Positions 1-64,000 of a DNA stretch of 64,000 bases are shown here, in pieces (positions within the stretch are counted from its first letter, which is position 1; every line of letters begins with the position of its first letter). Source of the stretch: Macrostomum lignano. Lineage: Eukaryota. The notes under the pieces are model-generated. The model was not told where the DNA came from. It saw only the letters and a program-made list of their open reading frames with translations, and made no database searches. The DNA is taken from positions 186,001 to 250,000 of the forward strand of contig NIVC01000807.1 in the NCBI GenBank assembly GCA_002269645.1. The letters are read 5' to 3'. The position numbers were made by a program, and so were the translations under genes.

Positions 1-445
1 ATGATGTCTAATCAGCTAATTGCCTATAGTTTCTAATGGACTAATTGCCTATGATGTGTCTAATGGGCTAATTACCTATGATTTGTCTAATGGGCTAATT
101 GCCTATGATTTCTAATGGGCTAATTGATTATGATACGTCCAATGGGTAATTAGCTAATGGGCTAATTGTCTATGATCTGTCTAATGGGCTAATTGTCTAT
201 GATCTGTCTAATGGGCTAATTGTCTATGATCTGTCTAATGGGCTAATTGTCTATGATCTGTCTAATGGGCTAATTGTCTATGATCTGTCTAATGGGCTAA
301 TTGTCTATGATCTGTCTAATGGGCTAATTGTCTATGATCTGTCTAATGGGCTAATTGTCTATGATCTGTCTAATGGGCTAATTGTCTATGATCTGTCTAA
401 TGGGCTAATTGTCTATGATCTGTCTAATGGCCTAATAGCCGATAA
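1..445. repeat. 27-bp minisatellite (gtctatgatctgtctaatgggctaatt)n
   Basis: About 10 exact units from about 166-430, with degenerate flanks; truncated by the window start. Confidence 0.95.
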
Positions 446-1487
446 ATATTTATGGCTAACTGACTACTTTTCAGTGCTACGTCTGTATCTGCCTGTTTAA
501 CTGAAACTCTAACCAATAAAACAAACTTCTCAATCGTGAGTAGCAGTTGATGTCGCCCGCTTCCCTGCGGTCCACTTGCTACTATTTCATTGTGCATAAT
601 TTAACGTGTGAATTTCGTGTTCCTCTTGTCCCCAAAATGATCTTTAGTAAAAAACTGAGAAAGACTAATGGAGTCCACAGGCAACTTTGCTATCATAAAT
701 AATTTACAGGCTCCAGACACTGAAACTGACATTCTGACTTTGTCATTATCGCATCTTTTGTCAACTTAATGCTGTTTCTTGATGAAGTACTTCCTAAGCA
801 TTTCCGAGAATACAACTGAGCATTCTCTTTCTTTTATTCTCTGCCTACAAGCTACGAGCGTAGTTTTACGTCAGCAACTTTGGCTGACCAGCAAGAGCAG
901 TCTTGTCTGGGGTTCCTTCTGTTCTGACTCAAGTCCTGACCCAGAAACTGCATCCTGTTCTCAGTATGGATGGCCAACCCCCCCAGAGCTCGCTCCACCC
1001 GAGCTTATGAAATTATCCCCAAGTCCCAAGTCCAATCGCCTTTTTCAGTTGAGAGAATTTTAGCCTCGATAAAACCTAATTATGCTTGCGAGCTGGCTTG
1101 GTCCTGTCGGCTAATTAGAGAGAGAGGAGAGAGAGTTGTGCAGGACAGTCGCGGGCTCGAATCCTGAGTCCCTTTGGGATGGCCCATTGTCGTTCAATTT
1201 TAAAGCGACCTCCGTATGAGCGTACTGTGATGTGTCAAGCAAGGGGTTGCCAGCCATGCTGAATATTTTCTTGTCATTATCTCGATGGCTAATTTTCTTG
1301 GGACACGCCCTTCCGCATGCGAAAGTCAATCAACACTCTCGGGGAGGTTAATTGCTGATCGCTAATTGGTTCGACTGTCTCGGGTCATGTGGGCGGCGCG
1401 TTTGTTTCAGGGTTGACCAAATAATCGATTCTCGAAGTTTTTCTTGTGAGTTAGCTAATGTTCTGCTGATTAAGAATATGAGCTCAA

Positions 1488-2010
1488 TGGGAATTGCTCA
1501 GATGGCCGATGACTCAAGAGAGGAATTGCTCAGATGGCCGATGACTCAAGAGAGGAATTGCTCAGATGGCCGATGACTCAAGAGAGGAATTGCTCAGATG
1601 GCCGATGACTCAAGAGAGGAATTGCTCAGATGGCCGATGACTCAGGAGGGAATTGCTCAGATGGCCGATGACTCAGGAGAGGAATTGCTCAGATGGCCGA
1701 TGAATCAGGAGGGGAATTGCTCAGATGGCCGATGACTCAAGAGAGGAATTGCTCAGATGGCCGATGAATCAGGAGGGGAATTGCTCAGATGACCTATGAC
1801 TCAAGAGGGGAATTGCTCAGATGGCTGATGACTCAAGAGGGGAATTGCTCAGATAACTTGATGACTCAGGAAGGGAATTGCTCAGATGACCTATGACTCA
1901 AGAGGGGAATTGCTCAGATGACCTATGGCTCAAGAGGGGAATTGCTCAAATGGCCAATGACTCAAAAGGGGAATTACTCAGATGACCAATGACTGAAGAA
2001 GGGAATTGCT
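1488..2010. repeat. 32-bp minisatellite (ggaattgctcagatggccgatgactcaagaga)n
   Basis: About 16 units visible directly. Confidence 0.95.
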
Positions 2011-3925
2011 AAAAAAATTCTGAGTTATTTATAATAAGCTATTGATGGATAATTTTTTGCTCAGTTAGGCAAATTTCAATTTTTTAAAGTCTGCAAATTC
2101 AGATCTGCATCTCGATGAGTGATGTGGAAGAGCTTGCAGTGCTCTCTGAAAGCCAGAGTCCTGCTTGCAGGAAGTCGGAAAGTTGTAAATTATGGAGAGC
2201 ACGAGCAGCCGACAAAAGCTCTGAAAAACATGAGCGGTAAGAATCATAGAGAACTCAATAGCCAAAAAATGGGATTGGAAGCCCCACTATTTCACTGGCT
2301 TTGGGATTCTTCTATTCTTCATATTTTCCTAGGATGAAGAGGCCAAAGTGAGGCTGGAGAAAGAGAGGGAGCTCGCAAGGAAAGGAAGGGATTTTGCTTG
2401 GCAAAGACGGTTCCACCTTGCTGTAGTTGAGAGGGAACAGGAGCGGGTCGGTCGTAAGAGACGCCGCTACCCTTTTCAATTTGGCAAAGGGGCAGCAGAG
2501 CCGGGCCTTGCCAAAGCCCCAAAGAAGCCGCCCCATCCTCCGTCAGACACGCATTTTAATATCCGGTGGTTGCGGGGGGCTGACTTTTTTGAGCAGCTTG
2601 AGCAGAGAGAGAGAGACATGGGTGTGGGGTGTGGCGGTGGGCGGGGCCAGCGTTTAGGTGGCCATCAATAGGCAAAAGGCCTCGAACTCGGAGTGTAAAA
2701 AAAGTGGCTCATAGTGCTCAACACCTCGCTCACACACACACACAAAAACTCTGAGCAACCTCCTCAAATCTGTGCGTCCGGAAGAACTCAGCAAAAAATG
2801 AGGAGAGAAAATTACTCTGAGATACAAAGAAACTCTCTCAGTCGTCGTGTGCGCGTGTCAGTCGTTTCTCGATTTCTGCCGCTTCTGAGGCTGCTAGCAT
2901 GCGGCAATCATTTCCTGTCGACTCAGTCCAACTCCCCTCTCTCTGCCGCTCCCAAATAAATGCTCACGCAGCTTTTATGCGCTTTTTCCTTCCTCTTGCA
3001 TGCGTAAATTATTGGAGGTTGTAAAACACTGATTATATTAGGCAAGGTGCCGTCGTTAAAGAAGCCGCATTGGAAGGCCTTGCGAGTTCCATTAAGTCCG
3101 TAATTAATTCTACCAATTTGGCAAATTCCAACAAAATTTGTGCTTGCTGGCTGATAAACATTAAATCTGCGGTTTTTGCCATCTTGCCCAATTTCCTCTC
3201 GATCTGAGGATCCGAAATTTATGGCACACTGAGTTACTTAGATTTCAGGACTGCAGCATTGAAGCATTGTTGCCAAACTTGAAATAAACAATCTGAGGTA
3301 CTAAATGTGGAATAGATAAACTGATAACAATGCCCCACTGCAGGACTCGCTGAAGGGATGACATAAAAGGCCAGTAATCTCTCACTGAAACCTTTGGCTC
3401 TGGAGCAGGTGAAGCGTACTAAACTTACTCGAAAATGGGGAAACTGCACCATCAATTCCAACTTCAAACAGGAGCTTCAGTAACAGAGGCCAATAGTTAC
3501 ACCGAGCTCAGAAACAGAGGCCAATAGTTACACCGAGCTCAGAAACAGAGGGCCGCATCAGGATTCCGGATATTGCCAGGTAAGCCTAAGGACCGCCACC
3601 CACCCACCCCCCCCCCTTAGTTAAATTTTTAATGACACCATCACCCGCTTAGCCTGAAAAGTGGTGGGAAACTTTTCCCATTCCATTGTTAAGTCCGAGA
3701 GCCCGGGGAGCACTCAATTTCACACTTAAACCTTGAGTATGCTCAGCTCGATAATTGCTCGGGCAAACAAACGCACAGGCTGATCGATCGATTTTGGCAC
3801 CCAAGGAGACAAAATTAAATTATTACCAGAAAATTTAGTGTTAGATTCAATTTTAACAATATTATCGCAGTAATACGAGCGTACAACAAATTTGCTATAA
3901 CATCTGATTGTGAACCAGGTAGAAA

Positions 3926-4420
3926 CCGTGAAGTTTCGGAGTTGTGAAGCTTTGGAGTTGTGAAGCTTCGGAGTTGTGAAGCTTCGGATTGTGAAGCTTC
4001 AAAGTTGTGTGAAGCTTCGGATTGTAAAGCTTCAAAGTTGTGTGAAGCTTCGGAGTTGTGAAGCTTCGGATTGTGAAGCTTCAAAGTTGTGTGAAGCTTC
4101 GGAGTTGTGAAGCTTCGGATTGTGAAGCTTCAAAGTTGTGTGAAGCTTCGGATTGTAAAGCTTCAAAGTTGTGTGAAGCTTCGGAGTTGTGAAGCTTCGG
4201 ATTGTGAAGCTTCAAAGTTGTGTGAAGTTTCGGAGTTGTGAAGCTTTTGAGTTGGGAAGTTTCGGAGTTGGGAAGCTTTGGGTTGTAAAGTTTCGGATTT
4301 TTGTATTTTCGGAATTGTGAAGCTTCGGAGTTGTGAAGAGTTGTGAAGTTTCGGAATTGTGAAGCTTTGGAGTTGTGAAGAGCTATGAAGTTTTGGAATT
4401 GTAAAGCTTCGAGCTTTAGA
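3926..4420. repeat. About 16/17-bp composite minisatellite (gtgaagcttcggagtt / gtgaagcttcaaagttgt)
   Basis: Directly visible; degenerate 3' end. Confidence 0.9.
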
Positions 4421-5294
4421 AACTTGGGATTTTTCCCGAACGGATTATCTTAATTCTGGTGCTCATCGGCGAGGCTAATCCTTAGGCAAGTTGCTGAGCA
4501 CGTGTTGGGTTAAAAGTGAAAACTAAACATAGCAAAACCAACACAAAACAGACGGCAGTGGTAATTTAATAATTATCGTTAATCCTGCTGAGCCTTTATC
4601 GGCATTGGATAAAATATTGCTCATTTAGTAATTTGCCTGTACAGGTGCTAATGTCGTCGCAGATCCCCATCTCAAGTTGCTCCATTATCCCAGATGTAGG
4701 GCGGGAAGAAGAGAGCAGCCACGTGAGCGGCCGGCTTAGAAAGCAGCTTTCAGCCCAGTGTCAGATTAGCGTCATTGAATTTTGCACCCAGCTCTCCATT
4801 CCTTCCTGATCATCCCCTGAGCTCCCATGCAGACTCGCCTTTCGTCCGACTCCGCCTGTCTTTTTACGATGCAGAGCTTCGGTGCTCAGTTTTAATGCCT
4901 GAACCTGCAGTGCAAATCCACAGGAGGGAATCAGCCTGCCTCCCCCCACCAGTCCCCAGTGGACTGGATTTTACTATCTATCCAGCTTCCTCCCTTAGCG
5001 TTTTGTCTTCTTCATCAACTCTCTCACTGTCTGTCTCTGGGAAAATAGTTAGCGTGAAATTGAAAGCCGCATTCTGCGGCCGGCCATTCGGTGGGGGGGG
5101 GGCTCTAAAAATGTTTCTATCTACTCAATAATTCATACCCACTCGAGGGGAGACGGATGGATGATGTATAAGACAAAAGAGCGGGTTGGAGTAGAGATTC
5201 AGAGGGTGGAGATGCGGATGGTGAGAGGTCAGCCTTATTGCGACAAAATAGGAGTGGCCTGGCTGCAGTATCTACACAGCGTCTTCTTCTAAGA

Positions 5295-6038
5295 CAGGGT
5301 CGGCAAACTTTTTTACCTCAAGGCCCAGATAGAGAATAGGAGTGACCAGAGGAGAGGAGAGGGGAGGAGAGGAGCGGAGAGGAGAGGAGAGGAGAGGAGA
5401 GGGAGGAGAGGAGAGAGGAGGGGAGGAGCGGAGAGGGGAGGAGAGGAGAGGAGAGGAGAGGAGAGGGGAGGAGAGGAGAGGGAGGAGAGGAGAGGGGAGA
5501 GAGGAGAGGGGAGAGAGGAGAGGGAGGAGAGGAGAGGGGAGACAGGAGAGGGGAGAGAGGAGAGGGGAGGGGAGGAGCGGAGAGGGGAGGAGAGGAGAGG
5601 AGAGGAGAGGAGAGGAGAGAGGAGGGGAGGAGAGGGGAGGGGAGGAGCGGAGAGGGGAGGAGAGAGAGAGGGGAGAGAGGAGAGGGGAGAGAGGAGAGGG
5701 GAGAGAGGAGAGGGGAGACAGGAGAGGGAGAGAGGAGAGGGGAGGAGAGGAGAGGGGAGAGGAGGAGAGGGGAGGAGAGGAGAGGGGAGAGAGAGGGGAG
5801 AGAGGAGAGGGGAGGAGAGGAGAGGAGAGGAGCGGAGAAGGGAGGAGAGGAGAGAGGAGAGGGGAGAGAGGAGAGAGGAGAGAGGAGAGGGGAGAGAGGA
5901 GAGAAAAAATAGGGGAGATTAGAGAGAAGAGGGCTGAGAACAGACAAACCTTGAGCGGGCCGGATTGCTATTGTGAAGTTTCAAAGGACCCGAGGGCCGC
6001 ATAGAGACGCTTCGCGGGCCGGAGTTTGCCGTACCCTG
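5295..6038 (+). mobile_element. hAT(Charlie-like) non-autonomous MITE containing a GA-rich array
   Basis: TIRs cagggtcggcaaact / agtttgccgtaccctg. Flanks ttctaaga / ttctaggg resemble an 8-bp NTCTAGAN-type TSD. Confidence 0.75.
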
Positions 6039-6699
6039 TTCTAGGGAACTTGCATTGAAGCAAACTGACTTGCCAATATAGATATATGAGCAATGAGGGT
6101 TTGTGTTCCAGGTGTGAGACAGTTCGCATTCAATAGCTGCACGCGGTTTAACTCATGCGAAGATATCTGATATGCCCTGGCGCACTTTCTCCAGAGACAG
6201 CAATTTAATAGTTACACACCTTCATAGTTACGCCGTGAATAAGTTTCTTGCGTGACTGGCGGACCGAGAACGCGAGTGAAAGCGAGTAGTGAGCTTACTG
6301 TATATCTGACTGCATATCAACCTAGGCATGCAGCTCGTATCATTATTCAATTCGCCCTGCAGAAGAAGAAGCCAAAAAACAGCACCTGCGGGAGCGCCGA
6401 GGCGGAGCTCAACTGCAATTGTTGGGGAGAGAGAGAGAGAGACGATGAAAAACAACAAAACAAAACGATGAAATGAGAAAATCTATTTCGGTACAATCGC
6501 TCTGAATATCAGCTGCAATTATTATCATACTGTGATGAGCGACAGCGGACGCGCTGTGGGTCTCCGCGTTCTAGAGGTTGATATTCTCAATTCACTGAAT
6601 GCGGGCAAAAGCATTGGGAGAATTGGAACTGTGTAGAGGACGGTAGCTCCGGTACTGGGGAGGCAGGGAGCCATGGGGTGAATTGACTGAAGGCGGAGG

Positions 6700-8480
6700 A
6701 GTGGAGAGGGGAGAGATGAGGAGGAAGAAAGAAGGAGAGGTGAGAGAAGGAAGGAAGGAGAGAGAAGAAGGGGAGAGAGAGGAGGAGAGAGAGGAGTGGA
6801 GAGAGAGAAGGAGGGGGAAAGATTGGTAGGGGAGAGATTGGGAGGGGAGAGATTGGGAGGGAAGAGATTGGGAGAAGAGAGATTGGGAGGGAAGGGATTG
6901 GGAGAAGAGAGATTGGGAGGGAAGGGATTGGGAGGGGAGAGATTGGAAGGGAAGAGATTGGGAGGGGAGAGATTGGGAGGGGAGAGATTGAGAGGGAAGA
7001 GATTGGGAGGGGAGAGATTGAGAGGGAAGAGATTGGGAGGGGAGAGATCGGTAGGGAAGAGATTGGGAGGGGGAAAGATTGGTAGGGGAGAGATTGGGAG
7101 GGAAGAGATTGGGAGGGAAGAGATTGGTAGGGGAGAGATTGGGAGGGGAGAGATTGGGAGGGAAGAGATTGGGAGGGAAGAGATTGGGAGGGGAGAGATT
7201 GGGAGGGAAGAGATTGGGAGGGAAGAGATTGGGAGGGAAGAGATTGGGAGGGAGAGATTGGGAGGGAAGAGATTGGGAGGGGAGAGATTGGGAGGGAAGA
7301 GATTGGGAGGGGAGATTGGGAGGGGAGAGATTGGTAGGGGAGAGATTGGGAGGGGAGAGATTGGGAGGGAAGAGATTGGGAGGGGAGAGATTGGGAGGGG
7401 AGAGATTGGGAGGGGAGAGATTGGGAGGGAAGAGATTGGGAGGGAAGAGATTGGGAGGGAAGAGATTGGGAGGGAAGAGATTGGGAGGGAAGAGATTGGG
7501 AGGGAAGAGATTGGGAGGGGAGAGATTGGGAGGGGAGAGATTGGGAGGGGAGAGATTGGGAGGGAAGAGATTGGGAGGGGAGAGATTGGGAGGGAAGAGA
7601 TTGGGAGGGAAGAGATTGGGAGGGGAGAGATTGGGAGGGAAGAGATTGGGAGGGAAGAGATTGGGAGGGAAGAGATTGGGAGGGAAGAGATTGGGAGGGA
7701 AGAGATTGGGAGGGAAGAGATTGGGAGGGAAGAGATTGGGAGGGAGAGATTGGGAGGGGAGAGATTGGGAGGGAAGAGATTGGGAGGGAAGAGATTGGGA
7801 GGGAAGAGATTGGGAGGGGAGAGATTGGGAGGGAAGAGATTGGGAGGGGAGAGATTGGGAGGGAAGAGATTGGGAGGGGAGAGATTGGGAGGGGAGAGAT
7901 TGGTAGGGGAGAGATTGGGAGGGAAGAGATTGGGAGGGGAGAGATTGGGAGGGGAGAGATTGGTAGGGGAGAGATTGGTAGGGGAGAGATTGGGAGGGAA
8001 GAGATTGGGAGGGAAGAGATTGGGAGGGGAGAGATTGGGAGGGAAGAGATTGGGCGGGGAGAGATTGGGAGGAAGAGATTGGGAGGGAAGAGATTGGGAG
8101 GGAAGAGATTGGGAGGGAAGAGATTGGGAGGGAAGAGATTGGGAGGGAAGAGATTGGGAGGGGAGAGATTGGTAGGGGAGAGATTGGTAGGGGAGAGATT
8201 GGGAGGGAAGAGATTGGGAGGGAAGAGATTGGGAGGGGAGAGATTGGGAGGGAAGAGATTGGGCGGGGAGAGATTGGGAGGGAAGAGATTGGGAGGGAAG
8301 AGATTGGGAGGGAAGAGATTGGGAGGGGAGAGATTGGGGGGAAGAGATTGGGAGGGGAGAGATTGGGAGGGGAGAGATTGGGAGGGAAGAGATTGGGAGG
8401 GGAGAGATTGGGAGGGAAGAGATTGGGAGGGAAGAGATTGGGAGGGGAGAGATTGGGAGGGAAGAGATTGGGAGGGAAGA
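6700..8480. repeat. Purine-rich 15-bp minisatellite (gggagggaagagatt / gggaggggagagatt)n preceded by a GA-rich stretch
   Basis: More than 100 units; source of the spurious ORFs 6796-8489. Confidence 0.97.
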
Positions 8481-10251
8481 GTTTTCTAAGAGAATAGACT
8501 AGGTGACTCCAGTGGAGAAAATGCAGGTGCGCAACTGGAACAATAAGTGAGTAGCGGGGTCGCAGACATAGAAAGGGACCCTAGAAACAGAGAGGGATAG
8601 TGGAAGAGCGTGCAGAAGAGAAAAGACACCGGACACCCTCTGCAGACGTCTCCGCCCGCCCGAACTGCCTGAGGAACCGAGGGTTCTATTCCAAGGCAAA
8701 CTTGAAACTGGAGAACACAAGACGGGACACCAGAGACGGCATTGCATGTCTGTGGGCATTCGGTCACGTGCCACCGCTTGCGCCCTATTTAAAACGCACA
8801 TCCTTCTCAATGCTTTTCTATGCCTAAATATATTCTCTTTATACGAGCTACTCTGTTCATAGAAAGCAAATTGCCGCAGCAGTGACTTTGCATAATGAGC
8901 AGAATTCATGCATTCAATTCCGAAGCAGAAGTGGTGTACACGAAGACAAAGAAAAGAATATGAAGGCGAGAATACAGCTTGTAAACAGCTTAAACTAATA
9001 GGTCCGTCAACGATCGTCAGGTAAAGAGATGAGAAGTGGAAGGAGCGAAATGCCCCTAGATCGTTTCTCATTGGTTGACAGGCTTGACCAATCAGAAGCT
9101 CCCTCCATCGACGCAGATATACGCTATAGATTGGAGAAGTGTCGCTGAAATAAGCGAGGCTTATTAGGGACACTGGTGGACCTTGGTTTGAACAAAAAAC
9201 CAGTTAGATTGACTAGTCTAGCAATCTATTTGCGACAGCTCAGCTTACAGAGTGAGTTCGACTTTCGACTGCAAGATCCACACGACCGTCAAATTAAAAA
9301 ATAGCATCTGTGAGGTGAGTCTCAATCAGCAAGCTCATACTAAAACTTGTAATAAAAATAGTAAAATTCAATAGCAATGATAGAATCATTTTATTCTAGC
9401 TGGTAGACATAAAACACGCCCAGGCTGCAACAGGGAAAGGCACTAGTTTTAACAAATACATGCAGCCTAAGCTTTGCAGCTTCCATAGTTGCCAAGGTGC
9501 CCCCCGCTGCTGTTTGGTATGGTGAGGGAGGGGCTGCTGCTGGTGGAAGTCACCGGCCTGGGCCGTTGCAGGGGTTCCGATCCCGCAACCAGATAAACCG
9601 GAGCCTGCGCCCGCTTTGGGGAACTGTTCTCTGTGGGTGTTTGGGCGGTGTGTGTGTGTGTGAGTGTAAAGAATTGTTTTTACTGGCTACAAAGTCTGAA
9701 TTGAGTAGCAATGAGCTGCCTGAACTGCCTCATATCGGCCTCTCATCGCACTACCGCCACAGGGCGCCAGCTCTAATGTGAGCTATAAGGCCTGGAGTCC
9801 TCCAGCTCCACCTTCCACTTCTCAACCAGGAAAAAACGCATGAATATTGAATGACTTTCGCGGATGGAGCTGGACTGGGATGGGGAGAGGAAGCTGGGGG
9901 GAAATTCCTCTGCTGGTCGTATGCGTTTCCTCCTCACCATAACCGCAACAATAACAGTTGCGCAATTTCCTACGAGCAACTGTCAGTCAACTCCTAGAAG
10001 CAGATTTTGGGTTATAATATTGGCTTTGAAACACGTGGATCGTGTAAGCCTTGTTTTCGGTTCTCATTTTGATTCTCAACTCTCATTTTCATGACGCAGG
10101 TGGATCGGCCCCACCGACTCACTTTTGAATATATTTTAGTCTAAAAATTGTTTCTGCTCAGGTGAGTCGGTATACTAAACAGTAGAAATGTGTATCAAAT
10201 ACTCACCTTTGCTACTTCGAAGCCATCGAATATTCGCTAACAGTTCGCTAA

Positions 10252-10612
<361 letters not shown>

Positions 10613-11747
10613 GCGTCGCTTACCCATTTCGGAGTACTCTCTAACTGACATCGGCTTAAGAGAAGTGCGGGCTACTCAACTTTGCCAGTTGCTAGGGCCT
10701 TTAGGCGCTTTAATCTTCGCTGCATTATTCCTGCACTTTGAAGCGGAAATCCCCAGTCGGCTTGTTGAAAAAATATCTATCATAAATGCGGTCCATTAGC
10801 TTTCGCCCGCGGGCCCTGCGTGGAGAACCCAGAGGTCCATCAACTTGTCGGAGAGAGTTGATTCGCCATTCTGATTGCGCAGCGTTGCTAAGGCCGATCT
10901 CCCGCAGTTTCTGAGGCACGAATTTTAAGCTGGCAACTCTCGTCTATCTTAGGGCAAGTGTCTCTATCACCCGCGTCCCCGCCTCCACAGCCTCTCAGCA
11001 GGGATTGAGCAACCGTGAATGAGCAGCTGCGTTAATTGGCCAATGTCTCAGGTTCTGTTTGTCAGCGGCCAATAGCTGGATATAAGTTTGCTCAGATGTG
11101 GCTGCTCAGGCTCGGGCCCGGTCAGTGCTGAGTTGAGACATATCGGCGCTGTGGAATCGGCATGTTTACGCAGGGGGGAGGGGAATTTTGAAAGCTTGAA
11201 TGATGAAGCAGCAGGGGGGGGGGTGGAGGAGAAACCTTCGAACCCTGAGCCGCTTCGATTAACTCTCTTCGTGGGAGAATTATCCCTTGCCAGGCCACCG
11301 AGAGCCTGAGCAAAATCCCGTAGGATAACACTGTGGCAATCAAGATGAGAAGAGCCAGTCGGGCAAACGGGGGGGAGTAAAACTGGCGTGTAGGATATAA
11401 TTATTTCTGGGCAGAGCAAATTATGACGTAACTGTACAAAGCCAGGGAGCTTTGGAGAGGACGTTTTTCCTCTTTACTTCTCAATTTCTATTTGCCACGG
11501 GTTCAAGTGAGTCGTGGGAGAAAAAAACTTTTTTTTGGTTGAGAAAATAATTTCTATATCAGAATGAATTTCAAAGAGAACGGCTCGCGGTTCGCAGTGG
11601 GTGGTGGTGAGGGATGGTGGTTGCGGAGAATGCTTTTTTGGGCTATTAGTTAACCGAAGCAGAGAATTTAATGGATATTCTAGTATTGAATAGTATATGG
11701 GATGGCTACAGCGTCTAAATATTAGTTCCAGATTGGTTCCCGCGTTA

Positions 11748-12174
11748 ATAGATTGGTTCCAGCATCTATAGATGCATCTATAGATTGTTTCACGCATCTA
11801 TAGATTGGTTCCCGCATCTATAGATTGGTTCCCGCATCTATAGATTGGTTCCCGCATCTATAGATTGGTTCCCGCATCTATAGACTGGTTCCCGCATCTA
11901 TAGATTGGTTCCCGCATCTATAGATTGGTTCCCGCATCTATAGATTGGTTCCCGCATCTATAGATTGGTTCCCGCATCTATAGATTGGTTCCCGCATCTA
12001 TAGATTGGTTCCCGCATCTATAGATTGGTTCCCGCATCTATAGATTGGTTCCCGCATCTATAGACTGGTTCCCGCATCTATAGATTGGTTCCCGCATCTA
12101 TAGATTGGTTCCCGCATCTATAGATTGGTTCCCGCATCTATAGATTGGTTCCCGCATCTATAGATTGGTTCCCG
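11748..12174. repeat. 20-bp minisatellite (gattggttcccgcatctata)n
   Basis: About 20 near-identical units. Confidence 0.97.
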
Positions 12175-13764
12175 AGTGGATTTTGCTTCTGTAAATTGGG
12201 AAACATTCGGCAGGTTCCAACAGCCTCATTTTCCCCAGGAATTAATTACTCCGAAAACACAAAAACAACACCTGATTTTCCTAGTCAGTCCAATTTCCCT
12301 TTTCCCTTCCCTTCTCATCCCGGAGCGTGACGCTGGGATTTCGCTGCCCCAAATCGCTAAGCTGAATTTAATCTGGCCTCTGCAGAAGAAGTTCCCAGCT
12401 GCGCCTAGCGGCAGAAAGCCAATTAAAAAAAGACGCAGTTCTCCTGTTAATGAGACGCGACGAAACAGCTTTCCCAATCCCAATTCCCTCCAGACACGAT
12501 GCATTGCTGCACTATTATTCTATAACAGCAGTTTCCTCCAAATACCAGCTTTTTCTTGCTTCATTTTTTATTTCCTTCGCGATATCGGCAGATGATTATC
12601 AGAGGCCTCGAGGGTTCAGCAGATTGATGCTCTAGAGCGAGGATAATGGCTTGTGGTTCGCGTACATATTTGTTAACATGCTTTTTGATATGAATGAACG
12701 GCTGCATTTTGCTGAGCCAAAGCCGTCCCCTCCGATGTTAAACACCATGGAGAATTTGATCAGATCCCCTGGCGTTGAAACTGGTCTGCACAAAGGGGAC
12801 AAGAAGGAAGAAGGCATGGGTGGGGGGCCAAAAAAGGTATTGCTGGATGGGGCAGAGCCTGGGAGGCAGTCCTGATTGACTTCCTGATCGCTGTCCTGTC
12901 CGCCTCTCATGTCAAAGCGGATCGGTGAGCCCTCAAGCATGTTGCCCTCAGACAGTCTCCCTGCCTAACTGCTCAACCCTTCATTGCCTGCTCAAATTTT
13001 CTCCTTCATCAAGTTTTACGGGGCAAAAGCCCGGAGGTTCACCCTGCAATCTTATTATATTAAAATAGTGAATTCTTTCGGCGGAAAAAGGCGACCCCCC
13101 TCCCCCCTGACTCGCTTTGACATGCGGTCGCTGGCAGGTAACAATTATTATTGATTTGACTTTTCACGCAAGGCAAAACTAAAAATAGACCCTTTCAATC
13201 AAGCAATAATTATCTTTGTGGAAATTTTAATTCATCCTTTCATCCGTCTTGCTTCTGGAAGACAAAAGATTGCGGCAGGTCAAAGGTTATAGCGAGCAGT
13301 CGGTTAGTTGACCTCGCAGAATTCTATATTTTTATAATTTCCGCAGTTCTGCAGTTCTGGGCCGACTACAGGCACTTGTTGGGAATTATTGGGATAAACT
13401 CCCACTAGGGTTGAAAGTGAGGAACAGCAAATAAAACTCGCAGCGATCAATCAAATCGCTTGTCTGATCGCGGTTGGGGTTCGAGCCCGGAGCAGAACTC
13501 AAGCTAGCTATGAATTGCTGCCGAGATTTCTTCTCCATCTACTAGCAGAAGCAAGCGGTGGTGACGTAATCATTTCGCAGCTTGCCCGGGTGATGAAGTA
13601 TTATAGCGTAGTAGTTGAAGAAGCTGCAACGCCCAATTGAGTCAGCGATCGCTGCCAGAGACCCTCGATAAAAATCTGTGGCTTTCTGCATTCCATCTTT
13701 GTCCAGTTCTCACTTCTACTGTGTGTTAATCATAGCTTTGAAACTGCACTGCTCTGCGCTTCTT

Positions 13765-14765
13765 GTGACTGAGTTTCTTGTGGCTGAGTTTCTTGTGGCT
13801 GGGTTTCTTGTGGCTGGGTTTCTTGTGGCTGGGTTTCTTGTGGCTGGGTTTCTTGTGGCTGGGTTTCTTGTGGCTGGGTTTCTTGTGGCTGGGTTTCTTG
13901 TGGCTGGGTTTCTTGTGGCTGGGTTTCTTGTGGCTGGGTTTCTTGTGGCTGGGTTTCTTGTGGCTGGGTTTCTTGTGGCTGGGTTTCTTGTGGCTGGGTT
14001 TCTTGTGGCTGGGTTTCTTGTGGCTGGGTTTCTTGTGGCTGGGTTTCTTGTGGCTGGGTTTCTTGTGGCTGGGTTTCTTGTGGCTGGGTTTCTTGTGGCT
14101 GGGTTTCTTGTGGCTGGGTTTCTTGTGGCTGGGTTTCTTGTGGCTGGGTTTCTTGTGGCTGGGTTTCTTGTGGCTGCGTTTCTTGTGACTGGATTCCCCA
14201 TGGCTGGATTCCCCCTGGCTGGATTCCCCCCTGGTTGGATTCCTTCTGGCTGGATTCCCCTGGTTGGATTCCCCCTGGCTGGATTCCCCCTGGTTGGATT
14301 CCTTCTGGCTGGATTCCCCTGGTTGGATTCCTTCAGACTGGATTCCCCCTGGCTGGATTCCCCCTGGCTGGATTCCCCCTGGCTGGATTCCCCTGGCTGG
14401 ATTCCCCTGGCTGGATTCCCCCTGGCTGGATTCCCCCTGGCTGGATTCCCCCTGGCTGGATTCCCCCTGGCTGGATTCCCCCTGGCTGGATTCCCCCTGG
14501 CTGGATTCCCCCTGGCTGGATTCCCCCTGGCTGGATTCCCCCTGGCTGGATTCCCCCTGGCTGGATTCCCCCTGGCTGGATTCCCCCTGGCTGGATTCCC
14601 CCTGGCTGGATTCCCCCTGGCTGGATTCCCCCTGGTTGGATTCCTTCTGGCTGGATTCCCCCCTGGTTGGATTCCCCCTGGCTGGATTCCCCCTGGCTGG
14701 ATTCCCCCTGGCTGGATTCCGCCTGGTTGGATTCCTTCTGGCTGGATTCCCCTGGCTGGGTTTCT
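13765..14765. repeat. Fused arrays: 15-bp (gggtttcttgtggct)n then 14/15-bp (ggattccccctggct)n
   Basis: Switch at about 14190. Confidence 0.97.
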
Positions 14766-15281
14766 CTCAGCTGTAATTCTACAAGTTTTCATATCTGTTA
14801 GACACAATGGAGTAAACAAAGTTAAAGTGCACTGAAATTCGCAATTTAGTTCCGATCGTTGCTTAAAAATTAAAATCAACCTGACAGCAATCTGTCTTCT
14901 CCCTCCTTTCTCCATGTCCCTGTCCTATACAGCCAGGTGAGGCAGTGGAGCAGCAGTGGAAGTCAGTGAGGCTGGGATCACGCTAGACTGCTCACCTACA
15001 GAACTCCCCATTGTGCAGGTATTAGTTACAGTGAGCTGAGCTGCCGGCCTCCCCCCGCCTTGCGATTGCATTCACCAACAAATGGGGAGCAGCCATCCCC
15101 GTGCGGATGCGAGCGATATTTATTGTATATTGGCAGCTTTTATTGCCTTCCGACCCCTCAGTCAAGCTGTTCAGGTTTGGCTCTCCGGCTGGGAGTTCAT
15201 GTCTGTGCACTTCTTTTCTCGCTAAATAGATGCAGATATTATAGAATAAGTGTGACTGACTGCAAGCACTAACTATTTTCA

Positions 15282-15341
15282 GTCAGTCAGTCCTTCAATG
15301 AGTTAGTTTGTTAGTTACTTAGTTAGTTAACTAGTTAGTTG

Positions 15342-15379
<38 letters not shown>

Positions 15380-15380
15380 C

Positions 15381-15445
<65 letters not shown>

Positions 15446-15517
15446 GTTAGTTTGTTAGTTTGTTTGTTTGTTTGTTAGTTAGTTAGTCAGTTACTTAGTT
15501 AGTTAACTAGTTAGTTG

Positions 15518-15559
<42 letters not shown>

Positions 15560-15560
15560 C

Positions 15561-15623
<63 letters not shown>

Positions 15624-15624
15624 C

Positions 15625-15697
<73 letters not shown>

Positions 15698-15749
15698 GTT
15701 TGTTTGTTTGTTTGTTTGTTTGTTTGTTTGTTTGTTTGTTTGTTTGTTT

Positions 15750-15793
<44 letters not shown>

Positions 15794-15794
15794 T

Positions 15795-15848
<54 letters not shown>

Positions 15849-15849
15849 G

Positions 15850-15907
<58 letters not shown>

Positions 15908-15908
15908 C

Positions 15909-15980
<72 letters not shown>
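15282..15980. repeat. (TTAG)n with (TTTG)n patches
   Basis: Directly visible. Confidence 0.98.
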
Positions 15981-15981
<1 letters not shown>

Positions 15982-16529
15982 TCTCCACAGGTTTAAAAAT
16001 CTCAGCCGGACTGAGAGAGAGTTTGTCCAGCACAAACGCCTTCCCCCGCACGCTCTTCATCGCTCAGCCTCCCTGCCGCTCCTGTTTGTCTTTCCCTTCC
16101 GCACCGGAGTTTGGCGGCGAAAATCAAAAGTTTTAGCCAGGTGGTCTTACCCCCCCCCCCAGCTCTGAGAGCCTTAACTTGGGCAGTCCTTACGGCGATC
16201 TGTGAGAGATCGGAAGAGAAACATGTAGGTTGACCAAGTGCTCATAAATGATTGACTGCACTACCCCTGCCAGAGCTGCAATGGCCGTAAAGGGAATGAA
16301 TGAATGCAGACACATTGTGATAACTCATCGTCCCAATCATAGAAGTACTACAGACAGCTGAGATACTCTTATAAAAACGCTACACTCGGTTTTCTTCGAA
16401 AGCTGGAGACTGATAGAGAACGTATGTTGTTCGCATTGCTAGTGTATTTAGTGTGCTCTAGAGAATGCATAGCTCTGAATGAGGTTTTGTCATAGACAAA
16501 ATCGGTCGACAAAAATCTGATTTCTCAGT

Positions 16530-17000
16530 AGAGCTTTCGGGGGAATTGCTGAGATGTCAAGGCTTACTGGGGGAATTGCTGAGATGTTGAGGCTTACGGG
16601 GGGAATAGCTGAGATGTTGAGGCTTACGGGGGATTGCTGAGATGTCAAGGCTTACTGGGGGATTGCTGAGATGTCAAGGCTTACTGGGGGAATTGCTGAG
16701 ATGTCAAGGCTTACTGGGGAATCGCTGAGATGTCAAGGCTTACTGGGGGAATTGCTGAGATGTCAAGGCTTACTGGGGGAATCGCTGAGATGTCAAGGCT
16801 TACTGGGGGATTGCTGAGATGTCAAGGCTTACTGGGGGAATCGCTGAGATGACAAGGCTTACAGGGGGGAATCGCTGAGATGTCAAGGCTTACTGGGGGA
16901 ATCGCTGAGATGTCAAGGCTTACAGGGGGGAATCGCTGAGATTTCAAGGCTTACTGGGGGAATCGCTGAGATGTCGAGGCTTACGGGGAAATTGCTGAGA
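16530..17000. repeat. About 30-bp minisatellite (gggggaattgctgagatgtcaaggcttact)n
   Basis: About 15 units. Confidence 0.95.
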
Positions 17001-18960
17001 GATCAGAATATTTGTATTCCATTCTTTGTTGCCTCTCCAACGGGGGCGCTGATTGCTAGTCATTTCTAAGAAAATTGAGAGTAGCGTCCCTTCTGCTTCA
17101 GCTGTCCATGTGAAATACCTGAAATTGCTTTTCCTCAAGCAGACTCTGTCTGTAGTTGCACTCCCTATCCTATTTCCTTTCAAGTCTAAAAAGAACAATG
17201 CCAAGACAAAGACAACGCAGAATCATTTCCTTTGACAAATTCCGCATATGTTTGTCGAACGGACTTCATCAGCCAGTCAAATATCTCTGATCGATTTTTT
17301 TTTCAGTTTTTCCTAACCCACTGAGGATGTCATTAACGATTGATGGGGTTCCAAAGTGAAAAAAGTGGAATTCGGATAAAACACGGGCACAGAGAGTCTC
17401 GGGCCTAACAAGTGCTGCCGCAGATCAGCTCTGCGTGGACATCTGTGTAGTCTCTGTGCCAATATAGAAGGCAAAAATCTATATAGAGATAATGGTAGCA
17501 ACTGAGCTCTCAAACGACAAGGGCTGCTTGAGATGATGAAGATATCGCCAGCAAAGGACTGGAATGAGAAGCGCCACAAGGCGGAGCGGACAGATGAGAA
17601 CGAGCTGATAAGCCAACGCATTGAGAGCTGCAGCTATCGGTAAAAAAGAGAAAAAAAATTTCGATTAGCCTAATACAACTGAGTGACTTCTGATGGGGCT
17701 AGCCATGCAGATGAGTCCCCCGCCCCTGAGTTCCAACCTAATAAAAGGTATGTAATTAATTTAAACAAAGCTTAGGCCCCACTGCCCGATAAGAATTAGC
17801 ATTCTCTACCCTACAGGACGAAGCAGTAGTCTGTTTGTTTAAACGAAATCGTTAAAATCCTCTAACCAAGCAGTCTATGCAGAACTGTATATGCCGCCAT
17901 TGCATGCAATCAGCTGTACGAAAGCATTGCGCAACAGTAAAATCTTTCCAATGCGGAACAGGACAGCCCGAGGGTGGGACAGGCTTAGGAGAGGCATGAT
18001 GAGGCAGCGGAGAGTCTGCATCACGCCGAGGTCCCATCTGTCAGCTGCGCCCGGTCAGGGTTGGGGGTGTGCCCAGATTTTCATAGAAAAACTTTTTGAA
18101 AATCTGGCAGTGTCTGTCGGAGTCAGCTGTTCGGGGAGCTGCGGCCACTCCTGTGCGAGTTCGCTTCATTTTGGAAGCCAGCCGCGAATTCTTCTGTCGC
18201 GAATAACAAGACGCTTTGTGCTCTCCATGCGATAAATAGCTTAAATAGTTTACCCCTCGCTAGGAGCTGGCTGCAAAGGACAACGAAGAAAAGGTGACTT
18301 CGGGTTGAATTCTGGGTCGAATAGAACAGCTAGTTGGGAGCCTGGACTGCCTGATGAGGCTCGGGGAGAATCAGCCAGCGGATTTGGTGTTCCAATTTTT
18401 GACAAGAAATCAGCCTCCCGAATTTTACTGCCAGGATTTTTTCTGAATGCGAAAAATGCAAAATAAGCTGGGAGGCTCTGCGGCTGGATGGGGGTTGGGA
18501 GGGGGGAATCTGCAACACGCTCTGCTTCCGGAACAATTATCCCCCAGTTGTTGGGATAAAAAAGGGTGCTAACGACTTCGCTCGCACACGCAGAGAGAGG
18601 GATAGCAGGGAGCATGGAAATGGTCATTATTTTAATTTTGCAGACCAAATTTTCCGCGCTGTCTGCAGATTATGCAGATTACTCTCCAACGGAAGAAGCA
18701 CTTCAAAAAAAGAGCATTTATTACGACGAGACAGAGATTGAGCAGCTTGTGTGGCTCGAAATCGAGTCAGGAGCCATTGCTAATAAAATTGAAAATTGCA
18801 GGTCACAGTTAGTGGCTAGGCACCTGCTCTTCCAGTGCATTGGCTTGCTTGCGAAACTGCTCAAAGCAGCCTCAGATAATAATAAAATTGAGCTTCGTTT
18901 GTTGAATCCAACTCCAAAATCTCTCCCTCATCATTATTCCTTTTTGCAGCTGTCCAGCAA

Positions 18961-19827
18961 ATGCCTCTAAGCAGCTGGCGCGAGCTTCTGACCTTCGCGG
19001 TCGCCTTGACGACCGTCGCATCGCATTCCGGCGTGGCCGCTCTGTATGCCTTCGAGAAGGCGATCGAAATATCAGAGGAAAGTCAGCCGCAGGCGCTGGG
19101 CAATGTCGCTGCCCTTGGCAACCTGTCCCGGCACCTGACCTCCGCCGGCCCGCTGTCCTACGCCCTCGAGATGCACGACGCTTACGTGAGCGTCGACTCG
19201 TCCTCGGGCGAAATTCGCTTGAAGGCGTCCATCGATCTGGAGACGATCTGCCGGTCCACTGCGAAGTGCCCGCATGGCGGCCGGCACGCCTTCTCTGTGG
19301 TGGTCCGCGAGCTGCCACCGCCGACGCAGCCGCAGCTGCAGGGCCGGCGGTTGGCGCGCGGCAGGTTCACCTTGATCGTGCGCGACATCAACGACCACGC
19401 GCCGAGGTTTCAGTCAACCTACGAAGAGATCCAGCGGGACGAGTCCGTCTGCCTGGTGCCGGGGGTCGCCTGTCCGAACCCGCGGGTCGACCTGCCGATC
19501 GCCAAGGATGACGACTTCTCGCCGGAACTTAGCCGGGTGACGTACACCATCGACCCGGCCAGCGCCAGCCCGGAGACCCTGGAGACTTTTGAGTTGAATG
19601 TGGACGAGTATGGCAACCCCTATCTGCTGATGAAGAAGGGCCTGGACGCTGAGAGGCAGCAGAGCTACCAGTTCGACCTCGTGGCCCAGGACGGACACGG
19701 TCGGAAAGGCCGCATCACCGTCCGCGTGGTCATCAAGGATGTCAACGACAATAGTCCGGAGTTCGAGTCTAAACGCACGTCGGTTCGAGTGTCCGAGGAC
19801 AAGGCCAAAGGTTACGTGATTGCAAAA
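18961..19827 (+). CDS. Protocadherin coding exon 1 (signal peptide, EC1-EC2, start of EC3)
   Basis: Acceptor tttttgcag at 18949, ATG at 18961, donor AAA|gtgagt. Confidence 0.93.
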
Positions 19828-22800
19828 GTGAGTCAGAGGCGCTAAAACTTCTGGAGAAACATTTTGCTCCTTCATCATTTTTTGGGTCGCACAGCAGATA
19901 AGACGGCTGGTTTTGACAACCGGTTGAAAATTCCGGTCATTTTCGTTTGAATGTTTCTTTAGTTTTATTTACTCGGGTAGATGAATCGGTGAAAAAGGAA
20001 ACACGGAATGGAAGAGAGGCAGAATTCAGGCAACGGAGAGAGGGAGCCGAAGTAATTCATTCAGAGATTTGTGCAAGAAACTTTATGGGCTCGAGAGAGT
20101 GAAGGGCGCCATCTCTCAAGTCTCAGAGGGCAGAGTCGGAAGGATCAGCGGGAGGGTCAGCGAGGCTGGCTGGTGCTGCTGGTAGCTTCTGTCGGCAAGT
20201 CAAGGAAGGATGTGAGCAGAGCAGGCCAGGCGAGTCCTGTGCTGTCCTCTGCTTCTTCAGGAGGTCCCGGGTTGGAGCAGCTGTGACTCACTTGCAGAGC
20301 CGGCGCCAGCAGCCAGCGAATGCATGATTAATAAGCCAACCCCGCCGACCAAAAAACACCAACGGACTGGGGGGGGGGGGGCTGCGTTGGCTGCCGGGTG
20401 CTGCAGTCAGCCCAAATCATACAGGCATATCCCAAAGCCAGGGGGGCTTATCTTGGCCGCTAATCACCCCCAGCCTCCACACTGCTCATTAGTCTGATGG
20501 GGCACAGGGAGAGGCTGAGAAGATGATGGCGTCTTATAAGTTACAATATGCCAAATAATGAATTGCTATTCCCGCGTACTGCATTGAAATCTATCGCTTG
20601 GCTGCCCGACAACTGCCAGTGGCTTGGCTCGTGCTTTTTACTTAATTATTTCTAGTCCTATAGCAGTGTATGCATGCAATTCCGTAATAGAGTCTTAGCT
20701 AAGCACTCTTACTGGACCGGGTTTTTGTTTAACCTTTTCTCGAGCTCACTCTGCTGCGAGTCCCAAGTCTCCGCGTCCGTCTGCAGCTCTCTTCCTCTCT
20801 CTCTCTCTCTCGTTAGCCTCAGCTCAAGAGAGCGCACCTCTTGAGCAGTGTTGTGCCCACCACTGCGCACCCAAAGTGTTCACACATTCACACAGCCGGT
20901 AGTTCAAACGACACACACACACGCACACACTTTCAACTTGTGGCGGCAAGGCGGCGAGCTGATCACCCAACTCCTCCCAGACACACAAAATTTTGCTTTG
21001 CGCACTCAAAGGTCCACTTCTCTCTCTCTCTCGCTTTCACTCAGCTGGTGAGGTGCTTGTCGCAGTGCCGCCGCACCCACCCGCCTCCAATCCTATTTGA
21101 TCCTATTTCCCAGTGTAGCTGCGGTTATCCCCTACTTTTGCCACCTCCCCTTGTCCGCCCACTTCATCCAAGTGGCCGCCTCGGCCGTGCAGCCTCCCTC
21201 TCTCTCTCTCACCCAGCTACTAATGGGATAAACGGCTGAGCATTGGAGAGCCTTGAGCAAAGCTTTCTGTGCCCCTCCCCTCTCTCTCTTTCCCGTCTTC
21301 AAGTGCGGCAAGTGTGAAATCTCCCATCTAGGCATGCGAGTTCCCATGGCCCATAAGGGAATAAAAGGCAGTACTTGGTACGCATCTTTAGGCAACAATA
21401 GATGCAATGAAAGTTACAATGAATCTGGCTATGTTAAACATTTTACAAATGTCATTTATTGTTAGCCAAGTCCTGAGATGCAATTCAGGAGCTGACGCTG
21501 CGGGCAGCCGCACAATGGAACCCAGCGGAAGCGCTACTCCATAATACTATGATTTCTTTTGTTGAGATGAACTCATCAGCATCCGTGAGAGGGTCATGCA
21601 GTGATTGCAGCGCTTGAAAGTGAGCACGGAGCCAGGATGATCTTAACTGCTTTTTTAAGAAAGAAAATTGCAGAAAATTGCGGAAGCGGCAGCTGGAGAA
21701 CGGCTGTCTTGGCATCGCCAAGACTCTCCTAACTTAGCAACCAGCTACCGATCCAAAAGGCTTTGCAAAATCGACATGGAAAGAGAAAAGAGATTTCCAC
21801 TCTCTCTCTGCTCGCAGGTTCGAAGCCCGACGCGAGTAGCTCGTAAAAAAGCCCCCCCCCCCTCCCTATTCACGACCAGCACATCTGATTTGGGCATAAT
21901 GGGCCCGGCCCAGGGGGCAGAAGCGGAGAACAAGCCCAAAGAGATTACTACTAGAGGCGGGCCGGAGGGTTAATCAGAGAGCCTCCACCCGCCCCCCTGA
22001 GGGGACGCCTGTTGACCCCTCCCAATGATGAGGCGCTCATAGCAGTTTGTGAACAAGACTCAATGGTGATTAAACCGATCGAATCGCCGCATTGCTAACG
22101 AGTGCAGAGCGGCGGGGAGTAGTTTTAAAGTACTGAATATTTTCCAGTTTCATTTCTGTGCGCTCTCTGTGAGCAGCTGGGGACAAGCAAAACTCCGTGA
22201 CAGCCGGTGCGCCACCCTCCCGATGAAGATAAACCCAGAAGGAGACGCTCTTGAGTTCGCTATAAAACCGACTAAAGCCAATGAGTGTGATCGACTGGGG
22301 CCTCGAATTCCTAAGGATTTTTTCCCTCAAAGTTCGGCCACTTTTATTACCGGCTTTCCCCTTTCGAGTTCATCAGAAATGCGACCGTCTTTTCCCATAA
22401 AGCCGATGAATTCCCGACTGTGAGTCCCGTTGGGGATAAAAGCCGCGCGGAGGGCCGGTGGGGCGCCCGCCCGCTCACTTCTCTGTGATTATTTCAGACC
22501 AGGAAAGATGGAGAAAAGACAAAATATCTAGCAAAGAAATGCCTTTTTTAACTTCAGTTTTCAACCCGACACCCGACTGACTGACTGGCACTACATTGGA
22601 GGAGGGAGCGGGCCAAGCTTCGCTTGAAAGATCGAAAAAATGAGGATCATTTAAAAAAACTGCTTTCTTCGTACTTTTTCTCGCTTAAAAACCACCCAAA
22701 GTTCGACATCATCATTTTCAGCCCCCGGCAACCATTGCCCCCCCTCCGTGTTTTCATCGCTTAGCCGCTCACCTGTGGCTTCGCAGGCTGTCAATAACAG

Positions 22801-25800
22801 AGGGACTCCCTGACAGGCAGTGAGGAGCGCGGTGGGCACAGCGGGTTCAAATTTAATAGTCGCACTGTACGGGATTTGCAGTGGCTTGAAATTATTTTTT
22901 ATCACCATCTTCTTTGCGTTCTAGCAGTCCCGGATCCTGAGGTCCCGATTCTAGCAGTCCTGGATCCTGAGATCCCGATTCTAGCAATCCCGGATCCTGA
23001 GGTCCCGATTGTAACAGTCCCGGATCCTGAGATCCCGATTCTAGCAATCCCGGATCCTGAGGTCCCGATTCTAGCAATCCCGGATCCTGAGGTCCCGATT
23101 CTAGCAATCCTGGATCCTGAGGTCCCGATTCTAGCAGTCCTGGATCCTGAGGTCCCGATTGTAGCAATCCTGGATCCTGAGGTCTCGATTGTAGCAATCC
23201 TGGATCCTGAGGTCCCGATTGTAGCAGTCCTGGATCCTGAGGTCCCGATTGCAGCAATCCTGGATCCTGAGGTCCCGATTGTAGCAATCCTGGATCCTGA
23301 GGTCCCGATTGTAGCAATCCTGGATCCTGAGGTCCCGATTCTAGCAATCCCGGATCCTGAGGTCCCGATTCTAGCAATCCCGGATCCTGAGGTCCCGATT
23401 GTAGCAGTCCTGGATCCTGAGGTCTCGAATCTAGCAATCCTGGATCCTGAGGTCTCGATTCTAGCAATCCCGGATCCTGAGGTCCCGATTGTAGCAGTCC
23501 TGGATCCTGAGGTCCCGATTCTAGCAATCTCGGATCCTGAGGTCCCTATTGTAGCAATCCTGGATCCTGAGGTCCCGATTGTAGCAATCCCGGATCCTGA
23601 GGTCCCGATTGTAGCAATCCTGGATCCTGAGGTCTCGATTGTAGCAATCCTGGATCCTGAGATCCCGATTGTAGCAATCCCGGATCCTGAGATCCCGATT
23701 GTAGCAATCCTGGATCCTGAGATCCCGATTCTAGCAATCCCGGATCCTGAGGTCCAAAACCCAAAATCTACTTGGATTAAAAAGTGCAAGGTTGGCTCAC
23801 GAAAATGCAAGTTGCAAACTAAAAAACAGACGGTACCGTACTGGCGTGCGAGAAAGTGTCAAACAAGTGGCAGTCTAGCCGGGGGCATTATGCTTGAATA
23901 TTGGAAAATGCGGAGTTACTGTTAAAGGTTGGGGCAGAGTCGCCACTGCAGTACTGGGATATTGACTGTCTGTCAGCCCCTACGTCTAGTCTACCTGACT
24001 TCATTTGCTCAGTTGCTCCCAATCTGGAGGCCAATATTGCACCTCCCGCCCACCTTTACATATTGACTTGATTTTATAAGAGTCACGGGCAAAAACCCAG
24101 GGGAAAAAGATAATTTGGACTGCCAGTCATTGAACGCCCGTCGACAGCTTACTGTAAAACCTGTTGACACAGTTATTGCGCAACAGATTTGGAGGGCCGG
24201 ACAAACTGGAGATCCAATTTAAGGAAGTGTCACGGAAAGACGATACCTACCTGTCTCTCCCCACCCACCAGCAGAGGTAATTTGCGATCCCAAACTAGCA
24301 AAGAGGAAATGAGGGCAGTGCAGCTCAGGGATCTGTTGATAGCAAGCCCAGTCTGACCCTCCAGCTCCTCAGCATTCGGTTTCGGCTCCCGGTTGGGAAG
24401 TTTAATCACGTTTGTTAATTTGCCTGAGAGTTGCCTGAGGCCTAAATGATGGAGAGAAAATGACTCTGGCCATATATCCCCCCACACACTCGTCAGAGTT
24501 CAGAGGAAATGGAGTCTGATTGGGGATTTGATCTGCCACCTCTCACAGCCTTCTTGGGGCTGCTCACCAGGGTCTAGACTCTCTCCGATACAGCCCGGGT
24601 CCCCATTGAGACTGGAAAGGGGGATGAGGCGGGGGAAGACTTCCCAAATTTGTCCCGTCTTTTTGCATTCGCCAGCCACCTCGCCAGCGCACGCCAGCTA
24701 CCCCGCGGTCCCCTGGGAGGCGCAACCGAGACCGTGGCCAGGGTGCGGAGAAGATAATTAAGACCGCTAAATTCTCCGCCCCTCGGTGTAGAAGCCGTTG
24801 AAATTTTATTTTTTCTCTTCAGAGACAGCTTCATCGCGACCGGCATGCAGATTTTTTGTGTATTTTAATTCCCCCCCGGCTTGGCTTGGCCGGCCCGAGT
24901 ACGGATTCACTCCCGGCCGATGCGGTCCCGGAATTCCAGCTCTTGGCGTGCGTGCAAGACTGGGACTGGGCGCAAATCAAATCGACTCCTCATATGGAGG
25001 AAGACAATTTGAAACGCAGTGAGACAGGGAGGCGCGGGGGCAAGCGTAGGGAAAGGAATAGACGAAATAAAAAATGAAGTGAGAAATGCCTGTTGCAGCG
25101 TATGTGAGGCGACTCCGCTCATGAGAGCCGGGTCGTTGCGTAATCGCCACATAGGGCCAGCTGGCTAGCGAGTCGCGCGCGAAGCCCCAGTACGGCTCGT
25201 GTAGTAGTAAATAAAACGGAGGCTGCTTTTTTGAGAGCCGACCCTCCGCTGGGAGGTGTCGAGTGCTAACAAACTCGATAGAACAGACAGACGGACGGCA
25301 GCATCCTGAATGCAAATGAGAGCGCGACAGTCTGCGTGACGCATCGTCGAGATGCAGTATCCGTGTCTCTCCAGAGTAGCGTCCCAGTCGCATGATAGCC
25401 ACAAATCGTGCATTCTTCCCAGTTCTCCCGAGGGAATTCGACAAGACTGGACAATTTCTGATCAGTTTAGTCACAGAGCTCAACTAGCCAGTGGAAAGAA
25501 TTCGATAAATGAGTAACGATGTTCAGCTATAAATCTTTTAATCACTAAATGTAATCAATTCGAGCTGTGCTATGCAGTTAAATGCGATTTTTTACTGATC
25601 GTATTCAATCTTAAAGGCACATCCATCATCAATATGATCCAGTTTTGTTACCATTTGTGGATTTTTGCCAACTTAAATCACTCCAATCCCCCCGCCACCA
25701 TTGCAGCTGAAAGCCAGGGACAAAGACCTGATCCACGAGCTCGAGTACTCCATCGACGCCAGCTCGCCCGAGGAGTCGCGTCGCCACTTTGACATTCTAT

Positions 25801-28800
25801 CGGATGGCAGCCTGTCAATCAAGGAGCCGCTAGACTACGAGACCCAGGCCGTTTTCTTTATGCAGGTGAAAGTGTCCGACGGCCGCTTCGAGGACAAGAC
25901 CGTCGTAGAGGTGAACGTTGAGGACGCCAACGACAACGCGCCAGAGTACGAGGAGAGCGGTCAGCTGCAGATTCAGGAGGGACGCGAAGCCGGAGAGAGG
26001 ATCGGCTCCGTACGCGTCTTCGACCGGGACTCCGGGACGAGCGGCGAGGTAGAATGCGAGACTCGATCGCAGCACAACAACCGGCTCCTTAGCGTCAAGT
26101 TTGCCCAGCTCGACTCGCCAAACATGTTCTCCATCCACTCGACCAAGACGTTCGATAGGGAGCGCGACTCGGTTGTCACAGGCACGCTGGTGTGTTGGGA
26201 CCGCGGGCAGCCCAGCCTCACCAGCACCTACACCGCTCGAGTTGCTATATTGGACAAGAATGACAACGCGCCACGATTCCTGGGCAAGGACGCTTCCGGA
26301 ATCATCGAGGCCCAGCTGATGGAGAACAACCGGCCAGGTGCCATCGTCACCACCTTGAAAGCCGAAGACGCCGACGAGGGAGAGAATGCTCGGCTAGCCT
26401 ACCGCCTGGTTGGCAACGGAGATGAGGAATTCTTCGACATCGACAGCGTCACCGGCGAAGTCTCAGCTAGACGAAGCTTCGACCGGGAGAGGAAAGACTC
26501 TTACCGGCTTCAGCTTGAGGTGTCGGACGCCGGCCAGCCGGCCCTCACCGGCACGGCGCAGCTTCGAGTGAGCATCACCGATGAGAACGACAATTCGCCG
26601 CAGTTCAAGGGCGTCACCGCATTCCAGGTGACGGAGAACACCGCGCCGCCAGTTCTGCTGGGAGTTATGACTGCTTCGGATGCTGATGTTGGTAAGCGAG
26701 ACTGGCGGTGCTTCTATTTGATGCCTTGATTTAAAGTAAAGTAAGATAGAACATACAAGCGCGCCAATACTGTACGCAGGCACGCACTCATACACACGCT
26801 CACACAGGGTGAATGGAGACCCTGACTTTCTAACTGACAGACATGTACCCTCTCTGTGCCTTGGGGGTTGGTTGGCCCTATTGACCTATTGGATGTGAAT
26901 CGCACGACAGCTCCACTAGGTCAATTAAGGTCAATCGTGCACAAGCCCCGAATTAATGCGCCTGCGCATGGAATCAAAGCGTGAGATGGTGGCTCGTTGT
27001 GGTCCGAGATTCAGACGTGTTTACGGCTGAAGCCGCTCTGCTTACAGTTTATATTTAGTTTTTGATTGATTCTCGAGTTCTCTGTCCCAGTTTACTGAAG
27101 TTTATAGCAGTTTCACTGCTTACTCGTATGAATATTACTTGTGTTACTTACGTCTACCCTCCAACGAACAACGTCCAGGCTTGAACGGCCAGGTGTTTTT
27201 CACGCAGCTGTCGCACGCCCACATGGACCGATTCCGCGTTGACATGAATGGCAGTCTGGTAGTCACAGCCAAGCTGGACCGCGAGGACATTAGCGAGTAC
27301 AGCATCCCGGTGCGCGTGTCCGACAGAGCGGCGGCGCCGCACTCCAAGTCCACCGACCAACTCGTCCTGGTCCGCGTACTGGACGTCAACGACGAGACAC
27401 CGCGAATCATACAGCCAGCAAGCGGCGGCAACTCGACAGGTGGAAACGGCGCGGTTGTCACCATCAGCATCTACACGCACCATCCGGGCGCTTTGGTGCA
27501 GAAGGTTCACGCGGTTGACGGAGACGAAGGCGTCAACGGGCAGATTTCGTACAGCCTCACACAGGACCGCGGCTCGAAGTTTAGCATCGACGCGAATACC
27601 GGGGAGATCAAAGTTGCCAGAGCGCTGGATGTGTCTGACATGACTCGACACAAGCTGATGGTGCAGGCCTCCGACCGGGACCCTGTGCACCCGCGCTCCG
27701 ACGCCAAGGTAAATTGCGACTGCCCCATTCTGAAGCTGCTGTCCCATTCTGAAGCTGCTGTCCCATTCTGAAGCTGCTGTCCCATTCTGAAGCTGCTGTC
27801 CCATTCTGAAGCTGCTGTCCCATTCTGAAGCTGCTGTCCCATTCCGAAGCTGCTGTCCCATTCCGAAGCTGCTGTCCCATTCTGAAGCTGCTGTCTCATT
27901 CTGAAGCTGCTGTCCCATTCTGAAGCTGCTGTCCCATTCTGAAGCTGCTGTCCCATTCTGAAGCTGCTGTCCCATTCTGAAGCTGCTGTCCCATTCTGAA
28001 GCTGCTGTCCCATTCTGAAGCTGCTGTCCCATTCTGAAGCTGCTGTCCCATTCTGAAGCTGCTGTCCCATTCTGAAGCTTTTATCTAATGAGACTGCCTA
28101 TTTTCATGTTAAAATTGTTATAAAGTTACTTTGTTGATTCGCCATTTTCAATATGGCGAATTTTATTTGGACGGCGCAAAATGTTCAAATCACGTGACTT
28201 CAGCTACTCGCATCCAGCTGAATCATATGTCTATCTGCCAGCACTCAACCCTGGGAGAAGAAAGAGGGAGAGTCAGTAGGGGGAGGGGGCGGGCCACTCA
28301 AGCTCTGATTTATTGACTTTTTTGAGAGGTCTCAACTTCTATTTGCGCCATAGCCCATACTGGATATAAAAGCGGCGGGGTAGCGGCTTCGCTGGTGTTT
28401 GACAGTGGCATATTTGCTCTCTAACTCGCACTCTGCTGAGCCATGCGCCCAAGCCATTCTAGCGCCACTAACTTTAACGCCCAGAATCTGTGCGACACCC
28501 TGGCTTAGATATTAAATATTATACGAGATAATAAAATTGCAGATGGGAAACACCGATGGAGGAAGTCGCACCTTTATTTGTCTCTTTCGGGCCTATATAG
28601 CTGTGTGTCGGATAGAAAATCATTAATCCAAAATTAACTTCGGGAGTGGATTACGTAATCCAGGCTTTGACTACGGACTCGTGGCGACGGTCAGAGAAGT
28701 TTCTGCCCGGGGCCTGGCTAAGCGGAAATGAAAAAAAGCTTATGCCATTGTCTCTCGCGACAATGGGCTGCTAAATGACTTGCTGAGGGTGAACTGTGCA

Positions 28801-31800
28801 GCTTTATACTAGCGATACAAGCCTGTATTCAATAATGACTTCAAGTTTAACGCTTGAGCTGGCTTACTGACAGGGCTCAACTATCAAGACCAAGACCTGG
28901 CTGAGGTCGAACAGGTTTGCTTTTTTCGTATCAGTCGAAACTCGTTCGACAGCAAGGCCAGAAATTAATGATGCTCAAAAAATCCGACTCGTAGGAGACC
29001 GATGGTTTCGTGACAGGAAAACACAAAACACGCCGCGCTTGAAGGTGACGCATGCTGACTCAGGGTTTCTTGGAAATGCATCGATGCCGTCAGCTGACTT
29101 CATCGTTTCCCGACCTCGCTCTTGTATTCACCGCACCCCTTCCATGCTGCACGGCGGACGCAAGCGAGGTCGGGACAGCTGAAAGATGAAGCGGCAGCAG
29201 GCACTGCTCAGCTGCTCATCCGCACCCTGGCCTCGTGTTTCAACTCCCAACGGCCGAGTTTATCGCTTGCCAAGATCTCCCCTTTTGGCCGGCCACCTTG
29301 TCGCGGCGCCATCTCTCTGATCAATTCCTGTTGCTGCTTTCACCTCTTCTTCATTCTCTTTTTTCTCTCCATCTCCCCTCCTCTCTCTCTCGGTTAAACA
29401 GCACAGCGGGGTCGCTCCCATGGGAAATGAGATGGTGGAGAGCGGTGGGAGAAAATGCCCCAAACCTCTCTCTCTCTTTTATCCTTGAAGAACTCTGCAG
29501 AGGTGGAGTCCCGCAGCTGGGAAATGAAAGGGGAAAGGGAAGGATACATGGGGGGCTGCCACCAGACACTCCCCTTTCAATCGGCTTTCCTCCTTGTCCA
29601 AACGACGGCACTCCCGTATCAGCAAACGCCTCTCTTTAATCATGTCGGACGCGGCGGTGTCGGCAGGGGAGGGTGGCCGGGTCTCTTATGCAACCCAACA
29701 ATAACTGCCCATCACACCCTGAAGGACTGGCCCCGCATCTCAGCCCTCATCTCTTACCTTCCACTTTCATCTACCATCTATCCTCTCGCCTGTCCCATTC
29801 TTTTTCATTTTCGACCCCTCGACTTCAATCGTGAATGCAGCCCTCTGTCTAAAGTGGTCGCCAAGCCTTTGTTGACCAGTTTTTGAGCTGCAGAAGAACT
29901 CCGAGAGCCGCTGTGACAGGTGCCATCGGCAGTTCACAGTCTGATTGCCAGAAATCGAATTTGGCAAATTGAGTCGAAAATGAAAGACAGACAGACACAC
30001 AGAGAGAGAGAGAGAATATCCAAGCAGATTAAGATTGAGAACGAGAGTTGTTCTCTCCTCTTTCATTAAAGTCGTTACTCATGGGACGCTTGCGTCACAA
30101 TGGCTACAGCAGAATTCCTCTTAAGGAATATTAGAATACATAAATTATTAATTAATCGGTGCAAAATCCCAGATTTCTCTTAGCCAGGCTTGGTCTGTTC
30201 AAGCGGCGACCGACCCCGCCTCGCCCCGCTTGCCCTCAATTTCTATAAGCCGCGGGCCTGGCCCGTCCGCTTGTTTGAAAAAATTGCTCTTTGCCCCCCC
30301 AGGGCGGAACATAAGATGCTTTTGCTCAGGCCAATCCGCTTGCTTGTGAAAGACGATAGATATTTGATCTAAAAGGCAGTGAAGCTGGCGACCCCGCAGT
30401 CAGTAAAGTTCTTTGATTTTTCTAGTTATAATGCTCAAATAAATCCATTGGTCTTGTCTCATTGTCTCGTGCGCAGGGGACACAAGCGCGCAACCCCAAT
30501 TATGAACGGCAGTGACCTTCTTTTGTTTGTTTTTGCTTTGAGGCCAACAAAATAGCTCAGTGAATCTTGAAAATAATCGCTTTTCTATATCCATGGCGCC
30601 ACAGTGGGGTTTCAGGCCTAAGCCAGAAAAGTTTCAATGGAGTTGCGCGCTTAATCCAGAGACTGGCTATGGAGTTGTGCGCTTAATCTAGAGACTGGCT
30701 ATGGAGTTGTGCGCTTAATCCAGAGACTGGCTATGGAGTTGCCCGCTTAATCTAGGGACTGGCTATGGAGTTGCGCGCTTAATCTAGAGACTGGCTATGG
30801 AGTTGCCCGCTTAATCTAGGGACTGGCTATGGAGTTGCGCGCTTAATCTAGAGACTGGCTATGGAGTTGCGCGCTTAATCTAGAGACTGGCTATGGAGTT
30901 GTGCGCTTAATCTAGAGACTGGCTATGGAGTTACCCGCTTAATCTAGAGACTGGCTATGGAGTTGTGCGCTTAATCTAGAGACTGGCTATGGAGTTACCC
31001 GCTTAATCTAGGGACTGGCTATGGAGTTGCGCGCTTAATCTAGAGACTGGCTATGGAGTTGCGCGCTTGATCTAGAGACTGGCTATGGAGTTGTGCGCTT
31101 AATCTAGAGACTGGCTATGGAGTTGCGCGCTTAATCTAGAGACTGGCTATGGAGTTGCGCGCTTGATCTAGAGACTGGCTATGGAGTTGCGCGCTTAATC
31201 TAGAGCTGGCTATGGAGTTGTGCGCTTAATCTAGAGACTGGCAATGGAGTTGCGCGCTTAATCTAGAGACTGGCTATGGAGTTGTGCGCTTAATCTAGAG
31301 ACTGGCTATGGAGCTGCGCGCTTAATCTAGAGACTGGCTATGGAGTTGCCCGCTTAATCTAGAGACTGGCTATGGAGTTGCCCGCTTAATCTAGGGACTG
31401 GTTATGTAGTTGCCCGCTTAATCTAGGGACTGGCTATGAAGACAGATCCAATAAGTGAGTTATGCGTTTTTAACTGAGTCTCTGACTTGTCGCATGTCGC
31501 CCGCAGGTGATCTACGTCGACGTAAACGACGCCGCGCCGCCGCCATCGAATCTGCTGGACGAAGCCGAGCTGGCCGCCGCGCACACCAGGCGCAACGTGA
31601 TCATCATCGTGATTCTGGCGGCCGTGTCAGCCGTGCTGGCCATCATCCTCATCATCGCTATCACGTGCGTCAATCGGCCCTGCTGCGGCATGTACGGCCC
31701 GCCCCAGTACGCGTCTGGCCTGGGCGGACGAGGCTCCAAGCGGCCCCCGGAGACGGAGGCGGACCAGCAGTACATGGAGCAGGCGCTGCACCTGACTGTG

Positions 31801-34165
31801 GCGGACGGTGACATCATGGGCGGTGCTTGGGGCGCTGGCGGCCCGACTGATTTGCACCGGCAGACTGGATCTCAGGTAAGCCTAGTGTGACGTGATGTAT
31901 TTTGGTTGCTCTCTAACAGTGACAGTGATTGTATTAGCAACGAGATCAATGGAGTATTTTGCTTAGCAACTGGAACTTTTGTGATTGTTTATCGCAGCAA
32001 CAGTATAGACATACTTTTTATCGCAGTATAAATGTTTAATCTTATCAACAAAAAATTCGGAGAGAGTCATTACCTTGGCAACCAGACCTGTAGGATTTTT
32101 CTCTTAGCAACTGGAACCTGCAGGATTGTTCATCTTAACAACCACTAAAGCCTTAGCAACCGGGTCCATTGGAGTGTTTTCCTTAGCAACCGGATCCATT
32201 GGAGTACTTTTTTTAGCAACCGGATCTATTGGAGTGTTTTCCTTAGCAACTGTGTCCATTGGAGTGTTTTCCTTAGCAACCGGGTCTATTGGAGTGTTTT
32301 CCTTAGCAACCGGGTCCATTGAATGTTTTCCTTAGCAACCGGTTCCACTGGAGTGCTTTCCTTAGCAACCGGGTACATTGAATGTTTTCCTTAGCAACCG
32401 GTTCCACTGGAGTGCTTTCCTTAGCAACCGGGTCCATTGAATGTTTTCCTTAGCAACCGGTTCCACTGGAGTGCTTTCCTTAGCAACCGGGTACATTGAA
32501 GTACTTTCTTTAGCAACCAAGTCCATCGGAGTGCTTCCCTTAGCAACGAGACGCATTCTCAAGACAATGTTCTCCTTAGCTTGTTCTGGAGACTGCTGAT
32601 CACTGCATCCCGTCCTTGACAGAGCCCAATCGTGACCACATCATTCGCTTCGCCCATCCACGAGGGCTACTGCCGCGGCGACATCGGCAGCGGACGCACT
32701 CTGCCGAACCCCAGGCACCTCCAGCATCAGCAGCAGCTTCAACACGCGGTCGTAAAATCGCCGACAGCAGCCGCAGGCGCTGGCGCTGGCAAGACAGGAA
32801 AAAGTGACCAGGTATGGTTGTTCCGAACACGGGACTTCCCAGATTTAACTGCAATCATACTGGAATCAAGTTCAAGTCTAGTAATTAGTTTTAGAGCTTT
32901 GTCAAAGCTATAATCGAGAATACTGCACCGTTCCTTTTTAAAGCTATGATTTCCATTTCTACTTTTTTTGTCTTTCCATCTGCTGTATCTGGTACTAAGC
33001 ACCCAAAATTTAAGGCAGCAGAGCAGCGCTGAGGTTAATGTGCTTGTCTGACTCTCACGCCATGCCCCCTCGTTCGATTACGTGCGCAGCTACATTCATT
33101 CGTGAGGCTTATGCATTAAAACATTGACCTAGGGGGTTGCCGAGCGATTCACAGTAGTGAGGGCCAACCCCCAATGCACAGAGAGTGTACATGCCTGGCG
33201 ATAGGAAAGTCAGGACCGCTGTACACCCTGTGTGAGCGTGTGTATGAGTGCGTGCCTGCGTACAGTATTGGCGCGATTGTGTGTGCTCAGGGGTCAGTGG
33301 AATTGGCAGAATTGCCTCAGCGTTGGTTGCGGGTCGGTCGGTGCCCACAGCCCTCCTGCGAATTTTTATAGATTATCATAATTCCCAACTCCCACGCCAG
33401 GTGAACTTTTGGCTCTACCAGATCAAAGAGGACGCTTCAACGCCGCAGCACCAGCTGCTGCAGCAGCAGTCGCACTGTGCAGCCACCAGCAGCAACTTTT
33501 GCACCATTGCTCGCGGACCGCATCACCCTTCGCCGTACATTGTACAGCAGCACCAGCAGCAGCACAGCCAGCCAGCTGAAGCTGTTGACGGAGCCCAGTC
33601 GGACAGTGGCCGGGGCTGCTCGGACGAGGACTTGTCCTCCGGCCCGGTGTACTACCAGCCATCGACTAATGCCGCTTGTCAGATGCACCGAGGCCCTCCA
33701 GTCAGCCACCGGGGTGAGTGCAACTGCTCCGGTTATCGCATCTGATTCTCGCTAGGCTAAGCAGGCAGCTAAATTGCAAACCTTGGGTCACCCCGTTTCA
33801 CAGCCGCCGAAGCTCCCAGTCCTGCCCATTTCGCTCCGCTCCCGGTGCTGCACTCGACCAGCATGGCCGTATCCGCGTCGACTCCGGCTCGCTGCGGCCA
33901 CCACTCAGTCTCCGGGCCGACTGCTCTGCCTGCGATTTCTCTGCCGTCTTCATTCGACGAGGACACCAGCAGGAGGCAGCAGCAACAGCAGCAGCATCAG
34001 CAGCCTCCGCCAGTCCCGGCACCGTTGCAGACTGTCGAGGAGGTTGCGGGCAGCCAGGAGACCGTGTCGGCGGCATCAGCAGGTGGTGGCGGCAGCGGCA
34101 ACGGACAGGCTGACCAAGTGTGCCGTCAGATTGACAGCTTGTTCTTCCGGGACATGCCGGTGTGA
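18961..34165 (+). CDS. Protocadherin, 7 extracellular cadherin repeats + TM + Q-rich cytoplasmic tail; spliced CDS join(18961-19827,25707-26691,27179-27708,31507-31875,32623-32811,33401-33713,33804-34165), about 1204 aa
   Basis: Signal-peptide-like N-terminus MPLSSWRELLTFAVALTTVA. Cadherin linkers DINDHAPRF, DVNDNSPEF, DANDNAPEY, DKNDNAPRF, DENDNSPQF, DVNDETPRI. Hydrophobic TM VIIIVILAAVSAVLAIILIIAITCV. All six introns are GT-AG with matching phases (0,1,0,0,0,1); total 3615 nt. Confidence 0.93.
22915..23755. repeat. 30-bp minisatellite (gtagcaatcctggatcctgaggtcccgatt)n, protocadherin intron 1
   Basis: About 28 units. Confidence 0.97.
25707..26691 (+). CDS. Protocadherin coding exon 2 (EC3-EC5, start of EC6)
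   Basis: ttgcag|CTGAAAGCCAGGGAC; LDYE, FDRE motifs; donor G|gtaagc. Confidence 0.95.
26752..27045 (-). mobile_element. tRNA-headed SINE, family A
   Basis: Reverse complement shows head gcagagcggcttcagccgtaaacacgtctga and central box cccccaaggcacagagagggtacatg shared with other copies. Confidence 0.7.
27179..27708 (+). CDS. Protocadherin coding exon 3 (EC6-EC7)
   Basis: gtccag|GCTTGAAC; LDRE and DGDEGVNG motifs; donor AAG|gtaaat. Confidence 0.93.
27723..28078. repeat. 19-bp minisatellite (cccattctgaagctgctgt)n, starting 15 nt after a splice donor
   Basis: About 19 units. Confidence 0.97.
30637..31440. repeat. 32-bp minisatellite (atggagttgcgcgcttaatctagagactggct)n
   Basis: About 25 units. 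Confidence 0.97.
31507..31875 (+). CDS. Protocadherin coding exon 4 (end of EC7, transmembrane helix)
   Basis: ccgcag|GTGATCTAC; hydrophobic stretch; donor CAG|gtaagc. Confidence 0.92.
32100..32580. repeat. 29/30-bp minisatellite (ttagcaaccgggtccattggagtgttttcc)n
   Basis: About 15 units. Confidence 0.93.
32623..32811 (+). CDS. Protocadherin coding exon 5 (cytoplasmic)
   Basis: ttgacag|AGCCCA...GACCAG|gtatgg; 63 codons, phase 0/0, open frame. Confidence 0.75.
33017..33362 (+). mobile_element. tRNA-headed SINE, family A
   Basis: Head gcagagcagc...gttcgattac; central gagggccaacccccaatgcacagagagtgtacatgcc. Confidence 0.72.
33401..33713 (+). CDS. Protocadherin coding exon 6 (cytoplasmic, DSGRGCSD motif)
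   Basis: cgccag|GTGAAC...CGGG|gtgagt; open frame with a delta-protocadherin-like DSGRG motif. Confidence 0.82.
33804..34165 (+). CDS. Protocadherin last coding exon, ends ...QIDSLFFRDMPV*
   Basis: tttcacag|CC after a 90-nt intron; phase 1 matches exon 6; TGA at 34163-34165. Confidence 0.78.
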
Positions 34166-34402
34166 GATGTCCCGCAGCATGATATTTAAATTTAGCAGAA
34201 ATGTATTCGCGTTAGAAGTATTGTTTGTCTCTAAATATTCATTTAATGTTAAATTCTGGTGAAGAAAGGAGATTGAAGTTGAAAAATAGTCCTAAATTTA
34301 GGATATAACTATCTGGAAACGCCACCAATGGTAAGACTGAAGTAAAAACGTGGAACCTTTTCTGATCTTCAAGAATGCTTCTATCCTTCTCAACCCCCAA
34401 TT

Positions 34403-34572
34403 AGTTATCAGTTTGCTAGCCGGCCCCTCACCCCACCCCAGAAGGGTTATCAGTTTGCTAGCCGGCCCCTCACCCTACCCCAGAAGGGTTATCAGTTTGC
34501 TAGCCGGCCCCTCACCCTACCCCAGAAGGGTTATCAGTTTGCTAGCCGGCCCATCACCCCACCCCAGAAGGT
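34403..34572. repeat. 42-bp unit x4 (gttatcagtttgctagccggcccctcaccctaccccagaagg)
   Basis: Directly visible, about 240 nt after the protocadherin stop. Confidence 0.93.
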
Positions 34573-36147
34573 CATCGGCTTTTATACCGGACCCTTAAGT
34601 CAATTTCTTTTCCTTCCTAAACGTTGATGTAAAACGCGGTGGAACAAGACAATATAGCAATTTTAACAAACTACCCTCGTAATTATGTTGTGAACTGCTT
34701 GCATTTGTTGTCTGTACATTTTTTGGTAAATAATCCCCATTACATTCAATAGTTTCTTAACTATCTCAGCACATATTGCTTGTGAAACCTTGAATTTAAT
34801 ATTGATGTTGCACGCAAAACTAGATTTGCAACTGGCAATAAGCTTAAAGTTTCTTGCGGTTTTTATTCTTTTGTCCTGCATAATAGCTCGTACTGGTTTC
34901 CTTCCAAAATTGCCTAATATCTATTCGCGAAAAATGCTTACTGAGCTACTTTCAGTAGTTCATTAGCTGTTTTAAATTTCCTACATTTTCTCGCGTATAC
35001 GCTGATTGCTGACTAGTCGTTGCAGTGGTTTAGTAAATTTCTAATACCGTACACCAGCCAATGCAGTATATACATTGTACCAGCATAATCATCATCGATT
35101 ATTTAGGAATTTTGCGAGCGAAATGATGCGTTTTCAAGCTTGCCTTGAACACGGCAAACATAGTAAAATCATACCGCTTTACGTTGTAAAAAATTTTATT
35201 GTCCCTAATTTGGCCGAAAAGCTTAAATTAGTGAGAAAATATTCTGTGTAGATTATGATTTTGAAATATACACTCAAAATTTTGATGTTTCATTGTGAGA
35301 GTCAGATTCTCTGACTGAAACGGAAGTTTTGAGTTTATAAATGTTATTTAAATGAAGAATACTGAATATTTGCATATTGAGTAGAGGTCCTCGCGTGGAT
35401 TATGGTCAAATATTTCTTTGAATTAATGAATAAGCCCAGGTGCAGTTATGTGACAGTTTCTGTTAAATGGGGATTCGAAACCAGTATTAAAGCTCGTACT
35501 GAGCATATATTATAATTTTAAAGAGTCTGAGAGGGCTATCTATTCGGATGCAATAACGATGCAACAAGTGTACTACTAGTACAACAAATGGAATTTAGTA
35601 GTCCTTGGTACTACTCTACTAATTTATATGCTTGTATGCACAGTGTTCATTTTGTAGCCACTAATATCAACATTATGGCAAAATATCACACACACGATAC
35701 CGTCTACACTATATACATTTACACCTATACTTATGACTCGGTTGCTACGTTATTCCAAGCCTGTATAAACAAAAAATTCAATACAAAAAATTGTTATGAA
35801 ATGAATATACAAAACTGGCTACACCTCTTTGGAAGCGGTGATGCTGATGGTTACAAGAAAGACTGGATATTGTTTGTCTCAAAGTTCAACAAGCTCAGAA
35901 AATGTCTATAGTTTAGGCGTGCTCAACAATGATGCAGTCAAAGTTGGCGCTGAAAATGAAGCTTTTCTTTCGGGAAAAATCAGGGAAATTCGGAATACGT
36001 CAGTTGCTTTTTTGTGTTAACTGTTAAATGCAAAACCGAATTTTTGCCCCAAGAAACCATTCCTGGAAATCTATTTCTAAGAAAAGCCGATTGCCAGTGC
36101 GTGATTCAAATCAAAGGAAGGCGCATTGACTCCCAAAATAATCATTC

Positions 36148-36600
36148 CTAGAAAGAATTTTCTGGGAATTTTCCGGAATTTTCATCTTCGTCTCGTTCTT
36201 CAGCTTCGCAGTCATCGAATTCGCATTCGAAATCTTCGCTCGATGGCAGCTCGATGACGACAGTGGCAAGGCCGTCCGAGCGGTCAGCGCGGCCGTGTCG
36301 GCCACTTCGGTTTCGGGCCAGACGCAGCAGTTCGGTTGCTGGATTCTTCCCGACACCGGACTCCTCGGTGAGGCTGTCGCCAATGCAAGCGACCGCTTCG
36401 TCGGGTTCCACGGCGTTCCAGAGCCCGGGCGAGCCGAGCAAAACCAGACGGTCGGCTGGCGCCAGCTGCACCGCGGCAACCTCCGGCAAGCCGGTCAAAC
36501 TGGCTGGCAAAGTCGGCATTGTCGGCGATGCCCAAGCGACGTCGGTCAACCGATCGACGGACCATTTGAGTCCGACTCGACCGAAAGCGCGAGTGGCCTC
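36148..36600 (-). CDS. PDP-like exon 4 (to stop)
   Basis: cccccctcag|GAGGCCACTCGCGCTTTC; RAFG, KWSVD, GSPGLW motifs; acidic C-terminal tail. Confidence 0.87.
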   Translation of the reverse strand, partial: EATRAFGRVGLKWSVDRLTDVAWASPTMPTLPASLTGLPEVAAVQLAPADRLVLLGSPGLWNAVEPDEAVACIGDSLTEESGVGKNPATELLRLARNRSGRHGRADRSDGLATVVIELPSSEDFECEFDDCEAEERDEDENSGKFPENSF

Positions 36601-39072
36601 CTGAGGGGGGGGGGCAGTGTTCCGGTGACGTTTCGTCCTTCCCAGGACTGATGCAAACACCAATAATTAAAGGGTTTTATTCCAAAAAGCATCCTCAAAG
36701 GTCTATCGTTGGCAGAGCAGCTCAGCGGTAAACACGTCTGACTTTCGCGCCACGACCCCTGGTTCGATTCCGCGAGCGGCCGCATTCGTTTGGGGCTGGT
36801 GCTTATCGTGCCATTCACACCCGTGAGGGCCAACCCCCAAGGCACAGAGAGTGTACATGCCTGACGATTAGTATGTCAGGGTTGCTGTGCACCCTGTGTG
36901 AGCGTGCGTATCAGTATTGGCGCGCTTGCAGGTACTCAGGAGTCTGCCGAATGGGCAGAATTCCTTCAGTACTGGTTGTGGGACGATGTCGCACCAGATT
37001 GCTCACAACCATCCAGCCAATATGTACTTTTTGATTTACTTCACTTATTTAAATATATTTGAGGGCTTCGTTTCAATGAAATTAAGGCCATTGCAAGCTA
37101 AACGATCTTTTTCCTACCTGTTCGCCAAGGAAGCAGTTCCGAGCAAACAGGCCGGCCCGAGCTGCTGGCTCTGGGAAACGCTGCGCTAGGCGCCTCACCT
37201 CCCGCCAGTTCTCGATGGTATGCGGCGCCACATGTCGGCGCCAGTCCCAAGTGGCACCAGTGGCGCTAACTGACCCGATAACGGCAGCTCCGTCCCCGAT
37301 TTGAGCGATTCGAAGGCACCGCCCGCCACTGCGGACGGACGTTTCCATAGAAACGGCGGTGCCAACTGCTCCGGTCTGGGCCAGTCGGCGGGCCCACTCG
37401 CCGTGCATTGGGACGCAGCAGGGGTCGCTGGGGCTGGGCAGGGTCAGGCCGCACAGGTCCGCGTCTAGCCGGTGAAGTGCCCAGCCTAATCGGTCCTCGA
37501 CCGTCGAGACCGGGATTCTGTCCGACAGCAACCGATCGATGGCATCCCAGTGGCAATCGAGCAGGTCAGCCGGAAGACGGTCGGCTAACAGTCCAGCGCC
37601 TCCCAGGTGTGTCGCTAATTGCTGATGCTGAGCAATGTCGTCTCGGAGCGCTTCTTCCCAGCTGGCCTGGGAATCACTCAGAGTGCGATTTCTCCAGATG
37701 GACATACTGGGTGAGACACCTGCTGGGAGATGCAAGTTAGGGTTCCAAGGGCATATTCACATTGATTTTTGGGGCTAAATTGGAATCTCGGCTTGACTCT
37801 GCTCGTGCAATTAGCGCCATTGAGGGCCAACTCCCAAGGCAGTGAAGTGTACATGCATATAACGATAAATAAAGTTGGGCCCCTGTACACTCCTGCGTGA
37901 GTGTGTGCCTGTGCGTATGACTGCGTACGTTATCCGCGCGCTTGTGTGCCTGCTCATGCTCATGGCTCAGGCGGAATGGGCAGTAATGCCTCTCAATGTC
38001 GCTTAAAGTGCGCCGCGGTGCACACAGCCCCTCCTTCTAAAAATGTCCAGTCATCTACGAGCGTGAGACTATTGGATTTGATTGATACCTGAGTAAATTT
38101 ACGAGTTAGTCAGAGTCGGTCAAAAGGGGCGAAGATTGGAAATAGATTTTAGATTTTAGAATAACTTGGTTCTTATATGTGAGTTAGGAATGAAGGCGTG
38201 TCGGTCAAAGTATCCAGGTAGGCAGTTTCTGTCGGGACTATCAAAAAGCTGCATCCAGCTGCAAAATTCGTATCGTACCCTGTCTTGCGAAGCTGCAGCT
38301 GTGCCGACGCTGTCTACTCGGAGTGTGCAGGTGCGCCACTGCGGCATAGTCAGCTGACATTGCGGCCACAGCTCTGGCGCAGTCCGGGCCACCGCCGATG
38401 GCGTCAAACAGGCCGGTATAGAGAATGGTCCCGGGTGACGCCGAATCGGACAAAAGTCTGGCCGCAGTCCAACACGGGGCTCTGCTATCGCAGCCAAACC
38501 CGGCCGCATAAATGTTGAAGCCGTCGCTTCTAACGGTAGAAGCGTTGACTTCATCATCCGCCTCATTCTCTGTCCTTGGATTCGTTGGCGCGCAGCTGCT
38601 GAGCAAAGAGGCTCGTGACGGCGGCTGAGGCTGCTGCTGCGGCTTAGCGGTTGTCTTTTGTTCCAAGCTTCTATTTACTGTAATTTAAAAAAGCGATTGG
38701 GTCCCCGCTGTATCATCCATGTGTTATCGTGGCAACTGGAATATTTAGGGCGCACTTGCACTTGCTAGGCTCCTACACTTGCAAATTGTGTACGAGATTC
38801 ACTTGCACTTTGAAATGTCAAATGGAGCAAGTTTACGGTCTTTCAATTGGCCCGTACTTGTCCCACCATATATATGCTGATCATGCAGCGTGCAATAAAA
38901 TGTCTTATCAGTCTCCCCAGATGTATCTCCCCATTGAAATTGCCCATGCGCTGGTATACCCCAAGTAATCAATACTTGGAAATAAACTACTGTTAACTTA
39001 TCGAACTACATGTAACAAATAGTCGAACTTACCACCGAAGAGACAGGCTTGATATAAGCACGAAGTGAGCAT
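36148..39072 (-). CDS. Pyruvate dehydrogenase phosphatase (PDP)-like PP2C/PPM family protein, probably catalytically impaired; complement join(39072-39033,38677-38279,37719-37118,36600-36148), about 497 aa
   Basis: Recalled PDP1 motifs align in order: GLFDAIGGGPDCARAVA (GVFDGHAGCACSQAVS), WALHRLDADL (NAFKRLDNDI), IAQIGDGAAVIG (VANTGDSRAMLG), PHTIENWREVRRL (DHNAQNEREVERL), FLGEQEATRAFGRVGLKWSVD (LLGLLMPFRAFGDVKFKWSID), LTGLPEVAAVQLAPADRLVLLGSPGLW (LTAEPEVTYHRLRPQDKFLVLATDGLW). Splice phases 1,1,0 are consistent; total 1494 nt. Confidence 0.85.
36710..37015 (+). mobile_element. tRNA-headed SINE, family A (best-preserved copy)
   Basis: A-box-like agctcagcggta, B-box ggttcgattcc, central gagggccaacccccaaggcacagagagtgtacatgcc. 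Confidence 0.8.
37118..37719 (-). CDS. PDP-like exon 3
   Basis: cccagcag|GTGTC...GAACAG|gtagga; contains the IGDG motif. Confidence 0.85.
37740..38040 (+). mobile_element. SINE, subfamily B (5' head eroded)
   Basis: High similarity to 42575-42905 (gctaaattggaatctcggctt...gagggccaac...gtcgcttaaagtgcgcc). Confidence 0.75.
38279..38677 (-). CDS. PDP-like exon 2
   Basis: Open frame containing LFDAIGG; donor CAGG|gtacga, phase 1. Confidence 0.8.
39033..39072 (-). CDS. PDP-like putative first coding exon (MLTSCLYQACLFG)
   Basis: ATG followed by strong donor G|gtaagt; phase 1 matches acceptor ttacag|TA at 38677. Confidence 0.6.
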
Positions 39073-41938
39073 TTCAAGTCAGCTGTGCGCGCGAATTTGA
39101 ATTACAAGCTCTGCTGGATCCGAATTCTGTTGCTATAGTCTATAATTCATATCGACGGCAGCTTTAACAATTAAAAAATACGGAATTAGTCTGTGCGAGA
39201 TTCTGACTTATTTGGATCCTTGTCAAAGCTCCGTATTATAACAATTTTTTTAATGTACGAGTTGAATGAATCAGTGCGTACATTACCTTTTCAAAAATTC
39301 CAAACAAGGCACGATACACACGCAGCTCGTACTTGAAGCACATTGAAGCGCATTTATTGTAAACTGGAAGATGCTCAGTGTGAGTGTGACTGCTCATATT
39401 CATAGAGTTGCCCGTCCATCTCGTCTCTTCAATGTGGAACTCTCTATTCTCTCTTTTATTTTTTTCTCCTTTCACAGCTTTTTTAGCCATAAGTGAGGCA
39501 TGAGAAATTAAAATGAGAAAATAAATTTTGTATGTCTACAGTTGCGAATAATAGCTATTGCAAAGTATTACGCATTATTGTGCAATCCACTTATTTTTTA
39601 GTCTATAAGTCATTCAACTATACCTTTGTTAATTTTTCATCTGTAACAGCTTAATGCCACATGAATTTATACATGTACTCTCGTAAACTTCGAGTGTACT
39701 TTTGAGAAAGTCACGGCCACTAGCTGGGCTATCGTTGTAAACTAAATTCAATTAAAAAGTGCCATCGTTTAAAACAGTTGCAGCAGTAAAATCAAATCAC
39801 ATTGTAACCTTATGCTATAGTGTAGAACCGTGTCTTTGTAATAATGAATCCAATAGTTGAACGGCTGCAAAACCGATCCATCACATAAATAAAACAGAAG
39901 GACTGCGTGCATGTGTACATATTAACATGTACATGTAAACGTGAATTCGCCCACTGGAAAAGCCGTGCATGTATAGTTGCTTGGGTCCTTTCATGTTGCA
40001 TGGTATTACAATGGTATTAATGGGTTTTATAAATATGTACGAACTCGACTGAAAAAAAGTTGGTATAGACAAAGCACTGCAATTTTCCAATGAGTTTTTT
40101 GGAAGACACGACAAAAAAACGTAGGCAAAAGGCTTCGAACTTAAAAGTCAGAACCGAATTCCAAAATGTTTCAGAACGGGCCATTATTTTGCGAAACACT
40201 GAAGGTTAAAAGCACTGAAAAGCCTTTCGGTCTGTTATTCTATTTAAGGCATTTCTGATGATTGGCAAAGTGGATTGGCTTGCTGCGAATAATCGCAGGT
40301 ACAAAAATTATAGGGGACGACTTCGAACGGTAATTTCCATTTTTGCAATATTTTTAAGCAATAAAACAAATTTGCGAATCTTAATTTTAATTCCGACAGC
40401 AAATCATAAAACTCGGCAGTGATTATTAATGTTTTGATAACAAAAAATTAGTTTGTTTTGAAAAAAGTTCTTAAAATTTACGGCGTTGTCACTCTTTGCA
40501 ATAATTTACTTTCTGAATAATGTAACGATTTTTACAAGCTAAGTTCATTAATCATTAATAATGTTATCTATCTCTCTTTATTAAACTGTCTATGAAAATC
40601 GATGACAAAGAAAATTGATTGTTAATCAAGTTGTCTCAAAAGGTGTCAAAACTCTGAAAGCCATTAGCTATTTGTACAATGACTTACATACTTTTTGAAC
40701 GTTTCTCTATAATCTTGAAGACACCGAGAATCGTTTTATTTTATTAAAAAAGTTTATAATATAATATAGTCAACAATTAAAGACTAAATCGCACTAATTG
40801 ACTGATATGTTTTCCGTGAATTTTGTGTCATACCTGTTCCAATTAGAAAAGGTAGGCATAGGCCTAAATAAAAATGCAACCAAGTCTTCATTTCTTTTTC
40901 ATGCAAACAATGTATTATTGAAATATTGATTTTCAACAGGGTACTGTATCAATTTAAATCAAAATGTAATTACGGGTGCCCCTCACATTTATTAATATTT
41001 AAGGTAATAAGAAATATATATAGATACAAAGCATCAAAGATCAAACCATTGTATCCATATGTATATCTAGGGTTTATATTTTATGGTAATTTGTATGAGC
41101 TAGCAGCATTATACTAAGTCAAAAATAATATAAATTTACTTAGTCACTTTTCTACTATTACTGTAGTGTATTATATTGTGTAGAGTCTATAAAAATTTAA
41201 GATTTATTGAAAATTATACAATTATATAAGCATAATTTTAACAAGCTAATATTAAAGTGGTCCAAAGTTTTATACAAATATATTTTATTATATATTTCAT
41301 ATGGTGTTATTTATTGGTTTTATTTAAAGTTTAAATTTCAAAATTGCTTATATACTTTTCTAAATACTGTTTATAAACAGACTTTTAGCTTAATAATATT
41401 ATATTATAAAGTCAAAAACATATTATTTTATATAAAAGCACAAATTGTCCTTAATAGAATATTTCAGAGATTTTTTAGACAGACATCTAGAAAAAGTCAG
41501 AGCACCTCTAGTGGTAAAATAGTTGTTGATAAAACATCCAGTTATTGTCTACCTAGTCATCTGCTTTATCTGGGAGCCTAATGTCTAAGATAAAGTGAAG
41601 GCCAATTAATAAAATATATATATTCTTTTTTCTTAACTTTTCTACTAGTAATGATTATCAATGAGTAATACAATTTTGAGCATTTGACATCCAAAATGTA
41701 GGTCAGAACTCCCTCATGGCCATTCTAAGAATTAACAATTTTGAGGCAAGTTTCAGAGTTCATTCAAGCATTTTGAATAACTTATTGTAGGTAAAATCTA
41801 AATTCTTAAGCTATTGTAAATAATTATTTTAAAGCACTTTTTGTTTTGCCATGGAGCCATAAAAGCAGATTTCTCTGTAATGTTTCCCCACAGTAAGGAA
41901 GCAGGACTCCCTGAGTCAAATCAGCAGCAGCAGCAGCC

Positions 41939-42516
41939 ATGGTTATCACTGGCTCTGAGATCAAGGCTGGCAGCCTCACATTTCTGTCCAACTTCGACTC
42001 TGGCAATCTCGCCCGGGTGGCCAAGCTCTCCTCCAGAGACGACTCAGATGAGCAGCAGGGCAGTTCGGCCTCATCTGCAGCTGCGCCGCCCCCGCCGCCG
42101 GCGCCAACCTCCCAAGCCGAGGCCAACCGGCCTGACTACGAGTACCAGGTGTGGACTCGCAAAGACGCCGAGGGCTCCCAGTTTGAGAACGAGAATCGCA
42201 CCTGGTTTCACTTCGGCGTGCGCGGCTACCAGCCAAACAAGCTCATCAAGCTCACCGTGATGAACCTTAACCGGCAGCAGCGTCTCTTCCAGCAGGGCCA
42301 CCAGCCGGTGTTTCGTGTCGGCTTCCCTGACGGCAGCTTCGCCAAGTGGCAGCGTGTCCGCGACCGCTGCTCCTGCGAGACAGTCGACGGCCAGTTCTAC
42401 CTGACCTTCACGCACCGGTTCGGCGCCAACGCCAAGGGCTGCACAACTTACTTCGCGTTCTGCTATCCCTGGTCCTACACAGAGTCGCAGGAGCAGCTGT
42501 CCGCACTGGACTATCG
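41939..42516 (+). CDS. AGBL5: AGBL5 coding exon 1
   Basis: ATG at 41939; donor CG|gttggt, phase 2. Confidence 0.92.
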
Positions 42517-45500
42517 GTTGGTTTAGCAATGATTGCCGCCTTCCAAAGTGGGCTTTCCTTGGGCTACCCTGAGGGGGGGCCGTAGTCCAGTGGTCTAGCG
42601 CAGCTCAATTCCGAGTGCAGGCACAGTAATTTGAGGCTAAATTGGAATCTCGGCTTGGCTCTGCTCGTGCAATTAACGCCATTGAGGGCCAACCCCCAAG
42701 GCACAGTGAAGTGTACATGCCTAATGATAAATAAAGTTAGGGCCACTGTACACTCCTGTGTGAGTGTGTGCCTGCGCGTATGACTGCGTACGTATCCGCG
42801 CGCTTGTGTGCCTGCTCAGGGGAGTCGGCGGAATGGGGGCAGTAATGCCTCTCACCGGTTGTGCGACAATGTCGCTTAAAGTGCGCCAGGGTACCTCTAA
42901 TAAAAGAATGAGCTACTCTAGTAGCAAAATTATTGAATTTTTAGCCGATGGCCCAATTTCGAAGACCCCTGGGTTCGATTCCGTGAGTGCGGCCGTATTA
43001 ATTTGGGGATGGTGTACGAAAACTTAACACCATAAAAAGCAGCCACGAGGGCCAACCCCAAAGGCACAGAGAGTGTACATGCCTGACGATTAGTATTGGC
43101 GCCTTTAAATAAGAATGTCGTCATGTTGACTATTTCCGAATTAATTTTTTTAGCCTTAATAAGTTCACGCTTGAAAACGTTTAATCTTACAAAAGTGCAT
43201 CGAATACATCGCACATATCTTGCTCCCGCTAACTCGCTAACTTATCTCTTTCTCAGCTTCCGCCACTGCGCCGCGATGAGGCCGGGCAAGGCTGGACCAG
43301 ACGAGATCTATTACCATAGGGAGCTGCTGTGCCACAGTCTGGACAGGCAGAGGGTGGACCTGCTCACCATCACCGACTGCCACGGCATGACTGACCAGGT
43401 CTGGCTTGCCTGTCTGGCAACTGCTTTTTGATCTCTGCATCTATTAACCATCTCTGCCTGCAGTCCCGATCCTGCAGTCCCTATCCTTTAGTCTCGATCC
43501 TCCAGTCCCGATCCTCAGTCCCGATCCTTCCAGTCCCGATCCTTCAGTCCCGATCCTTCAGTCCCGATTCTTCAATCCAGATTCTGACGTCCCGATCCTG
43601 CAGTCCCGATCCTGCAGTCCCGATCCTGCAGTCCCAATCCTGCAGTCCCGATCCTGCAGTCCCAATCCTGCAGTCCCGATCCTGCAGTCCCGATCCTGCA
43701 GTCCCGATCCTTCAGTCCCGATTCTTCAATCCAGATTCTGACGTCCCGATCCTGCAGTCCCGATCCTGCAGTCCCGATCCTGCAGTCCCGATCCTGCAGT
43801 CCCGATCCTGCAGTCCCAATCCTGCAGTCCCGATCCTGCAGTCCCGATCCTGCAGTCCCGATCCTGCAGTCCCGATTCTTCAGTCCCGATCCTTCAGTCC
43901 CGATTCTTCAGTCCCGATCCTGCGGTCCCGATCCTGCAGTCCCGATCATTCAGTCCCGATCCTTCAGTCCCGATTCTTCAGTCCCGATCCTGCGGTCCCG
44001 ATTCTTCAGTCCCGATCCTGCAGTCCCGATTCTTCAATCCAGATTCTGACGTCCCGATCCTGCAGTCCCGATCCTGCAGTCCCGATCCTGCAGTCCCGAT
44101 CCTGCAGTCCCAATCCTGCAGTCCCGATCCTGCAGTCCCGATCCTGCAGTCCCGATCCTGCAGTCCCAATCCTGCAGTCCCGATCCTTCAGTCCCGATCC
44201 TTCAGTCCCGATTCTTCAGTCCCGATCCTGCGGTCCCGATCCTGCAGTCCCGATCATTCAGTCCCGATCCTTCAGTCCCGATTCTTCAGTCCCGATCCTG
44301 CGGTCCCGATTCTTCAGTCCCGATCCTGCAGTCCCGATCCTTCAGTCCCGATCCTTCAGTCCCGATTCTTCAGTCCCGATCCTGCGGTCCCGATCCTGCA
44401 GTCCCGATCCTTCAGTCCCGATCATTCAGTCCCGATCCTTCAGTCCCGATCCTGCAGTCCCGATCCTGCAGTCCCGATCCTTCAGTCCCGATCCTCCAGT
44501 CCCGATCCTTCAGTCCCAATCCTTCAGTCCCAATCCTTCAGTCCCGATCCTGCAGTCCCGATTCTTTTCTGATCCCAACGCCGCCTCTGACCGTTCGCAA
44601 TCCACTCCGTTACCGCCTTCGCCGCAGGAGGAGGACCGCTTCGACGAACGCCTCTTTCTGGAGCGCAGCAACCCGCGGCCGCGCGCCTTCCCCGGCAAGC
44701 GAGTCTTCCTAGTCAGCAGCCGGGTGCACCCCGGCGAGACTCCGGCCAGCTTCGTGTTCAACGGTTTCCTAGAATTCATCCTTCGCGAAGCCGACGCCCG
44801 AGCCCGCCAGCTGCGCCGCCTGTTCGTGTTCAAGCTCATCCCCATGCTCAACCCGGACGGGGTCACCCGGGGTCACTATCGCACCGACAGCCGTGGTGTC
44901 AATCTGAACAGATTCTACCTGGACCCCGACCCGCAGCTCTACCCCACAATCTACGCTGTCAAGAGCGTGCTGGTTTATCACCATCGGGCCAATCGGAAAC
45001 AGGCTGCGCCTGCTAGGACCTCGGCCGCCTCCGCAGCCTCCGTACCCGTCCCGGACAGAACGGCGGCCGAGAATTCCTGTGCAAAATCGGCATCGGCCGA
45101 GTCGGCGCCAGAATTAGTTTCCGGCGACCCGGAGGACGCTGAGAGAAACATTCGAGTGAGTTCACTTGGTTGGGATTAGTCTGATGTACTTTTACTGTAT
45201 ACGGGTTGGCATTTCAAAGGCGCGGAGATAAATAATCGTGCGCTTACTGAATAGGCCGCGCTAATTAAGCGCCCACCGAACAACCGTTTACTGGCTAATA
45301 GAGCTCGGAATGAAGTCGCTCATATGTACGGCATGCCTAAACCACATCATACCTGCATGCATTTGAGCACATCTAATTTTTTGCCTCTCGCAACAACAAA
45401 AAATAAACCAAGGATCCAACTGAAATCCCACAGTCTCGCAATCGAGTCATGTCCCTAGTATTCGACGAGACCAAAGGCGAGAACGTCCTGCTACGCGAGG

Positions 45501-47179
45501 GCTCGCCTCAGATGGCCGCTGCCGATTCACCGATACGCAAGTCGCCGCTTCCCATAAAAAAACAGTCTGATTTCCGGCCGGGAAACGAGGGTTCCGATTC
45601 CGATGGAGATGACCCAGTGAGTGTTCGAGAATCCGTTTTATGAGTATAGGGTAAGAGACAATGAAGTGATAGGCTATAGACAATGGGTTGGTGACAGACA
45701 ATAGGTAATGTGGTGGTGACAGACCATAGACAATGGAGTGGCAGGGCATAGAAAATGTGTTGGGGACAGGCCATAGACAATCGGGTGGGGACAGGCCATA
45801 GACAATCGGGTGAGGACAGGCCATAGACAATCGGGTGGGGACAGGCCATAGACAATCGGGTGGGGACAGACCATAGACAATCGGGTGGGGACAGGCCATA
45901 GACAATCGGGTGGGGACAGGCCATAGACAATCGGGTGGGGACAGGTCATAGACAATCGGGTGGGGACAGGCCATAGAAAATGTGGTGGTGACAGGCCATA
46001 GACAATGGGATGGGGACAGGCCATAGACAGTGGTGCGATAGGCAATGGACACTAGGGGTGGTGACAGGCAATGGACACTAGGGGTGGTGACAGGCAATGG
46101 ACACTAGGGGTGGTGACAGGCAATGGACACTAGGGGTGGTGACAGGCAATGGACACTAGGGGTGGTGACAGGCAATGGACACTAGGGGTGGTGACAGGCA
46201 ATGGACACTAGGGGTGGTGACAGTCAATGGACACTAGGGGTGGTGACAGTCAATGGACACTAGGGGTGGTGACAGTCAATGGACACTAGGGGTGGTGACA
46301 GGCAATGGACACTATGGGTGGTGACAGGCAATGGACACTAGGGGTGGTGACAGGCTATAGACAATGGGGTCGCAGGCCATAGACAATGGGGTGGTAACAG
46401 ACGATAGACAATTTAGGGATGACAGGTCATAGACAATGAAGTTATAGACTATGTTTAATATGGTCTGAAGCCATAGGCTAAACAAACCACTGTGGCAGCA
46501 GCCCTAGCTCAGCTCCGTGCGTGCATCCTTCTCAGGTTCCCGGCGGTCCGGGCTCCTTTGACCCCGGCAACCCGACCTGTCCGCACCTGTGCGATCCGCG
46601 CCTGCTCGAGGTTCCTCCATCGGACAGCGGCATCGCCTACTATATTGACCTGCACGGCCACTGCTCAAAGCGCGGCTGCTTTGTCTATGGCAACAACGTC
46701 GAGCCGGACTCAGCAATGATGGAGAACTTGTTATACCCGCGCCTCATCGCTGCCAATTCTGCCCATTTCGATTATTCAGCCTGCAACTTCACCGTGCGCA
46801 ACATGTACCTGCGGGACAAGCGGGACGGACTGTCCAAAGCTGGCGCTGGCCGGGTGGCCATTTGGAAGCACCTGGGCCTGGTGCACAGCTACACGCTGGA
46901 GTGCAACTACAATAGCGGCAGATGCGTCAATCACCTGCCTATGCATCAGGTGAGGCATTGCGATTTCCCCCTGATTCCTGCTCTCTGCTTATTTGTTAGT
47001 GGGTTCGCAGGGGGCTGTGGGCACTGTTGCAAATAAAGACAACGATTGACCCACAGCCATTGAAGAGGCAAGCAGTCATACAGAGTGCCCCATGCCCCTC
47101 TGCTTACTGAATCTGTATATATCAGGGTTCGGGAAACTCCGGCCCGCGAAGCCTCTTTATCGTCTCGCCTCTCTCTCCT

Positions 47180-47243
<64 letters not shown>

Positions 47244-48262
47244 CTTCTCTCCTCCCTCTCTCTCCTCTCTCCCCCTCTCTCTCCTCTCTCCCCCTCTCTC
47301 TCCTCTCTCCCCCTCTCTCTCCTCTCTCCCCTCTCTCTCCTCTCCCTTCTCTCATCTCTCCTTTCTCTCCTTTCCTCCCTCTCCTCTCTCTCCTTTCCTC
47401 CCTCTCTCTCCTCTCTCCTCTCCTCTCCTCTCTCTCCGTTCCTCCCTCTCTCTCCTCTCTCGATTCTCTCTCTCTCTCATCTCTCTCCCTTCTTTCCTCT
47501 CTTGTCTCTCTCCTCTCTATCCTGTCTCTTCCGTCTCTCCATTCTCTCCTCTCTTTTCCCTCTCTCCTCTCTCCACTCTTTTCTCTCTCTTCTCTTTTCT
47601 CTTCTCTTTTCTCTACTCTCCCTTCTTTCTCATCTCTCTGTCCTCTCCCTTCTCTCCTTTCTCTCTTCTCTCTTCCCTGTCGCTTGTATCACCTCTCTCT
47701 TCTCCAATCTTCTCTCCCTTCTCTCTTCTCTCTTCCCTCCCCTCGCTTGTCTCTCCTCTCTCTTTTCCAATCTGCTCTCTCTTCTTTCTCCTCTCCTCTC
47801 TCCTCACTCATCTGGCCCGCAGCCCCACAAGCTGGATTCTTTATATGACTTTTGAGATAAGAAAGTTCGCGGACCTCAGGTACATATGAATCTGCCACCA
47901 GAGTGTACATATTCCCTTGACATGAATTGTGCATGCAGTTGATAAAACCGCAACAAATCGAATCTTTCCAGGATCCCCGACTGACGCCGCCGCCTCCGCC
48001 CGGCCCGCCGCCGAAGTACGCGCCGGCTCACTACCAGGAGGTCGGCCGGGCGATGGCGGTGGCCGCGCTGGACCACGTGCAGTCGAATCCTGTTAGCCGG
48101 CTCAGCAAATCCAGTTTAGCCGCCCTGCGCGACTGGACCCGGCGCTACCTGGCCTCGCTGCGCGGCGGGCCTCGCGCTGTGAAGACTTTTCTAGCCAGCT
48201 CGGCTGGCAGCAGCGGGCCCAGCCTCCGACAGCAGCAGCAGCAGCACTTTCGGAGCCGCTCT

Positions 48263-48296
<34 letters not shown>

Positions 48297-48916
48297 CGAC
48301 ACCTTCGACATCGTCGTCGGCAACGTCTTCTACAACTGCCGCTGGCGCGGTGCGTCGAGCTCCGCTGCGTCGTGCGGCGCCTCCACCGCCGACTAACCAG
48401 CAGCAGCGGCGCTCAACAACGAATAAAGCCACGGCGGCGGCCGCGGCAGCGGCGGCACCTCCCCCTCCCTCCCAGGCTGCTCAGCCGCAACAGCAGCCAA
48501 CTCCAGCTCAGACTCAGCAGCAGCAACAGCAGCCGGTACTGCCAGGCAGTCTGGAGCAGCAGCAGCAGCCATCGCTGTTCTCACCTCGCCAGCAGGCCCT
48601 GCTGTCCTCCGTGCCGCCATTGCGCAACCGGCCTTCAGTTGGAGTTGGCAGCTCGGCCAGTGTGCTGTTGGTCACGGCGGCGGATCTGGAGGAGTCCAAG
48701 GTTGCCCAGCTGAGGAGCTGCCTGCAGGCCGAGTCAGTGCCAGTCCGGCGCAGTGCCTCCATCGGCTGCCTGAAGCCCAACGGACGCGGCGGTGGCGGCG
48801 CTGCCGGTTCATCGTCGTCGACGTCTCTGTCGGGGCCGATCGCGGCAGTCAGCCGCTTCCAGCTAAGGCGGAAGGCCAGCGTGCCGCTGGCCAGGCCGCC
48901 AAACCGGCCGGACTGA
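41939..48916 (+). CDS. AGBL5: Cytosolic carboxypeptidase-like protein 5 (tubulin deglutamylase, M14D); join(41939-42516,43257-43398,44628-45155,45434-45616,46536-46949,47972-48916), about 929 aa
   Basis: N-terminal [41 protein letters not shown]. Zinc/catalytic motifs [58 protein letters not shown] match CCP5 as recalled. GT-AG introns have consistent phases; total 2790 nt. Confidence 0.95.
42575..42905 (+). mobile_element. SINE, subfamily B
   Basis: Head ggggggccgtagtccagtggtctag (A-box-like), shared central box, shared 3' body. Confidence 0.75.
42940..43102 (+). mobile_element. Internally deleted SINE family A copy
   Basis: B-box gggttcgattcc followed by gagggccaacccccaaaggcacagagagtgtacatgcctgacgattagta. 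Confidence 0.7.
43257..43398 (+). CDS. AGBL5: AGBL5 exon 2
   Basis: tttctcag|C...GACCAG|gtctgg; [12 protein letters not shown]. Confidence 0.92.
43455..44570. repeat. 14-bp minisatellite (cccgatcctgcagt)n filling AGBL5 intron 2
   Basis: About 78 units with recurring variant blocks. Confidence 0.97.
44628..45155 (+). CDS. AGBL5: AGBL5 exon 3 (HPGE, NPDG)
   Basis: ccgcag|GAGGAG...CGA|gtgagt. Confidence 0.94.
45434..45616 (+). CDS. AGBL5: AGBL5 exon 4 (variable insert)
   Basis: cccacag|TCT...CCA|gtgagt; 61 codons, phase 0/0; no recognisable motif. Confidence 0.7.
45670..46450. repeat. Fused 25-bp (gacaggccatagacaatcgggtggg)n and 26-bp (gacaggcaatggacactaggggtggt)n arrays, AGBL5 intron 4
   Basis: Directly visible. 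Confidence 0.93.
46536..46949 (+). CDS. AGBL5: AGBL5 exon 5 (DLHGH, TLE)
   Basis: ttctcag|GTT...CAG|gtgagg. Confidence 0.94.
47123..47879 (-). mobile_element. Second copy of the same hAT-type MITE, containing a CT-rich array (AGBL5 intron 5)
   Basis: cagggttcgggaaactccggcccgcgaagcc matches the reverse complement of 6001-6038. 8-bp TSD gtatatat / gtacatat. Confidence 0.75.
47972..48916 (+). CDS. AGBL5: AGBL5 exon 6 (end of catalytic domain + Q/P/A/S-rich tail)
   Basis: tttccag|GAT; [11 protein letters not shown]; TGA at 48914-48916. Confidence 0.88.
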
Positions 48917-49198
48917 CCGGTTGGGGAGGGGGGAGTTGCTGGGCCAGCAGCTGGCATTGTGGCCTGAAGAGAAGTGCATCGTCTGTTTATCAATAATTGT
49001 TTTTGCTGCGATCTGTGATCAGTATCTGTGCCGCTTCATTGCAGAGGAGTTACGCGTCATAATTTCGCATTCGAGTTTGCATTGCTGGTTGCAAGTGGCC
49101 TGTCTTCAGAGACTAGGAAATCATCGTTTATAAAGTCTTTTTTTTTATGTGTGATGAAGTTTTGTACAGCTTGCCGCTAGTTGGTTTGTCACTTTAGG

Positions 49199-49584
49199 CC
49201 ACAGATACTAGAATAACTAGATGAGCCACTATTCAGGCATAAATACTTAGTAAATCAGCTTTCTACTTTCAGTTCAGTAGCAAAGAAGAATACATAAGCT
49301 ATTTTATAAAAATAAAGCCAGCTGAAATGACTTTGATAAGTTTAGAAGCCCAAGCTTGCTAATTGGTTCAGCAATAATGTACATTGGCCAGTCCACTGAA
49401 ATGTACATGGCAGTTTTAGGGTGGGAAGGCGCGGTTGGAGGGCTTAAGCTGTGGGGTAAGAGCCAATAAATGAACCCTGCCTTTAAGAATGCATTAAAAT
49501 GCTTCTGTTTAACTTACTACTGAACTGAAAGTAGCTTGCACGCAAATGTGCTGAGTGGCCTATCTAGTTATTCTAGTATCTGTG
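49199..49584. mobile_element. Inverted-repeat (fold-back/MITE-like) element
   Basis: Arms cacagatactagaataactagat (49200-49222) / atctagttattctagtatctgtg (49562-49584), plus a perfect 18-bp inner pair 49263-49280 / 49517-49534. Confidence 0.6.
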
Positions 49585-49639
49585 CTTTAGGCTCAGAATT
49601 ATCATGATATTTGAATTATCAAGTGCACCGTCTCTGCTC

Positions 49640-49854
49640 AGATCTCAATTACAGATTTACCTGTAAACTGAAATCCGTCCATACCTAGCGCGTTTTCATT
49701 CCTGCAAACCTATTGATTTTCCTTTAACTCGCCTGCACTTGACTCTTGTTGCACATATCGTTTGGAATTTGGCAACTCACCCGTGAGCCTTCCACAAGAA
49801 CTTGACGCTCTTTTTTGATTTCTCTTTGCACTTTTTTGACACGGTTCGAACCAT
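49640..49854 (-). CDS. Candidate small spliced ORF of unknown function (MVRTVSKKCKEKSKKSVKFLWKAHG|NENALGMDGFQFTG...)
   Basis: aaaaccaacATGG start, donor GG|gtgagt at 49780, 79-nt intron, acceptor tttgcag at 49702 preserving frame; no homology recognised. Confidence 0.3.
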
Positions 49855-51063
49855 GTTGGTTTTAGCTTATATAATTGAATCGAAATTTTTATCGAGTGGC
49901 ACCGATTTTCGCTGACAGAGAACCACCAGTCACGTAGAGTTCAATAAAATATTTCAAAATATGTACTCTGCGTTTATCTATATTGTTTTTGAACGCACTT
50001 TTAAAAAAAGTATACATTTCTATGAGTATATATAGTATTTTGATTTTTTTAAACTTAGCCAAAGCTACTAATAGTAGAACAAAATGCGCGTATCGACTGA
50101 CAATTTCAGTTCAAATTGGCCAGCTACTAATAGTAGATAGAATAATGTCAAAATAAATAAGAACCGGTAAATTAAGTGAGGTGCTTGCAAAATAGATCCA
50201 TTCCGTTTATTTCCGAAAAAGAAATTCTTGAATTCGCAAAAATTATTCGCAAAGAAGAAAACATTTTCTGTAGAATTGATAAAAACAATTTAAGAAAACA
50301 GCTGGTACAGTTGCTAGGGTTCTCCGCAAAACAGTTGTCGTAAATTTCAAGAATATTAACAAATCTTTACGATCTGAAACGGCGCTATCGAATTCCGATT
50401 CTGAAATCTAAATTTAATTTAAATTTAATTCAATTTAAAAAGATAAAAAAATATTCCGATTTCTCGTACAAGGATAAAAACGCAATTTATACTACTTGCA
50501 TTCAGTCAGTAAATAAGTAGTTCACCCGGAGGAAAAACCGGACCAGTCGGGCAAACGCGGCGAATTAACCAATCAGATTTGAATGCGGAACTGTCACGAT
50601 TCTCAATTAGAATTTTTACTCAGAAAATAAAGTTGCATCAATTGCATAAAAATTGCGTAAGATTGTGCGCCAATTGTACTTTTAGTAATCTGTGGAAAAA
50701 TACCATTTTGCTGTGGATAAAAGAATTACGCGAAAAAAGGAAAGTTTAAAAGATTTGTGCAATGGAATACGAGCATACAAAAAGCTAGCTAGTGACAGAC
50801 CATCTAGGAGATTATAAATTAGTCAACTTGTAAACTGTTTTAGTAACTTGTTTTTTTGCCTCATTGTCTAGGCATATTGATTGCTTGCGAATTGCTGAAG
50901 GATTTTGCGAAGAGACGCCAGATTTTACCATAGACAAAGGCTGTGAACCAATGAAAACGCAGTTAGATTTGCCATATTTATCCAGCAAAACTCTAAGCAT
51001 GACACTTTGATCCGATTCTTTGGAATGCGAACTTACGAGTTGAGCTCGGACCCAGGGGACAGC

Positions 51064-51713
51064 TCAGACCAGATCGCTGCGCCGCTCGCCCCGAGCTCGC
51101 TGCGGCGGCGCCTGCGGCTGCTCTCTTGTCGGATGCGGCGGCTGCGGCTGAGGTGTTGAAGCTTCCGGTGACCCGTCGTACACGTAAACAGAGCCGCCGT
51201 CACCTTCGGCAGATCTCTGCCGCTCCTGCTCGTTGTCGTCCTCCTGGTTCCAGTTGAATGACACCTTCTTGACGGCGCCGATTGTCTTCTTGGTGAACGC
51301 GGCCGCGGCGGCATTGGCGGCGGCGGTGTCGGAGTTGGCGGTGCCGGACCGCTGGTAGCCGGGCAGCTGGGCCGGGTCCAGGGCCAGCTCCGCCTGCTGC
51401 TGCTGTTGTCGCCGCTCCGGCGGGCTGGCCTGGGCCCCGCTGGACTGGAAGCTCTCCGAGCTGTCCTGCGAGCTCAGCGGCGGTAGCCGGCGTCGCGGCG
51501 GAGTCGTCGGCGTCCTGGCGCCGGCCTGCCGACCGGCCAGCGGCCAGCCGTTGACGCTGCCGTTGAGACTGTCTGATTCCTCCTCGCTGATGGTGTCGAA
51601 CCGGCCAATGCTGCCACCCTCCTGCTGCTGCTGCTGCTGGTCTTCGCCGCCGGGGAATCGGCCGTAGCGCCGGCTCTGCATCGACCGCTTGCTGCCGCGG
51701 CGCCGCAGCTTGG
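51064..51713 (-). CDS. TRPC: TRPC putative last exon (low-complexity tail ending RRSDLV*)
   Basis: cttcccag|CC, phase 1 matches the upstream donor; GC-rich open frame to TGA. Confidence 0.7.
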
Positions 51714-54700
51714 CTGGGAAGAGTCGCCATGGTGAGATTTTTTTCAACCGACGGGGTAATTTCATCCCATCCCGCACGAGAGCGCACACCTGCACAAATA
51801 CTTTGGCCAGTGCTCCCTAAGCTACATGTTCCCTAAGCTACATGTTCCCTAAGCTACATGTTCCCTAAGCTACATGTTCCCTAAGCTACATGTTCCGTAA
51901 GCTACATGTTCCCTAAGCTGCATGTTCCCTAAGCTGCATGTTCCCTAAGCTACATGTTCCCTAAGCTGCATGTTCCCTAAGCTGCATGTTCCCTAAGCTG
52001 CATGTTCCCTAAGCTGCATGTTCCCTAAGCTGCATGTTCCCTAAGCTGCATGTTCCCTAAGCTGCATGTTCCCTAAGCTGCATGTTCCCTAAGCTGCATG
52101 TTCCCTAAGCTACATACATGTTTCCTGAGCTTTATAAGCTTCATGTTGACTGAGATAGATTTCCTAAAGTGGCTTTTTGGTACTAGTGGAATCGGGTCAG
52201 GAAATTATTGATATGCTTTGCACGTGGACTGATTTATGTTCCCGTTTCTCTTTTACTCTAGCCAGCCACTTTGTTTCCCAGCGCTACGGTCAGCCCGACC
52301 CCTTACTGGACCGCTGCTGCATGTGGGCGGGCGTTCGCATGCCGTTGGTTCGGAAAATCTCCAACAATTCGAAGCGAAACGCCGATATGTCGCCTTTGAT
52401 CTCGTTCAAGTCATCCTCTGTGACGCCCTGCTTGTCGTCCGACTTCTGACGGACCATCAAGTAGCGCTTGATAAGGTCGCGCATCACCGACTGAGGGTTA
52501 GGGTTAGGATTTCCGTTTAGTTTTAATGTGGGACGACATCAACAAGCAAACAGGCTTCTTCACCTGGTACCGAGCCTCCTTCTCGTTTACTTTCTTCACC
52601 ACTTTCTGCAACAGGAGAGATAAGCCACTTCTCAATTGCAAACATGATACAAAATTCGCTTAGATAAAATCTTGCAGAGTCTTACCCGGATGCTCTGCCA
52701 CTTGCTGCGCTGGTGCCGCTTAGAGCAGGAGCAGACCTTATCCTTGAGCCAGGCCATCGCGTACAGGAAAGACTTCGGGCTCGGGATGATGTTGAATGGC
52801 GTCGGCAGGGTGCCGCCTTCGTCAAAGTAGCTGATCCACAGCTTGCCGCGGGCGAACTTCCACTCCGTGTCTGCCTGGGCCTGCAGATGTGAAAAATCAG
52901 TTTTTTATTTTATATCGCCGCTCTACTTTGAGTAGCAGGCACTGAATATTAGAAACGTACCACAATCTCTTCAAAGCTGCAGTTCATCATGGCAATCAAC
53001 ATGTTGAGCAGGACGATGAATGTTATTGCAGAGAAGGCGCCGTACATGAGCTTGCCTGCGGGAGAGTGACGGCTGAGACTGGCTCTCGGGCTGCTGGGAG
53101 AGTGACGGCTGAGACTGCTTCTCGGCTTGGAGAGTGATGGGTGAGACTGACTCTCGGGCTGGGAGAGTGACGGGTGAGACTGACTCTCGGACTGTGAGAG
53201 TGACGGCTGAGACTGCTTCTCGGCTTGGAGAGTGATGGGTGAGACTGACTCTCGGACTGTGAGAGTGATGGGTGAGACTGACTCTCGGGCTGGGAGAGTG
53301 ACGGGTGAGACTGACTCTCGGGCTGGGAGAGTGACGGGTGAGACTGACTCTCGGACTGTGAGAGTGACGGCTGAGACTGCTTCTCGGCTTGGAGAGTGAT
53401 GGGTGAGACTGACTCTCGGACTGTGAGAGTGATGGGTGAGACTGACTCTCGGGCTGTGAGAGTGACGGGTGAGACTGACTCTCGGACTGTGAGAGTGACG
53501 GGTGAGACTGACTCTCGGACTGTGAGAGTGACGGGTGAGACTGACTCTCGGCTGGAGAGTGACGGCTGAGACTGACTCTCGGCTGGAGAGTGACGGGTGA
53601 GACTGACTCTCGGACTGTGAGAGTGACGGCTGAGACTGCTTCTCGGCTTGGAGAGTGATGGGTGAGACTGACTCTCGGACTGTGAGAGTGATGGGTGAGA
53701 CTGACTCTCGGGCTGGGAGAGTGACGGGTGAGACTGACTCTCGGGCTGGGAGAGTGACGGGTGAGACTGACTCTCGGACTGTGAGAGTGACGGGTGAGAC
53801 TGACTCTCGGGCTGGGAGAGTGACGGCTGAGACTGACTCTCGGACTGTGAGAGTGACGGGTGAGACTGACTCTCGGACTGTGAGAGTGACGGGTGAGACT
53901 GACTCTCGGACTGTGAGAGTGACGGGTGAGACTGACTCTCGGGCTGGGAGAGTGACGGCTGAGACTGACTCTCGGGCTGGGAGAGTGACGGCTGAGACTG
54001 ACTCTCGGACTGTGAGTGAGAGTAAACAATTAAAATATATTCATTTACGCGTCAGAAGATATTTTTAATGGATTTTACCTAACTACCTTCCCCCTGAAAC
54101 GTTATTAATTAATTATGGTGCCAGATGCGAAAATGAAAGTGATAGGAGGCTCTCAACGTTGTCAAATGATGATAAATCAACCAGTCCATTAAATAGCCGA
54201 CCATTACCAATGAATTCCGTGAACGAGTGCTCGTACTCGAGGTCGGTGTTGCTCAAATCTATCAGGCCGTAGGCTGACCAGTAGAGGGACTGGGTGATCT
54301 CAAACAGACTGTGGGGTTTGCAGGTTGCCATTGGTTATCGAGTAAAACGACATAATGGAAAATGTAGGCGGATCTCTGCAGTACTCAGAGTGCTACAGTT
54401 TTATTGTCGTTTGCGCTTCAAACCTACTTGCACTTTACGGTAGAATTCATATGAGATTATATTGGCAGCCTCTGACTTTCTGACATGGCTCATACGTATT
54501 TTAGTTAGCTGTTTTGCTAGAATAAATTGCATACCCATATGCATAAAAGCAACCCTATTTAGTATATTGGACTAGCAATCTGCGCCCCCCGTTGGGGAGG
54601 CAACAAAAAAGAAATAAAAATGTTTGAATAAACTACACGTAGGTTATGATCTTGTACAGTTATCATTTTTTGCATTTTAAGAGGAAAATAATTTTCTAAA

Positions 54701-57700
54701 GCAGAAAAGCACTGCTCTGGTAGCCAGCTATCTAGACTAAGATATCAGATCCCTATGAGCTTTGGCTCATGGTATCTGAGCAATCCCCAATGAGCCAAGC
54801 ATTTCGGCGATTTCCCATGAGCCTTGACATCTTAGCAATTCCTCCATGAGCCTTGAGCCACAGCATTTCAGCAATTCCCCCATGAGCCTTTGAAATCTTA
54901 GCAATTCCCCCATGAGCCATGAAAACTCGTAATTCAACCCCATATGAGCCTGGACATCTTAGCAGAAACCCAATGAGTTTTTATGGTTCACATGGCGATT
55001 CTTTTATTTTTTTCTTTCGTTAAGTCTGTTAATCCTAAAGTTTTCCGTTAAAGCTTTTAATGCAAAATTACGCTATCAAAATTCGAACCCAGATTGCTGC
55101 ATTAGCAGTTCAGTCTCTTCACATCGATGACATGAATTTTAGCACTTATAATTCAATACTCACATCAAGTCGGTTAGAGTGATGACGCAATTGATTTCTC
55201 TGTTCTTTTCTCTTTCCCTCTAGTCTCTCCCTCATCTAGTCTCTCCCTCATCTAGTCTCTCCCTCATCTAGTCTCTCCCTCATCTAGTCTCTCCCTCATC
55301 TAGTCTCTCCCTCATCTAGTCTCTCCCTCATCTAGTCTCTCCCTCATCTAGTCTCTCCCTCATCTAGTCTCTACCTCATCTAGTCTCTCCCTCATCTAGT
55401 CTCTCCCTCATCTAGTCTCTACCTCATCTAGTCTCTCCCTCATCTAGTCTCTCCCTCATCTAGTCTCTCTCATCTAGTCTGTCTCATCTAGTTTTTCCTC
55501 ATCCACTTCAGCCTCGCTCCCTCATCAGCTCTCGCTATTTACTTCAACCCACTACCAGCATGTACATGTATGTTTGGCATTGTCATGTTTAGATAGCGCT
55601 GAAGCGAACTCAAGCGGAACAGCAAATAAACCCAAAACTGTACTTTACTCACAGTCGTCCATCTCTCTCATTTTGCACTGCTTATTTGCACTTCTCTCAT
55701 CTTACTTTACTGTCAATTTTAGCTTTCAAAAATTGTCTGTCTGTGCAGTCTCTGCATTTGAAAATACTTCAGTTGCCAGTGTCCATCAAAGAAAGACTCA
55801 CTTGGAAAAGGTCCGTCCCCTTGTCACGCAGTAGCTGTACTTGTCCAAGTCGGTTCCCGTGATGCCGAAGTAGAATTTGTTATCCTGACAATACTTATTC
55901 CTCTGATAGGCGTAGAACCAGTAGAGCTGGTTGAAGCCGCAAGCAAACGAGCAGATCACTAGCACCACAACGAACAGGAATTTCAGAATATCATTTAGCA
56001 TCCGGCCTAGCGAGATCTGCAGCGGACCCAGGTGAGGATTAATAGTAAAGATGTTAACCAGTTTCAGCATTGAGAAGATGTTCGCTATGGCAAATAGGCA
56101 CTCCGAGATCAGAGTTGGGTCGTACGCGTCCCAGTACTTGCGGTGTAGGCTGCGCAGCTCCGAGTTCTGGTGCACCTGGATGAATTGGAAGGTTGGCATT
56201 TTGGCGACGTTGTGGTGAAGGAGAGCCCTATTGATGTACTGCCCTACTGCCCTTACTCCTGTAGCTGGCGGTTGCCCTACTTCTGTAGCTGACGGTTGCC
56301 CTTCTTCTGTAGCTGGCGGTTGCCCCACTTCTGTAGCTAACGGTTGCCCTACTTCTGTTCCCCAACTTCTATAGCTGACGGTTGCCATACTTCTGTAGCT
56401 GACGGTTGCCCTACTTCTGTAGCTGACGGTTGCCCTACTTCTGTTGCCCAACTTCTATAGCTGACGGTTGCCATACTTCTGTAGCTGACGGTTGCCATAC
56501 TTCTGTAGCTGACGGTTGCCCTACTTCTGTAGCTGACGGTTGCCCTACTTCTGAAGCTGACGGTTGCTCTACTCCTGTAGCTGACGGTTGCCATACTTCT
56601 GTAGCTGACGGTTTCCCTACTTCTGTAGCTGACGGTTGCCCTACTTCTGTAGCTGACGGTTGCCCTACTTCTGTAGCTGACGGTTTCCCTGCCATTGCTG
56701 CTGAAAACTACAGATCTTAATAATTTTAAACTTTTTTTTTCAAATTTTTCAGCTGTAAAGTTACTAGCACTGACCTGGGAACACGAAACACGAGGCTTTC
56801 CAAAAACATTTTAGTCTGAATTTTTTAAAAGTAGTTAAAAGTTTTTACTATCTACGCTTGTAATAGCTATCAGGCTGTATCATTGCGGGAAAAAACAGCT
56901 TTTAAGACAGCTTCGGATAGCACAGTCGATGGGTATAGCTCGTAAAGGCTAGTTTGCACTGAAGGGTAAATGCGGCACTTAGCACTGTCAACACAGACAA
57001 AGCAGCTATCGGGTGAGATGTGCATGCACGCAGGCGGAACTGAGAGTCGAGTTCCAGTTTCAATATTTGTTTGATTTTGACGAATCGAAGTGAGAGGCGA
57101 AGAATCGGCCATCCAGTATTTAGTTTGACAGCTCCGCCATTCACAATAAAAGTGCACAAGTACTTAATCTCCTCACCTAGACGAAATAAGAGCGTAGGAT
57201 AAAAGCTGCTGCTGAAAGCTTTACTTCTGTAAGCATAGGAACATAACTTAATGCAGATGGCGAATATGCTGGTACCTCCAGCAACGACTATGAGATTGTC
57301 TCCCAATTACCTAATCCGTGATTAATTGCGCTATGGACAGCTAGTCCGCGCCCACGCATGGGCCACTTTTGCTCTGCAAGGAAATTTCTCACTCAGTGAC
57401 AGCAAGGCTTACTGTTGCTTCTCCGAGCCAAAAACCTGGAAACTGACACGCTCCTGACAACCCAAGATAGCTCGCATTCTCCTTTGGCTTCTTGTTTTAT
57501 AGGCATCAACTGACGAAAACTTGCGACAATTTGCCCAGAGTTATCTTAAATCGATCCACAAAAAACTTTTCCTTGCATAAATAATGTTAGCAAAAATAAA
57601 GCTGCATGCTCCCTAAACTGCATGTTCCCTAAGCTGCATGTTCCCTAAGCTACATGTTCTCTAAGCTGCATGTTCCGTAAGCTACATGTTCCCTAAGCTG

Positions 57701-60700
57701 CATTTTCCCTAAGCTACATGTTCCCTAAGCTACATGTTCCCTAAGCTACATGTTCCCTAAGCTACATGTTCTCTAAGCTGCATGTTCCCTAAGCTACATG
57801 TTCCGTAAGCTACATGTTCCCTAAGCTACATGTTCCCTAAGCTGCATGTTCCCTAAGCTGCATGTTCCCTAAGCTACATGTTCCGTAAGCTACATGTTCT
57901 CTAAGCTGCATGTTCCCTAAGCTACATGTTCCGTAAGCTACATGTTTTTTAGCTGCATGTTCCCTAAGCTACATATTCCCTAAGCTACATGTTCCCTAAG
58001 CTACATGTTCTCAAAACTACATGTTCCCTAAGCTACATGTTCCCTAAGCTACATGTTCCCTAAGCTACATGTTCTCTAAGCTACATGTTCCCTAAGCTAC
58101 ATGTTCCCTAAGCTACATGTTCCCTAAGCTACATGTTCTCTAAGCTACATGTTCCCTAAGCTACATGTTCCCTAAGCTACATGTTCCCTAAGCTACATGT
58201 TCCCTAAGCTACATGTTCTCTAAGCTACATGTTCCCTAAGCTACATGTTCCCTAAGCTACATGTTCCCTAAGCTACATGTTCCGTAAGCTACATGTTCCC
58301 TAAGCTACATGTTCCCTAAGCTGCATGTTCCCTAAGCTGCATGTTCCCTAAGCTACATGTTCCGTAAGCTACATGTTCTCTAAGCTGCATGTTCCCTAAG
58401 CTACATGTTCCGTAAGCTACATGTTTTTTAGCTGCATGTTCCCTAAGCTACATATTCCCTAAGCTACATGTTCCCTAAGCTACATGTTCCCTAAGCTACA
58501 TGTTCCGTAAGCTACATGTTCCCTAAGCTACATGTTCCCTAAGCTACATGTTCTCTAAACTACATGTTCCCTAAGCTACATGTTCCCTAAGCTACATGTT
58601 CCCTAAGCTACATGTTCTCTAAGCTACATGTTCCGTAAGCTACATGTTCCCTAAGCTGCATGTTCCCTAAGCTACATGTTCCCTAAGCTACATGTTTTCT
58701 AAGCTACATGTTCCCTAAGCTACATGTTCCCTAAGCTACATGTTCCCTAAGCTACATGTTCCGTAAGCTACATGTTCCCTAAGCTACATGTTCCCTAAGC
58801 TGCATGTTCCCTAAGCTGCATGTTCCCTAAGCTACATGTTCCGTAAGCTACATGTTCTCTAAGCTGCATGTTCCCTAAGCTACATGTTCCGTAAGCTACA
58901 TGTTTTTTAGCTGCATGTTCCCTAAGCTACATATTCTCTAAGCTACATGTTCCCTAAGCTACATGTTCTCTAAGCTACATGTTCCCTAAGCTACATGTTC
59001 CGTAAGCTACATGTTCCCTAAGCTACATGTTCCCTAAGCTGCATGTTCCCTAAGCTGCATGTTCCCTAAGCTACATGTTCCGTAAGCTACATGTTCTCTA
59101 AGCTACATGTTCCCTAAGCTACATGTTCCCTAAGCTACATGTTCCCTAAGCTACATGTTCCCTAAGCTACATGTTCCCTAAGCTACATGTTCCGTAAGCT
59201 ACATGTTCCCTAAGCTACATGTTCCCTAAGCTGCATGTTCCCTAAGCTGCATGTTCCCTAAGCTACATGTTCCGTAAGCTACATGTTCTCTAAGCTGCAT
59301 GTTCCCTAAGCTACATGTTCCGTAAGCTACATGTTTTTTAGCTGCATGTTCCCTAAGCTACATATTCCCTAAGCTACATGTTCCCTAAGCTACATGTTCT
59401 CAAAACTACATGTTCCCTAAGCTACATGTTCCCTAAGCTACATGTTCCCTAAGCTACATGTTCTCTAAGCTACATGTTCCCTAAGCTACATGTTCCCTAA
59501 GCTACATGTTCCCTAAGCTACATGTTCTCTAAGCTACATGTTCCCTAAGCTACATGTTCCCTAAGCTACATGTTCCCTAAGCTACATGTTCCCTAAGCTA
59601 CATGTTCCCTAAGCTACATGTTCCGTAAGCTAAATGTGGCCTAAGCTAAATGTTCCCTAAGTTCCGTAGGCTACATGTTCCATAAGCTACATGTTCCCTA
59701 AGCTACATGTTCCCTAAGCTACATGTTCCCTAGGCTACATGTTCTCTAAGCTACATGTTCCCTAAGCTACATGTTCCCTAAGCTACATGTTCCCTAAGCT
59801 ACATGTTCCCTAAGCTACATGTTCCCTAAGCTACATGTTCCGTAAGCTAAATGTGGCCTAAGCTAAATGTTCCCTAAGTTCCGTAGGCTACATGTTCCAT
59901 AAGCTACATGTTCCCTAAGCTACATGTTCCCTAAGCTACATGTTCCGTAAGCTACATGTTTCCTAAGTTACATGCTTCCAAAGCTGCATGCTCCCGGATT
60001 TCCTGAGCACTCACCCTATAATAAGATACTCCTCGCAGTGTGATGGTGGCCACGTACAGAGCATTGGTGATGAAATCCAGCAGGTTCCACATGTCAGTCA
60101 CGTACGCTTTGATGCCCTCGCCCCAGAGCTGTTTGATCTCCTGCCAGACAAAGCCTGTGGGTGGCAATTAGCAGAGTTTGATAAGAAAATTTCTGATAGA
60201 TAAATACAGTAGGTGGACAGGTGAGAGTGTGGAGAGGTGAGAGAGTAGGCGGAGATGGGTAGACAGGTAAGAGAGTAGACAGGGGAGACAGTAAACAGGT
60301 GAGAGTAGATAGGTGAGAGAATAGACAGGTGCATGTGGGCGTTTAAATGATTAGGCATGTATATAAAATCAATGAATGGTAGTAATTCGTAGATGATCAA
60401 TTGTTAAAGTCTGGTATTAGGTTGTAAATCACCGCTACATAGCAACCATCATAGCGTGTTACGATTAAGCAGTTAGGAGAGAAGCAATAAAACGATGGCA
60501 TTTGCTTGCCGCAACTACGGGAAGCCAAAGGTAGATTATCTTTGAGGCAGGGGCCTCACAGCCGGATATGGGGGAAAGCGAGGCAGTTGGGGGAAAATGG
60601 GAATTGGAATTCGATTCAAATCTGCCACGCCCAGACATGAATGCCAAATTGGGGCCAGCTAGCTCGGGGAGAACCGAGCTTCAATTTAAACCCCCCCTCT

Positions 60701-63506
60701 TTCTCCATCTGTCTGCCTCAATAGAAGGGAGCGAGAGAGGTGGACAAAAGCGATGTAAGAAAGGAGAGGGAATCTGGGTGTGGTTTTTATGCTTGCCAGC
60801 CGGTTTCCCGGACGGGCTGGGCGGCCAAAAGAAGCTGCTGAATGCATGCTCGATAGGTTTAATTATCCCTCATTTACTGCCAATGCAATATTGAGTGGCC
60901 CTGCCCGGTTCACCTAATTCCAAGGACTGCTAGATAGCAATCGGTACTAGTGTAGTCATTGGCCCAGCACGCGATGGATCAAGGCTTATCTACCGATTAA
61001 ATTACCATCAGTGCGTTCTATTCTTTCAGAACTACTCTCTACTGTTCTCAGAAAACGTTGTTACAGTCTGCCCCCTTTCCCGGTATATTTTTATTCTTCA
61101 TTTAAAACCCTCCAAAGAATCTGTTTGATTTTTTGACATTCGAAAGTCGCCCCAATTTAAAGTTGCATAATGTAATCTAACCTGTAACACATGTTTATCA
61201 CTAACTAGCGTATTAGCCCACATACTAATGTACTCAATTCTTCTATCGTTATTATTGACAATATTTCTATTGAAATTATGACGCAGACGTGGGCGTTGGC
61301 CGCTCCTGCTTGCTTGGCTAGCAAAGTCCATTCGTAGAGACAAGAGAATGCTTGGCGTATGGCTTGGCTCGACCACGCCCAACGCTTGTTTGATTGGATT
61401 TGCCCCACTGCTGGATTTTGGATGCATGGACTGAGGGTATAAACTTTTCAATACTGTCACCATGGGCGACTGAACAGCCGTACGCAGCCTTCAGATGCGC
61501 CGCGCAATAGCTGCGGCTGAGCTGTCGGTTGCACATCTAGCCATTAGTGCAGGTGTAATCAATTATTTTTATTTATTAAGATCGTCCCACCGCTTTGCTA
61601 TGACAAGGATATAGATCACAATGGTTCATTCCACCATATCTAGATGGCATGGCACAGAGCATCTCACCTAGGACATAGATCACAATGGTTCATTCCGCCA
61701 TATCTAGATGGCATGGCACAGAGCATCTCACCTAGGATATAGATCACAATGATCCATTCTACAATGCTCGGCGCACCGCCTCTCTCCTGCATTTTCTCCT
61801 CCAGGGTGTCCATGATGAGATCTTCAACCCGGATGGCAGCCAGCACCAGAAAGCCGAGGAATAACATGTAGGAGGCGCTGTGGCAGATAAATTTAATAAA
61901 CGGCTTTCGCATCTTCTGTCCCAGTTCCGATCGAGGCGCCACCATGTAGACCATTGACAGCAGCGGGAAAATCCCGGCAAAGGTGCCAATCATGCCCATT
62001 TGAAAGAACATGTGCTTCCGACGGAAACCGGGTAGGCCTTCGTACCAGAGTGCGGCTAGCAACTGCTGGCAGTGCGGATGGGCCACGAACTGAGGGGTGC
62101 AATTAAAAAAGCACTTGGATAATTCTTTCTGCTATGAAGTTTCATCCATACGCTCAACTGAGCTTGATTCCAACAAAGACTGCGTAAAGACCAGAGACAG
62201 AAACGGGACGGAACGGGACGGAACGGGACGGAACGGGACGGAACGGGACGGAACGGGACGGAACGGGACGGAACGGGACGGAACGGGACGGAACGGGACG
62301 GAACGGGACGGAACGGGACGGAACGGGACGGAACGGGACGGAACGGGACGGAACGGGACGGAACGGGACGGAACGGGACGGAACGGGACGGAACGGGACG
62401 GAACGGGACGGAACGGGACGGAACGGGACGGAACGGGACGGAACGGGACGGAACGGGACGGAACGGGACGGAACGGGACGGAACGGGACGGAACGGGACG
62501 GAACGGGACGGAACGGGACGGAACGGGACGGAACGGGACGGAACGGGACGGAACGGGACGGAACGGGACGGAACGGGACGGAACGGGACGGAACGGGACG
62601 GAACGGGACGGAACGGGACGGAACGGGACGGAACGGGACGGAACGGGACGGAACGGGACGGAACGGGACGGAACGGGACGGAACGGGACGGAACGGGACG
62701 GAACGGGACGGAACGGGACGGAACGGGACGGAACGGGACGGAACGGGACGGAACGGGACGGAACGGGACGGAACGGGACGGAACGGGACGGAACGGGACG
62801 GAACGGGACGGAACGGGACGGAACGGGACGGAACGGGACGGAACGGGACGGAACGGGACGGAACGGGACGGAACGGGACGGAACGGGACGGAACGGGACG
62901 GAACGGGACGGAACGGGACGGAACGGGACGGAACGGGACGGAACGGGACGGAACGGGACGCGTCGAACTAACCTTCTTCTGCTTGTACTTGATGGCCATC
63001 TTGAGTCGGGCCAAGTTCATCCTCTCACCCTCCGTAAGGGTTTTGTCGTTGAGCTTTGCGTTGCCCTGTCCGGCGTCCTGGTTAAGCACGATGGCCAGCT
63101 CCTCGGAACTGCGAGTCTGCTCCAGCAGAGCCGTGGCAAACTTCTGACAATCGGCCGACAGGTTCTCGTACTCCTCGCGGAACTCGTGCTCGAGCCGGCC
63201 GAGTCGGTGCATCTCCCAGCTGAGCTCGAAGGCTGTCAGAATCGGATCCTTGCTAGACAGGGCAATCAGCGACGGGCTGGCCAGGGCTTTGTAGGCGTTG
63301 ATGCGCGATTTCGAGTGCTGCAGACTGTCCTCCTTGTGCGCCCTGACGCAGTCGACGCAAGCGCAGCGCAGTTCGTGCGGCTTGGGTACGCGGTCGCCGC
63401 GGTCCAGCAGCAGCTTGATGATCTCGTAGTTATCGATCTGGGCGGCCAGGATGATCGGCGTGACGTCCGGCGTGAAACTGCTGGACGGTGTTGTGCCGAG
63501 GAGGCC
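51064..63506 (-). CDS. TRPC: TRPC (trp-gamma-like) cation channel, 5'-partial; complement join(63506-62973,62089-61732,60154-60015,56175-55802,54308-54208,53055-52961,52880-52686,52605-52564,52490-52307,51713-51064)
   Basis: [12 protein letters not shown]; [10 protein letters not shown] (TRP_2 zinc site); [15 protein letters not shown]; [25 protein letters not shown]; [15 protein letters not shown]; pore [17 protein letters not shown]; S6 [11 protein letters not shown]; TRP box EWKFAR; [13 protein letters not shown]; C-terminal coiled coil [21 protein letters not shown]. All junctions are phase-consistent (2673 nt). The N-terminal ankyrin exons are not in the window. Confidence 0.95.
51826..52115. 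repeat. 16-bp minisatellite (taagctacatgttccc)n
   Basis: About 18 units; same unit as 57598-59990. Confidence 0.97.
52307..52490 (-). CDS. TRPC: TRPC exon (C-terminal coiled coil)
   Basis: ccctcag|TCG; VMRDLIKRY; A|gtaagg. Confidence 0.9.
52564..52605 (-). CDS. TRPC: TRPC 42-nt exon ([14 protein letters not shown])
   Basis: ctgttgcag|AAA...CAG|gtgaag; phase 0/0. Confidence 0.85.
52686..52880 (-). CDS. TRPC: TRPC exon (TRP box)
   Basis: ctgcag|GCC; [14 protein letters not shown]; CGG|gtaaga. Confidence 0.95.
52961..53055 (-). CDS. TRPC: TRPC exon (S6)
   Basis: ctcccgcag|GC...GTG|gtacgt. Confidence 0.93.
53060..54018. repeat. 32/33-bp minisatellite (gagagtgacgggtgagactgactctcggactgt)n filling a TRPC intron up to the acceptor
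   Basis: About 29 units. Confidence 0.97.
54208..54308 (-). CDS. TRPC: TRPC exon (pore helix)
   Basis: ccccacag|T...G|gtaatg. Confidence 0.93.
54760..54980. repeat. Degenerate about 30-bp minisatellite, reverse-complement relative of 16530-17000
   Basis: catgagccttgacatcttagcaattcc units. Confidence 0.75.
55218..55490. repeat. 16-bp minisatellite (tctagtctctccctca)n
   Basis: About 17 units. Confidence 0.95.
55802..56175 (-). CDS. TRPC: TRPC exon (S4-S5)
   Basis: catccag|GTG...AA|gtgagt; [17 protein letters not shown]. Confidence 0.95.
56242..56692. repeat. 24-bp minisatellite (ctacttctgtagctgacggttgcc)n
   Basis: About 18 units. Confidence 0.95.
57598..59990. repeat. Large 16-bp satellite (taagctacatgttccc)n with higher-order structure
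   Basis: About 150 units. Confidence 0.98.
60015..60154 (-). CDS. TRPC: TRPC exon (S2-S3)
   Basis: cccacag|GC; [15 protein letters not shown]; AGG|gtgagt. Confidence 0.95.
61468..61580 (+). mobile_element. 3' tail fragment of the same SINE/LINE family as 63636-63750
   Basis: ctgaacagccgtacgcagccttcagatgcgccgcgcaatagctgcggctgagctgtcggttgcacatc...aatcaattatttt is nearly identical to the reverse complement of 63636-63750. Confidence 0.75.
61606..61759. repeat. 64-bp tandem duplication spanning a TRPC exon/intron junction
   Basis: atctcacctagga occurs with its donor at 61667 and at 61731; a third partial copy is at about 61606-61632. Confidence 0.9.
61732..62089 (-). CDS. TRPC: TRPC exon (pre-S1, S1, start of S2)
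   Basis: cccctcag|TTCGTGGCC...CTAG|gtgaga. Confidence 0.95.
62201..62960. repeat. 10-bp array (gaacgggacg)n, essentially perfect
   Basis: 75 exact units plus one variant. Confidence 0.98.
62973..63506 (-). CDS. TRPC: TRPC exon (last ankyrin, TRP_2 domain)
   Basis: gaccgcag|GGC...AAG|gttagt. Confidence 0.95.
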
Positions 63507-63635
63507 CTGCGGTCAGAGGAGCGGAGGCTGTTGGTGGTTTCATGGACAGGTCAACTGAAGTAAAAGACGCTAGGCTCGCAGATATTGTGAATTTTGCTGT
63601 AGGCCGATTTTCACGGTGAAATGCATCAACTTAAT

Positions 63636-63958
63636 AATATAAAATAATAATTGATTATACCTGCCCTAATGGTCAGATGTGCAACCGACAGCTCAGCCGC
63701 AGCTATTGCGCGGCGCGGCGCATCTAAAGGCTGCGTACGGCTGTTCAGTCCAAGGACTGGGGGGGGGGGGGCGGCGTCGCCACACACACCATCAGTTACC
63801 CCAGCTAATGCTGGCACCCATTTTACAGCTGGGTGAACTGAAGCAATGCAGAGTTAAGTTCCGTGATCAAGGACACAAATTGCTCCTAGTGAGTCGAGAA
63901 TCGAACTCCCGACCTTTCAGTCGTGAGTCCGACGCTCCAACCACCAGGCTACAACCCC
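63636..63958 (-). mobile_element. tRNA-derived SINE with CORE-like central domain
   Basis: Reverse complement: A-box tagcctggtgg, B-box gagttcgattc, then gtgtccttgatcacggaacttaac...cttcagttcacccagctgtaaaatggg (CORE-like), then an AT-rich tail. Confidence 0.75.
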
Positions 63959-64000
63959 ATATCTTGAGATAAGATGATTGAAGATTTTTAGCACTAAACA

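Follow-up and report, generated by a model that had tools for sequence, protein, structure and literature searches.

The locus examined here raises the question of whether a Macrostomum lignano gene that resembles PDP, but whose catalytic motifs have changed, encodes a working phosphatase, a pseudophosphatase or nothing functional. It lies in a 64,000-nucleotide stretch of contig NIVC01000807.1 (the window), in which tblastn found a single PP2C locus, with neither a tandem paralogue nor a canonical PDP. Enumeration of GT donors and AG acceptors gave four GT..AG-bounded exons joined in one open frame of 497 amino acids on the minus strand (Table 1), the same model as in the original prediction, which had described a complete four-exon frame free of frameshifts and stops. 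The spliced frame runs without an internal stop to a TAG (36150-36148), compared with 11 and 17 stops in the other two frames, and exons are 59–64% GC (exon 1, 47.5%) versus 41–50% for introns. A TGA in frame with the proposed ATG stands 9 nt before it on the 5' side, and the exon 1 donor is the best among three candidates that combine an upstream ATG with phase 1. The acceptor of exon 4 was placed at 36600 because only this site keeps the canonical LGE-xxxx-RAFG spacing; an acceptor at 36597 (496 aa) and longer intron 3 variants (about 514 aa) were rejected, as they do not preserve it. Searches with Rfam and ARAGORN gave no match in or around the gene. Intron 3 contains a copy of a SINE-like repeat with a tRNA-like head on the plus strand (about 36735-36900), and its tRNA-like stretch was rejected as a tRNA, being part of this degenerate repeat.

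Table 1. Features of the PDP-like gene, in window coordinates.
Feature	Position	Strand	Details
Proposed exon 1	39033..39072	-	ATG at 39072; 13 codons + 1 nt; donor GTG/GTAAGT (slash marks the splice site); encodes MLTSCLYQACLFG
Intron 1	38678..39032	-	355 nt, GT..AG; acceptor TTACAG
Exon 2	38279..38677	-	residues 14-147; CDSR (38489-38484), FDAIGGG (38405-38397)
Intron 2	37720..38278	-	559 nt, GT..AG; one interspersed SINE-like repeat copy, core 37822-37841
Exon 3	37118..37719	-	residues 147-347; LDADLCG, TGAVGTA, IGDGAAV (D289 = 37294-37292)
Alternative in-frame 3' splice site in exon 3	37464..37466	-	CTAG/AC; alternative exon begins at 37464
Intron 3	36601..37117	-	517 nt, GT..AG; C10 run directly before acceptor
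Exon 4	36148..36600	-	residues 348-497 + TAG; RAFGR, LTGLPEV, GSPGLWN, NPATELLRLA, RSDGLATVVIEL, acidic tail
Exon 4 residue codons	R355 = 36579-36577; P405 = 36429-36427; N409 = 36417-36415; D456 = 36276-36274	-	

Independent M. lignano sequences reproduce much of this model. Exon 2 is matched at 98–100% identity by the database proteins P0001, P0151 and P0002, all of which carry identical DAI and CDSR motifs, and the exon 2/3 junction recurs in P0001 and P0151, the latter including the whole of exon 3. P0002 (180 aa) is identical at 180/180 residues to the window translated with the alternative in-frame acceptor of exon 3, an isoform without residues 147-231, and this exact match suggests transcript-derived evidence. 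Between the gene copies, six substitutions and a one-codon deletion separate the 331 aa of exons 2–3, too few to show constraint; that whole-codon deletion is the sole length difference. The gene is missing from the M. lignano NCBI (PAA) protein set and is represented by fragmentary UniRef models only, and none of the databases searched contains an independent copy of exon 4, where three of the changed motifs lie. Exon 1 is covered by no database protein: all three fragments begin with the first complete codon of exon 2, whose acceptor, TTACAG, fits YTNCAG, the acceptor motif of spliced-leader (SL) trans-splicing in M. lignano (PMC8629364). Of the three junctions originally proposed, exon 2/3 is therefore backed by database proteins and exon 3/4 by canonical spacing, while exon 1 is unsupported.

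Sequence and predicted structure agree on the family. Pfam PP2C (PF00481) matches residues 275-444 only, at 41.9 bits (cut-off 20.3; E=1.3e-10), whereas hhalign with a PDP-like profile reaches 99.8% probability over residues 50-445. In a phmmer search of PDB sequences PDP1 is the best match at 5e-11, the next lying at 0.01. An AF2 model, whose alignment is made of PDP-like sequences and may bias it, has a pTM of 0.74 and a confident core (pLDDT >90 for 144 residues). A Foldseek search with this model places three PDP1 entries on top (E about 1e-22 to 1e-23; next PP2C, 3.5e-13) among 92 PDB matches at E<=0.001, of which the best 50 of 92 are all PP2C-fold, and the top library matches that were named and inspected are PDP-like. 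The product is thus a PP2C/PPM protein with PDP1 as its closest relative by sequence and predicted structure, which bears out the original assignment. Scaffold motifs of the RAFG..KW, LTxxPEV and ExxRL...P types, said to be retained, were all located (RAFGRVGLKWSVD, LTGLPEV, EVRRLAQRFPEP). RAFGRVGLKW, LTGLPEV and NPATELLR are present, PPY has gone, and the final segment is either shortened or ambiguous. Identity to canonical PDPs is about 22–28%, and the PDP-specific insert is modelled at low confidence and partly absent from isoform P0002. A neighbor-joining tree groups the product with the M. lignano protein P0070 on long branches, with the sister group within PDP-like proteins not resolved.

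The metal site is where the product departs from its relatives. The PPM1A reference ligands are D60, D239 and D282 for metal M1 and E37, D38 and G61 for M2, with H62 as general acid; the full set is not present here. D60 corresponds to D105 of FDAIGGG, G61 to A106 and H62 to I107, so that the DGH motif predicted to have become DAI keeps its Asp and has lost only the Gly and the His that acts as general acid. E37 and D38 correspond to D77 and S78 of CDSR, a DS pair in the place where the original prediction had seen no clear ED motif. D239 is replaced by P405 through a CCC codon exactly where a proline codon had been noted (36427-36429), and N409 replaces a second Asp, turning SDGLWD into SPGLWN within GSPGLWN. 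The reported change of RAFGD to RAFGR is likewise present, with R355 in place of Asp, and the Asp of the GD motif is retained as D289 in IGDGAAV. The last Asp (D282 in PPM1A) is probably retained as D456 of the final motif, RSDGLA (residues 454-459), although its alignment stays as ambiguous as first described: AF2 secondary structure has D456 followed directly by the final strand (458-464), whereas MAFFT and tblastn match LATVVIELPSS with the 'LSxxLSLP' helix of PDP and put D476/D477 at the RDD position.

Published mutagenesis gives these substitutions weight. In PPM1A/PPM1G, D239A/K and D282A cut kcat 100- to 1000-fold, G61A about 10-fold and H62A/N about 6-fold, and D38A/V had a slight effect only (PMC3730172), in line with the importance originally attached to D239 as a metal ligand. 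With a PPM fold and several catalytic and metal-binding residues replaced, the product is probably an inactive pseudophosphatase, and "candidate pseudophosphatase" is a fair reading of its sequence beside the PPM1A mutants.

The genome also holds the intact counterpart. A search for a canonical PDP paralogue found P0009 (PAA49167.1), P0157 (PAA46495.1) and P0158 (PAA93896.1), with every catalytic motif intact. Moreover, P0070 (A0A1I8F3J8), an uncharacterised PPM-domain protein of the same species, also has GSPGLW, with the same change of Asp to Pro. It shares with the product RLDADLCG, TGAVG, QIG(D/N)xAAVIGS and AVACxG, as well as the exon 4 pattern ADRxxxLGSPGLWxxxxPxxAVACxG; however, the two are only 32% identical over 225 BLASTP-aligned columns, and the equivalent of the DGH region is not recognisable in P0070. 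The middle of the P0070 model does not align and looks scrambled, and the model may be mis-predicted. Since GSPGLW is kept at 32% identity, the Asp-to-Pro change is older than an old duplication, after which both lineages kept long open frames; the motif in a distant paralogue, together with a canonical PDP in the genome, marks the loss as old. Sequencing error is unlikely for DAI and GSPGLW because both motifs recur in independent sequences, and the change in P0070 argues against an assembly error and a young pseudogene alike. Among the sequences compared, this gene family has so far been met only in M. lignano.

The locus is a genuine protein-coding M. lignano gene of a lineage-restricted, strongly diverged PDP-like branch, and we favour, with moderate confidence, the reading in which its damaged metal centre leaves the protein inactive or much reduced in activity. 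The protein keeps the PP2C beta-sandwich and PDP-type scaffold around a damaged binuclear centre. P405 takes the place of an M1 ligand and I107 that of the general-acid His, A106 replaces the Gly whose carbonyl binds M2 and S78 a water-mediated M2 ligand (D38), and R355 and N409 stand for the RAFGD Asp and the D243 equivalent. The survivors are the bridging Asp D105, the GD-motif D289 and probably D456, and the protein would most likely bind at most one metal, in a site resembling M2, as TAB1 and PHLPP2 do. We infer that phosphatase activity is absent or strongly reduced, and that the protein may act by binding, rather than by turnover, of a phosphoprotein or a partner of the active paralogue.

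A divergent but active phosphatase or other hydrolase, with a metal site rewired through D105, D289, D456 or D476/477 and their neighbours, is unlikely, though it survives best among the alternatives. The bridging Asp D105 is retained, as are D289 and one or more of the C-terminal Asp residues, and D38 changes matter little in PPM1A. Furthermore, over-expressed PPM1A D239K still suppressed p38/JNK phosphorylation despite being 100- to 1000-fold slower on pNPP (PMC3730172), so a single lost ligand is not proof of biological inactivity. Some fungal PDP-like proteins also have another residue here (N, S, Y, H, R or T), and the position may thus be more tolerant in the PDP-like clade. However, proline cannot serve as a metal ligand, five more conserved active-site positions are altered together with it, and the precedents in which D239 is replaced (PHLPP) or the site degraded (TAB1) are inactive.

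The M. lignano genome is polyploid and highly duplicated, and the locus could instead be a decaying duplicate under relaxed selection, functionless and at most incidentally transcribed. Strong divergence from canonical PDPs, a record of fragmentary models with none in the NCBI protein set and the scrambled middle of the P0070 model would fit such decay, to which we nevertheless assign little probability. In the absence of selection, divergence on this scale would not be expected to leave a 497-codon frame open over four exons and the GT..AG sites intact; the other two frames carry 11–17 stops. Core structural motifs are common to the product and its 32%-identical paralogue, which has the same substitution, the lone length difference between copies over exons 2–3 is a whole codon, and AF2 models the core with confidence.

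That the protein works in mitochondria, as a pseudophosphatase competing with active PDP or scaffolding it at the pyruvate dehydrogenase (PDH) complex, appears quite improbable, and such a role is pure speculation. The product is PDP-like by sequence and fold, a canonical PDP exists to compete with, and acidic residues are few in the proposed N-terminus, the feature that had suggested a presequence. That observation stands, as the first 18 residues contain none, but chance alone would give this about 10% of the time, the first basic residue comes only at position 16, and this N-terminus does not stand apart from those of other PDP-like proteins in crude measures (counts of basic and acidic residues, hydropathy and hydrophobic moment). 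Moreover, exon 1 is unsupported and the fragments begin at exon 2, behind an acceptor matching the motif for SL trans-splicing; PPYLTA has lost its PPY, the PDP-specific insert is modelled at low confidence and partly removed in P0002, and no link ties the protein to E2 or E1. It would be similarly bold to propose that old, multi-copy, PDP-derived dead phosphatases with the GSPGLW signature regulate PDH or another phospho-target in Macrostomum, and perhaps in macrostomorphs, by competing with PDP, and we consider this improbable. We know of no pseudoenzyme layer on PDH control described in any animal, and the GSPGLW family, if the proposal were true, would be a new one.

Returning to the pseudophosphatase reading that we prefer, PPM-fold pseudophosphatases are few and newly topical, TAB1 having been joined by PHLPP1/2. 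A PDP-derived example in a flatworm that also has an intact PDP and is amenable to transgenesis and RNAi would offer a clean system for the role of a dead PP2C, and the same system could ask whether a non-catalytic competitor takes part in PDH regulation. As a reading of sequence, the present result is a well-founded annotation with a hypothesis that can be tested; it does not demonstrate a new mechanism.

Among known systems, PDP1 and PDP2 (PDB 2pnq, 3mq3, 6v0t) are the best match in both sequence and structure, sharing LD.D, SG.V, GD..AV.G, EV.R...HP, RAFG....KW, LT..PEV, FL.L...GLW and N.AT.L.R with the product at about 22% identity. They differ in having DGH for DAI, ED for DS, RAFGD for RAFGR, SDGLWD for SPGLWN and an intact PPYLTA, and the product has a shortened or rearranged version of their C-terminal LSLP...RDDITV segment. 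The canonical M. lignano PDP is of the same species and subfamily and 27% identical, but has EDRDGH..GD..RAFGD..SDGLWD..RDDITV and an Arg-rich N-terminus. TAB1, a PP2C-fold pseudophosphatase adaptor with TAK1, p38 and XIAP as known partners, matches the predicted structure at E about 1e-11; however, it is not PDP-like and has no orthology to this gene. PHLPP1 and PHLPP2, conserved across metazoa, share the PPM fold and a replaced D239 position, but belong to another PPM branch and have PH as well as LRR domains. They carry Lys there (PMC3730172), where the product has Pro, and PHLPP2 has been shown experimentally to be an inactive pseudophosphatase with a single Zn at M2, the site at which TAB1 binds one Mn (PMC12002173). 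Fungal PDP-like proteins of Mycena, Crucibulum and Tieghemiomyces (P0108, P0149, P0097, P0148) have H, R, Y or T at the D239 position, and P0097 and P0108 also miss the RAFGD Asp. They are independent lineages with other substitutions, uncharacterised like the product, and the absence of this Asp from several of them suggests that such losses recur.

When every GT donor and AG acceptor around the originally proposed boundaries at 36148–39072 (-) was enumerated, the four-exon, 497-codon model of the PDP-like PP2C gene was reproduced. Each of its three introns is of the GT..AG type, no stop interrupts the spliced frame (vs. 11 and 17 in the other two frames), and the GC content of exons 2–4 is 59–64%, compared to 41–50% for introns. 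Variants with acceptor 37722 or 36597, or with the donor/acceptor pair 37104/36637, keep an open frame too; the choice among them was made by homology. The exon 2/3 junction (...FARQ/GVSPSM...) is identical in the M. lignano database fragments P0001 and P0151, and acceptor 36600 alone produces the LGE-xxxx-RAFG spacing typical of PDP-like proteins; neighbouring acceptors lacked it and were rejected. For exon 4, no database protein covering this exon was found.

Gene model and active-site mapping of the PDP-like PP2C gene
Feature	Position	Strand	Remark
Exon 1 (proposed)	39072-39033	-	donor G/GTAAGT
Exon 2	38677-38279	-	GT/AG enumeration; fully covered by P0151 (331 aa)
Exon 3	37719-37118	-	GT/AG enumeration; fully covered by P0151
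Alternative in-frame 3' splice site in exon 3	37464	-	CTAG/AC; exact match to P0002
Exon 4	36600-36148	-	GT/AG enumeration; includes stop TAG 36150-36148
PPM1A E37/D38	D77/S78		changed
PPM1A D60/G61/H62	D105/A106/I107		one extra Gly after; Asp retained, Gly and His lost
PPM1A D146	D289		retained
Asp of RAFGD	R355		changed
PPM1A D239	P405, codon CCC at 36429-36427	-	changed
PPM1A D243	N409		changed
PPM1A D282	D456 or D476/477		ambiguous

When 1.84 billion representative proteins were searched exhaustively with HMMER, only P0001 and P0002 emerged as near-identical matches, with all others at ≤ ~38% identity. These and P0151 are Macrostomum lignano entries in UniRef, which identifies the window as flatworm DNA, but their names there ('Aldo_ket_red domain-containing', 'Deacylase' and 'Metallophos_C domain-containing' for P0001, P0151 and P0002) clash with their PP2C sequences, look mis-assigned and are not to be trusted. 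P0002 is identical to the window at 180/180 residues when exon 2 is joined to the internal acceptor of exon 3, an in-frame isoform without residues 147–231, a stretch that takes in most of the PDP-type insert, itself poorly predicted. Over 331 aa, P0001/P0151 differ from the query by E19D, A170T, I175N, W204S, H309P, G336D and a one-codon deletion, seven differences that are too few for testing constraint. P0001 and P0151 thus represent another copy of the gene, which fits the known hidden polyploidy of M. lignano.

All three fragments begin with NRSL, where the complete codons of exon 2 start. The acceptor of this exon (TTACAG) fits the YTNCAG motif of M. lignano spliced-leader trans-splicing, a process affecting ~30% of genes with a 35-nt leader ending ...TTGCATG (PMC8629364). 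As read from the sequence, a leader joined to exon 2 would place its terminal ATG directly before TAA, with no further in-frame Met until M120. Because of this, and because the exon 1 donor is the best of three candidates and an in-frame TGA lies 9 nt upstream of its ATG, the proposed exon 1 appears to be the best available start. The proposed mitochondrial targeting is not supported: it is based on 18 residues of this putative exon. Absence of Asp/Glu from 18 residues has a chance expectation of ~10% (an estimate assuming ~12% acidic residues), no basic residue occurs before position 16, and simple N-terminal features overlap with those of other PDP-like proteins and do not set the query apart. 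The proposed role as a PDC competitor is likewise unsupported, as only ancestry connects the query to the PDH complex. Unlike PDP, the query lacks the PPY of the PPYLTA motif, and its PDP-specific insert is poorly predicted and partly absent in the P0002 isoform.

The claim of a PDP-like protein was borne out at the sequence and structural levels. Pfam PP2C matches residues 275–444 (E=1.3e-10), hhalign places residues 50–445 on a profile built from 27 PDP-like proteins (probability 99.8%, E=1.4e-28), and PDP1 is the best PDB sequence match (5e-11 vs. 0.01 for the next PPM). An AlphaFold2 model built from a 40-sequence alignment (pTM 0.74, mean pLDDT 71.7, 144 residues >90) has low confidence only at 1–45, 74–76, 138–194 and 473–497. 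Its top three Foldseek matches are the three PDP1 entries (E 2e-23 to 7e-22, TM to target 0.76–0.78), with the remaining PP2Cs among the matches listed at 3.5e-13 or worse (TAB1 ~1e-11). A canonical M. lignano PDP with all motifs intact was also found (P0009, PAA49167.1; P0157, PAA46495.1; P0158, PAA93896.1), and tblastn detected no second PP2C locus in the 64-kb window.

Active-site positions were mapped with a profile HMM, using the canonical M. lignano PDP as anchor, and with MAFFT and hhalign. The mapping agrees with the original prediction on RAFGR, GSPGLW and the lack of a clear motif-1 ED; the reported change of DGH to DAI stands for Gly and His, but the Asp itself is kept. The final DDIT-type motif is indeed ambiguous: the AlphaFold2 model places the final strand at LATVVIE (458–464) and thus D456 at the D282 place, before the last PP2C strand, while MAFFT and tblastn set LATVVIELPSS opposite the PDP helix LSxxLSLP and D476/D477 opposite RDD. 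In PPM1A numbering, M1 is bound by D60, D239 and D282, and M2 by E37, D38, D60 and the G61 carbonyl; in the published PPM1A/PPM1G mutants kcat drops 100- to 1000-fold in D239A/K and D282A, ~10-fold in G61A and ~6-fold in H62A/N, with little effect of D38A/V (PMC3730172). With this mutagenesis as a guide, the replaced metal-site residues suggest a protein that is probably catalytically dead.

Overall we lean, by somewhat better than even chances, towards a functional gene whose PP2C product is inactive or strongly impaired. A still active phosphatase, which would have to work with the retained D105 and D289 and with Pro at the D239 position, is unlikely. Assembly error was also considered; independently derived M. 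lignano fragments carry DAI and CDSR unchanged. The Asp to Pro change needs at least two base changes. P0070 (A0A1I8F3J8), a distant M. lignano paralogue with 32% identity to the query over 225 BLASTP-aligned columns, carries ILGSPGLWD, has RLDADLCG, TGAVG, QIGNSAAVIGS and AVACVG in common with it (motifs as in P0070), and clusters with it in an NJ tree. GSPGLW in so divergent a paralogue implies that the Asp was lost before an old duplication and that long frames have stayed open since, which fits poorly with neutral pseudogene evolution and makes a decaying duplicate improbable.

Elsewhere in the window, an interspersed repeat occurs in five copies (33159–33178, 36825–36844, 37822–37841, 42684–42703 and 43047–43066, ~250 bp around each) with the common core GAGGGCCAACCCCCAAGGCA (0 expected by chance); one copy lies in intron 2 of the PP2C gene and another in intron 3. 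Some copies have a tRNA-like head (GGTTCGATTCC T-arm), which makes a tRNA-derived SINE probable; ARAGORN and Rfam made no call at the copies. At 18961–28000 (+) lies a cadherin gene of multiple exons, in which Pfam recognises several Cadherin domains and which is broken up by long coding-looking minisatellites. A cytosolic carboxypeptidase (CCP/AGBL-like) gene (41939–49000 (+); Pepdidase_M14_N 41939–42523, Peptidase_M14 ~44670–44920) is oriented divergently to the PP2C gene across a ~2.9-kb AT-rich spacer (GC 0.29 at 40–42 kb). An Ion_trans exon (Pfam; 55801–56451 (-)) looks TRP-like by eye, as does, for a TRPC-type N-terminus, the upstream ORF 62157–63212 (-), which has no Pfam match and crosses a perfect minisatellite (two 10-letter strings in protein reading). 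Long tandem minisatellites (5318–8175, 10188–10799, 13678–14915, 22876–23925 (in the cadherin gene), 43428–44700, 47085–47889, 52971–54029 and 62300–63000) give rise, on either strand, to spurious ORFs of 200–580 aa, and they skew the local GC strongly (as much as 0.73 at 6–8 kb).

Eight further PDP-like proteins (P0051, P0056, P0097, P0108, P0110, P0118, P0148 and P0149), from fungi and metagenome or Logan sources, lack the D239-equivalent Asp and often also the RAFGD Asp; the fungal replacements are H or R in Mycena, Y in Crucibulum and T in Tieghemiomyces. Degenerate PDP-like proteins thus recur, and the set suggests recurrent, undescribed 'dead PDP' lineages; a full-text literature search, judged by title, returned a trypanosomatid phosphatome review but no paper on pyruvate dehydrogenase phosphatase-type PP2C pseudophosphatases. 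A bench test of the query is worthwhile, although in kind it is no surprise. PHLPP1/2 have Lys at the D239 position (PMC3730172), and PHLPP2 has been shown to lack activity and to carry a single Zn at M2, the site at which TAB1 has a single Mn (PMC12002173). The query is a candidate new, lineage-restricted member of the known PPM-fold pseudoenzymes.
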